64,000 nucleotides of DNA, from contig JBBTTA010000002.1 of NCBI GenBank assembly GCA_038064475.1, positions 83,195 to 147,194 on the forward strand. The letters run 5' to 3'. The notes below the pieces were generated by a model. It worked only from the letters and a program-made list of their open reading frames with translations. It searched no databases and was not told the origin of the DNA. Positions 1 to 64,000 of the stretch are shown piece by piece (within the stretch, counting starts at the first letter, position 1; each line of letters starts with the position of its first letter). The DNA comes from Patescibacteria group bacterium (lineage in GTDB: Bacteria > Patescibacteriota > Minisyncoccia > Phycocordibacterales > EsbW-18). Made by a program: the position numbers and the translations under genes.

Positions 1-2862
1 TCCCACATTGAAGGTTTCTACTATAAGCCACGCATAGATAAAGAACTTCTTGAAACACACAAAGAAGGGCTCCTTGCTATTATTCCTATCTTCAACGGAG
101 AAACATCTGCACCAATTGTCGGCGGCCGTCCGGACGAAGCCCTCGCAATCGTCAATTTTTATCGGAACCTCTACGGCAACGACAGTGTGTATCTTGAAAT
201 AACACATCACCCTGAAATCGACAATCATCAAGCGCTTGTCGATGCGACAATCAAATTTGGCCGTGAACACAGTGTGCCACTCGTTGCTACAAATGACGTT
301 CAATATATGAAGCCAGACGATGCCCCTGCGCGTCGTACGCTTCTTTCTATCCAATCTGGAGGAGATTTTGGTAGCCGTGGCGGTTTTGGTGACAACGATG
401 CAGATTTTTCATTTGTGAATGGAGAAACAATGCAGGAACGTTTTGCGAATGTTCCTGCAGCAATTGAAAATACACAAAAAATTGCTGATATGTGTAATGT
501 CACGTTCACGCTCGGTGAATGGAAGTTTCCTAACTACATTATTGAATCAGGACGCACTGCAGACGATGAATTTCGCACGCTTGCATACGAAGGAGTGGAG
601 CGGCGAAATTACAATTTCACACCTGAAGCGAAAGAGCGTCTTGAATATGAACTTTCCATCATCGCCAAAAAAGGATATGCGACATATTTTCTCGTCGTGG
701 CAGATCTTCTTCGTGTTGCTCGTGAGCGCGGGATTTTGACAACGATCCGTGGTTCGGTCGCTGGCTCACTCGCAACGTATCTCACCGGCATTACAAACGT
801 AGATCCGCTTGAATACAAATTGCCGTTCGAACGTTTTCTTAATCCTGATCGTCCGTCTGCTCCTGATATCGATATGGATTACGCTGATAATCGTCGTGAT
901 GAAATGATTACGTATGCGCGCGAAAAATATGGTGCGGACAAAGTCGCACAGATTGGTACGTTCGGAACAATGCTTGCGCGCGGCTCGGTGCGCGACGCCG
1001 CGCGCGCCCTCGGCTACGACGTTGGAACTGCTGACGGCATCGCAAAATTAATCCCCCTGGGTTCACAAGGATTCCCCATGACGATTGATCGCGCGCTCAG
1101 AGAAGAAAGTGAGCTCAAGAGAATGTATGAGAATGACGACGATGCCCGCCGCATCATCGATATGGCAAAGAAAATTGAAGGCTGTGCTCGTCACATCTCT
1201 GTACATGCCGCGGGTGTGGTTATTTCGCCAATCCCCCTCATTGAACTCGTCCCTTTGCAGTTTGATACGAAAGGAGAAGAAAAACTCATCACACAATTTG
1301 ATATGCATGCCGTCGGTGAAGACAACGTCGGCCTTCTGAAGTTCGACTTCCTTGGTATTCGAAACCTCGCGATTCTCGCTGATGCCGTCAAGCGCATGAA
1401 AAAGATTTATAACATTGATATCGATATCGAAAATATTCCGCTCGATGACCCAAAGACATTTGCAATGCTTGCGCGCGGCGAAACTGAAGGTCTCTTCCAG
1501 TTGAACGGCAGTGGTATGACCAAGTTCCTCGTTGAACTCAAACCAACAACCATCCACGACATCAACGCCATGGTTGCTCTCTATCGCCCTGGTCCGATCG
1601 AAATGATTCCGGAGTACGTCGCGCGCAAACACGATGCATCAAAGATTCGTTTCCTCGACGAGCGCATGAAATCAATTCTCGATCGTTCATACGGTGTGAT
1701 TACGTATCAGGACGACGTCATGTTGATTGCGATTGAGCTTGGTGGTTTTTCATGGATTGAAGCCGATAAACTCCGCAAAGCCATGGGTAAAAAGATTCCA
1801 GCCCTCATGGAAGAACAAAAAGTGAAGCTCACCGAGGGCTTGGTCAAAAACGGCATGTCACTTCAAAAAGCCGAGGAACTCTGGAAACTCATCGAGCCGT
1901 TTGCCGCGTACGGTTTCAACAAAGCCCATGCCGCAAGTTATGGACGTGTCGCCTACCAAACAGCGTACATGAAAGCGAACTACCCGAGCGTCTATATGGC
2001 ATCAATCCTTACGGCTGAAGCTGGTGATGTTGAGAAAATCGCTGAAATTATTTCAGAATGTAAGCGCATGCACATCGAAGTGTTACCGCCTGACGTCAAC
2101 GAAAGTTTCGGTCCATTTTCTGTGGTGCCAGAAAAAGATGGTGAGCCAGAAAAAATCCGTTTTGGTCTCTACTCAATAAAAAACTTTGGTGAGGGTGTTG
2201 CTGAAGCAATCATCGAAGAACGGAAAGCAAACGGCGTGTACGCATCTCTTGAGGATTTTCTCACACGCGTAAAAGATAAAAACTTAAATAAAAAATCACT
2301 TGAAGCACTTATTCAGTCTGGTGCCTTGGATGCATTCGGCGAACGAGGGCAAATGCTCGCAAACATCGATACGCTCCTCGCCCACCACAAACAATCACTT
2401 GTTTTAAACAAAGAACAAGATAGTTTGTTTGGCGGCGTTATGATGCCATTCTCTGCGCTTCGTTTGAAAGAAGCAGAGCCCGCAACAACGACAGATAAAT
2501 TGCGTTGGGAAAAAGAGTTGCTCGGTTTGTATGTTTCCGGACACCCCTTGGATGCACACAAAAAGTTCATGGATACCACAAATACGAATATTCAAAAGAT
2601 GAAAGGCTTACCACCCGGTGTCACCTCTGTCGTGTACGGTCTTGTTGAAGATGTGCGCGCCATTCTTACAAAAAAAGGTGACAAAATGGCATTCGTAAAA
2701 ATAAGTGATATGTCAGGAACGCTTGAAGTCGTCTTTTTCCCTAAATCATTTGAAGCATCAAAAAGCCTCCTCACTCCTGGTATGTGTCTCGGCATCAAAG
2801 GAAAAATCTCAAGCAGGAATGGTGAACTCTCAATGTTGGCAAACCACGCAAAAACACTCTAG
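1..2862 (+). CDS. dnaE: DNA polymerase III alpha subunit, 5'-partial (runs off window start)
   Basis: Frame 1 is open from nt 1 into ORF 187..2862. PHP and polymerase-core motifs seen (FGTMLARGSVRDAARALGY, HAAGVVIS, YRPGP). Stop TAG at 2860. Confidence 0.9.
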   Translation, partial: SHIEGFYYKPRIDKELLETHKEGLLAIIPIFNGETSAPIVGGRPDEALAIVNFYRNLYGNDSVYLEITHHPEIDNHQALVDATIKFGREHSVPLVATNDVQYMKPDDAPARRTLLSIQSGGDFGSRGGFGDNDADFSFVNGETMQERFANVPAAIENTQKIADMCNVTFTLGEWKFPNYIIESGRTADDEFRTLAYEGVERRNYNFTPEAKERLEYELSIIAKKGYATYFLVVADLLRVARERGILTTIRGSVAGSLATYLTGITNVDPLEYKLPFERFLNPDRPSAPDIDMDYADNRRDEMITYAREKYGADKVAQIGTFGTMLARGSVRDAARALGYDVGTADGIAKLIPLGSQGFPMTIDRALREESELKRMYENDDDARRIIDMAKKIEGCARHISVHAAGVVISPIPLIELVPLQFDTKGEEKLITQFDMHAVGEDNVGLLKFDFLGIRNLAILADAVKRMKKIYNIDIDIENIPLDDPKTFAMLARGETEGLFQLNGSGMTKFLVELKPTTIHDINAMVALYRPGPIEMIPEYVARKHDASKIRFLDERMKSILDRSYGVITYQDDVMLIAIELGGFSWIEADKLRKAMGKKIPALMEEQKVKLTEGLVKNGMSLQKAEELWKLIEPFAAYGFNKAHAASYGRVAYQTAYMKANYPSVYMASILTAEAGDVEKIAEIISECKRMHIEVLPPDVNESFGPFSVVPEKDGEPEKIRFGLYSIKNFGEGVAEAIIEERKANGVYASLEDFLTRVKDKNLNKKSLEALIQSGALDAFGERGQMLANIDTLLAHHKQSLVLNKEQDSLFGGVMMPFSALRLKEAEPATTTDKLRWEKELLGLYVSGHPLDAHKKFMDTTNTNIQKMKGLPPGVTSVVYGLVEDVRAILTKKGDKMAFVKISDMSGTLEVVFFPKSFEASKSLLTPGMCLGIKGKISSRNGELSMLANHAKTL

Positions 2863-2869
2863 TAAAAAG

Positions 2870-2896
2870 AAAACCTCAGCCGTTAGCTGAGGTTTT
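2870..2896. terminator. Hairpin aaaacctcagccgttagctgaggtttt after dnaE; a second hairpin follows at 2903-2929
   Basis: Perfect inverted repeat flanked by A/T runs; read directly in sequence. Confidence 0.6.
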
Positions 2897-3457
2897 GTTG
2901 CTGCGTGGCATCTGCAACAGATGCCACGCGTTCAGATACGAGAACCACTTGATAGGGCCTTTCCCGAACACCTTTTTTTTGGATTTCTCGAGAGGAATGT
3001 AGAATCGCATGAAGGAAGCCCCTTCAGAAAACCTTTCGAGCAAAACACTATTCGGAACGATGAAGATTTCGTTCCCGTTCTCCGGATGAACCCTGAAAAA
3101 CAACGTGAATGATGATTTCAGAAGTGCAGAGCGCGTCACACCTGGGAACGAGTACCGATGAACCTCCCCGCGGAATGTCCGAAGGAAGTGGAGCGTACAT
3201 CGGTAGTACCCAATCATGAAGTCTCGCTTGGCAAAGCCCCAGTTGCGCGTTCCCACCTGTACGGAAACGCGCGCGACCGAAATGCCCAGATGCTTGCCAA
3301 CCTCGAAGAGGTGGGCACTGGCCGGTCCTTCAGGACCGGCGTTCTTTCTTTTCAGAAATCGTTCCTTAGGAGACTTCGCCTTGACCTCAACCAGAGACTC
3401 TACCAAAAACTCCGTTTTTCTCTCAGCCCAACCCTTCCTTTGAAACGGGTGTAACAT
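2876..3457 (-). CDS. Hypothetical basic protein in a GC-rich (~55%) patch; could instead be a noncoding locus
   Basis: 193-aa ORF with GGGGG SD-like sequence 8 nt upstream of the ATG. No recognisable family. No RNase P or tmRNA motifs found by eye. Confidence 0.3.
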   Translation of the reverse strand: MLHPFQRKGWAERKTEFLVESLVEVKAKSPKERFLKRKNAGPEGPASAHLFEVGKHLGISVARVSVQVGTRNWGFAKRDFMIGYYRCTLHFLRTFRGEVHRYSFPGVTRSALLKSSFTLFFRVHPENGNEIFIVPNSVLLERFSEGASFMRFYIPLEKSKKKVFGKGPIKWFSYLNAWHLLQMPRSNKTSANG

Positions 3458-3557
3458 CTGAGACCCCCTTTTTTAAAAAACGTCCGGCGTCATTGTACCC
3501 AAGGATGACAGAAACGACAAGCCGGAGATGGTGTGCTAAAATCAACCTATCTTTTCT

Positions 3558-5315
3558 ATGAAAAAGCACGACATGGCCTCGGATCTTGCGCCTATGCGCC
3601 ACACCCTCGCCCACCTTTTGGCTGCTGTTGTTTTGGATATCTATCCAGACGCCAAACCTACCCTTGGTCCTGCAATTGATACAGGTTTTTACTACGACTT
3701 TGAGTTTTCAAAACCGCTTCAGGAAGATGACCTCAAAAATCTTGAAGAGAAAATGCGTGACCTCCTTCCTTCATGGAAAGAATTTACACATGAAGAAGTT
3801 TCAAAAGAAGACGCACTTAAAAAGTTTGCTGGGAATATTTACAAAGAAGAACTTATCAATGAAATTGTTGAACGAGAAGAAACAATAACACTCTACACAT
3901 GCGGAGGTTTTACTGACCTTTGTCGCGGTGGACACGTTGATCATCCCGCAAAAGATATCGATGTCAACTCTTTCTCTCTTTCACATCTTGCCGGTGCGTA
4001 CTGGCGCGGTGATGAAAAAAACAAAATGCTTACTCGTGTATATGGTTTGGCGTTCACATCAAAAAAAGAACTTGATGCGTACAAAACACAGCAAGAGGAA
4101 GCAAAGAAACGCGACCACCGAAAAATTGGAAAAGAACTTGATTTGTTTACCTTCTCTGACTATGTCGGTAGCGGCCTTCCTCTTTACACACCCCGCGGTG
4201 CCCTCATCAGACGTCTTCTTAACGAATATATTGAATCTCTCCAGTCAAAAGAGGGTTATGAGCAAGTGTGGACGCCTCAGATGGCAAAAGCTTCACTTTT
4301 CAAACAATCAGGACATTACGATAAGTATAAAGACAGCATGTTCCGTGTTGTCTCAAACTACTCTGAGGAAGAGTTTTTCCTCAAGCCAATGAACTGCCCG
4401 CAGCACACTCAGATTTATGCAAGTTCGCCAAAGAGTTATCGAGATTTGCCTGTACGCTACACCGACTTTGCAATGCTCTACCGCGATGAGCAGCCTGGCC
4501 AGTTGAATGGTCTTGCACGTGTTCGTGCTTTCTCTCAAGACGATTGTCATATTTTCTGTCGCGAAGATCAGGTGGATGAGGAAATTGACACTGCACTTTC
4601 AATGACGAAAAAAGTTATGGCGACATTCGGTTTTAAGTATAAATATCGCCTCTCAACAAGAGATCCTAACGATCAGAGCAAATACCTTGGTGACCCTGAC
4701 ACATGGGACAAAGTAGAAGCATGGGCAGAAAAGATAATGAAGCGAAATGATATCGAATATTTCCCTGGCCCAGGCGAAGCATCATTCTATGCACCAAAAA
4801 TGGATCTCTTGGCAACAGATGCGCTTGGGCGAGAATGGCAACTTTCTACAGTACAGATCGACTTTGTGATGCCAGAGCGTTTTGATCTTACCTACACCGA
4901 TAAGGATGGGAAAGAAAAACACCCCGTCATGATTCACCGCGCTATTATCGGTTCTCCCGAGCGATTTATAATGATGCTTTTGGAACACTTTTCCGGCGCT
5001 CTCCCAACATGGCTCTCGCCTGTTCAGGTAAACGTTGTTCCTGTGAGCGAAGAACAATTTGAGTACGCACAGAAAGTAAACGATGTACTCAAGGACAAAG
5101 GCATTCGTGTTGAGTTTGATAATTCAAATGAAGGATTGGGGAAAAAAATCCGCTCATGGAAAGTATCGAAATCTCCATATGCGATTGTTGTTGGCAATAA
5201 AGAGGTTGAAAGCAACACTATTACTGTCGAACATCGCAACGGAACAAAAGAAGTACTTACCGTTGAAGCCTTTACAGAGAAACTCGAAGAAGAAATCAAA
5301 ACTCGCGCCCTCTAG
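3558..5315 (+). CDS. thrS: Threonyl-tRNA synthetase
   Basis: Class II aaRS motifs and a ThrRS-like catalytic core (HRKIGKELDLF, FRDEQPGQLNGLARVR). 585 aa. Confidence 0.9.
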   Translation: MKKHDMASDLAPMRHTLAHLLAAVVLDIYPDAKPTLGPAIDTGFYYDFEFSKPLQEDDLKNLEEKMRDLLPSWKEFTHEEVSKEDALKKFAGNIYKEELINEIVEREETITLYTCGGFTDLCRGGHVDHPAKDIDVNSFSLSHLAGAYWRGDEKNKMLTRVYGLAFTSKKELDAYKTQQEEAKKRDHRKIGKELDLFTFSDYVGSGLPLYTPRGALIRRLLNEYIESLQSKEGYEQVWTPQMAKASLFKQSGHYDKYKDSMFRVVSNYSEEEFFLKPMNCPQHTQIYASSPKSYRDLPVRYTDFAMLYRDEQPGQLNGLARVRAFSQDDCHIFCREDQVDEEIDTALSMTKKVMATFGFKYKYRLSTRDPNDQSKYLGDPDTWDKVEAWAEKIMKRNDIEYFPGPGEASFYAPKMDLLATDALGREWQLSTVQIDFVMPERFDLTYTDKDGKEKHPVMIHRAIIGSPERFIMMLLEHFSGALPTWLSPVQVNVVPVSEEQFEYAQKVNDVLKDKGIRVEFDNSNEGLGKKIRSWKVSKSPYAIVVGNKEVESNTITVEHRNGTKEVLTVEAFTEKLEEEIKTRAL

Positions 5316-5321
5316 CCCTTA

Positions 5322-5361
5322 AAAACCATTCTCTAATTCGCTCGAATTAGAGAATGGTTTT
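5322..5361. repeat. Long palindrome aaaaccattctctaattcgctcgaattagagaatggtttt (copy 1)
   Basis: 19-bp stem hairpin. Its core tctctaattcgctcgaattagaga repeats at 5643-5674. Confidence 0.6.
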
Positions 5362-5373
5362 GGGCTGGTCTTT

Positions 5374-5640
5374 TTATAAAGATTTCAGAATGTATTTTAC
5401 AAATTGAGGTACATTTTTGGTAATACAGCAATATACATCAAGGCTTCGTTGTTCTTTTTCGATAATTCCGGCAGCGTATAAAATAATCAAATGTTTTGAT
5501 GTTGCCTTGAAAGATAATTTTATGTTTCGAGCAACACCAGAAACAGTTGCCCCATTCTCTTTTTTAAGATGACTAAGAATCCGCAGTCGACGGGCATTTG
5601 CAAGTGCCTTAAGTACTTTTGTTATTTCTTTTTCTTTCAT
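5374..5640 (-). CDS. ArsR/SmtB-family HTH transcriptional regulator (small)
   Basis: 88 aa. LRILSHL....ATVSGVA pattern typical of ArsR-type wHTH. Flanked on both sides by the same palindrome. Confidence 0.55.
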   Translation of the reverse strand: MKEKEITKVLKALANARRLRILSHLKKENGATVSGVARNIKLSFKATSKHLIILYAAGIIEKEQRSLDVYCCITKNVPQFVKYILKSL

Positions 5641-5642
5641 GG

Positions 5643-5674
5643 TTATTCTCTAATTCGCTCGAATTAGAGAATAA
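5643..5674. repeat. Palindrome ttattctctaattcgctcgaattagagaataa (copy 2)
   Basis: Same core as 5322-5361. Lies immediately upstream of the ArsR-like gene start. Confidence 0.6.
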
Positions 5675-5717
5675 CAGAGATAGATAAAATTGATTTAAAG
5701 AATTTAAAACTTTGATT

Positions 5718-6278
5718 TTATTTTTTACTCTTAAAACAATCCACACTGTGGTCGTTGACCATGCCTGTTGCTTGCATGTGAGCATATAAGACTGTTGAAC
5801 CTAGGAATTTAAAGCCTCGTTTTTTCATATCACGCGCAAGTGCGTCTGATTCGGGAGATGTTGCTTTGTAATCTTTATGCGTGCGGATTTTATTCCTGAT
5901 TGTCTTTCCTCCCACAAAACCCCAGATGTATTTTGAAAATGTGCCGAACTCTTTTTTCACTTCCAAAAATCGCTTTGCATTGTTGATTGCCGATTCAATC
6001 TTTGCACGGTTTCTGATGATACCTTCGTTTTTCATCAACTTCCTAACATCTGAACCTCTAAACTTAGAAACTTTGGTGGTGTCAAATCCCGCAAATACTT
6101 TTCGATAATTTTCCCGCTTCTTCAAAACTGTCTCCCACGAAAGTCCTGCCTGTGCACTTTCAAGAACTAAAAATTCAAATATTTTTCTATCATCGTGCAC
6201 AGGAACTCCCCACTCAGTATCGTGATACTGCATATAGAGTTCGTTCGATTCTTTGACCCATGGACAACGCTTTTTCAT
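5718..6278 (-). CDS. tag: DNA-3-methyladenine glycosylase I
   Basis: CPWV...YHDTEWGVP...GLSWETVLKKRENYRKVF matches the Tag family. Start is probably the internal MKKRCPW at 6278; the ORF track runs to 6305. Confidence 0.85.
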   Translation of the reverse strand: MKKRCPWVKESNELYMQYHDTEWGVPVHDDRKIFEFLVLESAQAGLSWETVLKKRENYRKVFAGFDTTKVSKFRGSDVRKLMKNEGIIRNRAKIESAINNAKRFLEVKKEFGTFSKYIWGFVGGKTIRNKIRTHKDYKATSPESDALARDMKKRGFKFLGSTVLYAHMQATGMVNDHSVDCFKSKK

Positions 6279-6279
6279 A

Positions 6280-6594
6280 TCAAAATTCAAATAACTTATC
6301 TGCAAAGTTTTCTATTCTGTCATTCTCATCAACTATAATTCCCTCTTTTTTATAGAGTGCCATACGCTTTTTTCTGTATTCACTGTTCACCCAAATCTTT
6401 CCATCAGCATACACAATGCGATGAAATGGAATCTCTACTCCTTCGTCGGCTGCTTTTCCTAAAATTGAAGTGATTGATTGTGCGGCTATTCCCCCGCTGC
6501 CAGCGGCGCGTGCAATTCGCCCGTATGTTGTCACACGACCTGCCGGAATCTTCTGTGCCGCTTTTACTACCCGCTCACTAAAAGAGTCTTTCAT
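6280..6594 (-). CDS. Alkyltransferase-like (MGMT DNA-binding domain) protein; active-site Cys replaced by Phe (IPFHRIV)
   Basis: TTYGRIA...IPFHRIV aligns with the MGMT C-terminal domain (PCHRV). Start taken at MKDSF (6594) because the upstream ORF extension overlaps tRNA-Glu. Confidence 0.6.
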   Translation of the reverse strand: MKDSFSERVVKAAQKIPAGRVTTYGRIARAAGSGGIAAQSITSILGKAADEGVEIPFHRIVYADGKIWVNSEYRKKRMALYKKEGIIVDENDRIENFADKLFEF

Positions 6595-6599
6595 TTTTG

Positions 6600-6671
6600 T
6601 GACCTCACGGGGAATCGAACCCCGATTACCGCCTTGAGAAGGCGATGTCCTGACCGTTAGACGATGAGGCC
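6600..6671 (-). tRNA. tRNA-Glu (anticodon CUC)
   Basis: Cloverleaf ggcctca/tgaggtc acceptor. Anticodon loop UUCUCAA. Close match to a canonical tRNA-Glu body. No CCA encoded. Confidence 0.85.
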
Positions 6672-6718
6672 GTGCGATTACAATAGCCGAGATATGGCTC
6701 TTTTTCAAGCAAAAATTG

Positions 6719-6986
6719 AGCCGTTGGCCGGGATTGAACCGGCGACCCCGTCCTTCGTGCTACCCACGTTTTTCATTCAAACGAATATTGCGTGGGGCTA
6801 GACTGTATGTCGAGCGTGCAGAGTGCGACGCTTCCCTTGTCAGTCGTTCGAGCCCTCTCAAAAGAGTGCTACGGTCTCAACCTATCGTTAGGCCATTAAC
6901 CGTTATTCGGGATTCGTTTTGAATGTTTCCATCCAAAAGGGCAAGATTTTACCATGGACGTGCTCTACCAACTGAGCTACAACGGC
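6719..6986 (-). tRNA. Split tRNA, probable tRNA-Thr (anticodon GGU), interrupted by a ~195-nt intron after position 36
   Basis: 5' exon gccgttgtagctcagttggtagagcacgtccatggt at 6986..6951. 3' exon aaggacggggtcgccggttcaatcccggccaacggct at 6755..6719. Joined exons give a 7-nt loop auGGUaa. Confidence 0.7.
6756..6950 (-). other. Probable group I self-splicing intron in the tRNA anticodon loop
   Basis: 5' exon ends in U and the intron ends in G (..gtagcacg). GC-rich and structured. GACCGU and CAGUCUAGCC-like elements recall group I P3/P7 regions. Confidence 0.5.
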
Positions 6987-7193
6987 TAGTGAGTGGACTC
7001 GCAGTTTGGGGCGTAGCTTTCGAGAAGCAGGCGTAGCCTTCGAGGGGAGAAAGAAAAGGAAGCTTGTTTACTTTTCTTTTGAATCGAGAAGGTGGGAGCT
7101 TGTATTCGAGAAAGCGGGAACCTGATTAACTATGAGCCACGAGCGAAGACGGTGTATCCGATACAACGGCTTTGCTCCTCCGTATCCTACACG

Positions 7194-7225
7194 AAAAAAC
7201 ACCTCCCGTCAGGAGGTGTTTTTTT
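7194..7225. terminator. Bidirectional rho-independent terminator aaaaaacacctcccgtcaggaggtgttttttt
   Basis: Perfect hairpin flanked by A and T runs. Confidence 0.7.
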
Positions 7226-7239
7226 GAAAAGTATTTCAA

Positions 7240-7932
7240 TTACATCTGCGCAGGAGCAGAAGGTGCAGTCGGTGCTGCGGGAGCAGGAGCAGGCATTGGC
7301 ATTGCTTTTGCCGCAAGCTCGATGTCATCACGACGATCAAGCTTCTTGTAGATATATGTAAGCGCAAGTATCGTCACCGGAATCGTAACGAGAAGTCCAA
7401 CACCAAAGAGAAGCGCGCCGAGAATGTTAATAACAATAGCGACAAGCATAAAACCAAAGAGGTTCCACTTGTGACCATCCGTCAAACGGCGGCTTTCCTT
7501 GAGTGTCTCTACAATACCCATGTGCTTCTCAAGTGTAATAAAGACAACCATTGAGAGCATAAGTTGTGCGATGATGCCTGGAACAATGAGCAATACAAAT
7601 CCGATAACAACAATGACACCGGTAAGGACCATCACAAGCGCAAATTTGTAGAGAGTCTCCCATTTCTCTGCAAACAACATCTTGAAGTTGATTGGGCGAC
7701 CTGCCTGTGCGTTAAGTGCGATGCGTGCGAAGCCAAGGTAAATCCACCACTGCACCAACACACTTACAACATCCACGACCACTTCAATAAGTCCGCCCGC
7801 ATTTTTGCCAATGTTGTCAACGACGATTGAAATAACAAGTGCCACAAGCGCAATACCTCCGTAAAGCCATGGTTCTTTCTTGAACGTGTTCCAGGCAAAC
7901 GTAAGCGCCTCTTTAATTGAAAAAGATTGCAT
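7240..7932 (-). CDS. Integral membrane protein (multi-TM), Pro/Ala-rich C-terminus
   Basis: 230 aa. Hydrophobic helices throughout. Ends ...MPMPAPAPAAPTAPSAPAQM. Confidence 0.55.
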   Translation of the reverse strand: MQSFSIKEALTFAWNTFKKEPWLYGGIALVALVISIVVDNIGKNAGGLIEVVVDVVSVLVQWWIYLGFARIALNAQAGRPINFKMLFAEKWETLYKFALVMVLTGVIVVIGFVLLIVPGIIAQLMLSMVVFITLEKHMGIVETLKESRRLTDGHKWNLFGFMLVAIVINILGALLFGVGLLVTIPVTILALTYIYKKLDRRDDIELAAKAMPMPAPAPAAPTAPSAPAQM

Positions 7933-7985
7933 AATCTCGGTTTATGTAATAACACCTTTATTTTACCACAGCACCCCCCCAGTGT

Positions 7986-8435
7986 TTACGATCCTATACT
8001 CCTTCGCACAGGGTGCATATGAGCCGCTATAGCGAGCGCAGAGGCGATAATTGCGAGGTTTTTGATGATATATTGCCCTTCAAGTGTTGGGACAAAAGGC
8101 GCCTGCCACGTGATTTCCGGCAACATAAAGAGTGGCATGAACGTCATTGCCATGTGGATGAAAAGAAGCGGAATGACAACACGCTCCGTTCCCTTAATGA
8201 GGAAGAGAATCCCAATAAGACATTCGAATGCCGCGAAGAGCATGAAAAAGACGTCAAACGACATGAATGAGATTGTCTGTGTATAGAGATTGCGAACCAG
8301 CCCCGCAGCAGGGCTCATTCCAAGGAGCTTCAAAAGACCAAACCAAAAAAAGATAACAAAGAGGCCAAAACGGGCAACCGGAACGGTCAGGTTCCGTGCA
8401 AGGTGCACTAGTCCTCTATCTAATGGTCCAATCAT
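7986..8435 (-). CDS. Small membrane protein (DoxX-like, 4 TM)
   Basis: 149-aa hydrophobic ORF. Confidence 0.5.
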   Translation of the reverse strand: MIGPLDRGLVHLARNLTVPVARFGLFVIFFWFGLLKLLGMSPAAGLVRNLYTQTISFMSFDVFFMLFAAFECLIGILFLIKGTERVVIPLLFIHMAMTFMPLFMLPEITWQAPFVPTLEGQYIIKNLAIIASALAIAAHMHPVRRSIGS

Positions 8436-8606
8436 ACTAGGATTATTTTCTCATGATTTAGAAACATTAAAAGCACCCTGGACACTAAAAGAGGATAATT
8501 GATTTTTAGGTCAATTCTGGTAATATCATCAGAGTCTGGAGTCGTAAGCGAAGGGTTCGTCGTAAGCGAAGCTTCCACCTCCAGCATTCAGACCACATAG
8601 TCAATC

Positions 8607-8679
8607 GGGCTCCCCTCATCTCGACGGCGAGAAAAAGTAAGCGAGCTTCCTTTTTCTCTTCTCTCGATGACTACGCCCT
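8607..8679 (+). repeat. tRNA-upstream ~73-nt repeat, copy A (gggctcccctcatctcgacggcgagaaaaagtaagcgagcttcc...ctacgccct)
   Basis: About 90% identical to 9022-9094; diverged third copy at 9175-9230. Each lies 25-40 nt upstream of a tRNA or tRNA 5' fragment. Confidence 0.55.
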
Positions 8680-8702
8680 AGAACTGCGTGTCATCTTCAT
8701 TT

Positions 8703-8779
8703 GGAGTCGTAGCTCAACTGGTTAGAGCGCTTCCCTGTCACGGAAGAGGTTGCGGGTTCGAGTCCCGTCGATTCCGCCA
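8703..8779 (+). tRNA. tRNA-Asp (anticodon GUC), CCA encoded
   Basis: ggagtcg acceptor, D-arm tagctcaactggttagagc, loop CUGUCAC, T-arm gcgggttcgagtcccgt, 3' gattccgcca. Confidence 0.9.
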
Positions 8780-8869
8780 AAATTGACATTTTGGACGGGA
8801 CGAGAAGGCCGGAGTCTACCGTAGGTAGACGAGGCGGGGTCGCGAACACTTAACGAGTCGTCGAGTTTA

Positions 8870-8902
8870 GTGATTCGTGACCGAGTCCCGTCGATTCCGC
8901 CA
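8870..8902 (+). repeat. Junction motif gtgattcgtgacc followed by a 20-nt duplicate of the tRNA-Asp 3' end (gagtcccgtcgattccgcca)
   Basis: Exact direct repeat of 8760-8779, 104 nt downstream. att-like scar. The same junction is seen at 10245 and at 48243 on the minus strand. Confidence 0.6.
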
Positions 8903-9021
8903 AAAAGAGCCGCCTCGCTAAATCGCGAGGCGGCTTCTGCTTTTCCTATTTTTATTGTAGAATGCGACAGCGCTGTTGTATAAGGTATACGTCAGCGCTT
9001 CGGACTTACATGACCAGTCTT

Positions 9022-9094
9022 GGGCTCCCATCATCTCGACGGCGAGAAAAAGTAAGCAAGCTTCTTTTTTCTCTTCTCTCGATAACTACGCCCT
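9022..9094 (+). repeat. tRNA-upstream repeat, copy B, followed by a tRNA-Met 5' fragment gctgacgta at 9117-9125
   Basis: Near-identical to copy A. The downstream 9-mer equals positions 1-9 of the tRNA at 9272. Confidence 0.5.
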
Positions 9095-9174
9095 GGGTCG
9101 CGTATCATCCTCATATGCTGACGTAAGAGTGAAGACCCTCTTTCCTCAGCGGCACTCCAAGCATATACCCCTCG

Positions 9175-9230
9175 CGCTCCCATTTTCGTCTTCTCGAGCC
9201 GGAAAATAAGCAAGCTTCCTTCCATCTCTC
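9175..9230 (+). repeat. tRNA-upstream repeat, diverged copy C
   Basis: gctcccattttcgtcttctcgagccggaaaataagcaagcttcc resembles copies A and B. Precedes tRNA-Met. Confidence 0.4.
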
Positions 9231-9271
9231 TAAAACGAAAACCGCGCTCGAGGTGCATGCAATACTCGTTT

Positions 9272-9345
9272 GCTGACGTAGCTCAGTTGGTTAGAGCGAG
9301 GGACTCATAAGCCCTAGGTCGCTGGTTCGATTCCAGCCGTCAGCA
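9272..9345 (+). tRNA. tRNA-Met (anticodon CAU; elongator Met or Ile2-lysidine type)
   Basis: gctgacg/cgtcagc acceptor with a G1-C72 pair. Loop CUCAUAA. T-arm gctggttcgattccagc. Confidence 0.8.
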
Positions 9346-9565
9346 CAAAATTTTTAGGCTGGAATCGAACCCGAGGGAATAAGACATGGGCTGGCGTAAT
9401 GACGCAAGACCGGCGTGCGACAACGTGAAGTTGGATCGCGAAGCTTTCAGTAAGAAAGTACTCGTGACCGAGGAAACCGTAGTTTTCCCTTGCCGACAGG
9501 CAGGGCGCACTCGCAAGTCTATATAAAAACAAATATCTCACTTACCCGTTAAATAAAAAAGAGGC

Positions 9566-9949
9566 CTAACGGCCTCTTTTTTGTAACTCAGGAAGACGCT
9601 CCAGAAGCACCTTAAGAGGAACCGAACTACCAACACCCTTTACGATGTCGACCATACGGAGCAAATCATTCTCACTCAAGTTAATATCAGGGAGCATCAA
9701 CTTTCGCATACGAAGTTGTCGCATACCGAGAAGCAGTTCTGCGTCTTCTTGAGAGAGTTCACATATCGCCATCAGATTCGGCAACTTCTTCTTGGGAAAG
9801 TTCCGATGCGCACAGAGGATTGCGTTGTAGAACGCACCAATCTTCTTACCGTTTCCAAGTTCAAGAAAACGCGCAAACGCATCCCGTGTCATGCCAAGCT
9901 TTTCTCGAGCCCGCTCGAGAATGCGTCCCAATGTGTCGTATTTGGGCAT
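9566..9949 (-). CDS. Small HTH (XRE-like) DNA-binding protein
   Basis: Start taken at MPKYDTLGRILERAREKLGMTRDAFA (HTH), because the ORF-track N-terminal extension overlaps a tRNA. Stop lies inside terminator hairpin 9558-9585. Confidence 0.45.
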   Translation of the reverse strand: MPKYDTLGRILERAREKLGMTRDAFARFLELGNGKKIGAFYNAILCAHRNFPKKKLPNLMAICELSQEDAELLLGMRQLRMRKLMLPDINLSENDLLRMVDIVKGVGSSVPLKVLLERLPELQKRGR

Positions 9950-10038
9950 AGAACCTCCACTGTCAAAAACATCTATTCTATATTGTAGCAAAGAATACTT
10001 GTTAAAAAGAGTCTCATGTTCTATACTCTTTGCTACGC

Positions 10039-10110
10039 AGCGGGGTAGAGCAGTAGTAGCTCGCAAGGCTCATAACCTTGAGGTCGCAGGTGCAATTCCT
10101 GCCCCCGCAA
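10039..10110 (+). tRNA. tRNA-Met, CAU anticodon, 1:72 A:A mismatch (possible initiator type)
   Basis: Acceptor agcgggg/ccccgca, D-arm gagcagtagtagctc, loop CUCAUAA, T-arm gcaggtgcaattcctgc. Confidence 0.75.
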
Positions 10111-10244
10111 CAATCGTTCGCCTAGTCCTATTGAAACGCACGGATAAAATCCTACTGGATTTTTCCTCGTACTCGCGCCGTCGCGCTCGCAAGTCGTTTC
10201 AAGAGGATAAGCTCACTTACACGTTCAATTCAAAGAAAATAACA

Positions 10245-10277
10245 GTGATTCGTGACCAAATTCCTGCCCCCGCAACA
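10245..10277 (+). repeat. Junction gtgattcgtgacc followed by a duplicate of the tRNA-Met(10039) 3' end (aattcctgcccccgcaaca)
   Basis: 19-nt direct repeat of 10092-10110, about 150 nt downstream. Followed by terminator cgcccccaagggcg. Confidence 0.6.
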
Positions 10278-10312
10278 AGATACAAAAAAAACGCCCCCAA
10301 GGGCGTTTTTTG

Positions 10313-11374
10313 TTATTCTTCCACTTGTGGCTTCTCAATCGAAAGTATTTCAATACCTCCTGTTTCTCCAGCAATACGAACAACGTCTTTGTCTATTTTT
10401 CCGAGTTCTTTATGAGCGGTATTGAAATGATTGACTGTTGTCCCAAGTGCGTTACCGAGTTTCAGCATAAATGCATTGTGATTAGCTATGTGACGACCAA
10501 GTTCCCCAACACGCTTCTGAATTTCTTTTGCTTGTTCCTCAATCTGTAGTCCACGGAGTCCCTGGAGCACCGTCTGGAGGTACGCAACAAATGTTGTTGG
10601 AGAAACAATAATAACTTTGTATTCTTTGTACGCTCGTTGGATAAGATTCGACTCTCCGTCGTCACCTCCCACAACACCAACTTTATTTGACAGTAAGTCG
10701 TAGTAAATACTTTCTGATGGAATAAACATGAACGCAAAGTCCATTGTATTTTCCGCAGGACGAATATACTTACTCGTTTCCTTAATACGCAGTTTTAAGT
10801 CATTAACAAATGCTTTCTCAAGTCGTATCTTTTCTTCTGCATCGCGCGATTCAATGAGCCGGCGATAATTTTCGAGAGAAAATTTTGAGTCAATAGGCAA
10901 AACTTTTTTGTCTCGGAGAAAGATTACCGCATCAACAATCTCACCGTTCTGGAAAGGATATTGCAGAACATACTGATCTGGCGCGAATATGTCTTGCAGA
11001 ACCTTTTCAAGATAATATTCACCAAGCGCCCCACGTTGCTTTGAATTTTGGAGAATATCTTGAAGACTTTGGAGTTGGTCAGCGAATGACACCACCTGTT
11101 TGTTTGTCTCATCAAGCTTTGTAAGACCTTCCGTCACCTCTTTTACAATGCGTGTCGATTCACCAAGCTGTGCGCGTATTGATTCATGCATCGTCTTCGC
11201 ATTCTCGCCCAACTTCATATCAACCGTGCGTGAAAGCTCATTAATTTGTTGCAATACGAGATCGAGTCCCTGCGATGGTTTCGTCTCTTCCTGTTTTTTG
11301 CGAAGGAAAAACCACACAACGCCTGCATTGAGCAAAACGATAAGTATCGCAAAAACGAGTGTCTCGGTATTCAT
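10313..11374 (-). CDS. rmuC: DNA recombination protein RmuC
   Basis: N-terminal TM, long coiled coil, and a conserved C-terminal RmuC core (FMFIPSESIYYDLL...VSPTTFVAYLQTV). Start taken at MNTETL, because the track start overlaps the next gene. Confidence 0.75.
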   Translation of the reverse strand: MNTETLVFAILIVLLNAGVVWFFLRKKQEETKPSQGLDLVLQQINELSRTVDMKLGENAKTMHESIRAQLGESTRIVKEVTEGLTKLDETNKQVVSFADQLQSLQDILQNSKQRGALGEYYLEKVLQDIFAPDQYVLQYPFQNGEIVDAVIFLRDKKVLPIDSKFSLENYRRLIESRDAEEKIRLEKAFVNDLKLRIKETSKYIRPAENTMDFAFMFIPSESIYYDLLSNKVGVVGGDDGESNLIQRAYKEYKVIIVSPTTFVAYLQTVLQGLRGLQIEEQAKEIQKRVGELGRHIANHNAFMLKLGNALGTTVNHFNTAHKELGKIDKDVVRIAGETGGIEILSIEKPQVEE

Positions 11375-11445
11375 TAAAGCGATTATACCACGTGCCTCCG
11401 AGGTCCCTTGTGGTATCATACGAAGACTTATAAACACAAATATAT

Positions 11446-11901
11446 ATGTCACTGCATCAGAACATCAAAGAAAGTATCAAAGACGCCATGCGAGCAAAGG
11501 ACCAGACAAAGCTCATGGTTTTGCGAGCACTTTCAGCAGCATTTACGAACGAAGTGGTTGCTCTCAAGCGAAAGCCTGATGATGAGGTTACTGACGAGGA
11601 GGCACTCGTTGTCATCATGCGCGAAGCAAAGAAGCGTAAGGACGCCATTGAACAGTTTACTGCCGGAGGTCGCCCAGAATTAGCCGCGAACGAACAAGCA
11701 GAACTAGCTATTATTGAGACGTACCTTCCTGCTCAAATGAGCCGAGAAGAGATTGAGGCCGCAGTGATTGCAAAGAAAGAGGCTATGGGAATTACAGACG
11801 CATCACAGAAAGGACAATTCATTGGCGCTGTCATGAAAGATCTCAAAGGAAAAGCTGACGGAAAGATTGTTCAGGAAATTGTTGAAAGTCTTTTAAAATA
11901 A
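11446..11901 (+). CDS. GatB/YqeY-domain protein
   Basis: 151 aa. YqeY-like motifs (VLRALSAAFTNEVV, ETYLP). Terminator at 11917-11950. Confidence 0.75.
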   Translation: MSLHQNIKESIKDAMRAKDQTKLMVLRALSAAFTNEVVALKRKPDDEVTDEEALVVIMREAKKRKDAIEQFTAGGRPELAANEQAELAIIETYLPAQMSREEIEAAVIAKKEAMGITDASQKGQFIGAVMKDLKGKADGKIVQEIVESLLK

Positions 11902-12358
11902 ACAGGAGAAATAAAAAACCCCCCGCCGTACACACGGCGGGGTGTTTTTGTTAGCAAGGACTGCCTTCGCTCGTAATACAACCTGAGTACGATTCAATCA
12001 GCGTAGCCTCTTGTGACATTTGCTGTGTGCGAACATATTCCCCCACAACAAGCACAAGAAAGCTTGCAAGAAGTACAACAAGAAAAGAAACTGTGTTCCG
12101 GAAGAACGTCCGGTTAAAGAGCTCGCGCGCAGGCATATATGAACATGATACACGCAGCACTACATGCGTAGCAAGAAGCTCTAGTACAAGGTTTAACCTT
12201 GTACTTTTGAAGCAACACCTCTATAAACAGAGGCGTCGCTTCGCTCAGACAAATCCTGCTTCGCACAAGGCTACGCAGGACAAACAAAAACCGCCCCCAA
12301 GGGGGCGGTTTTTGCGAATTGACTCTATACGAGTAGTCGTATCCGAAACTAACTAATG

Positions 12359-14263
12359 TTAGTTGAGGACGTTGACTGCGTTCGTACGGTAGTCTGATTC
12401 AGGAAGTGCTGCTTGTGCAGTAGCTGCAGTATCAGCAATTCCTTCGAGACGGAAGTACACGTTCTGGAGAAGCACCTTGTATGACAATGGTGCGTTGCTA
12501 CCAGGGATGACGTCAACCGTAAGTGTGAACGTTTCTGTATCACCCTCACGAACCACCCATGCGCTGTCGTCTTCGTCAGCTGTCGAGTCGAGGTTTGCTG
12601 TCGTTGATGCTGCCGCAACAGTAACAATATCATTGTCGCCGTTGAGGAAGTCGAATGAGACACCCTCGCTTACCCAGCTTGTTGTTGAAGCAACTGCACC
12701 AAATGGGATGTAGAAGTCATCACCAAATGCTGTAACTTCGAACTCAAGCGTGTATGTTGCTTGGTCGTTGTCGTTGCCCTCAACTACTTCACCTGATGCG
12801 CTCATGTCGCCAGCTGCAAGTGAGACACCGTCCGTGCGGAGCGTGTGTGCATCACCTGTTGCTGAACCCTTGAGCTGTGAAGCTATGAGATCGTCAGCAC
12901 CTTCAGCTTCTATTTCGTCAACATCGTCTGATGTTACAGAGGCTGTAACTGTCATACCTGGGTTTCCACCAGTAAGTGCGTTGAATTCGAGTTGGAGTGA
13001 GACTTCAACTTCCTCACCATCTTCAACAACGAGTTCTTCGTTGTCAAAGTCGAATGTCAAACCACCGTCCAATGTTGTTGACGCTGTTAAGTCATCAAAT
13101 TCTTCGCCGTCGATAACGAGCATTGCGTCGTTAACGATTGCTGCGTATGTTGATGAAGAAACAATTACACGAAGTGGGAGTTCTGAGACTTCGATGTCGT
13201 TGTCCTCTGCTGCAAGAGTGAAGACAAGAACTTCCATCCAATCAGAAACTTCGTCATCTTCGAGTTCGAGTACAGTTGCGTCAGGGTTGTTGTCTGACTC
13301 AGAAACTGTGAGCTCTTCTCCTTCACCTGCAACGTCGATGTCGAATTCAACTTCGTCAGATGCGCCTGAGAGTGCGTCTGCATCACCGATAGTGTGGTCA
13401 ATACCCTCACCGTCGAGTGCGCGAACACCTTCTTCAGGTACCCAGACTGTCCATGCGACATCGCTATCGACGTCATCAATGTTGTTCTGAGTTCCAACCA
13501 TCACCGTAAATTCTGGTGATGAGTCTTCATCTACGACTGAGTCAACGTTCGTGAAGCGAATACGATATTCATCGTCTTCGTCCTCATCCCAGTTGTCTTC
13601 GTCGCTACCGTCAGCTGAGCCGACTTCGTCGCCGTCGAGCAAGAGAGTAATCTCATCGAATACTTCCCAAGGCTCTGTGTCGCCGTCAGCACCTGTTGAC
13701 TTGAACATAACGTCAACACGTTCAACTTCAGCGTCTGCTTCGTCAACGTCGAATTCGAAGTCCATGACTTCTGCTTCGCCGCCTTCTTCAACGTCAGAGT
13801 CATTGCCGCTTGAGCCTTCAAAGTTGTTGAGGTCTGACTCACCGCCTGAGACTGTGTCGCTGTCGCTGTCGCTGTCGTCATCAGTTGATGTTGTACACAT
13901 GCTGTTGTACTTAGCGCGTGAAATTGCGCCGAAGTAACCTGTTGCAGGTGCTACACCGTTAGCTGACTGCCATGCTGCGACTGATGCCTGTGTAATAGAT
14001 CCAAAGTAACCTGTTGCTGCGACCGAGAAGAATCCCTCCGCTGCAAGGAAATTTTGGAGTTCTGTAACGTCTGCACCCGATGCACCTACAGTGAGGTCAC
14101 GAGTGAATGCGAAACAGCTTGCTGATGAACCCCCGCTCAAGCCCTGGAGCTGTGCGAGAAGCGCATCAATTTCTGCCTGGAGATCCTCTACTGTTGCTGC
14201 GTGTGCTGGTGCAGACGCAACGAGAGCAAGAGCAACTGCCAAGCCGAGAATCAATTTTTTCAT
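12359..14263 (-). CDS. Secreted protein with an N-terminal peptidoglycan-binding-like domain and a very long acidic (D/E/S/T-rich) region
   Basis: Signal peptide MKKLILGLAVALALVASAPAHA. Motif GASGADVTELQNFLAAEGF...GYFGSITQASVAAWQ (PG_binding_1-like). Start chosen at MKK (14263). Terminator aaccgcccccaagggggcggttt at 12290-12316. Confidence 0.55.
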   Translation of the reverse strand: MKKLILGLAVALALVASAPAHAATVEDLQAEIDALLAQLQGLSGGSSASCFAFTRDLTVGASGADVTELQNFLAAEGFFSVAATGYFGSITQASVAAWQSANGVAPATGYFGAISRAKYNSMCTTSTDDDSDSDSDTVSGGESDLNNFEGSSGNDSDVEEGGEAEVMDFEFDVDEADAEVERVDVMFKSTGADGDTEPWEVFDEITLLLDGDEVGSADGSDEDNWDEDEDDEYRIRFTNVDSVVDEDSSPEFTVMVGTQNNIDDVDSDVAWTVWVPEEGVRALDGEGIDHTIGDADALSGASDEVEFDIDVAGEGEELTVSESDNNPDATVLELEDDEVSDWMEVLVFTLAAEDNDIEVSELPLRVIVSSSTYAAIVNDAMLVIDGEEFDDLTASTTLDGGLTFDFDNEELVVEDGEEVEVSLQLEFNALTGGNPGMTVTASVTSDDVDEIEAEGADDLIASQLKGSATGDAHTLRTDGVSLAAGDMSASGEVVEGNDNDQATYTLEFEVTAFGDDFYIPFGAVASTTSWVSEGVSFDFLNGDNDIVTVAAASTTANLDSTADEDDSAWVVREGDTETFTLTVDVIPGSNAPLSYKVLLQNVYFRLEGIADTAATAQAALPESDYRTNAVNVLN

Positions 14264-14762
14264 ATGCTTGTTGTAATGTAATTCAAACGAATTACTACTA
14301 AATTGCTTACTAATAACTTTTTTATAAACTTTCACTATCTTCTTTACTTCCTGCGAACGGACGTACCTCACGCGGCACACCCGCTGCATGAAGAAAAGAA
14401 GCTAGTACCATGAAATCAATATCGGCTCACGATAATGTCGTCCTAGATTGGTGGACATCCGGAAAAAACTTTGCCAAGAGTGTTACAAATACCCTTGGTC
14501 TTTCAGTATAAAATTGACAAAGTGCTCCTCACGTACACATCGCCTTCGCGATATGTACGATACAGTATAAAGACTCTCTCCTAAGGCTCCAAAACCTTTT
14601 GTGGATAAATGGTTTTTTGACCCCAAAAGAGTCTTCTCACTATACCAGAAAGCGCTGCTTTAGACAATCTTTTTGATGCCTTGGGGTATCGGGTATATAT
14701 AGGTTTTATCGCAAAATGTTACACAAAAACCCCATCTAAAATGAGGCGATCAAACCTTCTCT

Positions 14763-15497
14763 TTAGAGGAGGTATGTGGTCCAACGGCGTTCCCCTTTCT
14801 TCTTCACACGTCCTTTATCCACCAATTCATTTAGATCACGCTGAATCGTTTTCTCACTACAATCGGGAATTCCAGAAGATATGTCCTTTATCGTCGTTTC
14901 TCCCTTTTGTTTTAATATACCAATGATTGTTTCCTTTCTATCTTCATTTCCAGCTTTCTTTTTAGGGGCGTCGTCTTTTTGTTTTTTATAAAGGACATTT
15001 TTAGATATACGTCCTTTATCAAAATGTCCTTTAGAAATCCGAGGCATAAATACAGGCTTCAAAGGCTCTTCTTTTGGAGTGGACAATGGTGTATGGAAAA
15101 GTGTCGTTATATCAGACACAAGGTTTGTTAAACCTTTTGTGCCAAACTCCTCAAGAGTGTTAGAAAAGCGGATTATCTCTTCCAGAAGGACGTTTCTATT
15201 CATCTGTGAAATAAGGCCAGCACGTCCTCCTGTATCAATAAGGGACATTATTTCTTCGAGGGAGATCTGGATATCAAGAACAGTCTTTTTCTTGTCTTTT
15301 ACAAATGAAACGATTTCGGAAAAGATGTTCAGTGCTTTGTTTCTCAAATGTCCTTTAAGAGGCTCATTGTCTGATAGCAAGCCAGTCACCATATATAGTG
15401 CGCTTACAATCCTGCTTATTGCTTCGGTGGAAGAACCACCCCAAGAGTGGGTTGGGTTTAAACTGTCTTTTAGGATTATGTCCTTTTGTTCAAACAT
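14763..15497 (-). CDS. Hypothetical protein with a C-terminal DeoR-like winged-helix HTH
   Basis: C-terminus ...TIKDISSGIPDCSEKTIQRDLNELVDKGRVKKKGERRWTTY. Confidence 0.45.
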   Translation of the reverse strand: MFEQKDIILKDSLNPTHSWGGSSTEAISRIVSALYMVTGLLSDNEPLKGHLRNKALNIFSEIVSFVKDKKKTVLDIQISLEEIMSLIDTGGRAGLISQMNRNVLLEEIIRFSNTLEEFGTKGLTNLVSDITTLFHTPLSTPKEEPLKPVFMPRISKGHFDKGRISKNVLYKKQKDDAPKKKAGNEDRKETIIGILKQKGETTIKDISSGIPDCSEKTIQRDLNELVDKGRVKKKGERRWTTYLL

Positions 15498-15738
15498 GTC
15501 CTAGAGATATGATTAAAGACATTTGAACTGTACTCTCGGACATTTAAAAAGACAAGAAGAAAGCCAACCTATGAGAGTCCTTAAGACTCGTGTCAATGGC
15601 ACCTTTCCATGCACATAGATATTTTCTTTCTCTTTTGCGAGGTAGAAAGTTGTCCACAGTGGAATATTTATATTTCTTGATCAGCACTTTCTTTGTTTTC
15701 CACGTTGGTTTTAAGGAGTAAGGACTTATAATGGATGT

Positions 15739-17955
15739 ATGGCAAAAAAGAAAAAGAAGAACCGCGCTTTGACTGAAGAAACGGAAGAATCTGCCGGACG
15801 ACTTGGGCTCGCAAAGGACACTATCTACGCAGTGCTTTCTATTGTCTTTTTCGCTATAGCCCTTTTCTTCATTTTGGCCTCATTCGGTGTTGTTGGCATT
15901 GTCGGCACACACCTCCACAACGGCCTTTCAAAACTGCTTGGCCTCGGCTACTACCTCCTCCCCGCCCTCTTTTTTCTTCTTGGTATTTCGTACTTCAAAT
16001 CCCAAAAAACAAATCTTGCAATAACAAATGTGCTTGGCTCTCTCATGTTTTGTCTCTCAGGTCTTGGGTTGATTGAAATTATGGGTGACGGCATGGGAGG
16101 ACTCATCGGCGGATGGCTCGCACATCCTTTGAGCGCACTTTTTGATACCGCAGGAAGTGTTGTGTTTTTGATTGCACTCTTCTTCATCTCACTCCTTATA
16201 TTGGCAAACGCACATCCTGTTGCATCATTCCGCGCATGGAAGGAACGTAAAGAAGTGGAGCGTCTCGCGTGTGAAGCTGAAGAGGAAGATCTTGAACTCG
16301 CGGAATCAGAAGAAGATGATGTGGTGGTCAATCTTCCACAACACAATAGTGAAGAAGTTGCAGGAGCAGAAGCCCTCGAGTCAGCAGAAAAGAAAGGATT
16401 CTTTGGAAAGAAAAAACGTGATGACGAATCTGTTCCTGCATTCGCTCCGTTTCTTGCAAGCTTGAGCACATACACTCCTCCCCCACTTTCTATTTTTGCG
16501 AGAGATTCTGGAACACCTGGTGTTGGTGATATCAAAGCAAATGCAAACATCATTAAACGTACGCTCCAGAATTTTGGTATCGATGTTGCGATGGATGAAG
16601 TCTCAATCGGACCATCAGTGACTCGCTACGCAATGAAGCCTGCTGAAGGTGTCCGCCTTTCAAAAATTCTTGGTCTCCAGAAAAACCTTGAGCTCGCTCT
16701 GGCCGCTCACCCTGTTCGTATCGAAGCTCCAATTCCTGGTAAGGCGCTCGTTGGTGTTGAAGTGCCAAACTCTGCAAAGACTACGGTTGGTCTTTCAACC
16801 CTCCTCACGAGCCCTGACTATGCAGGATCGGATAAACCGCTCATGGTTGCCCTAGGTCGTGATGTTGATGGCAATGCAACATTTACCAACCTCGCCAAGA
16901 TGCCACACATGCTTATTGCGGGTGCTACGGGCTCTGGTAAATCAGTCACGATCCACGCCCTCATTAACTCACTTCTCTTCCGCAATGGCCCTGATGCGCT
17001 CCGTTTCGTCATGGTTGACCCAAAGCGCGTTGAATTGACGCTCTACAACGGCATTCCCCACCTTTTGACGCCAGTGATTACTGATCCAAAGAAAACAATC
17101 CTCTCTTTGAAGTGGCTCGTACATGAAATGGAACGACGCTATACCGTGCTTGAAGAAAAGCGTGTGCGTGATATTTCATCGTATCACTCGACAATTCTCT
17201 CTCCTGCACTTGAAAAATTAAAAAATAAAGGTGCCGACGAAGAGATTGAAACACCTGAGACAATGCCGTACATCGTACTTATCATCGATGAGTTGGCTGA
17301 CATCATGAGCACATACCCACGCGAACTCGAAGCAGGTATCGTGCGCTTGGCACAGATGTCACGCGCTGTTGGTATTCACCTTATTCTTTCAACACAACGT
17401 CCATCGGTAAACATCATCACTGGTCTCATCAAAGCAAACATTCCGGGTCGTGTCGCGCTTCAGGTATCATCACAAATCGACTCACGAACTATTCTTGATA
17501 CGTCAGGTGCTGAAAAACTCCTTGGTGCTGGTGACATGCTCTTCACTGCAGGTGACATGAGTAAACCAAAACGTATTCAATCAGCATTCATCACTGAAAA
17601 AGAAGTAAAGAAAGTGACTGACTTCTTGCGTAATCATGGTAACGACGATGCGTTCTTTGATGTTGCGATGGACCTTGACGCAATGAAAGGTGGCTCTTCA
17701 TCAAGCACGAATTTTGGTGGTGACGACGATGATATTGATGATGATCTTTTTGAGGAAGCCCGTGAGACGGTTATTCATGCGGGCAAAGCGTCAACATCAT
17801 ATTTGCAGAGAAAACTCCGTGTTGGGTATGCGCGCGCAGCGCGCTTGATGGATATTCTTGAAGAGCGCGGCATTATTGGCCCCGCTGACGGGGCAAAGCC
17901 CCGCGATATTCTTGTTGAGCACGGAGGTGCGACTGAAGGAGAAGATATAGCGTAG
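15739..17955 (+). CDS. ftsK: DNA translocase FtsK/SpoIIIE
   Basis: N-terminal TM segments, acidic linker, and Walker A GATGSGKSV. Motor-domain motifs and a gamma-like C-terminus. Confidence 0.9.
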   Translation: MAKKKKKNRALTEETEESAGRLGLAKDTIYAVLSIVFFAIALFFILASFGVVGIVGTHLHNGLSKLLGLGYYLLPALFFLLGISYFKSQKTNLAITNVLGSLMFCLSGLGLIEIMGDGMGGLIGGWLAHPLSALFDTAGSVVFLIALFFISLLILANAHPVASFRAWKERKEVERLACEAEEEDLELAESEEDDVVVNLPQHNSEEVAGAEALESAEKKGFFGKKKRDDESVPAFAPFLASLSTYTPPPLSIFARDSGTPGVGDIKANANIIKRTLQNFGIDVAMDEVSIGPSVTRYAMKPAEGVRLSKILGLQKNLELALAAHPVRIEAPIPGKALVGVEVPNSAKTTVGLSTLLTSPDYAGSDKPLMVALGRDVDGNATFTNLAKMPHMLIAGATGSGKSVTIHALINSLLFRNGPDALRFVMVDPKRVELTLYNGIPHLLTPVITDPKKTILSLKWLVHEMERRYTVLEEKRVRDISSYHSTILSPALEKLKNKGADEEIETPETMPYIVLIIDELADIMSTYPRELEAGIVRLAQMSRAVGIHLILSTQRPSVNIITGLIKANIPGRVALQVSSQIDSRTILDTSGAEKLLGAGDMLFTAGDMSKPKRIQSAFITEKEVKKVTDFLRNHGNDDAFFDVAMDLDAMKGGSSSSTNFGGDDDDIDDDLFEEARETVIHAGKASTSYLQRKLRVGYARAARLMDILEERGIIGPADGAKPRDILVEHGGATEGEDIA

Positions 17956-17956
17956 T

Positions 17957-18397
17957 ATGCACACGAAAAATCGCCGACGCGTAAAAATGCTGATATTCGG
18001 AGCAGGACTCATAGCTTTACTTTTGTACAGCTACTACGAGTTCCGCGGTTTTTTGTATGGTCCAGAACTCATACTCCTAACGCCCCTTGCCGGAGAGACT
18101 GTCACAACACCGACAATCGACGTTACGGGTACGACACAGCGTATCGTCAAAATTACACTCAATGGTAGTCCTATTTTTGTGGACGAGGAAGGGGCCTTCT
18201 CTGAGACGGTATCCGTACTTGAGGGCTATAACCTCTTTGTGGTCTCTGTGGAAGATCGTTTTGGAAATGTGGCACAGGAATCACGCGAAGTGATATATAC
18301 ACCAGAGGCAACGCCTCAATATTATATTGAGGCGTTGCCTCGCTCACCATCCCCTATTGACGAAATCGCATCCTCGACTGCTCCTATAGATAGTTAA
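17957..18397 (+). CDS. Hypothetical membrane-anchored protein; start overlaps the ftsK stop
   Basis: 146 aa with an N-terminal TM. Tight coupling to ftsK. Confidence 0.45.
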   Translation: MHTKNRRRVKMLIFGAGLIALLLYSYYEFRGFLYGPELILLTPLAGETVTTPTIDVTGTTQRIVKITLNGSPIFVDEEGAFSETVSVLEGYNLFVVSVEDRFGNVAQESREVIYTPEATPQYYIEALPRSPSPIDEIASSTAPIDS

Positions 18398-18449
18398 TAA
18401 AAAATTTATCGGAAATTAGTATACTTAAGTATTACTCGCACACACGTTT

Positions 18450-19466
18450 ATGGCATTCAAAAAGAAAGAACCAAAAGAATTGAAGCGGTTGGACAATGAT
18501 ATCGAAAATACGCTCAAGCAGATAAAAACAAAATTCGGCGAAGAGTCGATTATGAAATTTGGTGATTCACCGAAAGTTGATATCGCTGCAGTTTCAACTG
18601 GCTCTATTGGACTTGATATCGCGCTTGGCATCGGTGGACTTCCTCGCGGACGCATCGTCGAAATCTATGGTCCAGAATCGTCAGGAAAAACAACACTTGC
18701 ACTTCATGCTATTGCTGAAGCGCAGAAAGCCGGCGGTTTGTGTGCATTCGTTGATGCTGAGCATGCTATGGATCCTGTGTACACCAAAAATCTTGGTGTG
18801 AACATCGACGAACTTCTCATCTCTCAACCTGACACAGGCGAACAAGCTCTTGAAATCGTTGAATCGTTGGTGCGCACAGGAAAAATTGACGTCATCGTCA
18901 TCGACTCTGTTGCCGCACTCGTGCCAAAAGACGAAATCGAAGGAGACATGGGCGCACAACATGTCGGCAAGCAAGCACGACTCATGAGTCAGGCATTGCG
19001 TAAGCTCACCGGCATCGTCGCAAAATCAAAAACAATTGTTATCTTCATCAACCAAATCCGCATGAAGATTGGTGTGATGTTTGGTAATCCTGAAACAACT
19101 CCGGGAGGAAATGCCCTCAAGTTCTACGCATCCGTTCGTCTTGATGTGCGCCGTATCGCACAAATCAAAAAGGGTGAAGAAGTTATTGGTGGTCGTACGC
19201 GCGTGAAGGTGGTAAAGAATAAGGTTGCATCCCCTTTCAAACAGGCAGAGTTCGATCTCGTATACAACGAAGGTATTTCAAAAGAAGGAGAAATGCTCAT
19301 GATGGGAGAAGCAAATGGTGTTATTGAAAAAAGCGGTTCATCGTACAAGTACGGCGAAACAGTCATTGGACGCGGGTATGATGCGGCTCGTCTTTTCTTG
19401 AAAGAGCATAAGGATGTCTCAAAGAAAATCCTTAAAGAGATAGAAGCAAAGCTCAAAGAGGCGTAG
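18450..19466 (+). CDS. recA: Recombinase RecA
   Basis: GPESSGKTT Walker A. Canonical RecA core sequence throughout. Confidence 0.95.
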
Positions 19467-19530
19467 GTTGTCGGTTTAAAAGGTGCGTGGTACACTCCCT
19501 GTGTGCCCAGAGGGGCTTTTTTATTGCTTT

Positions 19531-20109
19531 ATGTTGGCATATAACGATATTCGAATTGGTAAAGTGATTATTTTCAACGGCGAGCCGTACGCTGTTTTGG
19601 CGTCGCACGTCTTTCGCAAACAACAGCGCAAGCCCGTGAATGCGACAAAGTTGAAGAATCTCATCACAGGCAAAGTAACTGAATACTCTTTCCACGTTTC
19701 TGAAAAAGCTGAAGAAGCTGATATCGAAACACGTCCCCTCACCTACATTTACAACTCCCCCGCCAAAGGCGGACAAGCGCCACAGTGGTGGTTCCACCGC
19801 ACCGGAAACCCTTCCGAGCGCGTAACGTTACCTGAAGATCTTTTGGGAGATCAAAAACAATTTCTTAAAGAAAAAATGGAACTCGAAGGTCTCTACTTCG
19901 AAGAAAAGCCATTTGGCATCCGTTTGCCTATCAAAATGATCCTCAAAGTAACCGAGGCCCCCCCAAATGTCCGTGGTAACACCGCACAGGGTGGCGACAA
20001 ACTTGTGACACTTGAAACAGGGGCAAAAATAACGACTCCTATGTTCGTTGAGGCTGGTGACATGATTGAAGTCAACACAGAAACTCAAGAATACGTCGGT
20101 CGCGCCTAA
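19531..20109 (+). CDS. efp: Elongation factor P
   Basis: EF-P three-domain pattern (KVIIFNGEPYAVL..., GDKLVTLETGAKITTPMFVEAGDMIEVNTETQEYVGRA). Start taken at MLAYNDIRIG. Confidence 0.85.
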   Translation: MLAYNDIRIGKVIIFNGEPYAVLASHVFRKQQRKPVNATKLKNLITGKVTEYSFHVSEKAEEADIETRPLTYIYNSPAKGGQAPQWWFHRTGNPSERVTLPEDLLGDQKQFLKEKMELEGLYFEEKPFGIRLPIKMILKVTEAPPNVRGNTAQGGDKLVTLETGAKITTPMFVEAGDMIEVNTETQEYVGRA

Positions 20110-20139
20110 AATCTACTCCACATTTGTTTTTATAAAGCA

Positions 20140-20345
20140 CGGATAAAGGTTCTGTGGAACCTGTGTTAGCTCCTCGGCTCGGAGGTATAAAAGAGTACTT
20201 TTATACCTCTCTCGCTCTACGTCGCTAATAAAATCCTACTGGATTTTTCCTCGTACTCGTGCCGCCGCACTCGCAAGTCTTTATAAAAACAAATATCTCG
20301 TTTACCCGTTAATACAAACAGGTTGACAAACAACCTGTTTTTTGG
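20140..20345 (+). repeat. Intergenic repeat element (gcacggataaa ... aaaatcctactggatttttcctcgtactcg..ctcgcaagtc ... ttacccgttaa plus terminator), copy 3
   Basis: Shares 40-60-nt blocks with 10128-10200 and 9505-9560. Ends with hairpin aaacaggttgacaaacaacctgttt. Confidence 0.5.
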
Positions 20346-20384
20346 TATAGAACATTAGACGTTCCAATCACAGAGGAGAATCTG

Positions 20385-20600
20385 ATGGCATTCACCAAAC
20401 AAGATGTGTCGTCGTTTCTCGTGAAGGAGCCCCTGCTCGACCCTGAAAACATGAGGAAAATGGCTCCGGAGAGCCGACGAAGCCTCATCAATCACGTCGA
20501 GGGCCTTCGCGAAAGGCTTCTCCCACTCGACCTGTTCGCTCCCATCCCCACGGACGTCGAAGTCCTCTTCCGTGAGGTCCGAGCAATCGCTGGCTACTGA
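20385..20600 (+). CDS. Small hypothetical protein (71 aa) in a GC-rich (~55%) patch
   Basis: GAGGAG SD 7 nt upstream of the ATG. Terminator hairpin at 20617-20650. The overlapping minus-strand ORF lacks start signals. Confidence 0.35.
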   Translation: MAFTKQDVSSFLVKEPLLDPENMRKMAPESRRSLINHVEGLRERLLPLDLFAPIPTDVEVLFREVRAIAGY

Positions 20601-20780
20601 ACCAAAGCCCAACAAAAAAGCCCAATGCTTTCCGTTGGGCTTTTTTCTATTCCTAAACTCCAAGAAAACGTTTGGAACCTCAGATGCGAGGCGTGAGCGA
20701 AGCTCGGACTGAACAATAGTTATTCTATTGTGAGGGCGGACCGGAGTTCGCAACAAAGTAGATGGGGCTTCAGAAACGTT

Positions 20781-20981
20781 CTAGCGGGCGATGTAAGGGA
20801 GGAACCCCATGAATCGTGCGCGTTTTACAGCCTGCGCGAGGTCACGCTGGTGTGTTGCACATACGCCTGTGTAGCGTCGTGTTTTCAAACGGCCGTATGA
20901 GTTGATGAATTGACGAAGAAGCACGACATCCTTGTAGTCGATGTGTTCGATATTGTTTTGTGTGAAGTAACAGTTTTTCAT
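20781..20981 (-). CDS. rpsR: 30S ribosomal protein S18
   Basis: 66 aa. ...TGVCATHQRDLAQAVKRARFMGFLPY matches the S18 core. Classic rpsF-ssb-rpsR operon order. Confidence 0.85.
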   Translation of the reverse strand: MKNCYFTQNNIEHIDYKDVVLLRQFINSYGRLKTRRYTGVCATHQRDLAQAVKRARFMGFLPYIAR

Positions 20982-20998
20982 AAAGTCTCTTGTGTTTT

Positions 20999-21463
20999 TT
21001 AAAATGGAATGTCGTCAGGATTAATACCTTCGTCGCTCGCGTCTGGATATTGAATCGTATCGAGCTCAGGTTCTTTTGCGGCGGCTGGTGCTTCTTGTTT
21101 CTGATATCCACCTCCGCTTTGCTCCCGCACACCTGCACTTCGTGGACCAAACTGTACGCGGTCAGCAACAATTTCTGTACGATATTTTTTCTGTCCATCT
21201 GGTCCGTCCCAACTTCGTGTCACGATACGTCCTTCAACCAACGCTGATGCTCCTTTACGAAGATACTGTGCTGATGTTTCTGCCTGACGACCGAATACAA
21301 CGATGTTGTGGTACTCCGCAGTCTCCTGTCGCTTACCCTCTTTATCTGTCCATGTACGGTTTGTTGCAAGGCTGAATGTTGTCACTGTTGTTCCTGACGG
21401 AAGTGATTTCTGTTCAGGATCTCGAGTTAAGTTACCGAAAATGAGTGCCTTGTTGAGATACAT
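20999..21463 (-). CDS. ssb: Single-stranded DNA-binding protein
   Basis: OB-fold SSB sequence. Gly/Gln-rich linker. Acidic C-terminal tip DDIPF. Confidence 0.9.
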   Translation of the reverse strand: MYLNKALIFGNLTRDPEQKSLPSGTTVTTFSLATNRTWTDKEGKRQETAEYHNIVVFGRQAETSAQYLRKGASALVEGRIVTRSWDGPDGQKKYRTEIVADRVQFGPRSAGVREQSGGGYQKQEAPAAAKEPELDTIQYPDASDEGINPDDIPF

Positions 21464-21508
21464 GATTGATTTTATTAGCGAGTCGGAACGAACTTATTAA
21501 AATCATCA

Positions 21509-21593
21509 CCCCGCCCCACTTTTGTGGCGCTGATGATATTTTCTATACTATTTTTTGCTGTTTGAATCATTTGTTTTAAAAAGTGGGGCGGGG
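21509..21593 (-). promoter_or_regulatory. Long-range inverted repeat (ccccgccccactttt ...55 nt... aaaagtggggcgggg) between rpsF and ssb
   Basis: Two perfect 15-nt arms. Possible intercistronic regulatory or processing hairpin. Confidence 0.35.
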
Positions 21594-21623
21594 TTGTGGC
21601 GAATACAGTCACTTCGTTCCTTA

Positions 21624-22118
21624 TTACGCTAACAATTTTTCGATTTCCGCATCAATCACCGCTACGTTTGGAACAGAAGCCACAGCACCCTCTTCAATTG
21701 GTGCTTCGGAAACCATTTCCTCTGTCTTAGGAACTTCACGAACGTATGATTCACGAGTAGTCTTTACCAAAAGTGAGCGGAGAACTGTTGGCTTCCCTGC
21801 AACAAACGCTTTGAGGTCGTGTGCAATTGCTGGAATTGTTTCGAACTTCATCCAACCAAAGTATGCGGTGTTGAAGGTATAACGCTTGCGTTCGATGTCA
21901 CGCTGCATTGGGTATGCAAGGTTGAAAAGCACAGGAGCCTCTTCGCTGATAAGCGTTCCTCCTGCTTTTGTGATTTTTTCGCGAATAGCGTCAAATTCGG
22001 CACGTGCGCCGTCTTCATTAATTGAAGTCACGAAGTGAATACCTACCTCGTAAATGCGAGGATTAGCATCCATGTCCATATCTTCCATGTTTTCCGCCTT
22101 TATTTCCTTCTCATCCAT
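21624..22118 (-). CDS. rpsF: 30S ribosomal protein S6 with an extended acidic C-terminus
   Basis: RIYEVGIHFV...LAYPM... pattern plus operon context. True start may be the internal MDANPRIYEV (22073). Confidence 0.75.
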   Translation of the reverse strand: MDEKEIKAENMEDMDMDANPRIYEVGIHFVTSINEDGARAEFDAIREKITKAGGTLISEEAPVLFNLAYPMQRDIERKRYTFNTAYFGWMKFETIPAIAHDLKAFVAGKPTVLRSLLVKTTRESYVREVPKTEEMVSEAPIEEGAVASVPNVAVIDAEIEKLLA

Positions 22119-22167
22119 AGAAAAGCATCATACCATAGGCTGTTTCAGGGAGCAACGAGGCCTTTAT

Positions 22168-22971
22168 TTAATTTTGAGGGATACCAAAGACACGCAAGGC
22201 ATTCTCTACCAATGTCTTCCTAAAGCTCTCAAAATCGGCTCCACGAACCTCCGCAAGGGTTCGAACGACATGCTCAACATACAAAGGCTCATTTCGATGC
22301 CCACGAAAAGGTTCTGGCGTTGCAAACGGCGCATCTGTTTCCGCCATAATCATGTTCTCGGGTATGAACTTGATGACATCGTCGTAGTCTCGGCTAAAGG
22401 TGATCGGACCATCAAATGACATCGTAAAACCGAGATCTAGGAATTTTTGTGCAGTCGGAATGTCCCCAACAAAAAAGTGAATGTTACCGCGAAGTTTGCT
22501 ATTTGGTGCTTGATGCTTGGTGCTTTCGAGTATCTCGATAATATCTTCATACGCATCCATACTACCCTTCCGAGGGCGCCCATGAATCATGAGTGGCATA
22601 TCGTGCTTCAGTGCAAGAACGATGTGTGCTTCAAACATTTTCTTTTGCGCTTCTTTTGTTTCTGTATCATTAGGATCAATACGAAAATAGTCGAGTCCAC
22701 ACTCTCCTATCGCAACAACCTTCCTGTCTTCTGCAAGTTTTGAGAATGTTTCCTCATCAAATGCTTCGCCGTGTGTCGGATGAATGCCAACCGTTGCAAA
22801 AAGATGCGCATGCTCGTGCGCGAGTTCCACCGCAGCCTGTGACGTGCCGAGCTCTGTGCCCACCGTAATGGTGCCCATACCAATTTCTTTCATCTTTTCA
22901 ATAATCAATGATCGATCAGTATCAAAATCTTGAAATGTGAGATGCGAATGTATGTCGAAGTAGCGGTACAT
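22168..22971 (-). CDS. tatD: TatD-family metal-dependent DNase/hydrolase
   Basis: DIHSHL start. ...GECGLDY...HGR....FDGPITF..ETDAPF motifs. Confidence 0.85.
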   Translation of the reverse strand: MYRYFDIHSHLTFQDFDTDRSLIIEKMKEIGMGTITVGTELGTSQAAVELAHEHAHLFATVGIHPTHGEAFDEETFSKLAEDRKVVAIGECGLDYFRIDPNDTETKEAQKKMFEAHIVLALKHDMPLMIHGRPRKGSMDAYEDIIEILESTKHQAPNSKLRGNIHFFVGDIPTAQKFLDLGFTMSFDGPITFSRDYDDVIKFIPENMIMAETDAPFATPEPFRGHRNEPLYVEHVVRTLAEVRGADFESFRKTLVENALRVFGIPQN

Positions 22972-23020
22972 GTTTGGGAAGCTTATAGCTGATAGCTTGT
23001 AGCTTGTAGAAAATACAAAA

Positions 23021-24460
23021 TTAATCCTTACGCGCGAAAAGTGTTTCGGGCATGGTGTGCGAAGTTATGGCGTGCTGAATCTTCTCCGCAGTCCCTGGCA
23101 TGAACGGTGTGAGGAATGCTGCAATGTGCCATAGCGTTTCAACGAGTGACGCAACATCTCGGCGCGCAGTATCTGCATCAACTTTTATTTTCTTAAATGG
23201 TTCGTGTTCTTGAATAAAACCATCTGCTTGTGCAATATGCTCACGAATGACACCAAATGCTTCGTCAAAACGATATCGGTTGAATGCGTCTGTATAGCCC
23301 TTTGCATCAGCGATGATTTTCTCTGTGGTTGGAAGCGTAAGACCGTCCCATCCAATGTCATATGACGTCGCCATTTTCATCACACGCGACGTAAGGTTAC
23401 CCACACCGTTTGCAAGGTAGGCATTATAAGCTGTGGTAAGGCGCTCCCGTGTGATGTCACTGTCTTCATACGGATGTGCTTCCGCAAGCATGAAAAAGCG
23501 AAGTGCCTCAACACCATATGTTTCAAGAAGTGCAACTGGGTCAACCACGTTTCCAAGACTCTTACTCATTTTTTGCCCATTACTATTGAGAAAACCGTGA
23601 TAAAACACCGCATCAGTTGTTTTTACATGCGCTGACATAAGCATTGCCTGCCACATCAACGACTGCATACGAATCTGGTCCTTTCCAGCAAATTGCACAA
23701 CGTCGCCTTCTTCCCAATATTTTTTAAAACCATCCGCATCTGGCCAATCCAGTGTTGAAACGTAATTCACGAGCGCATCAAACCACACGTACATGACGTG
23801 AAGATTGTCATTTGGAACAGAAATACCCCACGACATTTTTTCTTTGAGACGTGACACACTGAAATCCTCAAGCCCTGCGTTTACAAATGTAAGCGCTTCG
23901 AGTCGGCGTGACTCGGGAACGATAACACCTTCACGTGAAAGATATTTGGCGAGCTTCTCTTGATATTTTGAAAAACGGAAGAAATAATTTTCTTCTTCAA
24001 TAACCTGAATCTCAAGATTTGGATGGAGAATGCAGTGCCCGTGTTCAATTTCTGAATCTGTCTTTTGCATTTCACAGCCAACACAGTACTTTACTGAGTA
24101 GTTCTTTTTGTAGATGTCCCCTGCCGCATCACATCGTCGCCAAAATTCTTGCGCAGCAGTTACGTGATCCGCATCTGTTGTACGAATAAAACGCGTGTAA
24201 CCAATGTTGAGCGTCTCCATCAACGCTTTAAATTTTTCTGCGTACTCATCCGCATATGCTTGTGGTGTTACACCTGCTTCAAGCGCTTTTGAATAAATCT
24301 TTTGCCCGTGTTCGTCAGTGCCCGTATTGAAAAAGACATCACGTCCCATAATGCGCGCGAAGCGCGCGTAACAATCAGCCTCAATAAACTCAAGTGCATG
24401 CCCGAGGTGAGGTTTATCATTCACGTATGGAAGTGTCGTCGTCAGATACAGCGGCCGCAT
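23021..24460 (-). CDS. metG: Methionyl-tRNA synthetase
   Basis: HLGHA (HIGH) and KMSKS motifs. Zn-knuckle CxxC...CxxC. Confidence 0.9.
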   Translation of the reverse strand: MRPLYLTTTLPYVNDKPHLGHALEFIEADCYARFARIMGRDVFFNTGTDEHGQKIYSKALEAGVTPQAYADEYAEKFKALMETLNIGYTRFIRTTDADHVTAAQEFWRRCDAAGDIYKKNYSVKYCVGCEMQKTDSEIEHGHCILHPNLEIQVIEEENYFFRFSKYQEKLAKYLSREGVIVPESRRLEALTFVNAGLEDFSVSRLKEKMSWGISVPNDNLHVMYVWFDALVNYVSTLDWPDADGFKKYWEEGDVVQFAGKDQIRMQSLMWQAMLMSAHVKTTDAVFYHGFLNSNGQKMSKSLGNVVDPVALLETYGVEALRFFMLAEAHPYEDSDITRERLTTAYNAYLANGVGNLTSRVMKMATSYDIGWDGLTLPTTEKIIADAKGYTDAFNRYRFDEAFGVIREHIAQADGFIQEHEPFKKIKVDADTARRDVASLVETLWHIAAFLTPFMPGTAEKIQHAITSHTMPETLFARKD

Positions 24461-24468
24461 ACAGAGTA

Positions 24469-25539
24469 TTAGATAAGTGTGTGATCTCGCTTTGGCGCAT
24501 TCTGAAGCTTCAAGTCATGAATGAACTCCATGAATGCCGCCGCGAGAGGCACTGAGAGAAGTGCGCCCAAGAGTCCCCCTAGCTGCGCACCGATGATAAG
24601 AGCGAGAATCACCACCATTGCGGGAACACCGACCACTTTATTTACGACCAGTGGATAGATGAGGTGGTTCTCAAATTGTTGAATGATGATGTAGAGACCC
24701 GTGACGAGAAGCGCCGCGGTAAGACCTCCATCACCAAAAGCGACGAGAATCGCTGGAATGCTTGAAATAATCGGACCAAAGAGCGGAATAAGTTCAAAGA
24801 GTGCGGCAAGAAGCGCAAAAAGAAGTGCGTGCTTCACGCCAAGAATCGTAAGGCCCAAGAACACCAAGACGCCAACGATAAGCATGAGAAGCAGTTGTCC
24901 CTGCATCCAGCGACCAATTTTTTTCTGTGAACGCTCCCACAAATCGATTGCGTACGCCTGGTGCGTGTGTGGCGTTACGATACGGAGAAAGTTTTCAATT
25001 CCCCGCTCTTGCACGGCAAAGTAGAACGACAAGATAATGACAAGGATGAATGAGAAGAATCCCCCGAAGACTGAACTCACAACACCAAAGACACTGCCTG
25101 GGATTTCAAGGAATGAACGGAATCCTGTCACGAGATCTTGTGCAGAAAGTGTACGCGAAAGACCTGTAAGTACGTCTGTTGATGTCGCACTTGAGATATT
25201 CTCTATGAATGGAGAGAGTTCAACAGCACTAAAGTATGTCGGAATTTGTGAAATGAAATTCGCCGCATCCGCAAGCATTGATGGCAAAATAAAGTACACC
25301 GTTCCAAAAAGTACAAGTGCAACCACTGCGTACGTAATCACCACCGATGCCAAACGAGGTACACGATAGTGTTTAAACCACTTCGTCACAGGTTCAATGG
25401 CAGACGCAATCACAATTGCTGCGATAACGACAAGCACAACGTCACGCAAAATATAGAGCACAAGGAGACCAATAATGACCATTGCGGCTTTAAAAACCGA
25501 CAGAGCGCTTATATGAACGGTTGTTTGGTGTCGTTCCAT
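24469..25539 (-). CDS. AI-2E family transporter (PerM/YhhT-like permease)
   Basis: 356 aa, 7-8 TM. Typical AI-2E hydrophobic architecture. Confidence 0.65.
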   Translation of the reverse strand: MERHQTTVHISALSVFKAAMVIIGLLVLYILRDVVLVVIAAIVIASAIEPVTKWFKHYRVPRLASVVITYAVVALVLFGTVYFILPSMLADAANFISQIPTYFSAVELSPFIENISSATSTDVLTGLSRTLSAQDLVTGFRSFLEIPGSVFGVVSSVFGGFFSFILVIILSFYFAVQERGIENFLRIVTPHTHQAYAIDLWERSQKKIGRWMQGQLLLMLIVGVLVFLGLTILGVKHALLFALLAALFELIPLFGPIISSIPAILVAFGDGGLTAALLVTGLYIIIQQFENHLIYPLVVNKVVGVPAMVVILALIIGAQLGGLLGALLSVPLAAAFMEFIHDLKLQNAPKRDHTLI

Positions 25540-25566
25540 AAAGCGAGTATATCACGTTGTTTAGGC

Positions 25567-27504
25567 TTATTCCGCTGCTAGAACACGGTCGTGGTTCACT
25601 GGCGCACCATCCTCTTCAAGGTGGATATTTGCAGCGGATTCTACGTCTCCAATTTCTCCACCAATGAATTCATCAAGGGCTGAAAAAATGCTGTCGCCGA
25701 TTAATTCTGGCGCACTCCCAACCTGTGGTGCTGATGGTGTCATCCCCACTTGGAACGACACTTTACGTGGAGCCTTGTTATATCCTGCGCCCGCAAGAAC
25801 ATCCCCAACCGTCCACAACACTTCACGTGATGAAGCGGTGTACGTTACGTTTTCTGTTGATGGTCGCACTTCATTTTTCCAAGAAACATACGGGGGCAAC
25901 ACAGCACGCACCGTGCCACCTGAAAGCTCATTCACGCTTGAAGAAACCGTCCACGTGATAGTGTATGTTGTTTCTTCTTCAACAACAGGTGGTAGTGGTC
26001 CTTCGTTATCAATTGGTCCTGTTGCATATGTTACTAACGTATCGATACCCACACTTGAAGCAAGCATGACGCGATGACGTACCTCAGAGCGAATGGTCTT
26101 CTCCGTATCATCTTCGCCTACCGGTATTGCAGTCAATCGTGCAGTAACAGGTACCTCTGGATTTGTACTCATACCACCAAGCTGACTCGAGGGTTTGAGA
26201 TTAAATGAAAAGTTTACTTCACCACGTGATCCTGGGTTAATAAATTCAAGATCATCAACACTTTGCTGATCCCATGTAATCGTATTGTTTGAAGAATTAT
26301 AAAAGCCCCCCACAACAAAGACACTGCTTTCATCAAACGCGGAACCATCAAGCTTAACTGTGAGCACACCTTCACCTAGTTTATCGCGTAAATTGTTTCG
26401 CCATTCTACTTTTCCTCGAACAATCGTGCCCGGCTGTGCAACAACAGATTCGGCTTCGCTACCATTCAATGTCATCGTGAGATTTATAAATGGACGTTCA
26501 ATCTCAACCTCATGCTGTGCTTTCACAAATGATGTACCAAGTGTTGTGGTGTCTTGTTGCGACGCAATACCAAGATCAAAATGGAAGATGCGCTCTTCAT
26601 TGTCTTGTCCTTCAAGCACACCTTTCACAAGAATCTCTCGTGTGCCCTCTGGCTCTATATCGCCCAACACCCACAATGTATCGCTATATGACGCTTCGGG
26701 GTCTGCTTCGGTAAAGGTAAACCCAAATGGGTATTCGCCGCGCACAACAACGTTTTCAAGCGGGAATGAAGAGTTTGATCGCACCTTCACAAGCATTTCA
26801 ACTTCATCACCTGAATTAACTGACTTTGGTCCATCGACTGTCATTGAAAGCGGGGCCGTACCAATTGACACCGTAAACACGCTTTCCTTCACAAAAATCG
26901 CACCCGAGCCCGCAATGCGGTACTCAATCGTAATGTATACATCGCGTGTGCTTCCCTCCTCTCCAAAAAGGATTGCTTCTGTCGTGGTTGAGACAGTTAC
27001 CCCTGGATTAATGTTCCCCAAACCCACACGGTAGTCGGTAAGTTCATTCGTCACATCATGAACGGAGCGCGTACCGTCTGGATATTCCAAAATAAGATCC
27101 ACCACCTCAAGGGTTGCCGCATTTCTGTTCTTAATATCAATAGAAAGCGGCAATGTGTCTCCCGCAGCGATTGAAACTGGGCCTGTCACCGAAATATCAA
27201 TCTTCCCTGCTGAAACGACATTGCGGTTATTACTCAAAAAGAAGAATGCCGCAGCAAGCGATACCGCAAAAAATAAAATAGCAACAAGAAAAATCCACTT
27301 CGCTGTTGTGTGATGTTGCGCAAGTTTCATATCAAGAGAAAAAGATTTTGGGTGTTCATGTTCATGTTGCCAATCTTGTGGCACGTCCGTTACGTTTTGA
27401 TGAAGCCCTGAACGACGCTCTTCGGGTACACCATCACCCGGCGTGTACAACTTTTGTGTAAGACTCTCAATCGGTCCTTCTTCTTGTTGACGAGATTCTG
27501 TCAT
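25567..27504 (-). CDS. Large hypothetical membrane-anchored extracytoplasmic protein (645 aa)
   Basis: Charged N-terminus, single TM (WIFLVAILFFAVSLAAAFFFL), then a beta-rich ectodomain. Confidence 0.5.
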   Translation of the reverse strand: MTESRQQEEGPIESLTQKLYTPGDGVPEERRSGLHQNVTDVPQDWQHEHEHPKSFSLDMKLAQHHTTAKWIFLVAILFFAVSLAAAFFFLSNNRNVVSAGKIDISVTGPVSIAAGDTLPLSIDIKNRNAATLEVVDLILEYPDGTRSVHDVTNELTDYRVGLGNINPGVTVSTTTEAILFGEEGSTRDVYITIEYRIAGSGAIFVKESVFTVSIGTAPLSMTVDGPKSVNSGDEVEMLVKVRSNSSFPLENVVVRGEYPFGFTFTEADPEASYSDTLWVLGDIEPEGTREILVKGVLEGQDNEERIFHFDLGIASQQDTTTLGTSFVKAQHEVEIERPFINLTMTLNGSEAESVVAQPGTIVRGKVEWRNNLRDKLGEGVLTVKLDGSAFDESSVFVVGGFYNSSNNTITWDQQSVDDLEFINPGSRGEVNFSFNLKPSSQLGGMSTNPEVPVTARLTAIPVGEDDTEKTIRSEVRHRVMLASSVGIDTLVTYATGPIDNEGPLPPVVEEETTYTITWTVSSSVNELSGGTVRAVLPPYVSWKNEVRPSTENVTYTASSREVLWTVGDVLAGAGYNKAPRKVSFQVGMTPSAPQVGSAPELIGDSIFSALDEFIGGEIGDVESAANIHLEEDGAPVNHDRVLAAE

Positions 27505-27526
27505 AGATACAATTCAGTATATCAGA

Positions 27527-27559
27527 GGGGTCTGACCCCACTAGGTGGGGTCAGACCCC
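27527..27559. repeat. Palindromic element ggggtctgaccccactaggtggggtcagacccc (copy 1; copy 2 at 56198-56230)
   Basis: Two inverted copies of ggggtcWgacccc. Same element recurs upstream of ileS. A second hairpin, acactgagtgttaaacactcagt, follows. Confidence 0.5.
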
Positions 27560-27606
27560 AAGCAAAGTCTTGCCAAACACTGAGTGTTAAACACTCAGTA
27601 TTTGGC

Positions 27607-28305
27607 TTACACGATATCGAATTCTTCGAACACCTGTCGGTACAAATCAATAACACGCTTTGCTTCACGATGCGTCAAAATGAAGTCTGATCCGTGGTGT
27701 GCGATGCGATTACGAATCTTATGTGCCTCCCATGCCATTTCGAGCGTCGCGAAGTCACTCTGTTCAATACCTTTCAACTTCTCACCAAGTGTATCGCCGT
27801 GATTCCCCATGCTGGTTACAAGCTCATCAAGCATGATGTCTGCTTCAAGAATAGCAATACGCCAGTCTCCTGGGTTTTCTGACGTTGAAAGCGTTATGAC
27901 ATGCTCCCATTTGTCATTCTTTTCTGACACACCAACACCGGCGATTTTCTCTTCAAGCACCTTCATCTGCTCATTGTGTGCTTTCATTACGTGGCTGTGC
28001 TTTCGCATCGCATACATTGCCCCCGCTCCCGCGAGCGCTGCTACAATCCACGCAATCCATACGTACATCTGTTTGAATGTTGCAAACCAACCCTCAGTGG
28101 CACCCAGTCGATCTGCAAGATTTTGAATGTACGTGATAAATGAAAAACCTTCGTCAAAGCGATCCCCTGCAACACGCTCAACTCCACCGAGAACACTCGA
28201 CAATAGAAGGAGTCCGAAAATAATTGCGAATATTGTTGCGAGGACTGTAGTATCACTTACTGGTCCTCCCCCACTCGGTGCTGGTTTTTTCTTGTCATCA
28301 GCCAT
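27607..28305 (-). CDS. Hypothetical membrane protein with a C-terminal HEPN-like motif (R-x4-H: RNRIAHHG)
   Basis: Two TM. C-terminal ...EAHKIRNRIAHHGSDF. Confidence 0.45.
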   Translation of the reverse strand: MADDKKKPAPSGGGPVSDTTVLATIFAIIFGLLLLSSVLGGVERVAGDRFDEGFSFITYIQNLADRLGATEGWFATFKQMYVWIAWIVAALAGAGAMYAMRKHSHVMKAHNEQMKVLEEKIAGVGVSEKNDKWEHVITLSTSENPGDWRIAILEADIMLDELVTSMGNHGDTLGEKLKGIEQSDFATLEMAWEAHKIRNRIAHHGSDFILTHREAKRVIDLYRQVFEEFDIV

Positions 28306-28314
28306 AGTTATAGT

Positions 28315-29742
28315 CTACTCTGTTTCGCCTAAAAATTTCTTCCCGACAGAGAACAACCGATTCTCTCCCATATGTGGCGCAATCAATTGCACGCCAAGAG
28401 GTAGTTCCTTTCCCTCTTCATTCACCGTTCCTGATGGAACAGACATCGCTGGCATGCCAGTGTGATTTGATGACACCGTAAAGATGTCTTCGAGATACAT
28501 CGCGACAGGGTCATTTGTTTTGCTACCGAGTTTAAATGCTGGCCCTGCTGTTGTTGGTGTCACAATGACATCACATTTTTCAAACACCGTATTAAAATCT
28601 TTCGTAATCATACGACGCACGGCATTCGCTTTGTTGTAGTACGCATCGTAGTAGCCTGATGAAAGCACGTAGGTTCCAATCATAATGCGACGTCGTGGCT
28701 CCAGACCAAAACCTGTTCCACGTGTTTTAAAGTAGTCTTCAATAAGGTCCCCCCCTTCCTCATGGTACCCATACTTAACCCCATCAAAGCGCGCGAGGTT
28801 CGATGATGCTTCTGCGGGCAAAATAACGTAATACGTTGGCACCGAATACTTCACGTACGGAAGTTCAATATCAACGAGCGTATAGCCAAGCGTTTTTAAT
28901 TTTTCCAACGCCGCATCGAAGTTAGCGCGTACATCATCACGGAGTTTATTTTCATCCAAAAATGTTCGCGGCACACCAATCCTTTTTACATCTCCTAAAA
29001 CAGACGGGTAATCTGTCGTATCAACAGTTGTAAGATCCATCGCATCTTTTCCTTTCGTTACTTGAAACATTGCTTCAACATCTCCTACTGTTTTTCCAAA
29101 AGGACCAATAACATCGAGTGATGAGCCAAGCGCAATCAAACCGTGACGTGACACACTCCCATACGTTGGTTTGAGTCCGACGATGCCACAGAGCGCTGCA
29201 GGTTGTCGGATAGAACCGCCTGTGTCAGAACCAAAGGAACCAAGTGCTGCGCCCATGACAACGGCTGCCGCTGAACCTCCTGACGAACCCCCCGGAACAC
29301 GCTCAAAGTCGAGTGGGTTTTTTGTCGGACCATACACAGAGTGTTCTGTTGAACTTCCCATCGCAAATTCATCCATGTTTGCGCGTCCAATAAGCACCGC
29401 CCCAGCTTCTTTAAGTTTTGCGACAACGGTCGCGTCGTAGGGCGCAACAAAACCTTCAAGCACTTTTGAACCCGCTGTTGCTGTGTGTCCCTCGAAACAC
29501 ATGTTGTCCTTGAGCGCGACGGGGATGCCAGTGAGTGTTGTTGCTTTTCCTTCAGCAATCATTACATCTGCTCGTTCCGCTTGTTTTTTTGCATCTGCAT
29601 AGATTTCAAGAAATGCATGAACATCGGCATCCTTTGCTTTAATGTTTGCAAGACATGCGAGAAGTAGCTCCACGGCAGTGAATTCTTTTGCATCAAGTTT
29701 TTTGCGCGCCTCTGCTATTGATAGTGTTGTGACGTCGATCAT
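28315..29742 (-). CDS. gatA: Glutamyl-tRNA(Gln) amidotransferase subunit A
   Basis: Amidase signature GGSSGGSAAAV. Confidence 0.9.
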   Translation of the reverse strand: MIDVTTLSIAEARKKLDAKEFTAVELLLACLANIKAKDADVHAFLEIYADAKKQAERADVMIAEGKATTLTGIPVALKDNMCFEGHTATAGSKVLEGFVAPYDATVVAKLKEAGAVLIGRANMDEFAMGSSTEHSVYGPTKNPLDFERVPGGSSGGSAAAVVMGAALGSFGSDTGGSIRQPAALCGIVGLKPTYGSVSRHGLIALGSSLDVIGPFGKTVGDVEAMFQVTKGKDAMDLTTVDTTDYPSVLGDVKRIGVPRTFLDENKLRDDVRANFDAALEKLKTLGYTLVDIELPYVKYSVPTYYVILPAEASSNLARFDGVKYGYHEEGGDLIEDYFKTRGTGFGLEPRRRIMIGTYVLSSGYYDAYYNKANAVRRMITKDFNTVFEKCDVIVTPTTAGPAFKLGSKTNDPVAMYLEDIFTVSSNHTGMPAMSVPSGTVNEEGKELPLGVQLIAPHMGENRLFSVGKKFLGETE

Positions 29743-30026
29743 AGAATGTTTTTTACCTTCACATAGCCGTCTTCTTGTGCTGGCGCCGAGTTCAAAAGCG
29801 CCTCGGTGTACATGCCCGTTTCGTGTGGATTTGTATCCTCTCGCATAACGTTATGTGGCACACCAACAGTCGCATGATCATCGAGATTTACGTTCGCAGT
29901 CTTAAGCTCATCGACAAATGCGATGATATTCTCCATTTCCTTTGTCAGAGACTCTTTTTCGGCCTCGGAAAGGTCTATTCGGGCAAGCTGTGCAAGCTTT
30001 TCTACATCCTCTCTAGAAATCGTCAT
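29739..30026 (-). CDS. gatC: Glutamyl-tRNA(Gln) amidotransferase subunit C
   Basis: 95 aa. 4-nt overlap with gatA. GatC-like sequence. Confidence 0.8.
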   Translation of the reverse strand: MTISREDVEKLAQLARIDLSEAEKESLTKEMENIIAFVDELKTANVNLDDHATVGVPHNVMREDTNPHETGMYTEALLNSAPAQEDGYVKVKNIL

Positions 30027-30038
30027 ACGGTCAGTATA

Positions 30039-32090
30039 TCACGAGATAAGGGCCTTAAACTGCTCTTCTGTGATGACTTTTACACCAAGTTTCTCCGCTT
30101 CATCGAGTTTTGTGCCTGCTTCAACACCTGCCAAAACATAGTCTGTTTTTTTGGAGACTGAGCTTGAAATACTGCCCCCATGTACTCGAATAAGTTCTTT
30201 TGCTTCATCACGAGAAAGTGTTGGAAGTGTTCCCGTCAAAACAAATGTTTTGCCCGTTAATTTTGTAATTTGTAATTTGTAATTTGTAATTTCAACACGC
30301 ACGTGTTGTAGAAGATGTTCAAGAGGTTTTTTATTATCAGGATTTCGGAACCAATCGTAGACAGACTGTGCAACAACAACGCCTACTCCTTCAATTGCGG
30401 TAAGTTCGGGGAGTGTTGAATCACGAAGTTTTTGCAACGTTCCAAAATGATTTGCAATATCAATTGCCGTTTCTTCTCCAACATGTTGAATTGAAAGCCC
30501 AATCAAAAGTCGCGCGAATGGAACACGTTTTGCTTTCTCAATGGACGCAACAAGGTTGTCCGCTGATTTTTCAGCAAATCGTGGCAGTGAAAGCAAGTCG
30601 CCTTTCGTTATCGTAAAAATATCGGCAAACTCTGACACCAACCCCGCGTCTAAAAACATTTTTACCTGTTCTTTACCCAAGCCATCAATATCAAATGCGT
30701 GTTTTCCCACAAAATGTTCAAACACTCGTTCTGTTTGTGGACGTGAACCTTTGAACCTACATCGATACGCCGCCTCCCCTGGTACACGCTCGATTGAACC
30801 ATCTCCTCCACACAAAGCACATGTTGTTGGAAACTTCCAAATTTTTTCTTTCCCTGTGCGAAGATTTGTCAAAACAGAAACAACTTCAGGAATAACATCC
30901 CCCGCACGCTGTAATACCACGGTGTCTCCAATACGAAGATCCAATTCTTTTATAAAGTCTTCGTTATGGAGTGTTGCGCGGGACACCATTGCTCCACCGA
31001 CAAATACTGGCTTCAGGTGCGCGACAGGAGTCAAAACCCCTGTACGGCCAACCTGAAGCGCAATATCCTCAATGACTGTCGCTACTTGCTCTGCGGGAAA
31101 CTTATACGCAACGCCAAAGCGGGGCGCTTTGGCTGTATGTCCCAACATCTTTTGATGATCACGTCGCTCTACTTTGAGCACAATACCGTCAATATGATAT
31201 GGCATGTCGTGGCGTTTTTTCAGTGTCTCTGTATAAAACTTTTCAATATCTTCAACGGATTTACCAAGTTTAAATACAGGGTTCACATTAAAACCGAGCT
31301 CTTTGAGTTTCTTCAACTCTCCTGTTTGTGTATCTGGAATATCATCCGAAATTTGTTCAATATCGTATGCAAAGTTTTCAAGCTTTCGTGAAGCAGTTAT
31401 TGATGCATCAAGTTGTCGCAAGGATCCCGCAGCCGCATTTCGTGTGTTTGCAAAAAGTTGTTCATCGTTTTTTGCGCGCTCACGGTTTATACGTGCAAGT
31501 TCGGTATCAGAGAGCCAAATTTCACCAATAGCAATTACATCAATAAGTTTTGAAAGTGTGTGAGGAATGTTTTTAATCGTTTTTACTGTATGCGTCACAT
31601 CTTCTCCAATATCCCCATTACCACGCGTTGCTGCGAGTGTTAGCTTTCCCTTTTTGTACGTGAGTATTGCTTTGAGTCCATCAATTTTGTACTCCATGCA
31701 GTACGCAACGTCTGATGCTTTGCCACCTTCTTTTTCAACACCCTTTCGCACGCGCTCATCCCATGCGCGCAATTCTTCCGATGTAAAAACGTTATCAAAG
31801 GAATACTGCCGCACAGCGTGTTGCACTTTTGAGAATGCTTCAGACACATCAGCACCAATACTCTCGCTTGGAGTATCGTATGCTTTTAATTCAGGATACT
31901 TGTATTCAATTACCTGAAGTTCTTTGACAAGACTGTCATACACCTCATCAGATATCTCTGGCGCATCATGGGTATGGTAAAGATCCCGATGGTGCTTTAC
32001 CTCGGCAAGGAGCGTTTCGTAGCGTGTTTGTAGAGATTTTGGTGCCATATCTTCTACAGTGTAGCAGAAATGCCAAATATCAAATTTCAA
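30039..32090 (-). CDS. ligA: NAD-dependent DNA ligase
   Basis: KxDG adenylation motif (KIDGLK), OB and Zn-finger domains, HhH, BRCT. Contains an in-frame heptamer tandem repeat at 30247-30282. Confidence 0.9.
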   Translation of the reverse strand: MKFDIWHFCYTVEDMAPKSLQTRYETLLAEVKHHRDLYHTHDAPEISDEVYDSLVKELQVIEYKYPELKAYDTPSESIGADVSEAFSKVQHAVRQYSFDNVFTSEELRAWDERVRKGVEKEGGKASDVAYCMEYKIDGLKAILTYKKGKLTLAATRGNGDIGEDVTHTVKTIKNIPHTLSKLIDVIAIGEIWLSDTELARINRERAKNDEQLFANTRNAAAGSLRQLDASITASRKLENFAYDIEQISDDIPDTQTGELKKLKELGFNVNPVFKLGKSVEDIEKFYTETLKKRHDMPYHIDGIVLKVERRDHQKMLGHTAKAPRFGVAYKFPAEQVATVIEDIALQVGRTGVLTPVAHLKPVFVGGAMVSRATLHNEDFIKELDLRIGDTVVLQRAGDVIPEVVSVLTNLRTGKEKIWKFPTTCALCGGDGSIERVPGEAAYRCRFKGSRPQTERVFEHFVGKHAFDIDGLGKEQVKMFLDAGLVSEFADIFTITKGDLLSLPRFAEKSADNLVASIEKAKRVPFARLLIGLSIQHVGEETAIDIANHFGTLQKLRDSTLPELTAIEGVGVVVAQSVYDWFRNPDNKKPLEHLLQHVRVEITNYKLQITKLTGKTFVLTGTLPTLSRDEAKELIRVHGGSISSSVSKKTDYVLAGVEAGTKLDEAEKLGVKVITEEQFKALIS

Positions 32091-32160
32091 ATAACAAATG
32101 CCAAAAACACCTCTATTTTGATGTTTGACATTTGATATTTGAAATTACGACGCCTCGTCG

Positions 32161-33402
32161 TTAGTATTCCGCACGCAATGCACGCTCAAGACGTCGGTTG
32201 CTTGATATCTCACAAGTGTTGTAGCCACGGGCAACAATTGTTGTTGACGAAGTGTTCTTTGTCACCGTTACTAGTGCACAACGGCCGTCTTCAAGTGAAA
32301 GGTCAAATGTAGTTGTTGCCGATTCTCCACTCGATTCAGACACCCATGCAAGCGGATTACCATTAGAATCTTCATACCAGCCTGTTTCTGGATCTGAAAT
32401 GTCAGCTTCTGCACAGAGAATATTGCTCATTTCTGCAACGGGTGGCACAAAAATATTATTCGCGTCTCCCGCAACGATTGCATCAATTTCCTCATCTGAA
32501 AGTGCGCGGTTGTAAATACGAAGATCATCAAGCGTACCTGAATACCACCCAGCGTTGCCACCGTTTTGTCCTATAAACTGTACACTAAAGTCCCCCCCAC
32601 TAGTTCCAAGAGAAGTGGGAGCCCCACCATTCACCTGAACCTGTAGACTATTATCTGCCTTTCGGATAACAACAAAATGTGTCCATCCTGAAAAAGATGC
32701 TGGCATATCGGCTTCATGATTCTGCGCGTCGATACGCAAGCGATATTTGTTTTGAGTAGTAAAGACAAAAGAAAATCGATCCGAGGCTCCTGACTTTGCA
32801 ACTATCGTACGTCCTCCTCCAGTTTGCGTCGGAAGCTGTGGCTGTGCCCAAAAAGAAACAGTGAACTCCCCTGCATATGACGTTTCTTCTTCTAACCCCA
32901 CATAATCGCCCGCTCCATCGAAGGAAAGTGCGTCATTGATATATCCGGGAATCCTGTTTGGACCGTCAGAACCGTTAATACCGAGAATAAGCCCGTCATT
33001 ATTTCCCGATCCTGTATCAAACACATCATCACCAGATCCTTCATCCATACGCCAATAGTTTACGATGCCCGACGCAAGAGAGTCCCCGTAAAAACCGAAT
33101 GCAGGCGATAGACCGTCATATTGCAAATCCCAATAGAGTGCACATTCAAGCGCGGTGTCCGCAGCATAAAATGCATTTTGTGATTCGCGCGCATCTGAAG
33201 TAAGAATAAGTTCCTTAAGCGTAATGTTGTAGACAGCAAGACCAAGCGCGAGCAAAAGTGACGTCACCAAGACAGCGTAGAAAAGCGTAAAACCACGCGA
33301 CACGCGAAGCGCGCGTCGCGTGAAATAACAAATAACAGAAAACAGGCAACAAAAACGTTGTGTTTTGTTTTCTGTTTTCTGTTTTCTGTTTTCTGTTGTC
33401 AT
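32161..33402 (-). CDS. Minor pilin-like protein with a LamG (concanavalin-like) domain; long leader ending SRG|FTLF
   Basis: GFTL plus a hydrophobic helix. LDDLRIYNRALSDEEI matches LamG. Start chosen at MTTENRKQK; the track ORF extends to 33429. Confidence 0.5.
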   Translation of the reverse strand: MTTENRKQKTENKTQRFCCLFSVICYFTRRALRVSRGFTLFYAVLVTSLLLALGLAVYNITLKELILTSDARESQNAFYAADTALECALYWDLQYDGLSPAFGFYGDSLASGIVNYWRMDEGSGDDVFDTGSGNNDGLILGINGSDGPNRIPGYINDALSFDGAGDYVGLEEETSYAGEFTVSFWAQPQLPTQTGGGRTIVAKSGASDRFSFVFTTQNKYRLRIDAQNHEADMPASFSGWTHFVVIRKADNSLQVQVNGGAPTSLGTSGGDFSVQFIGQNGGNAGWYSGTLDDLRIYNRALSDEEIDAIVAGDANNIFVPPVAEMSNILCAEADISDPETGWYEDSNGNPLAWVSESSGESATTTFDLSLEDGRCALVTVTKNTSSTTIVARGYNTCEISSNRRLERALRAEY

Positions 33403-33403
33403 G

Positions 33404-33985
33404 CTATTCCCAATTATAGATAAACTCATTCATCGTCACGTTGCGTTGTGCAATTCCTTCATACCATTCGACTCGCGTTGTTACTTTTATTTCTTTATCA
33501 GTGCGCACATTCTCAATCCATGTTGTGCGACGAAATGCTGAATCAACTCCTTCCCCGTATCCATACACGTATGTTGTTGTGTTATACGTCATAATCGGAC
33601 ACTGATCTAGACAATCTCTTACCTCTGACGTAGAGATATCGATATAACATCCATCTTCTACTTGGCAATCCTCAAGTGTCGTAAGCCAGTCATTTCCTGT
33701 CAATGCGTTGGTGTCGCGTGTCGCGCGAATAAATTCGATCGTTTCTTGTGCAAGATAAATTGCAGTCACTTGATTGCGTGCAACGCGCGATGCGGCAAGA
33801 CTTTGATACACAAGAGACAATGGGGCGGTCACCGCCAACAAAAGTACGGCGATTGCCACCAATGTTTCAACGAAAGTAAAACCCCGAATCATGAAGCGAG
33901 AATCATGAATCATGCCAAAAAAGTTTCCGTTATCTTGATTCTTGATTCTTGATTCTTGATTCATAATTGTATTGTGTGATTTCAC
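33404..33985 (-). CDS. Type IV (pseudo)pilin-like protein; prepilin site G|FTFVETL; long leader MNQESRIKNQD..FFGMIHDSRFMIRG
   Basis: Class III signal motif with E5. Start uncertain: GTG at 33985, ATG M8, or ATG M25. Confidence 0.55.
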   Translation of the reverse strand: MKSHNTIMNQESRIKNQDNGNFFGMIHDSRFMIRGFTFVETLVAIAVLLLAVTAPLSLVYQSLAASRVARNQVTAIYLAQETIEFIRATRDTNALTGNDWLTTLEDCQVEDGCYIDISTSEVRDCLDQCPIMTYNTTTYVYGYGEGVDSAFRRTTWIENVRTDKEIKVTTRVEWYEGIAQRNVTMNEFIYNWE

Positions 33986-34611
33986 TATCGATCAAGGAGC
34001 CTTTGTGTAATAAGCGTCTGGAGACTAAATACGGTACGTGTCTTGCCCTCCGGTCCTGCAAATCCCTGAAAAACCAAAAGAACGCGAGGCTGTTCGTTGT
34101 CCGTTGAACGCTCTCCTCTAACATAAAACTTCAATACTTCGATATCAACCTCAGGCGCCGTGAGAGCTAGATAGTTAATACCCCCATCGGTTGACCGCTC
34201 AAGACTCATGTCCGTTTTGTTAAACCGATAGTGAATCTCTTCTCCATCAGTTGAAAGGAAGTTAAACTCTTCCGTGCCTTGATCGGGGTCACACGACGAA
34301 ACCCCACAGTCGTACGCAGTCCCCACGCGAATGGCGCGCGTCATACTATCAAGCGCGAAGTTGAGATTGTTCATAACCGATTTCACGCTCTGTGCCTTTC
34401 GGTTTGCCTCAACAATTGAAACAAGAGCCCCTGTCGCAATAAGCATCACAATAGAAAAAATAAACACAGAAACAATCATCTCAACAAGCGTGAACCCGCG
34501 CGACGCGCCGCTTGCGCGACGCGCAGAAAAACAGAGAACAGAGAACAGAGAACAGATCGTTTCATGTGTGTTTTTTGTTTTCTGTTTTTTGTTTTCTGTT
34601 TTCTGATTCAT
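33985..34611 (-). CDS. Type IV (pseudo)pilin-like protein; prepilin site SRG|FTLVEM; 39-aa Cys-containing leader
   Basis: Only one in-frame ATG. Leader MNQKTENKKQKTKNTHETICSLFSVLCFSARRASGASRG. Confidence 0.55.
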   Translation of the reverse strand: MNQKTENKKQKTKNTHETICSLFSVLCFSARRASGASRGFTLVEMIVSVFIFSIVMLIATGALVSIVEANRKAQSVKSVMNNLNFALDSMTRAIRVGTAYDCGVSSCDPDQGTEEFNFLSTDGEEIHYRFNKTDMSLERSTDGGINYLALTAPEVDIEVLKFYVRGERSTDNEQPRVLLVFQGFAGPEGKTRTVFSLQTLITQRLLDR

Positions 34612-34614
34612 ACA

Positions 34615-35226
34615 TTATTCTTTTACCTCTTCAAGTTCATGCCGTATTGAAAACTGCCCTGTGGATTCGATGAACACATAGCGTTGGCCTCCGCGTACTG
34701 ACACAATACCAACAGCGGCGCGTCCTATGGTACCGCGTTCAATAATAGCGTCGGGTTCAGGGCGCTCGAATACTATCGTCAACTCATCAAGATCACACCC
34801 GGTTCCTTCGAGATCACAAATCGGTTGAATAATTGCACCACGACCGAGTGTGTATGTCTCAAGGAGCTCGTTTGCGTCATAAAAGCCGTCGTTGTCCCTG
34901 TCGATAAAGAACTTATATGTTGTCGTACCGTTTTCAAAAAAGATGCCGTACGGATCATCGAACCCTCCTTGATCTGTGCGTACGTTTATTCCATAGCTTT
35001 GTGCTTTACGAACCGACAATGCAACATCGTATGCCATATTCGTAAGAAGTACTTCATCATCAAACTTTGAGTTTCGCGTGATGATGACTGAAGAAATGAG
35101 AGCAAAAATAGCAACTGTCACGAGCATTTCAATGAGCGTGAAGCCGTGAATCATGAAGCAAGAATCATGAATCATGCTAAAAAACCTTTTCTGGTCCTGA
35201 TTCTTGATTCTTGATTCTTGATTCAT
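34615..35226 (-). CDS. Type IV (pseudo)pilin-like protein; prepilin site HG|FTLIEM; leader MNQESRIKNQDQKRFFSMIHDSCFMIHG
   Basis: Start chosen at MNQ (35226), 2 nt after the pilD stop. The track ORF extends to 35322. Confidence 0.55.
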   Translation of the reverse strand: MNQESRIKNQDQKRFFSMIHDSCFMIHGFTLIEMLVTVAIFALISSVIITRNSKFDDEVLLTNMAYDVALSVRKAQSYGINVRTDQGGFDDPYGIFFENGTTTYKFFIDRDNDGFYDANELLETYTLGRGAIIQPICDLEGTGCDLDELTIVFERPEPDAIIERGTIGRAAVGIVSVRGGQRYVFIESTGQFSIRHELEEVKE

Positions 35227-35227
35227 A

Positions 35228-36031
35228 TTAGGAGATGTATCCGATGAGCGTGAGAATATCAATTGATCCGAAGAGGACAATAAGCAATCCGAGAATAAGA
35301 AACGGAGCGAAAGGAACCTCACTCTTCATTGTAAGCCCCGAGCTGCCCCACCGCAAACGAGTTTTCGACAGAATAATGAGAGCAAGGCTCACTAATGCAC
35401 CTGACCAAAACGCCCAAATAAGCGCGGAGATCGAACCAAGAATCCCGAGCATAAAACCAATACCAAGGGACAATTTTGCATCACCAAAACCCATCCACCG
35501 CCCGCCTGAGACAAACCACAAGAATGCAAACGGAAATGCTGCAATTAATCCTGAAACAAAAGGATACCACCATGGAGCATACGGAATGATTGCGTACGGC
35601 ATAAATCCGTATGATAGTGCGAGCGCAGCAAATGTATACACAAGGCTGTCCGGAATGATGGTGTGGCGAATGTCGTAGACGGTGATTACAACAAGAATAC
35701 TCATAATAAATGCAAGATGAAGTGCGTGGAGTGGGATGAGAATTCCTGCCGAGAATGCTTTAGAGAGAGCGAGTGTGAAAAGAATACCGGTGAGTATTTC
35801 AACAATCGGATACTGCCATGAAATGTGCGCACAACATGCACGACAGCGGCCGCGCTGAAAGAGAAAGCTAAAAAGTGGAATAAGTTCAAACCACCGCAAT
35901 ACGTGTCTGCACGAACCGCATGATGATCGCCCCCCCAGACCACGCCCTGTACGAAAACGAAGTACGACCACGTTAAGAAAACTACCAATGAGAAGTCCGA
36001 AAAGAAAAGCGAAAATAAGAAACAACGACAT
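35228..36031 (-). CDS. pilD: Prepilin peptidase (A24 family)
   Basis: N-terminal CxxC...CxxC zinc-binding motifs. Multi-TM. ...DIRHTIIPD... aspartyl protease region. Confidence 0.8.
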   Translation of the reverse strand: MSLFLIFAFLFGLLIGSFLNVVVLRFRTGRGLGGRSSCGSCRHVLRWFELIPLFSFLFQRGRCRACCAHISWQYPIVEILTGILFTLALSKAFSAGILIPLHALHLAFIMSILVVITVYDIRHTIIPDSLVYTFAALALSYGFMPYAIIPYAPWWYPFVSGLIAAFPFAFLWFVSGGRWMGFGDAKLSLGIGFMLGILGSISALIWAFWSGALVSLALIILSKTRLRWGSSGLTMKSEVPFAPFLILGLLIVLFGSIDILTLIGYIS

Positions 36032-36190
36032 ATATACAGTATACCCAGCACTTACAATCTAAAACAGGGATATCTCGGAACATCGAACATGTTTTTATCC
36101 ATCTTTTTGAAAGAAACTTTTAGTAAGTGCCGGGTATACAGGAAAACAAAAAACCCCTTTCGGGGTTTTTGTTTTGTGTGCGAAGGAGAG

Positions 36191-36640
36191 TTATGGTCGT
36201 ACGCAGTAAAATGGAGATGTTGTGTCCTGACAATCAATTCCAAGTGCGTCTGCATCATCAACATCACCATCTAAGACCGTGTTTTGTGTATCTTCAAGTT
36301 GTGCGCGAAGTACATATGTTGTTGCCGTTCCCGAATACATATATATCCCTGCGGCAGTTGGGTCTATAGGAATTGCTTGCATAAACCCACTTGTGACAAG
36401 TGCCGCACCTGCGACTGATGTTGAAGCGAGTGTGCCTGCCGCCTCTACTGGATACGTACGATTCGAGTCGAAGTACAGCTCAAGTGCAAGTTTCACCTGA
36501 CCCATATCAGAAACACGTTTCGCATCACGGCCCTTCAAACGTGCGCTGTTGAGTGACGCCAACACAACTGATGAGAGAATACCGATGATGGCGATAACCA
36601 CCAAGAGTTCAATCAATGTAAAACCTTTTTGTTGTTTCAT
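36191..36640 (-). CDS. pilA: Type IV major pilin
   Basis: MKQQKG|FTLIELLVVIAIIGIL canonical class III signal. C-terminal Cys pair. Confidence 0.85.
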   Translation of the reverse strand: MKQQKGFTLIELLVVIAIIGILSSVVLASLNSARLKGRDAKRVSDMGQVKLALELYFDSNRTYPVEAAGTLASTSVAGAALVTSGFMQAIPIDPTAAGIYMYSGTATTYVLRAQLEDTQNTVLDGDVDDADALGIDCQDTTSPFYCVRP

Positions 36641-36657
36641 ATCTTGTAATTAATATA

Positions 36658-37092
36658 CTACGGTCGCACGCAGTAGTACGCTATCGGTGTGTCAGAACAA
36701 TCGGTGTTTGCAGTACCGTTTGATGTTCCATCAATGTCTCCCACCAATGTGACGTGGTTTGCGTCTTCAAGTGCTGCACGGAGAACGTATGATGTGGCAT
36801 TGCTTGCAGCTGCCGAGTAGAGGTATTGTTCACCACTTACTGGTGGAACGGGAAGCGCCGGCATGTAGCCTCCTGTTACCAACGAGCTTGATGCTGCTGG
36901 GTATGCGCGGTTTGAGTCGAAGTAGAGTTCAAAAGCAACGCGCATTTGGCCGAGGTCAGAAACACGCTTTGCATCACGGCCCTTCTGACGTGCGCTGTTA
37001 AGAGATGCCAACACAACTGATGAGAGAATACCGATGATGGCGATAACCACCAAGAGTTCAATCAATGTAAAACCTTTATTTTTTCCTTTCAT
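36658..37092 (-). CDS. pilA: Type IV major pilin (paralog)
   Basis: MKGKNKG|FTLIELLVVIAIIGIL. C-terminal CSDTPIAYYC. Confidence 0.85.
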   Translation of the reverse strand: MKGKNKGFTLIELLVVIAIIGILSSVVLASLNSARQKGRDAKRVSDLGQMRVAFELYFDSNRAYPAASSSLVTGGYMPALPVPPVSGEQYLYSAAASNATSYVLRAALEDANHVTLVGDIDGTSNGTANTDCSDTPIAYYCVRP

Positions 37093-37342
37093 GGATTATT
37101 AATTAAATGTTCAAACTTATAAATGCTTAATAACGTAAGCGTGTATTCATTATAGTTGAAGCTAGGGCTGGGGCACCACCCCCTGTGGATAAAGGCCATT
37201 CGGCCCTGCCTTTGGAAAATGCACGCGTCCGCGGCTGCTGCCACGGCGCTCCCGCTCGGGCCGTCGCCCTGCGCAAGACATTTCCCAAAGGACGGCCTCA
37301 TTCAAGCGTTTTAGGAATCAAAAATCATGAATTAAAGGAGGT

Positions 37343-37385
37343 ATACGCGCCTTTTGTACGATATATCGTACAAAAGGCGCTCTTG
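37343..37385. terminator. Perfect palindrome gcgccttttgtacgatatatcgtacaaaaggcgc downstream of pilC
   Basis: 17-bp arms. Separates pilC from the pilin promoter region. Confidence 0.5.
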
Positions 37386-37416
37386 ATTCTTGATTCCAGC
37401 TTCTTGATTCTAGCTT

Positions 37417-38622
37417 TTAGATACCCGAAGAGATGTTGTAAATTGGGATCAAAACAGACGCAAGGAGGACTCCCACACCTAAACCAAGGAGAACAATCAT
37501 CGCAGGTTCAATGAGATCGACGAGGTTATCAACCGCCGTGTTCACCTCACGTTCATAGAAGTGTGCGAGGGTTTTGAGGATACTTGCAAGCTCTCCTGTC
37601 TCTTCACCAATACGAATCATTTGAATCATGATGTTTGGTATTTCAGGCGTAAGTTGTAATGAATCAGCAATTGACGAGCCCCCACGCACCGATTCAACAG
37701 CACGCAAGAGCGCATCCTCATAGATTTTATTTCCCACGACAGAACCACTGATCTCGAGCGCGCGAATGACAGGAATACCCGACGATAGCGTTGTATTCAT
37801 GTTGTCAGCAATACGCGAAAGATACAATGTACGGTACAACGAGCCAATATACGGAATAGAAAGCTTCAAATTGCTGACTGTCTCCTTCCCTGCCTCTGTT
37901 TTTGAGTACCGCCATGCCCACACGACACCAAGCAACCCAGCAATAATAAGAAAGACTCCGTAATTTACGAAAAAGTTTGAAATACCAATAACAACGGCTG
38001 TATATGCGGGAACTTCTTGTCCTGAATCTTGCAAAATTGCAGAGAGATTCGGAATAACGGTTGTCAACATCAAAATCATCACGACACAGAAGACTGAAAT
38101 AACGAATGCAGGATAGATAAGCGCGTTGCGTGCTTTTGACGTTACTTCGTAGGTACGATCAAGATAATCGGCAAGGAATAAAAGCGTTTGATCAAGCTTA
38201 CCCGACTCTTCACCTGCCTTTACCATGTTCACATAAAATGGAGAAAAGATTTTTGGATGTTTTTCAAGTGATTTTGAAATTGAACTGCCCGCCTGCAAAT
38301 CATTTGCAACTTCGATAAGTGTTTTTCGGAGAAGTGGTTTGTCTGATTCTTCCCCGAGGAGACGGAATACACGAAGCGCTGACACCTGTGCTTCGAAGAG
38401 TGTTGCAATTTGTCGTGAGAGGATAACGAGGTCTTTGTTCGAGACGTTTTCAAACCATGTAATTTTTCGTTCAAGGATTGGCGTATCACTCGCTTCCTTA
38501 ACCGATGCAACAATAAGCCCGCGCTGTTGCAACGAGCGAATCGCAATATCCTCATTCAAGGCATCGATAGTTCCTTGTGTCTCCTTTCCTTCTTGATCAA
38601 GTGCGCTGTATGAAAAAAGCAT
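37417..38622 (-). CDS. pilC: Type IV pilus platform protein PilC (GspF family)
   Basis: 401 aa. Two GspF repeats with TM segments. Confidence 0.85.
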   Translation of the reverse strand: MLFSYSALDQEGKETQGTIDALNEDIAIRSLQQRGLIVASVKEASDTPILERKITWFENVSNKDLVILSRQIATLFEAQVSALRVFRLLGEESDKPLLRKTLIEVANDLQAGSSISKSLEKHPKIFSPFYVNMVKAGEESGKLDQTLLFLADYLDRTYEVTSKARNALIYPAFVISVFCVVMILMLTTVIPNLSAILQDSGQEVPAYTAVVIGISNFFVNYGVFLIIAGLLGVVWAWRYSKTEAGKETVSNLKLSIPYIGSLYRTLYLSRIADNMNTTLSSGIPVIRALEISGSVVGNKIYEDALLRAVESVRGGSSIADSLQLTPEIPNIMIQMIRIGEETGELASILKTLAHFYEREVNTAVDNLVDLIEPAMIVLLGLGVGVLLASVLIPIYNISSGI

Positions 38623-38695
38623 ATTAGTTACTTATGGCAAACAATGCGTAGATGATTGCAACCGCACCCCCGATGTAGATGAGCACCTTCATAGA

Positions 38696-39760
38696 TTACA
38701 GCAAACGCTCCAGAAGCGTTGGGTTAAGTGAATGCATGCGCGCTGTCTCAACGGTGATGTCTCCTTTCTGCACCAACTCTGCAAGCGATCGGTTCATGTC
38801 GACCATGCCATGATCTGATCCTGTTTCAATCACACTATCAATTTCGTGTGTGCGCCCTTCACGAATGAGGTTCGCAACCGCCTTTGTGTTGATGAGCAAT
38901 TCATACGCTGGCACCAATCCCCCTGACACACGCTGTACCAAACGCTGTGAAAAGATACCGAGAAGTGAGCTTGAGAGCTGAATACGCACCTGATCTTGTT
39001 GTGCTGGTGGGAATGAGTCGATGATACGGTCAATCGTCTGTGCCGCGCTGTTTGTGTGCAAGGTGGAAAGCACCAAGTGTCCTGTTTCAGCCGCAGTCAC
39101 CGCCGTACCAATCGTTTCTTGTCCACGCATCTCACCAATCATGGCAACATCCACGTCCTGACGGAACAATTCAACGAGTGCAGTATGAAAATCTTTTGTG
39201 TCGATACGAACTTCGCGCTGGTTAATCATCGATTTCTTTGGTTCAAACATGTATTCGATTGGGTCTTCAATCGTTACGATGTGATCTGATCGCTCTGAGT
39301 TGATGATATCAATCATCGCTGCAAGTGTTGTTGATTTTCCGTGTCCCACCGGACCCACCACCAAGAAGAACCCCTGTTGGCGACGCGCAAAATCTCCCAA
39401 GACTGTTGGCAAACCAAGCTCTTCAAGCGTACGAATACGCTTTGGCACGAGACGCATCACAATTGATATTGAACCTCGAGACACCGAGCAGTTACCACGA
39501 AAACGTGCCTCATTGTTTTGATAGCTGTATGAAAAGTCAATCTCTTTTTCTTGAAGAAAGAGTTCTTTGTTCTCTTTCGTTAAGAGAACTTCCATAAATC
39601 CTTCCGTGTCTTCTGCAGTGAGCACTTCTTTCTTCACCAAAGGGATGAGCATACCGGATACGCGGACCGTTGGCGGATACCCCGCAGAGAGATGGAGGTC
39701 TGATGCTCCCTCTTTTATCGTAATCTCGATAAGTTCAGTAATTTCTTTCGTGTAATCCAT
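38696..39760 (-). CDS. pilT: Type IV pilus retraction ATPase PilT
   Basis: Walker A GPVGHGKST. PilT-type Asp box and His box. Confidence 0.85.
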   Translation of the reverse strand: MDYTKEITELIEITIKEGASDLHLSAGYPPTVRVSGMLIPLVKKEVLTAEDTEGFMEVLLTKENKELFLQEKEIDFSYSYQNNEARFRGNCSVSRGSISIVMRLVPKRIRTLEELGLPTVLGDFARRQQGFFLVVGPVGHGKSTTLAAMIDIINSERSDHIVTIEDPIEYMFEPKKSMINQREVRIDTKDFHTALVELFRQDVDVAMIGEMRGQETIGTAVTAAETGHLVLSTLHTNSAAQTIDRIIDSFPPAQQDQVRIQLSSSLLGIFSQRLVQRVSGGLVPAYELLINTKAVANLIREGRTHEIDSVIETGSDHGMVDMNRSLAELVQKGDITVETARMHSLNPTLLERLL

Positions 39761-39879
39761 AGATTTTGGTTTAAAGGTTTGGAAGTTTTTGGTTTAGAAG
39801 TTGGTATGTTTTTGTAATTATATTCGTGTCATTCGTCCGCCAGTTGGCGGAGCATTCGTGTATTGGTGTCGCGCTTCTA

Positions 39880-41685
39880 TTATTCTATCACAACCTCTTC
39901 AGCAGGTTTTGCAGGTGGAACAACTGCCGCCTCCTCTTCTTCAACACTGTCGTACACACCACCCAAGGTATTCACCTCTTCAAACGGCACAATGCCCTGC
40001 ATGCTCTTAATGATCGCATCTTCTTTCATCGTGAAGAGACCATTCTTTCGCGCAACAGCCATGAGTTTTGGTTCTGTCGGATTCGTCAAAATAATTTGTT
40101 CAATTTCTTTATTCATTTCAAGTACTTCAAACACAGCCATACGCCCCGCCACGCCCTTTGGACATTTTTCTGTTGTCTGCACGCCGTAGAATGATTTTGA
40201 TTTTGGAATTTCTTCGCGATAGTGTTTTGGAATATCGGCAAACTGTTTATCGAGCATTACCTTCAAAGAATCGTCGATTGGAATTTCTTTTCCACCTTCA
40301 GGACATAGTTTTTTCACCAAACGCTGGGCCATCGTAAGCACGAGTGTTGGCGCGATAAGGAACGGATCGACGCCCATGTCGATCAAACGCGGAATAACAC
40401 CAATCGCATTGTTCGTGTGAATCGTTGAGAACACCAAGTGACCGGTAAGCGCCGCCTGAATCGCAAGCTGTGCTGTTTCTTTATCGCGAATCTCACCCAC
40501 CATGATGATGTCAGGGTCCTGACGAAGTGTCGTGCGTAGTCCCGATGCAAACGTGTATCCGATTTCAGGACGCACTTGCGACTGGTTCATACCACTGATG
40601 TTGTATTCCACTGGGTCCTCAAGTGACAAAACGTTTTGGCTTTCGCGATCAACTTCTTGAAGCATTGAATACAGTGTCGTCGTCTTACCAGAACCTGTCG
40701 GACCTGAAATCAAAATCATTCCGTACGGACGTTTGATGGCATCGCGTACCAATTTAAGATTACGTTCTGAAAATCCAATCTGATCGAGCGGCAACACGCC
40801 TTTCTCTTGGTCGAGAATACGGAGCACAATCTTTTCACCGTAGTACGCAGGAAACGTCGACACACGGAAGTCGATTTTGCGGCCGCTGATATGCGCAGAA
40901 AAACGGTTGTCTTGCGGTTTACGTTTTTCATCAAGCTTCATGTTACAGAGAATCTTGATACGAGCGACAATTGCCTGATGCACTTTCATCGGCAATAACA
41001 AGTTTGTCGCCATAATACCGTCAACACGAAAACGTACTTTCAAATTTTCTGGTGTTGGCTCAATGTGAATGTCGGACGCATTACCATCAATTGCATGCTT
41101 CAAAATGGTTGCAACGATTTTCGTAACCGGCGCGTCTTCAACGAGTTCTGTTGCATCATCGTCTTTTGTGCGACCTGCGTCATCAAGACGCTTTGATAGT
41201 TCACGTTCTTCGACCGTCAATTCTGATTCAAGATCAGTCAAAGCCTTCGTCACCTCTCCTGAAAGACCTTGATAGTTTTTTATGACGTCTTCGTAATCAC
41301 TCTCTGTAATAAGAAAAAGTTTGAACGGAATACCGGTCTTTGACGAAATAAACTGCACCGCATCACGTGCTTCGATGTTGTCAGGATCAACCACACCAAC
41401 TTCAAGCACCCCATCAGTAAATGCGAGTGGCACCACTTTATAGTGTCGTGCAGACTCTTCTGGAATATTCGTGAGCACATCAAACGACATCTCGCGCGCA
41501 TTCACGGCGCGTGTTGGCAGACCGTAATAGACACCTTTCGCAGCCAAAATGTCCGTTGGACCCACATCACGTGACAAAAGCACTTCTTCAATGCTTCGTC
41601 CGGAAGTTTGTGCTTCAGTTTCGATTTCTGAAACAACGGCTTCCTGAATCACCCCTTTTTGTACGAGTTCAGAAAGAAAGGACAT
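39880..41685 (-). CDS. pilB: Type IV pilus assembly ATPase PilB (GspE family)
   Basis: 601 aa. N-terminal GSPII domain. Walker A GPTGSGKTT. Tetracysteine motif. Confidence 0.85.
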   Translation of the reverse strand: MSFLSELVQKGVIQEAVVSEIETEAQTSGRSIEEVLLSRDVGPTDILAAKGVYYGLPTRAVNAREMSFDVLTNIPEESARHYKVVPLAFTDGVLEVGVVDPDNIEARDAVQFISSKTGIPFKLFLITESDYEDVIKNYQGLSGEVTKALTDLESELTVEERELSKRLDDAGRTKDDDATELVEDAPVTKIVATILKHAIDGNASDIHIEPTPENLKVRFRVDGIMATNLLLPMKVHQAIVARIKILCNMKLDEKRKPQDNRFSAHISGRKIDFRVSTFPAYYGEKIVLRILDQEKGVLPLDQIGFSERNLKLVRDAIKRPYGMILISGPTGSGKTTTLYSMLQEVDRESQNVLSLEDPVEYNISGMNQSQVRPEIGYTFASGLRTTLRQDPDIIMVGEIRDKETAQLAIQAALTGHLVFSTIHTNNAIGVIPRLIDMGVDPFLIAPTLVLTMAQRLVKKLCPEGGKEIPIDDSLKVMLDKQFADIPKHYREEIPKSKSFYGVQTTEKCPKGVAGRMAVFEVLEMNKEIEQIILTNPTEPKLMAVARKNGLFTMKEDAIIKSMQGIVPFEEVNTLGGVYDSVEEEEAAVVPPAKPAEEVVIE

Positions 41686-41703
41686 ATGTGTTTGTCGTCG
41701 ACA

Positions 41704-42075
41704 CTACTCCTCGTTTGTCGGCACTGTTGTTGTTCCCACAGCGGCACCAACACCAATCGGCGCAAATGGGTTTGGACGACCAACAGGTTCAGCAGTCAAC
41801 GTAACACTAAAGTCTTCGAGTGTAAGGAATGTTGTGTCTTGAAGAATGCTTGTATCAAGGTTAATTGTTCTCAATTCCTCAAGAATAGCGAGAAGATCCC
41901 CCCCCTCTTCAGCAGGAATATCGTATACAGATTCTGATGTAAGACCTTCGGGAAGTTCGTTGCCTGAAAAGAGCGCATAGCCAACAAATCCAACCGCAAC
42001 AATGCCCGCAAGGATGAGAAGTTTTTTATATTTTTGTATAAAATTTGTTGGCATAGTGTAGATTATTTCATCCAA
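41704..42075 (-). CDS. Hypothetical single-TM protein within the pil operon (PilP-like position)
   Basis: 123 aa, N-terminal TM. Confidence 0.4.
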   Translation of the reverse strand: MDEIIYTMPTNFIQKYKKLLILAGIVAVGFVGYALFSGNELPEGLTSESVYDIPAEEGGDLLAILEELRTINLDTSILQDTTFLTLEDFSVTLTAEPVGRPNPFAPIGVGAAVGTTTVPTNEE

Positions 42076-42620
42076 TACGTGTCAAATGATATACCGTACT
42101 CTGTAAGGCCTGTTCCCGCACTTGCTTGACCAAATGAGACCGTGCGAAGGTCAACAAGACGAAGGTTGCGTTCAAGATCTGCAATAAATTCAAGAAAACC
42201 CTGATATGTCGTGTTTACACCAAAGGCAACCGGCACCGTGCCGTATGAGGAACTTACAGGACCAAGCCGTCCTGGGACATCGTTTATAGGACTACCACTT
42301 CCTACCTCTCCTACTCCAATATCAAGAAGTGTTAGTTTGTGACGCGCCGCAATAGCGTTGATTTCGATAATCAAACGAACAGAGTCAACGGAATTTGGAA
42401 TAACTCGGTTAATCTTTTCAAGATCGTCCGTCGGAATCGCATTGTATTTTGAAAGCAATGCATCACGAAGCGCAATGAGCTCTTTTGATTTTTCGAGCGC
42501 TTGGTCATATTTATTTTCTTCGGCACCAAGTACTTTCAAGATAATAAACTTTCCGTTTGTATATGAGAAAAAGAGAATGATGGCAACCACTATGAGGATG
42601 AGGCTAATGACGTTCTTCAT
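42063..42620 (-). CDS. pilO: PilO-like pilus assembly protein
   Basis: N-terminal TM plus coiled coil. Operon position. Confidence 0.5.
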   Translation of the reverse strand: MKNVISLILIVVAIILFFSYTNGKFIILKVLGAEENKYDQALEKSKELIALRDALLSKYNAIPTDDLEKINRVIPNSVDSVRLIIEINAIAARHKLTLLDIGVGEVGSGSPINDVPGRLGPVSSSYGTVPVAFGVNTTYQGFLEFIADLERNLRLVDLRTVSFGQASAGTGLTEYGISFDTYWMK

Positions 42621-42622
42621 AT

Positions 42623-43291
42623 TTATAGAGTTTCGGGAACCTTTTCAACAGGTTCTTCTTCGTTTTCCGCACCAGCAACTTCTGACGGAATGGTTATCAC
42701 TGCAGTTCCTGCGTCTTTCAAACGACCTTCATATGATACGACTGATGGATCAATGAGCGCGGTGACACTAAATTCAACATCACCACGATCATCAAGAGAG
42801 AAGCCTGAAAAGACTGGCTCTCGAATGAAGCGATTCTTCCCAAATTCATCCGACTGCAATGCCACTGATGCAAATGAACGTGCAAGACCCGACATGGTGA
42901 TACGCACACCCAAAGGTTCGAGAGCGTATCCAAAGTCAGTGAACTGCACCGTCTCAAGTGTTACACCTTGCAAGAGCTCAAAAATACCAGTCACCGCTAT
43001 ATGCGTAGAAAGGAGCTCTTCTGCTGTCCTCAGTTTTGTGTCGAGACGTGAAAGTTCACGAATAAGCTCAGGTTCAAATGCCGCACGTGCCTTCTGAAGC
43101 TCTTCCTTCTTTCGCACAATAGAACTTTCAAGGAATTTTTGATAGCCAAATACCCCCGCTGCCGCAGCAACAGAGAGTATGAAGAGAAGCATCGAAATGA
43201 TGAAAAAGAGACTGGTGACGCGCGCCGGTTTTACTGGACCAACATCGAAGCTTTTCTTCGGAATGAATGATGTCTGAAATTGTTCCGCCAT
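42623..43291 (-). CDS. pilN: PilN-like pilus assembly protein
   Basis: N-terminal TM plus coiled coil. Operon position after pilM. Confidence 0.5.
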   Translation of the reverse strand: MAEQFQTSFIPKKSFDVGPVKPARVTSLFFIISMLLFILSVAAAAGVFGYQKFLESSIVRKKEELQKARAAFEPELIRELSRLDTKLRTAEELLSTHIAVTGIFELLQGVTLETVQFTDFGYALEPLGVRITMSGLARSFASVALQSDEFGKNRFIREPVFSGFSLDDRGDVEFSVTALIDPSVVSYEGRLKDAGTAVITIPSEVAGAENEEEPVEKVPETL

Positions 43292-43354
43292 GATTTCTAC
43301 ACCTTAGTATATGATACCCACGCGTCTGCGCAACAAACATCTCCACACTTTTGC

Positions 43355-44476
43355 CTATGCATTTTCTTCAAGCTTGCGGAGTGCCACACCGATTGCCACA
43401 TCGAACTCTGGACCCACTTCATGCAGGATATCTGCAAGAAACGCTGGTGTTTCAACCTTTCTGAAGGGGTCTGCGACAACCACGTCCGTTTGCAAAATCC
43501 CTTTCACGCGCTCTGCAATACCGGGAAGCAAAATTCCTCCGCCCGTCAGAACTACTTTTGCAACATTGCGAGAATGTTTTTTCTGATAGTTAAGCATCAC
43601 ACGCTGTGCCTCGGTAATGAGCGAGTCGAGGACGAGTGAGACAATTTCTGCAACATCGGTGTCCTTTCCCTGCTTCACCACACCATATGTTTTTTTGAGT
43701 TCTTCCGCACGTTCAGGTGTCACCCCAAGCGCTTTTGAAACAGCAATTGTAATTTCTTGTGAGCCACGACTAATGACGTGTGATTCACGCAACACTTTTC
43801 GGTCGATAATGTAAATTTTTGTCGTCCCCGCACCCATACCAATAATCATCGTTGGTGCAAGATCTTCTTCGAGCGCGACACGAATCGTACTGAACACTTC
43901 AATTTCAAAAAAACTTGGATTAAGTTTTGCCGCACGAATCACTTCGTTATATCGATTAATCGTTTCTCTGTGAATCGCAACGGTGAGTATTTCTACTTTC
44001 TTTCCGGGAGTCCCTGTTACACCTTCGGGTGGAGTATCCGATTCAACTTTTGGAACAATACGCCAATCGAGCATCACTTCGTTAATGCTTACTGGAATAT
44101 ATTTGCGCACTTCTAAAGGCACCATTTCTTTGAGACGCGCCTCACCAATATCAGGCATTTCAATCACATTGATCAAACTCGACGCAAGAGGAATTGCAAC
44201 GCCACATTCCATCGTGGTGACTTTTGCTTCGCGCACAAGATCAGCAACCGCTTCGGCAAGTTTCGTTGTTGAAAGTGCTGTCGCCTTCCCTGCTTCAACA
44301 CCTGCATAGGGACCAAGCGCAAGTTCTCCGTAGGTTTCCAAAACCGCACGGCCATGACGGCGCGATAGTTGCACAACCTTTATCGTTGATGAGCTGATAT
44401 CAACGCCCAAAACGCTCTTGGCTTTAGCCTGTGCAAGACTACCAGTGAGTTTTCTAAGTGCGTCACCAAAAGACAT
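43355..44476 (-). CDS. pilM: Type IV pilus assembly protein PilM (actin-like ATPase)
   Basis: 373 aa. LGVDISSSTIKVVQL...; FtsA/PilM-type fold motifs. Confidence 0.8.
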   Translation of the reverse strand: MSFGDALRKLTGSLAQAKAKSVLGVDISSSTIKVVQLSRRHGRAVLETYGELALGPYAGVEAGKATALSTTKLAEAVADLVREAKVTTMECGVAIPLASSLINVIEMPDIGEARLKEMVPLEVRKYIPVSINEVMLDWRIVPKVESDTPPEGVTGTPGKKVEILTVAIHRETINRYNEVIRAAKLNPSFFEIEVFSTIRVALEEDLAPTMIIGMGAGTTKIYIIDRKVLRESHVISRGSQEITIAVSKALGVTPERAEELKKTYGVVKQGKDTDVAEIVSLVLDSLITEAQRVMLNYQKKHSRNVAKVVLTGGGILLPGIAERVKGILQTDVVVADPFRKVETPAFLADILHEVGPEFDVAIGVALRKLEENA

Positions 44477-44521
44477 ACATTTGAAAGAAATTTGATGCCC
44501 TTAGTATAGCGTGAAATCACT

Positions 44522-45199
44522 ATGGAATGGAAACACCTATGCGCATATGTTTTTCGGCTTGTGTGTGACATGGTTTTTCCACTTCCACCATCACGACGTT
44601 ACCTTGAAACACTGTCCGCCGATACGTTGTGCCTGCGCGCGAAGCGCGCTTCAAACGATACCGTGCTTAAAAAGCTCTCTGCCGAAGCACTTTTCGCCTA
44701 TCGAGACCCCCTTGTTCGCGATTGTATTCATGCGCTGAAATTTGATCGCATGAAAAGACTCGGATTTGTCTTTGCAGATGCTTTATACGACACCTTTCAT
44801 GAAGATATGGTGTATGAACATCTTCTTTCACCCGTGAGCACACTTCTCGTCATTCCGATTCCTCTTTCGCGCGAACGCTTACGCGAGCGAGGATTTAATC
44901 AGTCACTTCTCATTGCTGAACATTTTGTTAAGCGTTTTTCTGATACAGCAGTTGTGTGTGCTCCGCATGTACTTGTACGAACTCGACATACAGAAAAGCA
45001 AGCGCTCCGCCTTGGAAAGGCGGAGCGTGAAGCAAACGTTCGTAATTGTTTCAAAGTTGCTTACCCTGAACATACTTCAGGAAAACGAATACTCCTTATT
45101 GATGACGTCATCACGACAGGCGCCACAATGCGAGAAGCGCGTCGTGTACTCCTTGAAGCTGGAGCGTTTTCTGTGAACTGTGTCGCCATAGCGCACTAA
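44522..45199 (+). CDS. comFC: ComF-family protein (phosphoribosyltransferase domain), competence
   Basis: N-terminal Cys cluster. C-terminal PRTase motif ILLIDDVITTGATM. Confidence 0.75.
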   Translation: MEWKHLCAYVFRLVCDMVFPLPPSRRYLETLSADTLCLRAKRASNDTVLKKLSAEALFAYRDPLVRDCIHALKFDRMKRLGFVFADALYDTFHEDMVYEHLLSPVSTLLVIPIPLSRERLRERGFNQSLLIAEHFVKRFSDTAVVCAPHVLVRTRHTEKQALRLGKAEREANVRNCFKVAYPEHTSGKRILLIDDVITTGATMREARRVLLEAGAFSVNCVAIAH

Positions 45200-45205
45200 T
45201 ATTCC

Positions 45206-46459
45206 TTGCGATATAGTAGAGTCATGACTGAAGACCGAAAACTCCTCGAATCGCTCTTGTGGCGTGGCTGTCGTGATGCTGTCATTAAGGAAGACATTCA
45301 AAAACAACTTGCGTCAGGAAAGAAACTTCGCATAAAGCTTGGGATTGATCCAACGGGAAGCCGCATTCACATCGGACATGCAGCCGTTATCCGCAAACTC
45401 GCACACTTTCAAAAACTTGGACATAAGGTCGTATTGATTGTTGGTGACTTTACTGCACAGATTGGTGATCCGTCGGATAAAAAAGCTGAGCGCCCACCAC
45501 TGACACATGCTGACGTGAAGAAAAACATGCGAACGTACAAGAAACAGCTCTCTCGCCTTCTCAATACATGGAAAGCAGAGGTTCGCTACAACAACAACTG
45601 GCTTGGTAAAATGAAATTCGCCGACGTTATCGAATTGATTCAACCTTTTTCTGTAGCTCAGATGATGGAGCGTGACAACTTTGCGCTTCGACATAAAGAA
45701 GGCAAACGCGTAGGTCTCCATGAACTTCTCTACCCCATCATGCAGGGTTACGATTCAGTTGCAGTAAAAAGTGACATAGAAATTGGTGGCACTGATCAAC
45801 TTTTTAATCTCCTTACCGGACGTGTTGTACAGCTTTGGCATAAACAAAACAAGAAGTACCCAGGCCCAATTCAAGACGTGATTACATATAATCTTCTCAT
45901 TGGTCCCGATGGCCGCAAGATGAGCAAATCATGGGGCAATTGTATTTGGATTGATGACGAGCCAAACGAAATGTACGGCAAACTCATGTCAGTCAACGAT
46001 GAGCTCATTGGAGACTATTTCACGCTCTGTACTGATGTGAGTGATGAAGAACTTGCTCGTGCAAAAGAAGAACTTGCTCAAGGGAAAAACCCCCGTGATC
46101 TCAAAGCACGCATGGCATTTGAAGTAACAAAGGTTTTCCACGATGCTGATAAGGCAAAGGCTGCCGCTGACGCCTTCGACAAACAATTCAAGAAAAAAGA
46201 AATACCAGAGAAAATTGAAGAGTTTGTTTTTGAAACACCACCAAAAAACATAGCCGAGGCACTATATGTCTCAGGTGTTTCTGAAAGTATGTCAGCAGGT
46301 TATCGGTTGGTTGAGCAAGGTGGTGTTCGTATCAACCAAAAAAAAGTACTTGACGTTGCGCAAGAAATTGAATCAGGCGACACCCTTCAAGCTGGCCCAC
46401 GCAGATTCAAAAAAATCATTATTCGAGGACGAATACAAAAGAAAGAAGATGGCAGATAG
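45206..46459 (+). CDS. tyrS: Tyrosyl-tRNA synthetase
   Basis: HIGH-type motif (RIHIGHAAV) and KMSKS. C-terminal S4-like domain. Confidence 0.9.
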   Translation: MRYSRVMTEDRKLLESLLWRGCRDAVIKEDIQKQLASGKKLRIKLGIDPTGSRIHIGHAAVIRKLAHFQKLGHKVVLIVGDFTAQIGDPSDKKAERPPLTHADVKKNMRTYKKQLSRLLNTWKAEVRYNNNWLGKMKFADVIELIQPFSVAQMMERDNFALRHKEGKRVGLHELLYPIMQGYDSVAVKSDIEIGGTDQLFNLLTGRVVQLWHKQNKKYPGPIQDVITYNLLIGPDGRKMSKSWGNCIWIDDEPNEMYGKLMSVNDELIGDYFTLCTDVSDEELARAKEELAQGKNPRDLKARMAFEVTKVFHDADKAKAAADAFDKQFKKKEIPEKIEEFVFETPPKNIAEALYVSGVSESMSAGYRLVEQGGVRINQKKVLDVAQEIESGDTLQAGPRRFKKIIIRGRIQKKEDGR

Positions 46460-46483
46460 AATATAGCAAAAGAGAACACCGGC

Positions 46484-46517
46484 ATTCGATATATCGAATG
46501 CCGGTGTTCTTGCTTCT
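46484..46517. terminator. Terminator hairpin aacaccggcattcgatatatcgaatgccggtgtt; a second palindrome follows at 46548-46590
   Basis: Perfect inverted repeats after tyrS. Followed by ttgattcgtgacc (46586-46598) and cagaaaa-type heptamer repeats. Confidence 0.6.
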
Positions 46518-46668
46518 TGAGGTGTGTATAAAAAAATCCCCTCCCGACACATTCTATCGTTCTATAGAACGATAGAATGTGTCGGTATTCTTGATTCGTG
46601 ACCTGCCTGACGAACAGGTGGGTCCTTACTTCTGTTTTCTATTTTCTGTTTTCTGTTCTCTCAATTTC

Positions 46669-47085
46669 CTACCACAAAGCTAAAATGATTGATGACACAA
46701 GAACAGCCGATGTCATATATCCAAACTCAATGTAGTAAAGTTTCCATGGACGACGGTGCCACAATACTGTTCCAACACTTGAAAACAACACAAATCCAAG
46801 TGATACAAACACCGTCAATCGAATTGCGTCGATGACAGAGTACACATCGGCGAGCATAACAGCATACGCAAGAACGTATGCCATAAAAAAGAGCGACACA
46901 AAATAAATCGCCATCGTTTTTCTCATTTTTGGCTTTCCTTCTGCCATGTACTGCTGATGCATTTCTTCAGTGTAGCCAGCAAGTGCGCGCCATTTTTGGC
47001 CGAACATTTTATTGCTATACCACAACCAACCGAGTCCGAACGAAACGAGTGCCGATAGAATGACTGCCCAAATATTTATTAACAT
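46669..47085 (-). CDS. Small multi-TM membrane protein
   Basis: 138 aa, 4 TM. Confidence 0.45.
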   Translation of the reverse strand: MLINIWAVILSALVSFGLGWLWYSNKMFGQKWRALAGYTEEMHQQYMAEGKPKMRKTMAIYFVSLFFMAYVLAYAVMLADVYSVIDAIRLTVFVSLGFVLFSSVGTVLWHRRPWKLYYIEFGYMTSAVLVSSIILALW

Positions 47086-47108
47086 ATAGTTTTTAGGCTA
47101 CTAATAAT

Positions 47109-47534
47109 TTATTTTGTATCGAGGTCTAAGCAGACGGAGTTAATGCAGTACCGCTTCTTTGCTATTTGCCCGTCTTGCCGGACCACCTGCCTGCCGGCAG
47201 GCAGGTCATCAAACACATGCCCCAAATGACTACCACATTTTGTACAGCGTACTTCCGTGCGATGCATCCCATGTGATACATCTTCTTCAAGCGTCACCGC
47301 ACCTGGAAGTGCATTGTCAAAACTTGGCCATCCTGTTCCAGAATCAAACTTCGTGTCTGACGAGAACAACTGCGCGCCGCAGGCCTTGCACGCGTACATT
47401 CCTTTATCTTTTGTGTGCACATACTGACCTGAAAACGGCGCCTCTGTGCCCCCATGTCGCAATACTGTAAACTCCTCCGGCGTTAGTTTCTTTTGTAGCT
47501 TCTCGTCAAACTCCTGGTCTGATTTTGTATGCAT
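47109..47534 (-). CDS. msrB: Peptide-methionine (R)-S-oxide reductase
   Basis: CxxC...CxxC zinc site. GWPSF and [19 protein letters not shown]. Confidence 0.9.
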
Positions 47535-47536
47535 GA

Positions 47537-48127
47537 TTAGTAGTTGAACTCACTGAATGTGATGTTTGTAGGAACGACAAACACTGACGCGTCTGCGTCC
47601 CACGAATCACAATCATACTCAAAATCTGCCAATACATCTCCTGTTGCAACGTCTGGTGTGCCACCTTGTGCTTCCACTTCTGCACGCGCATTTGCTGCTG
47701 TCGTTTGTGCTTCAGCAACACTTATTTTTGATCCGAATGGCACCATGTCTGTCCACGAGTACACATACGTACCATCACTAATCATGTGCGCCGTGTACGC
47801 AACACCACTCGCACTTCCCGATACTGTGCTTGAGAACTTTCCATCTGATGTGTAAATCGTTCCTTCTCCTGTGTAATTGTCTGCCTCAACTTCCCATGTA
47901 CATACACGGTCTCCGCCGCGTCCTGCGAGGTCAAAAACATTTCCTGAAAATTGTGAGTCACCACCTGCATTGTCTGAATCATCCGATGAATCACTTGTGT
48001 CACTACCCTTTCGTGCCGCAACTCCCCATGCAATACCTCCGATGAGAAGTACCGCAACAATACCCATAATGATTTTTGATGAGCCTGTTGCGGCTGTTGT
48101 TTCTGTTGTTACTGGATCCATACACAA
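47537..48127 (-). CDS. Hypothetical membrane-anchored protein
   Basis: N-terminal TM. Asp/Ser-rich linker. Confidence 0.4.
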
Positions 48128-48477
48128 AAAATACCCTTACTTATAAACTAATAAAAAGTATAGCATTTGGCTTTTATGCCACAGACAAAGAGTGACTATT
48201 CGGTGGATTCCAAAAAATATCTTGGCGGAGACGGTGGGATTCGGTCACGAGTTACTAAGTCGCTTCGCTCCTAAGTACTCTCGACCCCGCCTCGGCTTCG
48301 CCTGCGGCCTTCGAATCCCCTCGTCAATATCCATTAGACGCTCCACGTCGGAGTGCCACAAGGCACTCCTCGTGAATCGTTGCGGTGTAGTCGGGTTAAG
48401 TACCCAGTGGTGCAAACCCCGTAAGGGTATTCTAGCACCTTTGGCTCGGGTGGATTGAGGTACTTGGGTCGCTGTCT

Positions 48478-48801
48478 TTATTCCCAAACTTCCAAAGGAT
48501 AAAGGTCGTAGCCTATTTCCTCATACGGGTGCATCTGTTTTATTGCGGCAATTACGTTTCCTACAACTCGTGAGTTTAAGGTGACTTCAATTCGTTCTTC
48601 CTCAACTGAAGTATGTATCCCAACCTCACCAATGTGAGGATTTGCACCTTGTTCTGATTTAAACCGTCCTACTCCCTTTAAACTAAAACTGCAGTGTGAA
48701 TAGTTTCCTATCCTTCCTCCCCCAGCTCCGCCAATGGCAGCTCGAATCTGATCTGCATTCTCTGTAGGAACATACACAACTAATTTATAAAACTTTGGCA
48801 T
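48478..48801 (-). CDS. Small hypothetical protein (PII/CutA-like fold suspected; ...HPYEE motif)
   Basis: 107 aa; family not firmly recognised. Confidence 0.45.
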   Translation of the reverse strand: MPKFYKLVVYVPTENADQIRAAIGGAGGGRIGNYSHCSFSLKGVGRFKSEQGANPHIGEVGIHTSVEEERIEVTLNSRVVGNVIAAIKQMHPYEEIGYDLYPLEVWE

Positions 48802-48960
48802 ACTTTAGTCACTGATTAAGGCATTCAGAATGAATAATTGGTGTTGTTTTCTCTGTACAAAACCTAGTATACAACATACAAAAATGGTGACCCCCGTCAG
48901 GAGCCACCAAATGTCTTCAAACAGAGAAGCATAAACCCTTGTACTCTTTGATGCCCACCA

Positions 48961-49878
48961 CTACGCACCCGTGACCGAATAAATGCCACCTCTCTTAGCC
49001 ATGCCGAGGCCAATACGGACGAGGTCATCCTCGGAAAAGAGAGAACTAAGAGCGTCCTCCACCGACGCCTCGATGAGTGAGCTGCCAACCAGGTTCTGGC
49101 CGGCACGCTTGTCTCGGAAAGACCCATCCGGTCCGATCACGAGATATGACTCGTGGAGATCTTCCTCGGTCTCGGGAGCGAGAACAGTCTCTTTGCAACC
49201 CGAGAGACCTTGGCGGACACGATCGACGTACGCGTCAAACTGTTGACGGGATATTGCTAACCCGTCGTACGTTCCCTCATTCTCGCCCTCCACCCGAGTT
49301 ACCTGAAAAATCTTGACCCGATTTGGATGGATGAGCAGCAACCCGGGCGTGGGATCCTCGTGTGCGTTTTGGGACGTAACCACCATGTTCAACTTGACAT
49401 AAATCTTGTGTCCGAAAGATTTGGCTATCTCTCGGATCATGGCGATGCGGTCCACAACCATCTGCGGAACATCTGGATCATTGTCACGCCCGAGGTCGTG
49501 CTGAACCTTCCGATCGAAGCTATCAAGCGATATCGCGATGATGTTCAACCACCGCAGATACTGCGCGCACCATTCTCGAGTGATCAGCTTCCCATTTGTT
49601 ACAAGCGAAGTGATGAGTCCCGCCTCAGACGTCGCCTCAATCAGACTACCAAGCCCTTGAAACAATAAGGGCTCCCCACCTGCGAAGTTGATTTTTCCTA
49701 CTCCGGCGACGGTGAGTTTTTGGATGATTAACTTCCATGCAGTGATGGGGAGGTCTTTAATTTCCCTGTAAACCGCGAAACAATACCCGCAGTGGAAATT
49801 ACAGTGTCTGGTGATATGGAGATTCACGGTCAGGCCCTGTAACGTTGAAATTCTACCAATGCTCTTTTGACCCTCCAT
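48961..49878 (-). CDS. Viperin-like radical SAM enzyme (prokaryotic viperin, pVip candidate)
   Basis: CNFHCGYCF radical-SAM triad. Blocks LHITRHCNFHCGYCF, KINFAGGEPLL, LNIIAISLDSFD, HPNRVKIFQVTRVEGEN, SYLVIGPDGSF and MAKRGGIY align with RSAD2/viperin sequence recalled from memory. Confidence 0.75.
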   Translation of the reverse strand: MEGQKSIGRISTLQGLTVNLHITRHCNFHCGYCFAVYREIKDLPITAWKLIIQKLTVAGVGKINFAGGEPLLFQGLGSLIEATSEAGLITSLVTNGKLITREWCAQYLRWLNIIAISLDSFDRKVQHDLGRDNDPDVPQMVVDRIAMIREIAKSFGHKIYVKLNMVVTSQNAHEDPTPGLLLIHPNRVKIFQVTRVEGENEGTYDGLAISRQQFDAYVDRVRQGLSGCKETVLAPETEEDLHESYLVIGPDGSFRDKRAGQNLVGSSLIEASVEDALSSLFSEDDLVRIGLGMAKRGGIYSVTGA

Positions 49879-50172
49879 GTTGTTTCTCCTTTGTGGTCAG
49901 TTTGATTCTTTGTTGTAAAAGAACCACCGTATTTGTGGGTGAATATACGGAAATCTAAAAGTTAGATTATAGTAAAATCTACATCTTGTCAAATGATTGC
50001 TGACTCCATAAACCCCTACCTACAGGGCCGCCGGGGTTATGTGCAACAAAATGGATATTCAGGTCACTCCGACTAGTGTATAGACACAACACACAAAACA
50101 AATATCTTCCCCGCCTTCGCTCGTCTTCAGCGGACTGCGTCACGCCGAAGCCGAGCTACTACGAGGCGAAGG

Positions 50173-50257
50173 CGGAGACGGTGGGATTCGAACCCACGAA
50201 GGCTTTCACCTTACCTCCTTAGCAAGGAGGCACATTCGACCACTCTGACACGTCTCC
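50173..50257 (-). tRNA. tRNA-Ser (anticodon GCU), long variable arm
   Basis: ggagacg acceptor. Loop UUGCUAA. Variable arm taaggtgaaagccttc. T-arm gtgggttcgaatcccac. Confidence 0.85.
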
Positions 50258-50364
50258 AATAAAAGCCAGATTAGCATATTTGAGCTCCTTTTTCTATTTT
50301 ATTGACTTGCTATAGCGAAACTGTATAATTCGGTCAGAAGTAAATCCCTAAGGAGAGGTCGCAC

Positions 50365-50919
50365 ATGGAAAAAGAACAGGAACTCAGTCCAGGACGTGCT
50401 GTTTTTCAGGTGGTGGCAACCCTTGGTCTCATTGGCTTTTTTGGTTGGTGGCTCTTCGGTTCAATCTCAGCAGCCAAAAAGGAAGGCGCGCGCTACAGCA
50501 ATACGATCTACACAAGGACCGGAGTAGCGGTGGCAGATGCGCGTGTGACAGTCACGACCATCGGAAGAACGGCTGATCCGGCCGGAAATGCAATCGGCGG
50601 AGCTCTGACGGCAAAGATGCTCGGTCTTCCCGGAACCCTCGGGGCGATTGCTGGAGCCTCGAGCGCTTCGAATGTCCCCGCGATCCAAGGCAGGATTACT
50701 GCCTGTGTGTTCTTTCTGAAGATTGAAGGAGAAGGGACCTTCCGATTCATGCCCAATTCCATGTTCGACGGCGAAGAAGGTCTGAACTGGTGCTCGCTGG
50801 TGCGAGCTGGTGATCAATTCCACATCGAGATCACCAAACGGTTCAGAGATGGGAAAGAGATACTCGAAGATCTCCAAGTCTTTGGGCCCCGAGGCCTCGA
50901 GGGGCACCCTATCCCCTGA
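50365..50919 (+). CDS. Hypothetical membrane protein in a GC-rich (~56%) segment next to tRNA-Ser
   Basis: 184 aa, N-terminal TM. Terminator gcggccgtcatagaaatctatgccggccgc at 50929-50958. Confidence 0.45.
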   Translation: MEKEQELSPGRAVFQVVATLGLIGFFGWWLFGSISAAKKEGARYSNTIYTRTGVAVADARVTVTTIGRTADPAGNAIGGALTAKMLGLPGTLGAIAGASSASNVPAIQGRITACVFFLKIEGEGTFRFMPNSMFDGEEGLNWCSLVRAGDQFHIEITKRFRDGKEILEDLQVFGPRGLEGHPIP

Positions 50920-50978
50920 ACAACAACGCGGCCGTCATAGAAATCTATGCCGGCCGCTTTTTCATTTATACTACCGAT

Positions 50979-51800
50979 ATGCAGAAAAATGTTTTTCAGA
51001 AAACTGTCTGGCATTACTACAAAAAACACGGCCGTTCGTTGCCGTGGCGCCCCCCTACGCTAAAACTTCGGGGGGTCAACACTGCGTATAAAATACTTGT
51101 ATCTGAGGTAATGCTTCAGCAAACACAAGTAGATCGCATACTCCCCAAATACAAGTTATTTGTTAAGAAGTTTAAAAGTTTTGAAGAGCTTGCAAAGGCA
51201 ACAACATCCGACGTTATAAAAGAGTGGCAAGGACTTGGCTACAATCGCCGCGCGCTTAATCTTAAGCGTGCAGCTGAGGTCGTAGTAAAAGAACACAAAG
51301 GAAAACTTCCTCGCGACTATGATCAACTCGTCGACCTGCCTTCAATTGGTCCTTACACGGCAGGAGCACTTCTTACATTCATCTGGAATGAACCAATGGT
51401 ATGTATCGAAACAAATATTCGCACGGTCTATCTCCACCATTTTTTCAAAGACAAAAAAGGTATCTCGGATAAAACACTTGAAAACCTCCTAGCAGAAACA
51501 CTCGACGCAACAAACCCTCGTGAATGGTATTACGCCCTCATGGATTACGGTTCATATCTCAAGAAAACAATTGGCAACCCAAATACAAAGAGCAAACACT
51601 ATACAAAGCAATCAAAATTCAAGGGCTCGAACCGAGAACTCCGTGGCACAATTCTTCGCCTCCTTTCAAAATCACCCGCAACGGAAAAGAAAATTATTGC
51701 TGAGACAAAAAGAAAATCTATTGAGGTGCGACAAGTGCTCCAAACACTTATAAAGGAAGGCTTTATTTCAAAGACAAAAACATTCTTTGAACTCATGTAA
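50979..51800 (+). CDS. HhH-GPD base-excision glycosylase, MutY/Nth-like
   Basis: VSEVMLQQTQV, LPSIGPYTAGALL (HhH-GPD). No obvious C-terminal 4Fe-4S cluster. Confidence 0.65.
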   Translation: MQKNVFQKTVWHYYKKHGRSLPWRPPTLKLRGVNTAYKILVSEVMLQQTQVDRILPKYKLFVKKFKSFEELAKATTSDVIKEWQGLGYNRRALNLKRAAEVVVKEHKGKLPRDYDQLVDLPSIGPYTAGALLTFIWNEPMVCIETNIRTVYLHHFFKDKKGISDKTLENLLAETLDATNPREWYYALMDYGSYLKKTIGNPNTKSKHYTKQSKFKGSNRELRGTILRLLSKSPATEKKIIAETKRKSIEVRQVLQTLIKEGFISKTKTFFELM

Positions 51801-51960
51801 CTTGAAAAGAAAAAAGTGTCATATATATCTTGGTCCCCCAATACAGATTGATGCAAAAACAGAAGGAGGAGTTCAAGTGAACTAAATATACAAACCCCCC
51901 GCTCCGGCGAGCATACAAAAACCCACCGTATGGTGGGTTTTTGTATTAATCGATGGTTGT

Positions 51961-52554
51961 TTACAATTGTGTTTCTTTAAGTGCTCGATTTACTTCGGTC
52001 ACTGCCTGTCGACGCACCTTTTTCACCTCTTCAATGAGTGTTGGTGTAATCTTTGTTGTGTCCAAAAGAAATGCGTCCCACACTCCCCCTTCTTTAAGGT
52101 ACCCGAGCATATGGAGCACACGAAGCGCCGTTAAGACTTCAAGTGTCTTCAGTGCATCGATCGTAACATCATTTTTGAATACAAAATCAAACGCTGAACG
52201 AACAGTTGCATATAATTCTTGGTGCGCTTCTTCCCCAACAACAAGACGCCGCAAAAGCATACAGATACGCGTCACAAAGACACGCTTCGCAATATTGCCA
52301 CCACAGAGTGCAAAAAGAGAACCTTTTGCAGACACATTCGTCACACGCCATCCTTGTTTTGAACGCACAAATGAAACATCAATCAATGACATTTGTTGGA
52401 GCGATTGTCGCTGGAGCGATTTAAGATTACGCACACCACGACCCCGTGCAGACACCATACCGAGCTCTTTGGTAAAAATAGTAAAAAGGCGGTCGGATTC
52501 ACCGACATTTCGTGTGCGCACCACTATCCCCTCCGTGTGCAGTTTGGTATACAT
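51961..52554 (-). CDS. recO: DNA repair protein RecO
   Basis: N-terminal OB-fold region (GIVVRTRNVGESDRLFTIFTKELGMVSA). Confidence 0.75.
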   Translation of the reverse strand: MYTKLHTEGIVVRTRNVGESDRLFTIFTKELGMVSARGRGVRNLKSLQRQSLQQMSLIDVSFVRSKQGWRVTNVSAKGSLFALCGGNIAKRVFVTRICMLLRRLVVGEEAHQELYATVRSAFDFVFKNDVTIDALKTLEVLTALRVLHMLGYLKEGGVWDAFLLDTTKITPTLIEEVKKVRRQAVTEVNRALKETQL

Positions 52555-52608
52555 GAAGTAAGAAGGTAGATAGTAGAGAATAGAAAATAAAAAACAGAAA
52601 ACAGAGGA

Positions 52609-55600
52609 CTAAAGAAGTTTGAAAGTGAGTGGCTCACTTCCTGCATCGCCAACAGCGATGGTCATATCAGAAAGGTTTGTTGCTGCACAAATCTGATCTT
52701 TGTATTCTTCTGCAAGTGCAGTTGTTTCTTGTATTGCTGTCATGACTACATGCACCTTGTCTGATGGTGTGAGATTTGTTGTCTTTCGAAAGTCTTGAAG
52801 TGCTCGGATAAGGTCACGGAGGTCTCCCTCTTTCTTAAGCCCAGGTGTTATGTGTGTATCAAGTTCAACTTCCCAACCTGTACCGTCAGTAAATGCAATT
52901 TCTTTTACGTTTACTTCGTCTTTAATGATATTGAGGATGTCATCTATCTTTCTGATTTCTGATTTTGGATTGCGAATAGTGAGTCTCTGTAATGGCTGAC
53001 GAATCTTTACGCCTGCATTCATACGCGCTTCAAGTGCAAGAGAGACCGTACGGCGTGCTTCTGCCATGTGTTCAAGAAGATCCGCATCAACCTTCTTTGC
53101 TTCCGGCCACGCTTCAAGATGCACACTTTCAAGCGGTCCGTGCATATTTTCGTACAGTTCTTCAGCAAAGAATGGCGTCATTGGTGCCATGAGTTTTGAA
53201 AGCTCGAGAACTACGTATCGTGTTGTCGAGAGCGCAAAGAGTTTGTCTTCACCCTCATCTTTGAAGCGATCCCGGGATCGTCGGACGTACCATGTTGAAA
53301 GATCATTAATGAAGTCGCGGATATCGCGAGCAGGCTCATATGTTCGATAGTTTTCGAAATGCTCCGTCGTTGATGTTATAAGTTCGTTTAAACGCGCGAG
53401 AATCCACTTGTCCAATACATTTTTGCTTTTCTCATGACTTATGACTTGTGACTCATGACTTGCATCATGTGCATACAACTGATAAAACTTCACGACGTTG
53501 CGAAGAACGGTAAATACTTTCTTCACACCTTCATCAACAGTACGCTCATCGAAATTCTTTGAGTCCCCTGGCTGGTTCACCGCAAACATCCAAAAACGCA
53601 ACGCATCGACACCATATTTTGAAATCATCTCCCATGGATTCACCACATTACCTAGTGATTTCGACATTTTTTTACCTTCTGCATCGAGGATGTGCGTCAA
53701 ACAAATGACGTTCTCAAATGCCCGACCACGGCCCATCAACACACCAACGGCGTGCAAGGTGTAGAACCAGCCGCGTGTTTGATCGATTCCTTCGCAAATA
53801 TAGTCTGCGGGATAGCCTTCTTTCTCAACCCATTTTTTGTTTTCAAATGGATAGTGATCTTGTGCGAACGGCATCGAACCAGAGTCGAGCCATGCGTCCA
53901 ATACTTCAGGTGTACGCTTCATATACATAGAACATTTTGGACAGCCGACAACATACTCGTCGATGTATGGCTTGTGGAGGTCGAGTTCAAATTTCTCATT
54001 GTGCGGCAGAGGAATAAATGGAAGTTCGTGCACCTCGGCTGTTTCTTTAAACATTTTTATGTCTTTCACAATCGTCGTTGCTGTCGCCTGTTCTGATGCA
54101 GCAAAAAGCATTTGTGCGGGTGCGCCGTGCGTCACGATGAGAATATTCTTACCATCGTACATATCTTCAGTTTCGTAGAGAAATTCCGTCACACGACGTT
54201 TAATGTCTTCGTGACTCTCCCCTCCTTCTGGACGCTTGGTGAACCAGTCACCGTCAGTGAAAAACATCGCGAGTTCGTGGAATGTCCTGCCATCAAGTTT
54301 TCCGAGTTTTAATTCACCTAAACGATCATCAAAAATAATCTGGTCTTCTTTGAGTCCATGTTCTTGTGCAATGATTTCCGCAGTTTCTGTCGTGCGTCCG
54401 TATGGTGATGCAAGGATAAGATCAATTTTTTCAATTTTTTTCGCAGCATGTACGACTTGCCTCTTCCCTTCCTCAGTCAACACATCAAATTTACTTCCTT
54501 TTTTTGATGAAGCGATGTTCTCGGCATTTGAAAGTGCTTCGCCATGACGCATGACGGTGTACGCATTTGTTGTGCCTTGTGCGAGTGCTGTCAAATCTGC
54601 AATAGAACCAACAACTTCACGATGCTTGCAGTGCTCACACGTCCAGACCGGCAAGGGTGTTCCCCAATAGCGATCACGTGACACCGCCCAATCTTTTACT
54701 TCACGAAGCCATTCTCCAAAACGTCCACCACGAATGTGTTCGGGTACCCAATTGATTTTCTCGTTTTCTTTGACGAGTGTGTCACGCAACTGTGACATAC
54801 CGATGTACCACGACGTACGTGCATAATAAATAAGTGGTGTTTTACAGCGCCAACAGAATGGATATGTGTGTGCGTGGCTCTCTTTTTTGAAGAAAAAGCC
54901 TTTATCCTGAAGGTATTTAAGGACAACAATAGCTGTTGCCAAACCATTATCTTCTTTATCTTTAACGGGCAGACCTTCAAGCTCTCCCGTGCCCTTGATA
55001 AAATGTCCTGTCTCGTCGACAAGATGCACTTTTGGCAAACCAATCTCCGTTCCCAGCACAAAGTCGTCCTGACCGTACATAACTGCAGTGTGTACGATTC
55101 CTGTTCCATCTGTCGTTGTGACAAAATCTGCTGCATATACTTTGTATGCTTTTTCGAGTTTTGGTTTTTCAGAGTCAGGGGCAATGTTATTTAAATATGG
55201 GAACAGTGGCTCATACGAAAGTCCGACGAGCTCTTTTCCTTTAATCGTGCGTCGTGTAGTCTGACCCTCGACCACACTCTTAGACACGTTATCTGCATAC
55301 TGTGACAAAATCTTGTCTCGAAGATCTCTTGCGAAAATAATAGTTTCTTTCAAATGTCGCTCTGTTTCAGGTGCGGAATCTACTTTTTGAGAAAGTTCCT
55401 CGATGTCATATTCGATATCTTCCCCAACAGCGAGCGCAACATTACCAGGAAGTGTCCATGGAGTAGTAGTCCAAGCTAAAAAATACACATTTTCTGCGTC
55501 CTGTCCGCATAGTTTCCGCGTTGATTCCGCATCTAATTTAAACTTCACATAGACCGAAAGATCTTTGATGTCTTGATATCCTTGCGCAATCTCATGACTC

Positions 55601-56190
55601 GAAAGCGCTGTCCCACAACGAGGACACCACGGCAATACTTTGTAGTCTTGGTACAAAAGTTTTTGCCTATCGACTTCTTTGATGACGTTCCAAACTGATT
55701 CAATATATGACGGATAGTATGTCACGTATGCGTCATCGAGATTAACCCAATACCCCATACGTTCCGTAAACGCACGCCACTCATTCATGTACTTCCACAC
55801 ACTCTCTTTACACTTCTCATTGAACGCAGCAATACCGTACTCTTCAATTTCTTTTTTCGATTTCAAACCAAGTATCTTTTCAGTTTCAATTTCTACGGGT
55901 AATCCGTGTGTGTCCCAACCCCCTTTGCGACGCACGTGAAAACCGCGCATTGTTTTATATCGCGGAATAACGTCTTTGAATGCACGAGAAATGAGGTGGT
56001 GAATCCCCGGACGACCGTTTGCTGTAGGTGGCCCTTCGTAAAAAATGAATTCTCCTTCTGGTGACTTCTTCGCGAGCGTTTTCGCGAAGATGTTGCGCTC
56101 ACGCCACTTTTGAAGCTGCGCATCTTCTTTTTGAGCATTTTCACCCGGATTGTACTCGCTCTCAAATGCCATAATACGCCAGTATAGCAC
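52609..56190 (-). CDS. ileS: Isoleucyl-tRNA synthetase (type 2) with an inserted PGAM-like histidine-phosphatase domain
   Basis: HIGH-like GIHHL and KMSKS. Editing domain. Insertion at about aa 541-715 (nt ~54046-54570) with RHGE...LIVTHG motifs. 1193 aa. Confidence 0.85.
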   Translation of the reverse strand: MLYWRIMAFESEYNPGENAQKEDAQLQKWRERNIFAKTLAKKSPEGEFIFYEGPPTANGRPGIHHLISRAFKDVIPRYKTMRGFHVRRKGGWDTHGLPVEIETEKILGLKSKKEIEEYGIAAFNEKCKESVWKYMNEWRAFTERMGYWVNLDDAYVTYYPSYIESVWNVIKEVDRQKLLYQDYKVLPWCPRCGTALSSHEIAQGYQDIKDLSVYVKFKLDAESTRKLCGQDAENVYFLAWTTTPWTLPGNVALAVGEDIEYDIEELSQKVDSAPETERHLKETIIFARDLRDKILSQYADNVSKSVVEGQTTRRTIKGKELVGLSYEPLFPYLNNIAPDSEKPKLEKAYKVYAADFVTTTDGTGIVHTAVMYGQDDFVLGTEIGLPKVHLVDETGHFIKGTGELEGLPVKDKEDNGLATAIVVLKYLQDKGFFFKKESHAHTYPFCWRCKTPLIYYARTSWYIGMSQLRDTLVKENEKINWVPEHIRGGRFGEWLREVKDWAVSRDRYWGTPLPVWTCEHCKHREVVGSIADLTALAQGTTNAYTVMRHGEALSNAENIASSKKGSKFDVLTEEGKRQVVHAAKKIEKIDLILASPYGRTTETAEIIAQEHGLKEDQIIFDDRLGELKLGKLDGRTFHELAMFFTDGDWFTKRPEGGESHEDIKRRVTEFLYETEDMYDGKNILIVTHGAPAQMLFAASEQATATTIVKDIKMFKETAEVHELPFIPLPHNEKFELDLHKPYIDEYVVGCPKCSMYMKRTPEVLDAWLDSGSMPFAQDHYPFENKKWVEKEGYPADYICEGIDQTRGWFYTLHAVGVLMGRGRAFENVICLTHILDAEGKKMSKSLGNVVNPWEMISKYGVDALRFWMFAVNQPGDSKNFDERTVDEGVKKVFTVLRNVVKFYQLYAHDASHESQVISHEKSKNVLDKWILARLNELITSTTEHFENYRTYEPARDIRDFINDLSTWYVRRSRDRFKDEGEDKLFALSTTRYVVLELSKLMAPMTPFFAEELYENMHGPLESVHLEAWPEAKKVDADLLEHMAEARRTVSLALEARMNAGVKIRQPLQRLTIRNPKSEIRKIDDILNIIKDEVNVKEIAFTDGTGWEVELDTHITPGLKKEGDLRDLIRALQDFRKTTNLTPSDKVHVVMTAIQETTALAEEYKDQICAATNLSDMTIAVGDAGSEPLTFKLL

Positions 56191-56235
56191 TTAAAATGGG
56201 GTCAGACCCCACCCTTGGGGGTCTGACCCCCGTTT

Positions 56236-57294
56236 TTATTGTGTTGTTTGTTGTCCGCTTTGGGGACGGATTTTTAAAGCCTCAAGTACGCGTCGATTGC
56301 GCATACTCATCAAAATAAGAGCGATAAGAACGGCAATACCGATAAGAACGAGAAGGCCCCCAATAATGAACGTCACCGGTGACGAGCCGAGCCCTTGCAG
56401 TCCGCCAACAATAACCTCAAACACTTGTGTTGCATCACTCGTCTCTCCTTCATTTAAAACTGAAGCCCAGAAGTAGTATCGTTTTGAGATAAAAGGAAAA
56501 AGCACACTGCCGACCGTCATTTCAGGCAATGTGTAGCCGACACCGCTGTCGCGACCGTACATGAATACAAAATTTCCTGCAGCATCACTTTCAATAGCGT
56601 ACTGCGATGGACTTTCTTTTTCTTTTTGCAAATACACCTGCACCTGTGCAGTTGGATATGTCACACCCTGTAAAAAGAGATCCCCCACTTGCGCAACGGT
56701 GCGCGAGTACTGCGTGATAACAGGAGGACGAATTTGAAGTGCTGCGTCCTCAACAAATGATCCCGATGCTCGTCGTTCAGGCAATTCTTCTCCCACATTT
56801 CCCTCTCCTCCGCGTAGTGATAAACGCGCACCTGAAAATGAATCGAGGATATTCGTTCCCTTACCGTCGTTTGCAAGAATAAGTCCCGATGAAAATTCTA
56901 TGTCAGCATTTCCCTCAGCGAGTACACGAAAATAGATTGTCGCAACTTTTCCTGTTCCTTGAAATCCAGGATTAAACATCAGCCCTTCAAAAAAAATTGT
57001 TTTTGCATTAAGCGCGACCGCTGGTTTGGAAACCCACAGATCAACAATTGACGTGTCCGTGTCAATTGAAACAGGTTCGAGTATTTTATTTGAAAAAGAA
57101 AATGTGCCCGACACTGCATTAACCGACCTTGTTTCGCTCGTCACGATAACGTCAACAGGAATGAGTGCGCCAACAACGTACGTTCCTTGCTCGGGACTAA
57201 TTGAAAGTGTTGCAGCCTCTACAGACGACGCCACGAGGAGCAAAAGCGCGATGATACTTATCCCTATCTTTGTGCTGTGTAGATATGGGTTCAT
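56236..57294 (-). CDS. Membrane-anchored surface protein with a cohesin-like domain
   Basis: Signal peptide. ATLSISPEQGTYVVGALIPVDVIV...VNAVSGTFSFSNKILEPVSI resembles the cohesin N-terminus. C-terminal TM plus basic tail. Confidence 0.5.
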   Translation of the reverse strand: MNPYLHSTKIGISIIALLLLVASSVEAATLSISPEQGTYVVGALIPVDVIVTSETRSVNAVSGTFSFSNKILEPVSIDTDTSIVDLWVSKPAVALNAKTIFFEGLMFNPGFQGTGKVATIYFRVLAEGNADIEFSSGLILANDGKGTNILDSFSGARLSLRGGEGNVGEELPERRASGSFVEDAALQIRPPVITQYSRTVAQVGDLFLQGVTYPTAQVQVYLQKEKESPSQYAIESDAAGNFVFMYGRDSGVGYTLPEMTVGSVLFPFISKRYYFWASVLNEGETSDATQVFEVIVGGLQGLGSSPVTFIIGGLLVLIGIAVLIALILMSMRNRRVLEALKIRPQSGQQTTQ

Positions 57295-57297
57295 GAG

Positions 57298-58386
57298 CTA
57301 TGCAGGCATTGAGGGCGGCAATGTACGCCACGGGTCTTGCTCCTGTTTTGGTGCAAACAGTTTACGACCACGAAGTACGGTATATACGAGAAGCGCAAGA
57401 ATAAGAAGGATGAGAAGCAAAACGATTCCCCCTATGAGAACCGACATTGGTGATGCGTCGATACCAAAGATACCCCCTACCGTCACATCAAAGAGTTGTG
57501 TCTGTTCGCTTTCTACTCCGTCGCGAACGACTGATGCCCAGAAATAATAGTGCTGTTTGAGAAATGGCAGAATTGCTGCAGACACCATACGTTCAGGTAA
57601 TGTTTCGCGTCCTCCACTGTCTCGCCCATGTACGTATACAAAGTTCCCCGCGGCGTCACTTGTAATACTGCGTTCAGTTGGCGTGTTGTCTTCATGCTGG
57701 AGCCATACCTTCACTTGTGAACTCTCGTACGTGATGCCTTGGAAGAAAAGTTTATTGATGTCAGCAACGCTAGGAGAATATTGCGTCACCACTGGCGGAC
57801 GTATGCGGTCGATAATACCGTCAACGGCGATATCCCCACCAGCGTCGTCTGTATCATCAGGTTCTTCATCCTCCCCGCCTGCACGCGCGATGAGCACGCT
57901 GTCACCAAATGATTCAAGAATATTTGTTCCTTGTCCATCATTCGCAAGGATAAGCCCGTTCTCAAAAGCAATTGACCCACTCCCTTCGGCGCGCACACGA
58001 AAGCGAATCGTTGCAACTTTTGCAAGATCATGTGATCCAGGGTTATGGATGAGTCCCTCAAAAACGATCGTCCCCTTGCTTTCAACGGCTGGTTTTGTAA
58101 TCCACAGATCAACCACTGATCCGTCAGAGATGATTGACATGGGCTCGAGCACTACTGGGTTGTATGACACAGTTCCTGATACGGCATTGATGAATTGAGT
58201 TCCACTGTCAACGACAATATCAACCGATACCGTTGAACCAACAACATAGGTACCACCTGAAGGGGTCAATGAAAGTGTTGCCGCATATGCAGTCGTGCCC
58301 GTAAGAAAGAATACCGCGCACAAAAAACTAAGGATGCCTAAGGTTGTTTTCTTATACGCTTCTTTTTGTGCGCAGACGTCGTGCAT
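57298..58386 (-). CDS. Cohesin-like domain surface protein (paralog)
   Basis: ATLSLTPSGGTYVVGSTVSVDIVV...VSGTVSYNPVVLEP. Acidic linker. C-terminal TM. Confidence 0.5.
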   Translation of the reverse strand: MHDVCAQKEAYKKTTLGILSFLCAVFFLTGTTAYAATLSLTPSGGTYVVGSTVSVDIVVDSGTQFINAVSGTVSYNPVVLEPMSIISDGSVVDLWITKPAVESKGTIVFEGLIHNPGSHDLAKVATIRFRVRAEGSGSIAFENGLILANDGQGTNILESFGDSVLIARAGGEDEEPDDTDDAGGDIAVDGIIDRIRPPVVTQYSPSVADINKLFFQGITYESSQVKVWLQHEDNTPTERSITSDAAGNFVYVHGRDSGGRETLPERMVSAAILPFLKQHYYFWASVVRDGVESEQTQLFDVTVGGIFGIDASPMSVLIGGIVLLLILLILALLVYTVLRGRKLFAPKQEQDPWRTLPPSMPA

Positions 58387-59212
58387 AACGAACCACCATC
58401 ACAAGGACAATAAGCCCGAGGAGGATGAGTACACCCCCTATCATACCCTTACCGCCCTCTGGTTTATACACCTCTTCTTGTACATTCCCCGCATTGTCAT
58501 ATGCGCGAACGGCAAAATGCGACGATAGCGTTTGATCTTGTACAACATACGGGCTTGCTGTAGAAACCCACATTGTGTATACATCGTCTCCGCGACCACG
58601 CTCCTGTACCTCGTAGTGATCAATACCTGTCTGTTTGTCATCTGTTGCAAAAATAAGAGCGTACAGTGGTTCTTCGGGTGTCATTCCTACATTTATAAGT
58701 CCAATTGAAAATGGCTCTGGGGGTATCGTGTCCGTAATCGCTGGATCCGCTGCTGCGCCGAGAACGACATCGCGAATGATACTCGTCGGTGCTATATCAG
58801 TCTGCGTACCCAAACCGTCGTCATAAAAAACCGACACATCGCCGATGTTGATAGAAATATTGCCAGATGCTGTTCCTTTGAACACAAGCGTCAACACTTC
58901 TCCTTTCCCTGTGAATCCGCCCGGTATTGTTCCTGAAAAAAAGAGTGCGTTGTCTTTAATGGTCAGCGGTGTCACCCACAAGCTCACAATTGACGCAGTA
59001 TCACGTACATCAGAAAGTAGTGCATCTCCGGAAACCGTAATCTGTCCTTCGATTGCGTTCACTGTTTCTCCCTCAGTGTCGAGCATAAGTGAAAAAGAAC
59101 GCTCGCCGTTCTCTGGTATCACTCCTTCCTCAACCAGCAGGATTGCCGCAGATGCGTGGAACGCTCCGAAGAAAAGAAAAAGTATGAAAATGTACGTAAA
59201 AAATCGTTGCAT
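58352..59212 (-). CDS. Cohesin-like domain surface protein (third, diverged paralog)
   Basis: Same signal / beta-domain / C-terminal TM plus RRLRTKR architecture. Confidence 0.45.
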   Translation of the reverse strand: MQRFFTYIFILFLFFGAFHASAAILLVEEGVIPENGERSFSLMLDTEGETVNAIEGQITVSGDALLSDVRDTASIVSLWVTPLTIKDNALFFSGTIPGGFTGKGEVLTLVFKGTASGNISINIGDVSVFYDDGLGTQTDIAPTSIIRDVVLGAAADPAITDTIPPEPFSIGLINVGMTPEEPLYALIFATDDKQTGIDHYEVQERGRGDDVYTMWVSTASPYVVQDQTLSSHFAVRAYDNAGNVQEEVYKPEGGKGMIGGVLILLGLIVLVMVVRYARRLRTKRSV

Positions 59213-59215
59213 ATA

Positions 59216-60499
59216 TTATCCAGTCCAGTGATAGGTCAAAATACTAAAGTCAGCAAGGTTTATCACACCGTCGCTATTTAGGTCATATGCTGCCGGAACA
59301 CCTTCTCTCCCTTGCCAATATGCAAGGATTGAAAAGTCGACAAGATTCACACGACCGTCCTTATTGAAGTCTCCCTTAAGCGCCCGTGTGGGACTCGCAA
59401 GATGAATAGCAAGACCAAATGGGCTTCGTGCATCCCCCACAGAGGCAAGTGAGCGAATCGCAAACCCTTCACCAAATAATTCTGGTGTTGGGAATGAGAC
59501 GCTGTAGCGTCCGTCATTATCAGACACATCTGTTTGTATCGCAAGTGTTGCTGGACCATCAGTTACAACAACAGCGACGGTTGCGTTGGGCACTGTCTCA
59601 CCAAAAACTCTAAATGTGTCGTCTGTGTTTGTCGCAAAGGAGAGTGTTGGCGGAATAAAGATACGCAACGATGACGTCAACGCTCCTTGCAGAAGCGTTA
59701 CCGGAAACGATAACAAACCGGAACGCACACCACTCGTATCGATACCATACACCGTAAAAATGTATGAGCCCGAGGATACATCACTCAACGGCACAGTAAA
59801 TGTGCCGTTTCTATCAACACTGATTTCTTTCGCAAAGATTCCGTCCTTCAGGATACGCACAATACCGTTTGGATGTGCATATCCGAAAAAAACAACGGTG
59901 GAGGTGCGTCCTCGAGAACTACTCGTGCCATCACCTTGGTCATCATCTTCGTCTTCTTCGTCCTCATCATCTGGAGTTGTGAGCGACACTGGTGTTGATG
60001 TACCGATTTGATTGCCGAACGCGTCGGCAACGACAACAACAAAGTAGTAGGTCGTGTCGGGTGTTAGATCGGTTGTTGTTGCGGCAAGATCAAGGTTTAC
60101 GTTCGTGTATGTGTATGGGCCATCTTCATCGTTTGCTGATACACCGTAGCGATAACTCGTCACACTCCATCCGAGGTAGGCTTGTGCTGCCGTCCACGAA
60201 ACGCTCGCCGTGCTTGTACCGATAAGTGTTGCGGTGAGTTGTGGTGTCACAACAACAGGGAATGGGAGAAATCCGTACTTTTGTGATGATGACGCAGTTG
60301 ATGATGTGCCGGTAAACACAAGATCGGTTGAAGTAAAGAGTCCAAAGTTGTCACTTTCAGACCATGTACCGCCTCCGCTCATAACGGGATCTTTGACAAT
60401 AAAGTTGTCGCTACGAAGCTCGGTTGCTTCTGAAACACGAATTCCCCACACCAAAAAGAGTGTGAGGAAAACGAGTGCGAAGTTGAAATATCGCAGCAT
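59216..60499 (-). CDS. Secreted FN3-domain protein with a C-terminal type I dockerin
   Basis: Two Ca-binding repeats (DFNKDGRVNLVDFSILAYW and DLNSDGVINLADFSILTYHW). Start chosen at MLRYFNF to avoid overlap with 60525..60959. Confidence 0.6.
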   Translation of the reverse strand: MLRYFNFALVFLTLFLVWGIRVSEATELRSDNFIVKDPVMSGGGTWSESDNFGLFTSTDLVFTGTSSTASSSQKYGFLPFPVVVTPQLTATLIGTSTASVSWTAAQAYLGWSVTSYRYGVSANDEDGPYTYTNVNLDLAATTTDLTPDTTYYFVVVVADAFGNQIGTSTPVSLTTPDDEDEEDEDDDQGDGTSSSRGRTSTVVFFGYAHPNGIVRILKDGIFAKEISVDRNGTFTVPLSDVSSGSYIFTVYGIDTSGVRSGLLSFPVTLLQGALTSSLRIFIPPTLSFATNTDDTFRVFGETVPNATVAVVVTDGPATLAIQTDVSDNDGRYSVSFPTPELFGEGFAIRSLASVGDARSPFGLAIHLASPTRALKGDFNKDGRVNLVDFSILAYWQGREGVPAAYDLNSDGVINLADFSILTYHWTG

Positions 60500-60524
60500 C
60501 ACAGGAGTGTTACGGAAAACCCGT

Positions 60525-60959
60525 TTAGAGCTCTTCTTCTGTTGAAGTCTCTTCAGAAGTCTCGGCCGGTGCTTCTTCAGTTGTAGCTCCTTGTACCTCT
60601 CCTTCACCGATGTTCACCGGAGCAACCTCAACGACTTGATTGCGTGATGGCGAGTAGAGAATTGCTTTCTGTGCCTGTGCGTAGATCAAGACACGGTCTC
60701 CTTCCTCTGCATTTGCAAAGAATGGTTGATCTGCGAGAAGGGAAGGATCAGCAACAGTTGCAACTGTTGGAACTTCGTCTGCTGGCAAAAGAATGAGCTT
60801 CCCTACTTCTTCAACAAGTGCCGCTACTTCTTCTTCAGTAGCTGCGTTTGGATTATTCTTGAGCTCGTTGTACTTCGTAAAGAAGTAGTATGACGATGCT
60901 CCTAAGATAATCACGAGAATAACCAATATGGTAAGTGTATTTCGCTGTGATGAATTCAT
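60525..60959 (-). CDS. Hypothetical N-terminally anchored protein (paralog of 61198..61647)
   Basis: Shared core PTVATVADPSLLADQPFFANAEEGD. Confidence 0.5.
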   Translation of the reverse strand: MNSSQRNTLTILVILVIILGASSYYFFTKYNELKNNPNAATEEEVAALVEEVGKLILLPADEVPTVATVADPSLLADQPFFANAEEGDRVLIYAQAQKAILYSPSRNQVVEVAPVNIGEGEVQGATTEEAPAETSEETSTEEEL

Positions 60960-61197
60960 ATCAAATTAAAACTTACAACAATAAAAAGGTGCGTTACCCC
61001 ACTACGTACCGTGCCTAAAAGTATAGCACAAAAGAATCAACGCAATATCCCCAGCACCCTTGAGTGCCGAAAGCACTCAAGGGTGCTTTTTCCCCAAAGT
61101 ATCAAACGCTGAGCGTTTGATACTTTTTCCACCGGTAAGGCAACGCCTTACCGGTGGACGGGTCTGTTTTTTGTTCTTTGCTACGCTGGCGAAAAAT

Positions 61198-61647
61198 CTA
61201 CTCTGTTCCGTCAAGGTTTACTTCTCCTTCTGTTTCGATTGATGTTTCTTCTTCTATCACAGGCCCTGGTGGTAGGGGTGTCTGGTCTGTTTCAGTCAAG
61301 GTAATGGTTGCGATGTTCACAACCTTATCGAGTGTTGGATTATAGAGCACAGCTTTCTGTGCGATTTGATACACAAGCACCTTATCTCCTTCTTGAGCAT
61401 CGGCAAAGAATGGCTGATCTGCTAGTGTCGAGGGGTCTGCAACCGTTGCAACCGTTGGTATTTCCCCCTCCGGAAGAACAACAAGACGCCCTATTTTCTC
61501 CACAAGCGCCTGTACCTCTTCTTCGCTTGTGCCTTGATTTCCTGTGATCTGTGCTTCCGTATACTTCTTATAGAAATAGTATGTGCTTCCGACTGCTCCA
61601 ATAAGAAGGATAAAAAGAATGACAATGATTTTTGCTGCTCGGTTCAT
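61198..61647 (-). CDS. Hypothetical N-terminally anchored protein (paralog of 60525..60959)
   Basis: PTVATVADPSTLADQPFFADAQEGD. Three tandem terminator hairpins downstream at 61049-61160. Confidence 0.5.
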   Translation of the reverse strand: MNRAAKIIVILFILLIGAVGSTYYFYKKYTEAQITGNQGTSEEEVQALVEKIGRLVVLPEGEIPTVATVADPSTLADQPFFADAQEGDKVLVYQIAQKAVLYNPTLDKVVNIATITLTETDQTPLPPGPVIEEETSIETEGEVNLDGTE

Positions 61648-61798
61648 ATATATAATGAATGGTTATGAATTGCTCGTATGGTTTAAACCCCCGTATGCCC
61701 CTTTTACTCACATGCTCCCTTACTTACATACTCCCTTATTTATGCTTAGTGCCATTAGAATACCAGATTTTCGTAAGGCAACAACAGGTACTTGGAGG

Positions 61799-62473
61799 CT
61801 AAGCCTCCAAGAGAACCTCTCTTAGGTCTTTTTCGTCCTCCTTCCTTTTTATTATGTCCTTTAGGGTATTTCTACTAAAAACCATATAGTCTGTGTTTGA
61901 TGAAAAGCGCTTAAGGACAATGTCCTTTTTACAAAAATTGGTCGTCTCAATACCAAAATACTCTTCCTTACTCGACATTGATAACTTGGAGGCTAAGCCT
62001 CCAAGTTGATGTGCTTCATGGTTAAGGTTAATGTATACGCTTAAGTGAAGGAGGTATTCATCTGTTGATACGTGTTTTGCTTTATACGGACCTTGAAAGA
62101 GCCCCCCATTTCTTTCATATTTTTCATTGAAATACATTGTGTATCCCGTCCCTAAACGTTGCATAAACTTTTCAATCCCTTTCTCCTCAATTTGCTTCAA
62201 AATAAAGTGGTAATGATTTTGATTTAAACAATAGGCAACAAATTCAACAAGCTGCCCCTTGGAGGCTAAGCCTCCAAGGGGCTTTCGGTACTGCAATTCA
62301 AAAAGACTTCCGATTGGCTCAAGGACATTGAACTCGTTCATGCATAGAAAAAATCTTTCCATATCTTCCTTGCAAAGAAAAACATCACGCTTATCCGTAC
62401 CGCGATTATAGATGTGATAGTATTCACCAGCAGCAAAAAGTGTCTTTCTCATCCTTGGAGGCTTAGCCTCCAA
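61799..62473 (-). CDS. IS200/IS605-family HuH (Y1) transposase / REP-associated tyrosine transposase-like, carrying in-frame palindrome insertions
   Basis: YHIYNRG...HYHFIL (HuH) motifs. The 21-nt palindrome is translated as LGGLASK twice internally and also covers the start (MEAKPPR). Confidence 0.6.
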   Translation of the reverse strand: MEAKPPRMRKTLFAAGEYYHIYNRGTDKRDVFLCKEDMERFFLCMNEFNVLEPIGSLFELQYRKPLGGLASKGQLVEFVAYCLNQNHYHFILKQIEEKGIEKFMQRLGTGYTMYFNEKYERNGGLFQGPYKAKHVSTDEYLLHLSVYINLNHEAHQLGGLASKLSMSSKEEYFGIETTNFCKKDIVLKRFSSNTDYMVFSRNTLKDIIKRKEDEKDLREVLLEA

Positions 62474-62532
62474 GGAGTATACGGATTCCAGATAAAATAT
62501 ATTTAAACTTGGAGGCTAAGCCTCCAAGTCGA

Positions 62533-63120
62533 TTAGAAACGCCAGGAGGTCATGAGGTGTGCAAGCCATGTGTCGAGGTGTGCATAGGTGGTTATTTCAT
62601 AGAGATACCCGTCGTGGATAATCCACACCTCTCGTGTTTTTCCAATACCATCGGCATTACCCCAAAACAGCAACGCTTCGGTGCCATCTCCTAATACAGC
62701 AACTTGTGGATCTTCGACAACTGTACCCGGTACATCACGGTTGATGATCTGTGGGGTGATAACTGAGACCGGTTCTTCTGGCTCATACGGTGTTATGTAG
62801 ACTTGGAATCCTTGTTTTTGCTCAACTGAAACACCGGCATCGCTTTCTCGCTGTAAAATAATTGTTTCAGCTCCTTCGCCTTCTGTGTACGCATGCACCT
62901 CAAGATCTTTAGGGAGTTCTATCGAGAAACCTCGCTCCGGGTGTGTAAATGTGGAATACCCCTCACCTAGAATAGTCCCTGTTGTCAGTGCACTCTCCCC
63001 AAACTCAAACGGACCGACCCTATCCTTGGAGGCTAAGCCTCCAAGGATAAGGAAAAGCGCACCCGCACCTAAAATAGCGAGTAGAATAAGGACTAAAAGT
63101 ATTTTGAATCTTGTTTTCAT
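62533..63120 (-). CDS. Hypothetical secreted protein with an in-frame palindrome-encoded LGGLASK after the signal helix
   Basis: 195 aa, N-terminal TM/signal. Palindrome copy at 63024-63044 falls within the coding frame. Confidence 0.45.
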   Translation of the reverse strand: MKTRFKILLVLILLAILGAGALFLILGGLASKDRVGPFEFGESALTTGTILGEGYSTFTHPERGFSIELPKDLEVHAYTEGEGAETIILQRESDAGVSVEQKQGFQVYITPYEPEEPVSVITPQIINRDVPGTVVEDPQVAVLGDGTEALLFWGNADGIGKTREVWIIHDGYLYEITTYAHLDTWLAHLMTSWRF

Positions 63121-63230
63121 ATCTTCTGGGCGCCCTTGGAGGCTAAGCCTCCAAGTGGCTGGCCGACATCCGATGTCGGCCAGCGTATTAATCAGCTTGA
63201 TAATCAGCTTGATCTAATCAGCTCACTCAA

Positions 63231-64000
63231 TTAAAACATACGCACCGTGCGGAGGCGGACGTTTCCATACAAACGCACACGCAATAATCCTTGTGTGGTG
63301 ATTTCTGGAATGACGGTGTACCCACCGAGCACACCACCATCGCTTTGCACGGCACGGATGCAGTAGGTTGTATTGGGAGATGCTGTAAGATCTTTGAGAG
63401 CAAAATCCCACAAACCATCCTGACTAAAGGGAATTGTCGCAACAGAATTAGTAAAGTTGTTAAAGTTTTCAAAATCTTGTGCAACGACGGTGTGTGCTGA
63501 CCCTGTCGTTGTTGCATGTTGTGGATCTAAGTTATTTGCGGTCAAGTTGGTTCCATCTACAGGAATGGTGCTTGCTGTTGATACATTCCATGCTATAGAA
63601 AGGTCGTACTCGTCGATATCGCTGCTACCAAAATTTTGTGCCACATACATCTTCAATCCATCTGGTTTGAAAAAAAACCCAGTGGGGCCTGTGCTCTCTG
63701 AATTGATGTTTTTTGCTTGAAGAAATGATGCGGTCGAAACATCCCATGCAGTTCCGAGGTTATATTCATTAACCTCTTCTGGTACAGTTTTTTCTCCAAC
63801 ATACATTTTCAGTCCGTCGGGTTTGAAAAAAAGACCCCAGGAGTTTGTACCTTCTGCAGAAATACTCTTTGCCTGAAGAAATGAAGCAGTTGATACATTC
63901 CACGCTGTAGAAAGGTTGTACTCATTCACCTCATTGTCGCTGGCCCCAAGTATATACATTTTTAGTCCGTCGGGTTTGAAAGAGACTCCATCTGGGCCTG
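63231..64000 (-). CDS. Repeat protein (~45-aa tandem repeats, EYNL.TAW.VSTASF...FFKPDGLKMYV), N-terminus beyond the window
   Basis: Frame stays open to nt 64000 and continues the FKPDGLKMY repeat. At least three repeats lie inside the window. Confidence 0.5.
   Translation of the reverse strand, partial: GPDGVSFKPDGLKMYILGASDNEVNEYNLSTAWNVSTASFLQAKSISAEGTNSWGLFFKPDGLKMYVGEKTVPEEVNEYNLGTAWDVSTASFLQAKNINSESTGPTGFFFKPDGLKMYVAQNFGSSDIDEYDLSIAWNVSTASTIPVDGTNLTANNLDPQHATTTGSAHTVVAQDFENFNNFTNSVATIPFSQDGLWDFALKDLTASPNTTYCIRAVQSDGGVLGGYTVIPEITTQGLLRVRLYGNVRLRTVRMF

Follow-up and report, generated by a model that had tools for sequence, protein, structure and literature searches.

A compact group I intron predicted in the tRNA-Thr(GGU) gene of a Patescibacteria bacterium

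The 64,000-nucleotide stretch of DNA analysed here (the window) comes from a bacterium of the Candidate Phyla Radiation (CPR), and it carries a tRNA-Thr(GGU) gene that is very probably (we would put it at ca. 90%) a live gene interrupted by a group I intron, which would be spliced out of the transcript by its own activity. What is directly observed is an intact split tRNA gene together with an insert that has a conserved, covarying group I architecture and both of the canonical boundary bases. The structural features of a group I intron are found in it: a P1 helix with a U·G wobble, a terminal G (omega-G), a P3-P8 core with the P3/P7 pseudoknot, the P4-P6 helices and P9.

The split gene and its surroundings

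The gene lies on the minus strand. Its 5' exon (6986..6951, nucleotides 1-36 of the tRNA) reads GCCGUUG-UA-GCUC-AGUUGGUA-GAGC-A-CGUCC-AU-GGU and supplies the acceptor strand, the D arm, the 5' strand of the anticodon stem and loop bases 32-36, with the anticodon GGU at its very end (U36 is position 6951). The 3' exon (6755..6719, nucleotides 37-73) reads AA-GGACG-GGGUC-GCCGG-UUCAAUC-CCGGC-CAACGGC-U, i.e., A37 and A38, the 3' strand of the anticodon stem, the variable loop, the T arm, the 3' acceptor strand and a discriminator U, and CCA is not encoded. Between the two lie 195 nt without an ORF (6756..6950), from a first base A at 6950 to the omega-G at 6756, which we assign to a group I intron from a profile of its family, a covariance model of known introns (R1, described below) and covariation. 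An earlier note on this DNA, made from the sequence alone, had recognized two canonical tRNA halves separated by 195 nt, and this was borne out by reading the sequence, by the canonical 73-nt tRNA-Thr(GGU) fold of the joined exons and by a tRNA search with intron detection, of the kind that the note had proposed, in which ARAGORN with its intron option (-i) returned tRNA-Thr(ggt) i(37,195). The output of default ARAGORN and of the Rfam tRNA model for the window contained no tRNA-Thr(GGU) gene. The pre-tRNA folds better than shuffled controls do (z = -3.4), and in this fold the insert is enclosed by paired acceptor and anticodon stems. An antisense ORF of 68 aa that overlaps intron and exon (6716..6922(+)) found no support and was discarded as spurious.

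The 158-kb contig encoding the flanking DUF975 protein derives from a Hainich groundwater metagenome (0.1 µm fraction; ENA ERZ1292619, Hain_H41_01um_R2_70), and in NCBI this protein and the threonyl-tRNA synthetase are MEK7606319.1 and MEK7606315.1 of a "Patescibacteria group bacterium" MAG. A bacterial DNA polymerase III alpha is also encoded in the window. The threonyl-tRNA synthetase gene (3558-5315 (+); Pfam tRNA-synt_2b, HGTP_anticodon and tRNA_SAD) is located 1.4 kb from tRNA-Thr. A tRNA-Glu(CUC) gene (6599-6671 (-)), which like tRNA-Thr does not encode CCA, is found 47 nt downstream on the same strand, so that both are probably co-transcribed. In one of two tRNA-Met(CAU) genes (10039-10110 (+)) the Rfam alignment sets A against A at 1:72, a non-standard pair reminiscent of initiator tRNAs, in which 1:72 is unpaired. 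In 29 ORFs of the window, ACC and ACU together represent 27% of the Thr codons, and a tRNA-Thr(GGU) is therefore probably needed.

Because the intron begins with AAAA and the second exon with AA, junctions 36/37, 37/38 and 38/39 all yield an identical mature tRNA, and the contention of the earlier note that only one junction gives a 7-nt loop does not hold. Its placement of the intron after nucleotide 36, with U at the end of the 5' exon and G at the end of the intron, does hold, for the window copy as for the relatives described below. In the window copy, U(-1) and a terminal G are both obtained from junction 36/37 only, and the site is fixed at 36/37 by those relatives whose introns have G, U or C as first base (65 of the 105 metagenome copies resolved among the matches listed). 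These same relatives bear on a very different explanation, namely that we are dealing with an intron of the archaeal/eukaryal type at 37/38, cut by an endonuclease at a bulge-helix-bulge and spliced by proteins. The window copy, with A at the ambiguous bases, would indeed give the same mature tRNA from 37/38, but in the 65 relatives only 36/37 restores the tRNA; besides, the conserved fold is a group I core rather than a bulge-helix-bulge, and the host is a bacterium. We regard protein splicing of this kind as extremely improbable.

An intron family at one tRNA site

Relatives of the intron were retrieved from a species-representative genome collection by means of a pattern consisting of a tRNA D arm, xGGU, A and, 3-9 nt later, UGCC. 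This genome scan returned 107 stretches, in which a script that finds the 3' exon delimited 69 distinct introns, counting the window copy (source contig L001). Their size goes from 169 to 257 nt, with a median of 193, and every one of them follows U36 and ends in G. The members of down to 169 nt agree with the suggestion of the earlier note that the size is near the minimum for group I tRNA introns. Nearly all of the loci with a record title shown belong to Patescibacteria, and the groups represented are Saccharibacteria, Parcubacteria/Paceibacterota, Moranbacteria, Yanofskybacteria and Komeili-, Uhr-, Wolfe-, Sung-, Doudna-, Buchanan- and Gracilibacteria. When a profile was built from the 68 other species, i.e., with the window copy excluded, it gave a single match in the window (6954..6753, 108.8 bits, E=6e-33), which makes the window intron a member of the family. 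It is also the most divergent of the set, differing by at least 31.6% from any relative in the genome collection.

We also scanned metagenomes for two invariant blocks of the core, independently of the host gene, and obtained at least 121 core matches, window copy included. Among the 121 matches listed, 105 could be resolved cleanly: in each a tRNA-Thr(GGU) gene is split at 36/37, the 5' exon ending in U(-1) and the intron in G. Another 14 were recognized as tRNA-Thr(GGU) on visual inspection or are truncated at contig ends, which leaves two outside tRNA genes (119/121 in tRNA-Thr(GGU) 36/37). This position is thus, among the matches listed, the almost exclusive home of the intron family. The omega-G is found in 69/69 genome copies and in 105/105 of the resolved metagenome copies among the matches listed, and the same is true of U(-1). 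The earlier note took a GGU tRNA for an uncommon host, a view that does not stand beside these counts and the setting "Thr.5Ug" (an intron of tRNA-Thr that follows the fifth loop base, with U(-1) and terminal G), already listed by Williams (2020; bioRxiv 10.1101/2020.01.27.920355).

Both exceptions lie in frame in protein genes. One (locus L121, Ga0208465_1000533, 6745-6933 (+)) has an intron with the same core between ...EMKRQMDGG and IKNLSNNMAFELFGSG..., located after GGGGU, to which a guide UGCCC corresponds; a PHROGs search with the protein as spliced gave no family. The other (locus L192, Ga0247609_10000292, 72 kb, ca. 1140-1327 (+)) is a family-type intron between ...GLSCGNG and NNGLTNANWNIGGRIF, after ...AACGGU, whose 3' end may be either of two adjacent G bases. 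A paralogous ORF upstream of it (33-998) matches phrog_17147 (1.7e-76), which makes this probably a phage contig.

The divergence of the exons and that of the introns are weakly correlated (Mantel r=0.17, reached by 2 of 2000 permutations). This weak co-divergence of the sequences would fit a mostly vertical inheritance, without establishing it. Among the retrieved stretches there were also Thr(GGU) half-genes. In seven Saccharibacteria MAGs (L023, L028, L029, L055, L075, L076, L101) a conserved sequence (AAGACCATGGTGCCACCTCTGAAGCGATTTAGGCGG...) comes after the Thr(GGU) 5' half, no 3' exon was found within 3 kb, and L028 has two copies of this arrangement 94 nt apart; these half-genes could represent a longer intron or else tRNA-fragment repeats at an integrated element. 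Five Solirubrobacterales/Thermoleophilia MAGs (L011, L012, L020, L051, L056) have Thr(GGU) 5' halves followed by GC-rich sequence (e.g., AAGGAAGGTGCCGGGGCGG), for which the script found no 3' exon, and in these Actinomycetota the introns may be larger or of another class.

Predicted fold and splicing of the 195-nt intron

The group I structure, P1-P9, was drawn by hand on the window sequence and then counted on an alignment (A2) of the 69 introns, i.e., the 68 other species and the window copy, that MAFFT had built without knowledge of the structure. In P1 (6940..6953, minus strand as all that follow) the exon GGU and the intron AA (6953..6949) pair with the guide UUGCC (6944..6940) around an AAUC loop, with a wobble between U36 and G. 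Across the family the pairs of P1 are G-C in 69/69, G-C in 69/69 and U·G in 68/69, and the fifth one covaries from A-U to G-C. P2 (6915..6939) is a hairpin of 9 bp with a GAAA tetraloop (6929..6926) supported by folding, by R1 and by covariation, with compensatory changes in 9 of the 10 family pairs. The 5' strand of P3, CCC (6909..6911), pairs with 6836..6834 and is followed by the A-rich J3/4, GAAUA (6908..6904). This helix has 3 bp only, of which the middle one changes from C-G to U-A in nine species, and R1 also aligns CCC/GGG as P3. The P4-P5 region extends over 6871..6903: P4 pairs ACGGUU (6903..6898) with GACCGU (6876..6871) and is unvarying save for the last pair, which goes from U·G to C-G, and the P5 hairpin (6894..6879), preceded by J4/5 AAU, covaries at 4/5 pairs. 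P6 (6851..6870) is the hairpin AGCACUCU-UUUG-AGAGGGCU, with family covariation in 4/5 pairs.

The core continues with J6/7, CGA, and the 5' strand of P7, A-(bulged C)-GACUG (6841..6850), both invariant in 69/69. This strand pairs with 6805..6800 to form the putative guanosine-binding helix, which RNAalifold found unaided and which has the form of the classical one, where G-C and A-U come after a bulged base; the matching columns of a curated alignment of known introns read G-(A)-GACUA / UAGUC-C. After J7/3 (ACAA), the 3' strand of P3, GGG (6834..6836), closes the P3/P7 pseudoknot according to the pair count on A2. All 4 base pairs of the P8 hairpin (6812..6833) covary. J8/7, GACAUA, and the 3' strand of P7, CAGUCU (6800..6811), resemble the classical group I element AAGAUAUAGUCC; the J8/7-P7' element AUACAGUCUA is invariant in 69/69 and is aligned by R1 to the J8/7-P7' consensus, and the longer stretch reads AAGAUACAGUCU in the family and GACAUACAGUCU in the window copy, both close to the classical sequence. 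Finally, P9 (6756..6796) pairs CCCAC (6796..6792) with GUGGG (6767..6763) and contains an inner hairpin, after which comes the 3' tail UAGCACG ending in omega-G. A sixth pair of P9, G6791-C6768, is found in the window copy only; the family count uses five pairs, of which 4/5 covary. Two alternative pairings were rejected. A P7 made of GGGC (6854..6851) with GCCC competes with GACUG/CAGUC, which is invariant, predicted by RNAalifold and aligned with the curated P7, and a P3 made of CCCUU with AAGGG overlaps the P1 guide, and it is CCC/GGG that covaries instead.

On A2, 95.2% of 3,377 cells hold standard pairs, compared with 29-44% when the 3' partners are slid by 1-3 columns and 79.8% when columns are shuffled. 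At 28 of the 49 pairs both sides have changed, in 563 cells in all. The score for covariation reaches 0.437, compared with 0.138 in shuffled columns, and none of 500 shuffles reaches any of the observed measures. The covariation is rich in P2, P5, P6, P8 and P9. The pairing of P4 and P7, invariant in the family, is consistent with the data and unproven by covariation. RNAalifold, with no structure supplied, placed P1, P2, P4, P5, P6, P7, P8 and P9 at the same columns, and P3 is missing from its output because a pseudoknot is outside its representation. There are 55 invariant columns, mostly in CCCGAAUAACGGUUAA, AGACCGU, CGAACGACUG-CAA--G and A-AUACAGUCUA. The core junctions, P4 and P7 are invariant though the introns differ by 33% on average between species, and we argue from this strict conservation that the ribozyme is under selection. 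The group I fold put forward in the earlier note is upheld, its P3-P9 core being recovered from covariation in the 69 homologous introns together with the R1 matches to relatives.

Conservation also weighs on the question of whether the gene is alive. The window copy could have been a pseudogene, with a decayed intron that is no longer removed and an inactive tRNA-Thr(GGU), as might be suspected from its being the most divergent copy and the one with the lowest R1 score; in addition, the genomes of the CPR are of the reduced type, where reading of the ACN codons might be left to a UGU tRNA. However, all 55 family-invariant positions are present in it and all its helices are intact save for one A·G mismatch in P6, although it departs from the family at a few near-invariant junction bases (A60U; J8/7 of GACAUA vs. 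AAGAUA). Both exons are intact and canonical and ACY codons are in use. A pseudogene is therefore very unlikely, and a live gene with a spliced intron is the reading that we retain.

A motif resembling the 11-nt receptor (CUAAG...UAUG) is present in P8 in 23 of the 40 introns with a GAAA loop on P2 and in 0 of the 26 with other loops (Fisher p = 4e-7). A contact between P2 loop and P8 receptor, typical of group I tertiary structure, is likely, from this association, in many members of the family. The window copy has GAAA on P2, and the CUAAG..UAUG motif is missing from its P8. One could imagine from this lack of a receptor to dock the GAAA loop, from the 3 bp of P3 and from the very small size of the ribozyme (195 nt here, down to 169 nt in relatives) that the intron has lost the capacity to splice unaided and needs a protein as cofactor or chaperone, which would be a variant within our main explanation. 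Nevertheless, the intron has no ORF, no conserved neighbouring gene was seen, and the curated set of Williams includes tRNA introns of comparably small size (191-205 nt), that of Azoarcus among them. We consider such dependence unlikely, and favour an intron that splices itself.

The reaction would proceed as follows. The guide UUGCC would pair with the anticodon GGU and the first two intron bases to form P1, in which the 5' splice site would be marked by the U36·G wobble. In P7 (GACUG/CAGUC), the G-C pair beside the bulged C would bind an exogenous guanosine, and this would attack after U36. The terminal G (6756) would then occupy the same P7 site and the freed 3'-OH of U36 would attack the bond before A37, so that the exons would be joined into the 73-nt tRNA and the intron released. 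The catalytic core would be formed by the A-rich J3/4, J4/5, J6/7 and J8/7 and the P3/P7 pseudoknot, and modification of A37 and addition of CCA would take place only after splicing.

Known group I introns and the place of the new family

The check with Intron_gpI that the earlier note had proposed was negative: this Rfam 15 model (RF00028) matched nothing in the window at its gathering score, and on 6650-7050 a search relaxed to E<=10 still did not bring it up, the output being limited to part of a tRNA and a CRISPR repeat matched by chance. At the gathering score it also left unmatched the Thr introns of 18 relatives. It did find another intron in one of the loci (L050) at 78.9 bits, which indicates that library and method work. 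An nhmmer profile of 26 curated bacterial tRNA/tmRNA group I introns likewise gave nothing at the window intron. R1 was derived from the curated 26-sequence alignment with structure deposited by Williams (2020), trimmed to its consensus columns; it covers P1-P6 and P8 and includes no member of the family. With default filters R1 had no match in the window. With the filters off, on both strands of 6400..7300, its best match was 6954..6799 (-), at 15.7 bits and E=5.8e-5 for 0.9 kb, in which P1 (UGGUAAAAUC-UUGCC), P2-GAAA, P3 (CCC/GGG), P8 and the J8/7-P7' element ACAUACAGUCUA are aligned as we had placed them by hand and P4-P6 are skipped. By itself this model match would be weak support for a group I identity. 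Among the 68 relatives, R1 with default filters matched about 27 of the Thr introns full-length and at the intron coordinates, with 21-43 bits and E-values of 1e-3 to 5e-10, and it also picked up three classical introns elsewhere in the relatives' loci, at 59-84 bits. Classical group I introns are thus found in CPR loci that also have a Thr intron (L050 2780-3021 (-), directly downstream of the Thr gene; L089 878-1066 (-); L008 2566-2751 (-)). The failure to score in Rfam is in our view a property of the seed of that model and not of the class. Lui et al. (PMC8172020) note that group I introns are frequent in CPR tRNAs.

The window copy is found in the very setting of Thr.5Ug, i.e., the same host, the fifth-loop-base site, U(-1) and omega-G. 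The seed of this type, Rba53.Thr.5Ug, resembles it in its tRNA-Thr(GGU) host and its insertion after the fifth loop base, and in both, U(-1) and a terminal G are combined with a P1 of GGUA/UGCC type. However, this seed has a classical core (GUAGAGACCA and AAGGGAUGGUCC) and a long P8/P9, whereas the window family has CGAACGACUG and AAGAUACAGUCU and shorter helices, and the family shows no detectable sequence-profile similarity to the curated introns, Rba53.Thr.5Ug included. More generally, the Thr.5Ug and IC3 seeds have cores GUAGAGACUA and AAGGGAUAGUCC, in contrast to the CGAACGACUG and AAGAUACAGUCU of a family that escapes Rfam. In size, the family goes down to 169 nt compared with 191-205 nt for the shortest curated seeds. 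Around J3/4, P4 and P6 there is a close local likeness to the seeds Mba143.Tyr.4Ug and Pgr210.Thr.2Ug (GAUAACGGUGAA...ACCGUGG, against GAAUAACGGUUAA...ACCGUAG in the window), which differ in their sites (Tyr position 4 and Thr position 2), in a P7 of GACUA/UAGUC and in being longer.

The intron in the tRNA-Ile(CAU) of Azoarcus (IC3; Aol6.Ile2.5Ug) also follows nucleotide 36, has no ORF and shares with the window copy P1, a P2 with GAAA loop, the P3/P7 pseudoknot, P4-P6, P8 and P9. This intron self-splices robustly. It differs in its host tRNA and guide, in its 205 nt and in its longer P5, P6 and P9, the window copy having 195 nt and no P8 receptor motif. When the comparison is extended to IC3 as a whole, the association of L2 GAAA with a P8 receptor is present in the family, though the window copy is without the receptor, and the core sequences differ from those of the IC3 seeds. 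The intron in the tRNA-Leu(UAA) of cyanobacteria and plastids likewise belongs to group I and interrupts an anticodon loop; unlike that of the window, it lies inside the anticodon (34/35), measures about 250 nt and is detected by Rfam. It is ancient and has been inherited mostly vertically at a single tRNA site.

Judged from the sequences, and with Thr.5Ug represented in the comparison by one seed, the window intron is a new, divergent and very compact addition to a known intron type. We do not claim a new mechanism, since the Thr.5Ug setting was already in the 2020 preprint. A broader reading, to which we would give somewhat less than even odds, is that the window copy belongs to a distinct and undescribed group I subclass, ultra-compact, with its own core, invisible to Rfam, fixed at CPR tRNA-Thr(GGU) 36/37 and with relatives in phage genes. 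Stated in detail, and still tentatively, such a subclass would be typically of 169-200 nt and would have the invariant core signature CGAACGACUGACAAGGG ... AAGAUACAGUCUAA. It might further, though we hold this with no greater confidence, be spread across much of the CPR, with occasional in-frame relatives after GGU codons of phage protein genes. If this subclass is real, the smallest group I ribozymes in nature would be among its members (our literature search gave no usable citable statement on the smallest group I intron), and it would explain the apparently missing tRNA-Thr(GGU) genes of CPR genomes.

There are practical consequences for annotation. In intron mode, ARAGORN places the intron one to three bases off in about half of the listed metagenome tRNA copies (L114-L233) and thereby mislabels them as Arg(gcg), Pro(ggg), His(gtg/atg), Leu(gag) or Phe(gaa). 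According to its authors, tRNAscan-SE 2.0 was not designed for group I introns (PMC8450103). As the gene is missed by default ARAGORN and by the tRNA and Intron_gpI models of Rfam, CPR genomes can be expected to appear often to be without tRNA-Thr(GGU). The errors of ARAGORN in intron mode on this tRNA amount to a systematic annotation hazard.

The known mechanism of splicing is left unchanged by this family of tRNA-Thr(GGU) introns. What the family offers for studies of minimal ribozymes and of folding is dozens of natural group I ribozymes of very small size (169-200 nt) whose invariant core is well defined. Moreover, with one tRNA site occupied across many CPR lineages and rare relatives in phage genes, it is a tractable case for studying how introns persist and move in reduced genomes.

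Follow-up and report, generated by a model that had tools for sequence, protein, structure and literature searches.

Tyrosine-integrase islands and prophages of the T-loop class insert into the 3' part of tRNA and tmRNA genes, leave a direct repeat running from the T-loop to the gene end, restore the interrupted gene, accumulate in tandem and carry defence cargo. The tmRNA gene is reportedly a typical target of integrative islands. CTX phage and IMEX elements lack a recombinase of their own, carry at one end an inverted target repeat whose halves lie about 90 nt apart, depend on strand-specific structure and integrate irreversibly, with accumulation. Integron attC sites are imperfect, strand-specific inverted repeats of 60-140 nt, in which cargo is followed by the site and cassettes form arrays at a single locus. 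REPIN/REP sequences served by RAYT (Y1 HUH) enzymes, like the ends of IS200/IS605, are small non-coding, strand-specific hairpins mobilised in trans, and the IS110 bridge RNA is a folded RNA in which target-matching segments flank an inner stem-loop. In these respects each system resembles the short structured modules that we describe here from a 64,000-nucleotide stretch of Patescibacteria DNA (the window) and from related metagenome loci.

Transfer RNA genes in the window were called with ARAGORN and Rfam. A preliminary description of this DNA had reported that tRNA-Asp, tRNA-Met and tRNA-Ser are each followed by a duplicate of their own 3' end, and this was confirmed: an exact copy of 20-24 nt lies downstream in each case, behind spacers of 102 nt (Asp), 147 nt (Met) and 1927 nt (Ser). 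Exact repeats of 20 nt within 64 kb are not chance matches. The proposed common junction motif was likewise found, since ...TCGTGACC stands directly upstream of all three displaced copies (6 occurrences in the window vs 2.3 expected), but its boundary had to be moved: the last C of 'gacc' is part of the tRNA copy, which begins at T-loop position C56, and not of the motif. The right-end sequence said to be shared by the Asp and Ser elements also held up, as the block GAGGCGGGGTCG...ACTTA...TTAGT.A.TCGTGACC. The Asp element comprises the following features; bit scores and E values here and below refer to a model, R1, built from modules of the strict-pattern matches described below.

8703..8779, plus strand: tRNA-Asp(GTC) (ARAGORN, Rfam)
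8759-8782, plus strand: working (near) copy of the Asp 3' end, last 24 nt, including 3 trailing A
8793..8804, plus strand: antisense arm S' of the Asp module, GGACGGGACGAG
8795..8891, plus strand: type-A three-way-junction module (R1 64.3 bits, E 2.8e-18)
8808-8837 and 8838-8882, plus strand: P2 and P3 of this module, in the order P1, GAAG, P2, GG, P3
8870..8882, plus strand: junction motif GTGATTCGTGACC, the 3' strand of P3
8882..8905, plus strand: far copy of the tRNA-Asp 3' end, C56 to CCA plus AAA, 24 nt
8907..8943, plus strand: intrinsic terminator 3' of the far copy

The S' arm GGACGGGACGAG complements the 3' strand of the T-stem and part of the T-loop (GTCCCGTC) and pairs with the far copy as P1, and GTGATTCGTGACC pairs with GGTCGCGAA at 8838-8846, one G.T pair included. 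RNAfold assigned the Asp module a folding energy of -52.6 kcal/mol (z -4.2). No terminator was found between tRNA-Asp and the module, and co-transcription of the two is therefore expected.

These landmarks belong to a conserved three-way-junction module of ~90 nt, in which TCGTGACC forms the 3' strand of helix P3; the motif, previously read as part of an attL/attR signature, is half of a helix and not an integrase arm site. The order is antisense of the tRNA T-loop/T-stem, GAAR, P2, GG, P3 and then the tRNA 3' end from C56 onwards, with a GGA/GA internal loop in P2 and the sequence GGTCGCG...YGTGACC in P3. At its ends the element has the sequence NTCGAA ... GTGAC|CGA. Antisense arms to the acceptor and to the T-stem/T-loop are often split by a small hairpin with the loop AACTGCTT, the trailer between the replacement 3' end and the antisense arm often holds a terminator-like hairpin, and the segment from T54 through the arm folds as a single long hairpin. 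Since the arm pairs with genomic trailer sequence rather than with the CCA end, the idea that it is a primer-binding site was rejected. Neither an Rfam scan of the window at gathering thresholds, which left the modules without a match, nor a scan of 6500-10400 at E<=10, which gave only noise over them, linked the modules to a described family, self-cleaving ribozymes, tmRNA and group I introns included. Comparison by eye with hammerhead and HDV-like ribozymes, kink-turns, group I/II introns and bridge RNA showed misfits in junction lengths and conserved nucleotides.

The structure was first drawn from 6 sequences, and covariation was tested on 60. Paired cells amounted to 91.2%, compared with 71.8% in shuffles, none of 500 of which reached the observed value; the covariation score was 0.529 against 0.173, and pairing fell to 31-46% once the partners were slid. 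The middle pair of P2 (n=113) was CG in 57 modules, AT in 26, GC in 24 and TA in 4. P3 contains an invariant G.T pair and a position that is either G-C or G.T; because these G.T pairs would be A.C mismatches on the opposite strand, the fold resides on the tRNA-sense strand. A G.T bias among arm/tRNA mismatches was sought and not found (53 G.T vs 42 A.C). Strong conservation of the purine-rich nucleotides in the junction, together with the invariant G.U, is a trait seen more in functional RNAs than in DNA recombination sites.

Two tRNA-Met genes and their surroundings differ from the Asp arrangement, as follows; a stand-alone module from elsewhere in the window is listed last.

9272-9346, plus strand: other tRNA-Met
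9357..9478, plus strand: divergent module ending GTACTCGTGACC (R1 12.7 bits, E 0.12)
10039..10111, plus strand: tRNA-Met(CAT) (ARAGORN, Rfam)
10094-10113, plus strand: near copy of the tRNA-Met(CAT) 3' end
10129..10204, minus strand: type-B module relative in the Met spacer, on the opposite strand (R1 25.9 bits, E 6e-6)
10244-10257, plus strand: type-A P3-strand remnant, 14 nt, AGTGATTCGTGACC
10259-10278, plus strand: far copy of the tRNA-Met(CAT) 3' end, 20 nt
10286-10311: terminator after the far copy
37212..37288, minus strand: stand-alone, intergenic type-B module (R1 23.5 bits, E 4e-5)

At 10039 the junction motif and the copy are present as first described, but only the last 14 nt of the module are kept, and the spacer apart from AGTGATTCGTGACC is a different repeat. 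The type-B sequence within it matches 20228-20282 at 93% identity across 55 nt (repeat families D16 and D18). A possible related site at 9455, 'gtactcgtgacc', proved to be the P3 strand of the divergent module behind the other tRNA-Met; an antisense of the T-arm (15 nt, 9357-9371) precedes it, but this gene has no 3'-end copy. The closing helix of the stand-alone type-B module, TTTGGGAAAT/ATTTTCCAAA, is unrelated to any tRNA, and type-B relatives generally are stand-alone, intergenic and closed by generic helices.

The Ser element lies on the minus strand and carries protein-coding cargo.

50171..50257, minus strand: tRNA-Ser(GCT) (ARAGORN, Rfam)
48961-49878, minus strand: cargo, radical-SAM (pVip-like) ORF
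48478-48801, minus strand: cargo, 107-aa ORF
48429..48437, minus strand: TGCTAGAAT, a putative promoter element judged from its likeness to an extended -10 sequence
48322-48310, minus strand: S' arm of the Ser module, GAGGGGATTCGAA
48234..48321, minus strand: type-A module (R1 68.1 bits, E 1.8e-19; RNAfold z -2.0)
48243-48224, minus strand: far copy of the tRNA-Ser 3' end, 20 nt

The cargo region as a whole spans 48478..49878 (minus strand), and the earlier assignment of pVip cargo to one of the three elements is supported by its radical-SAM pVip-like ORF. The near copy of the 3' end lacks CCA (GCC followed by TTCG) and leads into a hairpin at about 50170-50095, the 3' arm of which (CGAAGGCGGGGA) runs antisense to the acceptor end; the far copy runs on into CCA (GCCAAG). 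TGCTAGAAT falls within a block of ~60 nt common to this element and the cargo element of another locus, L163. The contig comes from the Hainich groundwater wells, and exact-protein look-ups for an empty-site allele returned only population contigs that carry the element or break inside it.

The strict module pattern matched at least 120 metagenome contigs. The ~100-nt module, a covarying three-way junction, is the conserved unit at these loci, which argues against the proposal that the short elements are decayed remnants. Of 122 modules among the matches listed, 96 follow a tRNA gene on the same strand at a distance of 30-90 nt, 19 amino-acid types are represented, and five modules lie downstream of tmRNA genes. 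Model R1 gave 19 matches in 1.26 Mb of related Patescibacteria MAG loci. Module polarity is always tRNA-sense. That this arrangement turns up at tRNAs of 19 amino-acid types and at tmRNA counts in part against the interpretation in the preliminary description, as does a tRNA-Met beside RmuC in a relative (RmuC 65% identical) that likewise has a 150-nt spacer and a 3'-end copy. Modules accompanied 10 of 64 tRNAs in a first sample, and occurrence at orthologous tRNA-Glu loci is patchy: about 15 of 36 carry one, with several core types among them. Despite their very small genomes, Patescibacteria bear modules at a sizeable fraction of their tRNA genes.

Several properties of these loci bear the marks of insertion. 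All 38 perfect copies begin at C56 and most commonly measure 19 nt, and CCA is often kept in the far copy where the near copy lacks it, as in the window Ser element. In pairs of copies that have diverged, the antisense arm matches the working tRNA 24 times and the far copy 3 times; the far copy decays. At L071 the near 3' end shows a variant (CCTCC against CCCTC) of the kind that an element-borne end might bring in from outside the host lineage. Tandem arrays occur at three loci, cargo lies between two modules at L163 and L026, with cargo genes on the opposite strand in both, and 5'-truncated copies were found at L026b and at the window Met site. A cargo ORF of L026 considered as a serine-recombinase fragment lacked Pfam support. 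In one genome, modules at different tRNAs have a near-identical P3 (1 mismatch in 64 nt) but dissimilar arms, and one antisense arm does not fully match the tRNA beside it, a sign that the arm moves along with the element. The view that the insertions at tRNA 3' ends form a single family, with the end of the tRNA duplicated and displaced at each of them, was borne out. A literature search did not find the modules described, the nearest entry being group I introns in Patescibacteria tRNA genes. Taken together, these findings look like a large family of protein-less insertion elements, apparently undescribed so far.

The family departs from each of the systems introduced above. In contrast to tRNA and tmRNA islands, the modules have no integrase in or beside them, measure 100-200 nt, place a conserved fold against the chromosome join and contain an antisense copy of the target, and one family spans 19 tRNA types. 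They share the folded-att feature of CTX phage and IMEX, in that the antisense arm paired with the 3'-end copy can mimic the target duplex; unlike those elements they target the T-loop and not dif, have a conserved junction domain as spacer and lack phage genes or Rep. No Xer gene was found in the window. Compared with attC, they have neither a RYYYAAC/GTTRRRY core nor IntI, their sequence itself is conserved, and their arms copy the neighbouring tRNA. REPINs, for their part, show no link to tRNAs and do not generate a 19-nt repeat. In contrast to IS110, there is no DEDD recombinase (none among window and neighbouring ORFs), a single three-way junction and a flanking repeat of 19 nt instead of 2 nt; the arms are mutually complementary and represent the same target segment, not adjacent halves.

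We tentatively favor a reading in which the module is mobile but non-autonomous: its target would be the T-loop, it would supply a replacement for the tRNA 3' end, and it would be recognized as a folded single strand. A full element consists, in order, of the replacement 3' end (C56 to about nt 74), the trailer, the antisense arm or arms and the conserved three-way junction, and its join to the chromosome lies exactly between T55 and C56. With this join the body of the gene retains a functional 3' end, whereas the original one is displaced downstream and left as a relic. Together, the replacement end and the antisense arm may re-create the target duplex beside the junction domain, a mode of recognition that would resemble that of CTX phage attP or integron attC, and the joining would fall to an enzyme encoded elsewhere, candidates being an Xer-like tyrosine recombinase or an HUH/Y1 enzyme. 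Cargo such as pVip is carried between the left hairpin and the junction domain. No excised or circular form, empty-site allele or donor was seen, which counts against a mobile element, as do the stand-alone type-B relatives, the expected co-transcription at tRNA-Asp and the lack of a G.T bias in arm/tRNA mismatches. Retargeting over 19 tRNA types is a further point for which this reading gives no account. If the modules are mobile, they represent miniature elements of a new kind, for which essential RNA genes serve as safe landing sites and which bring their own replacement gene end. They could then ferry defence genes such as pVip without a recombinase, point to an unrecognized mobilising enzyme and perhaps provide a path for gene transfer in an uncultured phylum.

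It is possible, though we consider it unlikely, that the antisense arm is a true guide. Whether RNA or a folded single strand, the module would then be directed to whichever tRNA or tmRNA matches its arm, serving as a programmable protein-less cassette for insertion by an enzyme encoded elsewhere. Alternatively, it might act on its own tRNA as a switch made of three segments (the 3' half of the tRNA, the antisense arm and the copy) in which the junction domain controls tRNA folding or maturation. A true guide would define a new class of tRNA-sequence-programmed element or regulator in Patescibacteria.

Similarly doubtful is the hypothesis that the modules are functional RNAs of the tRNA trailer, co-transcribed with the tRNA and acting in processing or stability, as a folding switch, or as mimics of the acceptor/T-arm. 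The arm would pair with either the tRNA 3' half or the downstream copy, the junction, perhaps bound by protein or ligand, would decide between them, and the copies would have arisen by duplication. The RNA-like conservation (G.U, GA-rich internal loop, junction nucleotides) and strong covariation are consistent with this hypothesis, as are the invariable tRNA-sense polarity, the stretch from tRNA-Asp to the module without a terminator and with one right after it, and the arm that remains complementary to the working tRNA. The extended -10-like motif upstream of the module in two cargo elements, the RmuC-side tRNA-Met of a distant relative with its spacer and copy, and type-B relatives that stand alone like small-RNA genes point the same way. 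However, in many copies a canonical hairpin and T-run separate the tRNA from the antisense arm, roughly half of the orthologous tRNA-Glu genes lack a module and the carriers differ in core type, and the far copy that a switch needs decays. Arrays, truncated copies and the opposite-strand cargo of L026 are likewise not expected for a regulator. As functional RNAs, the modules would make up a new class of structured RNA that is widespread and linked to tRNA biogenesis.

We regard as improbable an RNA-mediated, SINE- or ribozyme-like spread, in which module RNA with a tRNA 3' segment at its end would base-pair with a tRNA gene, or attack the T-loop of a tRNA, and a reverse transcriptase acting in trans would convert it back to DNA. 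The sharp 3' junction with variable or truncated 5' ends, the constraint on structure at the single-strand level, the lack of coding capacity and a copy that corresponds to a 3' tRNA fragment (C56 to nt 74) would all suit such a process. Yet the window and the neighbouring ORFs yielded no reverse transcriptase, the opposite-strand cargo of L026 and L163 is hard to move via one RNA, and the arm does not pair with the CCA end.

The model of the preliminary description, classical tyrosine-integrase elements of which most copies are integrase-less decay products, is very improbable. The attL/attR-like geometry on which it was founded fits the observations: the direct repeat starts in the T-loop, tmRNA is also targeted, and the patchy occurrence, cargo, arrays, CCA-keeping and decaying far copies all match. 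However, the Asp, Met and Ser elements and the L026 and L163 cargo contain no integrase, the 43 window ORFs include none (Pfam), and at most one occurs in 125 ORFs beside modules, among which no recombinase family is recurrent (Pfam). The strict pattern had 0 matches in IMG/VR (loose-pattern matches there were chance hits in high-GC coding sequence), and blastn against phage and plasmid records returned no module copy. Furthermore, the short form is under structural selection and not decaying, and no inverted recombinase binding site lies directly upstream of the copy. Least probable of all is that there is no element, only a direct-inverted-direct arrangement of the tRNA 3' end produced by replication template switching at the terminator hairpin and the TTCGAA T-loop, which would account for the inverted-triplication form with both switch points at hairpins but leaves unexplained a conserved, covarying 75-nt junction domain in a constant position at more than 120 loci and 19 tRNA types, no arrangement without that domain having been seen.

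The sole Y1/IS200-like gene in the window, a Y1_Tnp ORF at 61799-62473, sits among REP-like palindromes of its own (CTTGGAGGCTAAGCCTCCAAG) that differ from the module, and no association of Y1_Tnp with modules was seen at other loci. The sequence 'ttgattcgtgacc' at 46586, listed earlier as a related site, has no module around it and is either a remnant or a chance occurrence (chance of a 12/13 match roughly estimated at about 0.07). Finally, modules break assemblies, contigs of this population ending inside them, and the tRNA fragments that they create confuse annotation.

The five intact tRNA genes of the window were identified concordantly by ARAGORN and Rfam, and three of the five, those for Asp, Met and Ser, are followed by an exact duplicate of their own 3' end:

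8882-8905, copy of the tRNA-Asp 3' end, 24 nt, 102 nt behind the gene
10259-10278, copy of the tRNA-Met 3' end, 20 nt, 147 nt behind the gene
48243-48224, minus strand, copy of the tRNA-Ser 3' end, 20 nt, 1927 nt behind the gene

Directly ahead of each copy stands ...TCGTGACC, and ~50 nt upstream of this motif are common to the insertions behind tRNA-Asp and tRNA-Ser (the Asp and Ser elements). The duplicated ends, their common motif and the Asp/Ser right-end similarity put forward in the preliminary description were thus all confirmed. The first base of each copy is C56 of the T-loop, so the final C of 'gacc' counts as part of the copy. Separately, TTGATTCGTGACC at 46586-46603, after a long palindrome between convergent genes, is identical to the Asp junction at 12/13 positions; no module or tRNA end was found around it, and it may be either a remnant or a chance match.

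Side-by-side reading of the loci revealed a common order behind the tRNA, namely trailer, antisense arm (S'), conserved domain, and then a stretch of the same tRNA running from C56 to its 3' end, indicating that the motif first noticed is a piece of a larger conserved unit, the module. S' ends in ...N'TCGAA and is complementary to the T-loop and to the T-stem 3' strand, with N' tracking tRNA base 59. The conserved domain reads GGAG ... GAG.C-GG-GGTCGCG ... YGTGAC, followed by C56 onward. We derived a consensus fold with RNAalifold on six copies and then on 60. In this fold, P1 (the antisense arm paired with the copy) is followed by the junction GAAR; P2 consists of a G-N-C/G-N'-C base, an internal loop of GGA/GA and a hairpin that varies, and is followed by GG; and P3, which includes a bulged A and has a variable tip, pairs GGTCGCG... 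with ...YGTGACC. In the 60-sequence alignment, standard pairs filled 91.2% of cells versus 71.8% in column shuffles (0/500 shuffles reached the observed value), and dropped to 31-46% when partners were slid by 1-3 columns. The covariation score was 0.529 versus 0.173, and 18 of the 29 pairs displayed changes on both sides. Covariation was clean at positions left free by the search pattern: the P2 middle pair was CG in 57, AT in 26, GC in 24 and TA in 4 of 113 copies, and the pair closing the P2 hairpin was GC in 38 and AU in 19 of 60. An invariant G.T pair is accompanied by a second position that alternates between G-C and G.T (27/33); since G.T pairs become A.C mismatches on the opposite strand, the fold belongs to the tRNA-sense strand. 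Predicted fold energies were -52.6 kcal/mol (z -4.2) for the Asp module and -40.2 kcal/mol (z -2.0) for the Ser module. In many loci (e.g. L087, L098, L103, L119 and L165), an optional small hairpin, (A)AGCGTACTCGCGG, directly follows GTGACCGA and separates A58 from the T-stem in the far (displaced) copy. GCGAAGC is a short motif that repeatedly caps hairpins all through these elements.

We next consider distribution. Across 80 fetched loci from relatives together with the window (1.3 Mb, 64 tRNAs), 10 tRNAs had an exact 3'-end copy of at least 14 nt 100-200 nt downstream (1.9 kb for Ser), and 16 of the 64 had an antisense T-loop/T-stem copy in the trailer. These cases include the RmuC-adjoining tRNA-Met of L001, whose gene neighbourhood is that of the window. 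The strict pattern of the tRNA-linked (type A) core matched at least 120 metagenome contigs. Among the matches listed, 96 of 122 modules have a same-strand tRNA 30-90 nt upstream, representing 19 amino-acid types, and most of those lacking one lie where a contig end cuts the locus; five modules follow a tmRNA 3' end, one with a perfect 21-nt antisense arm. A covariance model trained on 60 module copies gave bit scores of 68 for the Ser module and 64 for the Asp module, and produced 19 hits in 1.26 Mb of related MAG loci, the inspected ones adjoining tRNA genes. No Rfam family matched the modules, the strict pattern had no hit in IMG/VR, blastn found nothing in phage and plasmid collections, and a literature search found no description. 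Taken together, the modules are a widespread, structured and apparently undescribed family.

That these structures are insertions with a displaced tRNA end, as originally claimed, is soundly supported by C56 starts, decaying far copies, arrays, cargo and patchy occurrence behind tRNA-Glu. All 38 perfect copies start exactly at C56, with a modal length of 19 nt (C56 to nt 74). The full CCA is often present in the far copy but not in the near copy, the working tRNA 3' end (L105, L110, L153, L155 and the window Ser element), consistent with the far copy as the original end of the gene. Far copies have decayed, with on average 4.3/7 identical bases in the acceptor part and 8.5/10 in the T part, and when the two copies diverge, the antisense arm agrees with the working tRNA in 24 cases, compared with 3 for the far copy. 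Behind the orthologous RmuC-adjoining tRNA-Glu, about 15 of 36 species have a module, of several different core types. Tandem arrays comprise three units in L061 and two each in L014 and L171; in some, the left end of the near element has a similar sequence behind the far copy, a pattern that successive insertions at one gene should produce. Cargo of the window Ser element comprises pVip and a 107-aa ORF, while L163 and L026 hold 0.75-3.2 kb of cargo between two module copies, including opposite-strand genes. Truncation at the 5' side was also seen: the second L026 copy begins inside P2, and the window Met element retains only 14 nt. L089 has two modules, one following tRNA-Arg and one following tRNA-Gly, whose P3 sequences have 1 mismatch over 64 nt; their P2 and both arms differ, and at base 59 one antisense arm fails to match its own tRNA, indicating that the arm travels with the element and the far copy is local. 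L019 (about 4380-4470, minus strand) and L038 (about 8200-8420, minus strand) contain a decayed extra tRNA-Glu upstream of the intact gene, whose D-loop houses a type A module (junction GTGAC|TAGGAC) and whose anticodon region, in L038, has a second; the T-loop is thus not the sole entry point. Exact-protein look-ups recovered only alleles bearing the Ser element, and several contigs terminate within the module or where the tRNA ends.

We tentatively favor, as the most likely mechanism, an insertion element with a folded single-strand target copy. The element would consist of a replacement tRNA 3' end, trailer, antisense arm(s) and junction domain, and would be joined to the gene at T55|C56. 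Sequence from T54 to the antisense arm folds as one long hairpin, such that a single strand of the element could rebuild a duplex target copy beside the conserved junction. Such a model would explain the strand-specific conservation, the match of the antisense arm to the near copy, the sharp right junction, the absence of an own recombinase, and the arrays and irreversible accumulation with decay. The identity of the strand as DNA or RNA, like the enzyme that would do the joining, is an inferred part of the model. CTX phage, with its folded attP, and integron attC sites likewise depend on a duplex rebuilt from a single strand, and the modules would share this principle. Folded single-strand att sites are their nearest counterpart in logic and tRNA-integrating islands in geometry, but the modules are members of neither.

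A role as cis-acting tRNA-trailer RNA or folding switch is rather unlikely, despite several points in its favor. Purine-rich, strongly conserved junction nucleotides are reminiscent of functional RNAs, and tRNA-Asp has no terminator ahead of the module and a strong one directly behind the copy. About 110 nt upstream of the module, a ~60-nt block common to two cargo elements contains TGCTAGAAT (48429-48437, minus strand, in the window; about 2800-2830, minus strand, in L163), which resembles an extended -10 promoter element and could drive the module or the gene downstream. In addition, the covariance model detected weaker (type B) relatives, at only 23-26 bits, whose helices are unrelated to any tRNA; one copy lies behind efp and one between pilus genes:

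37212-37288, minus strand, alone between two genes
10129-10204, minus strand, inside the Met spacer on the opposite strand
20228-20321, its 20228-20282 part 93% identical over 55 nt to the 10129-10204 copy
9506-9561, of the same second repeat family

Evidence against an RNA role is that a hairpin and T-run separate the tRNA from the antisense arm in many copies and that arm mismatches exhibit no G.T bias.

RNA-mediated copying is improbable, and descent from decayed integrase islands, as first proposed, is more so. Pfam searches of the 43 window ORFs detected no integrase, reverse transcriptase or DDE/DEDD transposase, and the scanned L026 and L163 cargo ORFs contained no integrase, reverse transcriptase or transposase. 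Among the families of 125 ORFs adjacent to modules elsewhere, the 25 listed as most recurrent were housekeeping and included no recombinase or reverse transcriptase. The claim of tyrosine-integrase remnants was thus unsupported. We give hardly any credence to a template-switch by-product. The window does contain a Y1 (IS200-like) transposase ORF (61799-62473; Pfam Y1_Tnp, E 4e-7) among seven copies of the REP-like palindrome CTTGGAGGCTAAGCCTCCAAG (61789-63160); together these look like a REP/RAYT system, and the palindromes are unrelated in sequence to the module.

The host setting is cellular, with RecA, FtsK, aminoacyl-tRNA synthetases and type IV pilus genes in the window. Relatives of the RmuC adjoining tRNA-Met, at 54-67% identity, all come from Patescibacteria (Parcubacteria/Paceibacteria) MAGs, and through its exact pVip protein the window was assigned to a 158-kb contig from Hainich groundwater. 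A tRNA-Thr(GGU) gene missed by ARAGORN (6717-6986, minus strand) is split between positions 36 and 37 by a ~195-nt insertion (about 6756-6950) that the Rfam group I intron model failed to detect. Divergent group I introns at 36/37 of tRNA-Thr have been reported from Patescibacteria (PMC13011429), and the insertion matches these. A ~73-nt unit lies upstream of four tRNA genes (8607-8679, 9022-9094, about 9168-9248, and 7054-7099 on the minus strand), with 95% identity between two copies and a recurring motif, CTCGA-NNN-CTACGCC. After the 9022 copy, the first 9 nt of tRNA-Met are duplicated at 9118 (GCTGACGTA), so tRNA 5' ends seem to be duplicated as well. At 33283-37424, 7-nt units of the TTTTCTG and TCTTGAT types are tandemly repeated at the ends of several pilin-like genes.

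Follow-up and report, generated by a model that had tools for sequence, protein, structure and literature searches.

Heptanucleotide inverted repeats in the leader regions of four type IV minor pilin genes of a groundwater Paceibacteria lineage

All four minor pilin genes following pilD in an uncultivated groundwater Paceibacteria, a Patescibacteria lineage, open with an inverted repeat, in which a purine-rich heptamer array is paired with its inverse complement to give hairpin arms of 27–30 nt (z −3.7 to −7.3). The explanation we favour, with a probability of about 0.5, is that these modules are tolerated passengers in a cleavable leader, purged of stops and possibly enforcing translational coupling.

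The minor pilin locus

The locus is located on the minus strand of the window (the whole stretch of 64,000 nt that was analysed), where pilD is followed by four genes, g1 to g4, encoding GspH-, GspJ-, GspI- and GspK-like proteins. They make up the usual core complement of type IV minor pilins and are transcribed with pilD (a slash marks the cleavage site):

35228..36031, minus strand: pilD prepilin peptidase (PF06750 and PF01478); TAA stop 1 nt before the g1 ATG
34615..35226, minus strand: g1, GspH/FimU-like minor pilin, 203 aa from ATG 35226; cleavage G28/FTLIEM
33985..34611, minus strand: g2, GspJ/PilW-like minor pilin, 208 aa; cleavage G39/FTLVEM
33404..33964, minus strand: g3, GspI/PilV-like minor pilin, 186 aa from ATG 33964; cleavage G28/FTFVET
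32161..33402, minus strand: g4, PilX/GspK-like minor pilin with a ConA-like lectin domain, 413 aa from ATG 33402; cleavage G37/FTLFYA

The class III motif begins at residue 27–38 in all four profile matches and not N-terminally. PF07963 (25.9 bits) and TIGR02532 (29.5 bits) matched g1 at residues 27–48, and PF07963 matched g2 at residues 37–59 (32.8 bits; TIGR02532 also passed). The match of g3 to TIGR02532 was marginal (16.7 bits, cut-off 16.3) and that to TIGR02523, PilV, was below cut-off at 31.6 bits; the protein is Tt1218-like. PilX_N (26.7 bits, residues 36–86) and Laminin_G_3 (68.6 bits) matched g4. E5 is found in g1, g2 and g3, and Y5 in g4. A first-pass annotation of the window had already reported the four ORFs (g1 34615..35322, g2 33985..34611, g3 33404..33985, g4 32161..33429), their class III motifs and the three E5 residues, all of which were recovered here. 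Its gaps of 3 nt or less hold for the maximal GTG-started ORFs only. Counted from the upstream ATGs (MNQ or MTT), the distances to the previous stop are 1, 3, 20 and 1 nt for g1 to g4, with leaders of 28, 39, 28 and 37 aa.

Leader modules and hairpins

The modules, and a further hairpin of the same kind that is located outside any ORF, are as follows:

35143..35226, minus strand: g1 leader module, type A, 28 codons; inverted repeat of 28 nt, 89% complementary; MFE −32.8, z −4.7
34495..34611, minus strand: g2 leader module, type B, 39 codons; inverted repeat of 27 nt, 85%; MFE −47.8, z −4.7
33881..33964, minus strand: g3 leader module, copy of type A; TRF arrays; MFE −33.1, z −3.7
33292..33402, minus strand: g4 leader module, type B, 37 codons; inverted repeats; MFE −57.3, z −7.3
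32069..32146, minus strand: untranslated heptamer-arm hairpin between the g4 stop and the ligA start; 30 nt, 83%; MFE −38, z −6.1

In the g1 module, four GAATCAA units (35198–35224) form the left arm and four TGATTCA-type units (35147–35174) the right arm, and there are two inner starts, a loop ATG at 35175 that would give an 11-aa leader and a −4 ATG at 35154. The g3 arms are at 33933–33962 and 33885–33912. In g2, an A-rich CAGAAAA/CAAAAAA array (34570–34608) is combined with an arm of three TGTTCTC units (34524–34556); the loop ATG at 34565 is out of frame, and a GC-rich mini-hairpin (34495–34526) has the Gly(−1) codon as its 3' end. The g4 module consists of a CAGAAAA ×4.6 array (33362–33399) and a U-rich arm (33323–33350), with an in-frame GTG at −4. 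Its GC mini-hairpin (33293–33323), also reaching up to the Gly(−1) codon, is a 21-nt insertion relative to the related loci L011 and L012 in an alignment of orthologues. In 17 of 239 minor pilins a palindromic insert has its end precisely at the Gly(−1)/Phe(+1) codons, against 4 of 956 controls and 1 of 130 major pilins, and some of these inserts are flanked by duplicated GGGTTTAC. The encoded leaders include an 11-residue hydrophobic, Cys-rich stretch.

TRF identified the arrays TCTTGAT ×4.3, TGATTCT ×3.9, TGTTTTC ×4.6 and ×5.3, and AACAGAG ×3.9 at the locus. Period 7 alone is enriched, with seven strong arrays in the window and none at any other period among 4–11; in 1.42 Mb of related loci, 29 arrays have period 7, against 1–10 at other periods. 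The earlier view of the leaders as built on 7-nt tandem repeats is thereby borne out; the inverted-repeat nature of every leader was absent from it.

Minor pilin leaders hold 11 of the 29 period-7 arrays, an enrichment above what tolerance alone obviously predicts. Heptamer arrays also occur in the interdomain linker of ligA (linker length unchanged relative to homologues), in the metG–tatD spacer, just 5' of the tatD start codon, in a convergent spacer (52574–52605), and in a pilD loop of L029, L048 and L074. Units at the locus and elsewhere include GAATCAA, CAGAAAA, TGTTCTC and CTACAAG. At least 120 metagenome contigs of 27–71% GC, other phyla included, carry the GAATCAA array. A complementary partner array accompanies it in 33 of 120 contigs, compared with 2 of 189 controls; one array of this type is an in-frame insert within a LepA loop. 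According to Mrazek (2007), as cited in PMC4679880, no class of long SSR is commoner in prokaryotes than the heptanucleotides.

Paralogues, orthologues and a possible role for the hairpins

Type A is shared by g1 and g3, and type B by g2 and g4. Between g1 and g3 the arms are 98% identical (56/57), the loop approximately 52% and the flanking coding sequence approximately 59%. Judged from these alignments, the two leader types are DNA-level modules copied between paralogues, and not conserved peptides as first annotated. The leader peptides resemble each other, K/N/Q-rich and then F/C/S/L-rich, because DNA repeats are translated. Among orthologues the leaders are hypervariable, with 4–98 aa in those of g2 and 9–21 aa in its closest homologues (70–76% identical), which favours a passenger or a recent origin.

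A neutral passenger is not expected to hold its arms at 98% while the loop drifts. Likewise, although the proteins share only 39% identity, the g4 hairpin is kept in the window, L011 and L012; its 3' arm is homologous, its partner differs, and in L011 and L012 the ATG lies in the loop. This would be unexpected under neutrality and hints at selection on structure. It is thus conceivable, at perhaps half the weight of the passenger explanation, that the polycistronic mRNA carries the hairpins as regulatory elements under selection, with the long leader a mere coding shadow. Occluded starts might be translated only by ribosomes terminating upstream, giving a 1:1:1:1 stoichiometry of the tip complex. 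Alternatively, the hairpins might be RNase III sites whose cleavage sets expression, by analogy with the 5'-UTR of Haemophilus influenzae hmw, where a heptamer array is the left arm of a processed hairpin 5' of the HMW1A adhesin gene (PMC12721329); a cut could then free the AUG or GUG that the 3' arm holds at −3/−4 to act as a leaderless start. Consistent with such roles, the stem starts 1–2 nt past an ATG that itself follows closely on the previous stop, 3' arms stop precisely at Gly(−1)/Phe(+1) in many lineages, about half with GTG or ATG at −3/−4, and the genome is poor in Shine-Dalgarno motifs (7 of 36 genes), with promoters of the leaderless type. However, the heptamer leaders of the closest relatives, L095, L091 and L042, show no significant structure (z +1.1, −0.8 and +0.6), so the hairpin is dispensable for minor pilin expression, and g2 lacks a proximal start that a cut could uncover. 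An Rfam search matched no family to the hairpins, and few G-U pairs and similar sense and antisense energies give no RNA-specific signal. Covariation of the arms between genomes is no proof of selection, since palindromes are self-complementary by origin.

Translation of the leaders

The long leader forms, which the first-pass annotation considered might be genuine, probably are translation products. As it had noted, ATG 34611 is the only canonical start of g2, with no ATG, GTG or TTG between it and the cleavage site. The pilin frame is the sole frame open across all four modules. In the type A right arm, the four TGAnnnn units stand at frame offsets 1, 2, 0 and 1, and TGA is missing only at offset 0, where it reads TGC in g1 and CGC in g3, whereas intergenic counterparts elsewhere have perfect arms and retain TGA. 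With Shine-Dalgarno sites so little used in this genome, an ATG right next to the preceding stop codon is a natural place for re-initiation. Relatives L042, L091, L095, L011, L012 and L103 likewise have heptamer-encoded leaders without an alternative start, obligatory leaders of 19–29 aa or more. Among 240 minor pilins across the clade, 38% have the pilin frame open for 90 nt upstream of Gly(−1), compared with 6–8% out of frame (p about 7e-24) and 15% in frame for major pilins.

It appears rather unlikely that the modules are instead untranslated intercistronic 5'-UTR or spacer sequence, with the real starts at MIHG/F, MIRG/F or MSRG/F, or, from the loop ATG, MIHDSCFMIHG/F. Proximal in-frame ATG or GTG codons are indeed available in g1, g3 and g4, which speaks against the passenger explanation, and a gene caller picked MIHG for g1 (179 aa). 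In L042, the array homologous to the left arm in the window forms a spacer that is not translated, also awkward for a passenger in a leader, and in L095 the array precedes the ATG; arrays directly 5' of starts are present at tatD in the window, and TAACTGA repeats are known from the same position in other genomes (PMC4679880). Still, g2 would require a non-canonical start or be a defective gene, and the proximal starts are buried in stems without a Shine-Dalgarno sequence. Neither the frame-specific TGA loss upstream of the −4 ATG, nor the in-frame ATG beside the previous stop that opens all four modules, nor the clade-wide excess of open pilin frame is accounted for. The 5'-UTR control considered in the earlier annotation may yet apply to g1 and g3, each with a loop ATG (11-aa leader) and a −4 ATG.

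Copy number

The same annotation raised variable repeat numbers as part of its alternative, and none were seen: copy number was the same in 8 independent assemblies spanning g1, 5 for g2 and 4 for g3, and L001 differs from the window by 1 SNP and no indels over 20.8 kb. Its overall reading thus survives in the probable translation of the long forms, and not in the conserved leader peptides or the copy-number variation. That the modules are phase-variable contingency loci, with slippage by ±7 nt (not a multiple of 3) toggling the minor pilins or an in-frame ATG, is accordingly improbable. The 7-nt units are indeed placed in the 5' part of reading frames for surface proteins, orthologues differ in copy number (3 versus 4 units), and one extra TGTTCTC would put the g2 loop ATG in frame. 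Four low-coverage contigs also break off within modules, which duplicated modules explain equally well. The tracts have 3–4.6 units, where hmw requires at least 11 (PMC12721329), and the same arrays are found in housekeeping contexts.

Least probable of all, a protein-level function of the leader (for instance in targeting or as a cytoplasmic chaperone, in setting the order of processing by PilD, or through Cys-mediated interactions) could draw on the two leader types shared by gene pairs, on the long in-frame extensions common in the clade and on the G-F-T kept at an upstream pseudo-site of some distant relatives despite synonymous changes (L074: GGC TTC ACC versus GGG TTT AC), but repeats read in all three phases explain the similarity (A-rich arm K/N/Q/T/E, U-rich arm F/C/S/L/V), orthologous leaders have no common sequence and differ widely in length, contrary to the conservation once expected, the loops, as the only non-repeat part, diverge fastest, and the same repeat encodes the ligA linker and occurs in untranslated spacers.

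Comparison with known systems

The CTCTT repeats of Neisseria opa are, like these modules, non-triplet repeats in a cleaved signal region, where their number shifts the frame and leaves the mature sequence unaffected; unlike them, opa tracts have 7–28 units, are demonstrably phase-variable, form no hairpin and belong to a Sec-type signal. In the 5'-UTR of H. influenzae hmw1A and hmw2A, a long, imperfectly paired hairpin likewise has a tandem 7-nt repeat as its left arm and lies just 5' of the sequence for a mature surface adhesin, and expression depends on this structure via RNase III (Rapun-Araiz et al. 2025, PMC12721329). That repeat is untranslated, phase-variable and present in at least 11 copies, with a G-rich non-repeat partner arm, whereas both arms in the window are heptamer arrays, of 3–4.6 copies and with no variation in number seen, inside an ORF, in a part that would later be cleaved off. 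The TAACTGA repeats of Beggiatoaceae, Cyanobacteria and Bacteroidetes are present in 2–6 copies at the 5' ends of genes without Shine-Dalgarno sequences, occasionally within ORFs, with one unit common to distant phyla and period 7 as the dominant SSR class (MacGregor 2015, PMC4679880). They differ in being direct repeats of one dominant unit, 5' of the ATG and without a hairpin partner; the arrays studied here have several units in inverted pairs, located 3' of the ATG in the pilins and 5' of it at tatD and in L042 and L095. Rickettsia palindromic elements and intragenic MITEs are in-frame translated palindromes as well, tolerated where harmless and present in several copies per genome (reviewed in PMC10969869). 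The Rickettsia elements are approximately 150 bp, and their conserved peptide is retained in the mature protein, whereas the inserts described here are simple repeats or short GC palindromes of 21–100 nt in a segment that a dedicated peptidase would remove; neither a transposase nor a clear TIR or TSD has been assigned to the modules of the window.

Type IVb prepilins and Flp pilins share the class III signal and are cut after Gly by PilD/TadV-type peptidases, with leaders of 15–30 aa (type IVa below 10), and documented prepilin leaders are hydrophilic and of 6–26, up to about 30, aa (Berry and Pelicic 2015, PMC4471445). g1–g4 are type IVa-like, belonging to a PilB/T/C/M/O system whose major pilins have 6–7-aa leaders, and their own leaders exceed this range, are partly hydrophobic and are unconserved among orthologues. 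The length of 28–39 aa and the Cys-rich stretch sit uneasily with the passenger explanation.

Proposed explanation

Under the passenger explanation, each cistron would begin at the ATG abutting the previous stop, by termination-reinitiation, because there is almost no Shine-Dalgarno-led initiation in this organism; we infer this for g1, g3 and g4. Ribosomes would cross the 84–117-nt module before reaching the canonical Gly/Phe site, and PilD may then cut off the 28–39-aa leader. The module would be low-complexity DNA of the kind that fills unconstrained sequence across this genome and in many other bacteria, and no peptide-level invention, with a short GC palindrome additionally inserted at the F-T codons in g2 and g4. 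As a by-product, the stem at the ATG might hinder free entry of 30S subunits, so that only ribosomes arriving from the preceding cistron translate. Since the leader is cleaved off, any in-frame, stop-free sequence would be harmless in it, and passengers may therefore accumulate, lose their in-frame stops and spread between paralogues.

The pilus gene cluster and its minor pilins

The sequence derives from a Paceibacteria (Patescibacteria/CPR) population in the Hainich H41 groundwater well. An identical PilD is found in a 158-kb ENA contig and in nine more contigs from other samples, and identity to the PilD of the nearest species representatives is only about 50%. On the minus strand the pilus cluster runs pilM-(N)-O, pilB, pilT, pilC, two major pilin genes, pilD, four minor pilin genes (g1–g4), ligA, gatC and gatA, which places g1–g4 beside the prepilin peptidase and the T4P assembly genes.

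Minor pilin genes
34615–35226, minus strand: g1, GspH/FimU-like
33985–34611, minus strand: g2, GspJ/PilW-like
33404–33964, minus strand: g3, GspI/PilV-like
32161–33402, minus strand: g4, PilX_N and ConA-like lectin domain

HMM searches identified these four together as the usual minor-pilin core set. Scores for g1 and g2 were above the curated cut-offs of both PF07963 (25.9 and 32.8 bits) and TIGR02532 (29.5 and 28.2 bits), g3 was marginal for TIGR02532 (16.7 against a cut-off of 16.3) and below the cut-off for PF07963 (19.1 against 21.2), and g4 matched PilX_N (26.7 bits, cut-off 25.5). The class III cleavage motif that the first-pass annotation had reported in all four ORFs, with E5 in three, was confirmed by motifs and HMMs. 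All four have Gly(-1) and Phe+1 followed by about 20 hydrophobic residues (G/FTLIEMLVTVAIFAL, G/FTLVEMIVSVFIFSI, G/FTFVETLVAIAVLLL and G/FTLFYAVLVTSLLLA, the slash marking cleavage). Glu+5 is present in g1, g2 and g3, and Tyr5 in g4 and its orthologues, with g4 matching PilX_N instead.

The prepilin motif starts at residue 27–38 in g1–g4, not near the N-terminus. Prepilin leaders are described as short and hydrophilic, 6–26 aa, those of type IVa being shorter than 10 and up to 18 aa (PMC4471445). Counted from the upstream ATGs the leaders of g1–g4 are 28, 39, 28 and 37 aa long, and those of g2 and g4 carry a hydrophobic Cys-rich stretch. A short leader would result only from proximal starts, that is an ATG or GTG at -3/-4 or, in g1 and g3, an ATG in the hairpin loop giving 11 aa. 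This is impossible for g2, in which the earlier claim of a single possible start held, since neither ATG nor GTG nor TTG occurs downstream of 34611 before the cleavage site is reached. The ORFs had also been said to abut with gaps of 3 nt or less; this applies to all of them only as maximal GTG-started ORFs, since from the upstream in-frame ATGs the gaps are 1, 3, 20 and 1 nt for g1–g4. Except for the short hydrophilic leader, g1–g4 are bona fide type IV minor pilins. The leaders of the two major pilins are short, 6–7 aa (MKQQKG/ and MKGKNKG/), and the 170-nt N-terminal segments of their genes (36459–36628 and 36908–37077) are 86% identical, a paralogous duplication.

Heptamer arrays form hairpins in all four leaders

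The 7-nt tandem repeats reported in the leaders were found again by TRF. Seven strong arrays of period 7 are present in the window and none of the other periods from 4 to 11, and 1.42 Mb of related Paceibacteria loci hold 29 arrays of period 7 compared with 1–10 of other periods, making period 7 the sole enriched one. Heptanucleotides are the commonest long SSR class in prokaryotes, according to the summary of Mrazek (2007) in PMC4679880.

Missed at first pass was that every leader contains a hairpin. Each pairs a purine-rich array with an imperfect inverse complement downstream of it; the arms measure 27–30 nt and are 83–89% complementary, and fold z-scores against dinucleotide shuffles are -4.7, -4.7, -3.7 and -7.3 for g1–g4. 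A further mini-hairpin, rich in GC, is present in g2 and g4, its 3' arm extending as far as the Gly(-1) codon. As the leader consists of an array and its inverse complement, the leader peptide is a mere read-out of DNA repeats: the A-rich arm translates into K/N/Q/T/E/R and the U-rich arm into F/C/S/L/V/I, which explains the "Cys-containing hydrophobic" stretch. What had been taken for two conserved types of leader peptide are instead DNA modules, extending from the upstream ATG to Gly(-1) and common to paralogues (type A in g1 and g3, type B in g2 and g4). Between g1 and g3 the arms are identical at 56 of 57 positions, the loop at about half and the adjacent mature-pilin codons at about 59%; the module common to g2 and g4 is more diverged. 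A similar structure follows the last pilin gene, in the gap that separates the stop of g4 from the ATG of ligA (32048):

32069–32146, minus strand: untranslated hairpin with CAAATAT-type heptamer arms of 30 nt, 83% complementary (z -6.1)

The TTG at 32090 that is listed as the start of the ligA ORF falls inside this hairpin and is probably spurious.

Probable translation of the long leaders

From the upstream ATG to Gly(-1), no frame other than frame 0 is open through all four modules. In type A the right arm is a run of four TGAnnnn units, placed at frame offsets 1, 2, 0 and 1, and the stop has been lost in the offset-0 unit only (TGC in g1, CGC in g3). Where the type-A hairpin is intergenic in other bacteria, the (TGATTCA)n arms are perfect and would stop all three frames. 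Of 240 minor-pilin sites from about 80 genomes, 38% are free of stops in the pilin frame over the 90 nt that precede Gly(-1), as against 6–8% in the other two frames (p about 7e-24); for major pilins the figure is 15%. Heptamer-coded leaders without an alternative start were also found in the comparison loci (L numbers). These include all four leaders of L042 (MN(R/Q)INPTSYKLQATHSSRG/FT) and that of L103 (MMNQESRIKNKRG/FTL), leaders of L095 and L091 with CTACAAG, CTATAAG and CATCTCT arrays, and the 29-aa g4 leader of L011 and L012.

SD motifs are rare (7 of the 36 window genes inspected), and many window genes have a TATACT-like box 8–12 nt before the ATG, which suggests that leaderless or near-leaderless mRNAs are widespread. 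In such an SD-poor genome, an ATG adjoining the previous stop is a natural re-initiation site. The proximal ATG and GTG codons are buried in stems. Several independent lines of sequence evidence thus suggest that the modules are translated, at least in part, and the claim of translated long leaders is reasonably supported. For g1 and g3, the 28-aa form and the 11-aa form from the loop ATG fit the data alike. A -1 frameshift in g2 was rejected, as A_AAA_AAC is present but a downstream-only stimulatory structure at the right distance is not. Predicted tryptic leader peptides are NQDQK, FFSMIHDSCFMIHGFTLIEM..., MNQKTENK... and ASGASR. Start choice by gene callers is inconsistent for Patescibacteria pilins.

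Palindromic inserts at the cleavage site in other Paceibacteria

In 17 of 239 minor pilins a strong stem terminates, on its 3' side, at the Gly(-1)/Phe(+1) codons; the corresponding counts are 1 of 130 for major pilins and 4 of 956 for control offsets. Palindromic inserts of 37–99 nt, with sequences unlike those of the window, recur in more distant Paceibacteria; they are present in L089 (10900–13010), L051, L038, L074, L016, L070, L045 and the homologous protein P0059, and are confined to pilin leaders within their loci. L089 has the same palindrome copy in all four minor pilins, and P0059 has two palindromes in tandem and a leader of 98 aa. The pattern in L089 (four times) and L051 is M-K-G-F-T-(palindrome)-G/F-T-L with GGGTTTAC at both ends. 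This clean duplication around the inserts looks like the product of site-specific insertion with target duplication at the cleavage-site codons. The F-T codons are likewise doubled around the GC hairpin of g4 (TTCACG...TTTACG); no flanking duplication was found around the heptamer hairpins of the window leaders. The recurrence of inserts at the cleavage site marks the leader-coding segment of minor pilins as a recurrent landing or accumulation site.

Repeats beyond the pilin genes

The 64-kb window holds two copies of each module, all within the pilin cluster. Heptamer arrays in this genome also fill other unconstrained sequence:

30260–30292, minus strand: ATTACAA x4.4, in frame as EITNYKLQITK, in the LigA HhH-BRCT linker
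22980–23009, minus strand: CTACAAG/CTATCAG/CTATAAG array in the 49-nt metG-tatD spacer, ending 10 nt before the tatD ATG
52574–52605, minus strand: heptamer array in the convergent spacer after the isoleucyl-tRNA synthetase stop
37381–37416, minus strand: GAATCAA-type array without a complementary partner, directly after the pilC stop
46630–46661: CAGAAAA-type array without a partner, just past the stop of a DUF1761 gene

Homologues of LigA have unrelated linkers of equal length, so the ATTACAA array arose in place and was not inserted. The CTACAAG-type unit of the metG-tatD spacer also encodes "SYKLQA" pilin leaders in L042, L095, L091, L054 and L070. The array after pilC is followed by a perfect 17+17-nt palindrome (37347–37380, minus strand), and loop-less perfect palindromes lie beside the array at 46630–46661, between convergent genes (46473–46510 and 46544–46585). 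A 21-nt perfect palindrome, CTTGGAGGCT(T/A)AGCCTCCAAG, is present in four copies arranged as two pairs (62454–62528 and 63025–63155). The isoleucyl-tRNA synthetase itself (52609–56190, minus strand, 1193 aa) contains a histidine-phosphatase domain (His_Phos_1) at aa 546–702, between the halves of the catalytic domain. In the comparison loci, AATTTTC x3–4 arrays occur inside pilD of L029 (9717–9748), L048 (10240–10270) and L074 (10285–10306), at the same relative position about 240–285 nt from the start, and (CCCTAAA) x8, a plant-type telomere unit, is located mid-contig in the 34-kb Taylorbacteria contig L045 (15836–15893).

The exact GAATCAA 20-mer was found in at least 120 metagenome contigs with a GC content of 27–71% and a modal array length of 3.9 units. 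A complementary partner array was present within 150 nt in 33/120 of the matches listed, compared with 2/189 controls. The array is not specific for pilins, as a class III site follows in only 2 of the 120 matches listed. Each GAATCAA unit contains a GANTC site, and CIR elements are named in a review; a link between GANTC/CcrM and the heptamer arrays was rejected, since other units are without this site. Intergenic hairpins of GAATCAA x4 and (TGATTCA)n are found in L107, L115/L212, L116, L184, L196, L207, L211 and L216 (GC 0.62–0.68). The GAATCAA hairpins of high-GC contigs are AT-rich compositional outliers with variable loops, built on the unit of the window's type A. In contig L213 (about 9100–9300, reverse) a hairpin of GAATCAA x4 and TGATTC is an exact 29-codon insert in a LepA-like GTPase, located in a variable loop before the DTPGH motif. 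The flanks are in one frame and an in-frame TGA is kept, which could mean that the gene is a pseudogene, that the stop is recoded or that the insertion is recent. The AT-rich GAATCAA hairpin of unrelated high-GC bacteria may represent a widespread, undescribed class of small repeat elements.

Conservation and copy number

The first-pass annotation had made its reading depend on leaders being conserved in orthologous clusters. Orthologous leaders are instead hypervariable: annotated leaders of g2 homologues (n=112) range from 4 to 98 aa, with a median of 15.5 aa and 34 of them at least 25 aa. The closest g2 homologues (70–76% identity) have leaders of 9–21 aa, so the 39-aa leader of the window is recent. 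An exact insertion of 21 nt, which corresponds to the GC mini-hairpin, distinguishes g4 from its counterparts in L011/L012.

Variable repeat copy number, as in a phase-variable contingency locus, had been proposed as an alternative. The modules do resemble such loci, since in all four leaders the 5' coding part of a surface-protein gene carries tandem repeats whose 7-nt unit is not divisible by 3. The copy number was identical in eight (g1), five (g2), four (g3) and one (g4) independent assemblies, all of them consensus assemblies in which minority alleles are invisible, and L001 differs from the window by 1 SNP and 0 indels over 20.8 kb. Such invariance in the population argues against rapid phase variation. 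The tracts, 3–4.6 (at most 5.3) units, are too short for hypermutability; the hmw system needs at least 11 heptamer units (PMC12721329). On tract length and observed variation, by which a contingency locus is defined, the modules do not qualify.

Comparison with known systems

Several other explanations were rejected. Intrinsic terminators are unlikely because all four hairpins lack a T-tail; a canonical terminator is present only at 36149–36170, between pilin and pilD. Consensus matches to internal promoters were at chance level (11 against 9.1 expected). Integron attC-like cassette boundaries are contradicted by the gene order conserved in L011, L012, L042 and L091 and by the absence of a GTTRRRY core. 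A HutP-like (NAG-N4)3 periodicity fits CAGAAAA, UAGAAUA and CUACAAG, but not CATCTCT, AATTTTC or ATTACAA. Rfam searches (gathering threshold and E<=1) returned only tRNAs and sub-threshold generic look-alikes of miRNA precursors, and no known RNA family. The G-U content was uninformative as to an RNA or a DNA hairpin: 2–3 G-U pairs are present, and the sense and antisense strands fold with similar energies. Our literature search retrieved no description of heptanucleotide repeats or long prepilin leaders in Patescibacteria.

The closer parallels are each partial. The hmw-type element, located 5' of an adhesin gene, is likewise a long imperfect hairpin with a heptamer array as one of its arms, and processing by RNase III modulates expression there (PMC12721329); that element sits in an untranslated 5'-UTR. 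The window modules lie in an ORF open only in the pilin frame, though those of g1 and g3 might also be used untranslated. Leader repeats of the opa type are similarly placed. MacGregor-type arrays, with 2–6 direct copies just upstream of the start of SD-poor genes, correspond in placement to the arrays at tatD and in L042/L095, and the SD-poor condition was confirmed; the pilin arrays of the window lie downstream of the ATG. Rickettsia palindromic elements (PMC10969869) are also in-frame palindromic inserts, with the difference that the window insert is cleaved off. In-frame palindromic insertions absent in orthologues, as expected of RPE/MITE elements, are represented by the GC mini-hairpin and the LepA insert of L213. 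The heptamer hairpins resemble such passengers, but without established hallmarks of transposition. The modules can be classed as SSR hairpins and in-frame palindromic passengers, both of known kinds, here housed in a cleavable prepilin leader.

Passenger or functional element

The most economical reading is that of a passenger in a cleavable leader. Being removed by PilD, the leader would be the sole part of a pilin to tolerate any in-frame stop-free sequence. Simple repeats and palindromic inserts could accumulate there and subsequently be purged of stops, and paralogues may have come to share the modules through homogenisation, for which the conserved codons of the N-terminal helix probably provided the seed.

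Some observations go beyond neutrality. The arms of g1 and g3 have been kept while the loops drift. The window, L011 and L012 all retain a strong hairpin in g4, the 3' arm being homologous, at a protein identity of only 39% between the window and L011. In L011 (12530–12675) and L012 (12505–12650) the g4 stem of about 24 bp pairs a G-rich heptamer spacer with a leader-coding C/U-rich array and encloses a 55–65-nt A-rich loop in which the sole start codon lies; the z-scores are -5.4 and -5.1. In the window, by contrast, the 3' arm of g4 pairs with an A-rich array downstream of the ATG. The 5' regions of the closest relatives L095, L091 and L042 are not significantly structured (z +1.1, -0.8 and +0.6), so minor pilins can be expressed without the hairpin. 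That the hairpins have a function is plausible but unproven, the candidates being enforced termination-reinitiation coupling and RNase III processing.

A more far-reaching proposal, to which we give roughly a one-in-five chance, is that the prepilin leader-coding segment of minor pilins is a dedicated niche for hairpin elements in SD-less Patescibacteria. The stems, formed by heptamer arrays or by palindromes duplicating the GGN-TTY-ACN codons, would limit translation to ribosomes arriving from the previous cistron, or to transcripts cleaved by RNase III. This would fix the stoichiometry of the four-subunit pilus tip, and the cost, a junk leader of 30–100 aa, would be paid off by the prepilin peptidase. 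If so, a cleavable signal sequence would both house a regulatory RNA and make it possible.

Production of the long forms would mean that class III leaders can extend far past the textbook 6–26 aa (28–39 aa here and up to 98 aa in orthologues) and include hydrophobic stretches, with a bearing on substrate recognition by PilD and on the annotation of Patescibacteria pilins. A segment destined for proteolysis would be a sink, or safe harbour, for repeats and palindromes, in which selection is visible only as the purging of stops. Translation of internal cistrons in ultra-small, SD-poor bacteria is poorly understood, and hairpins that sit precisely where a stop meets the next start offer a concrete candidate mechanism for enforcing translational coupling.
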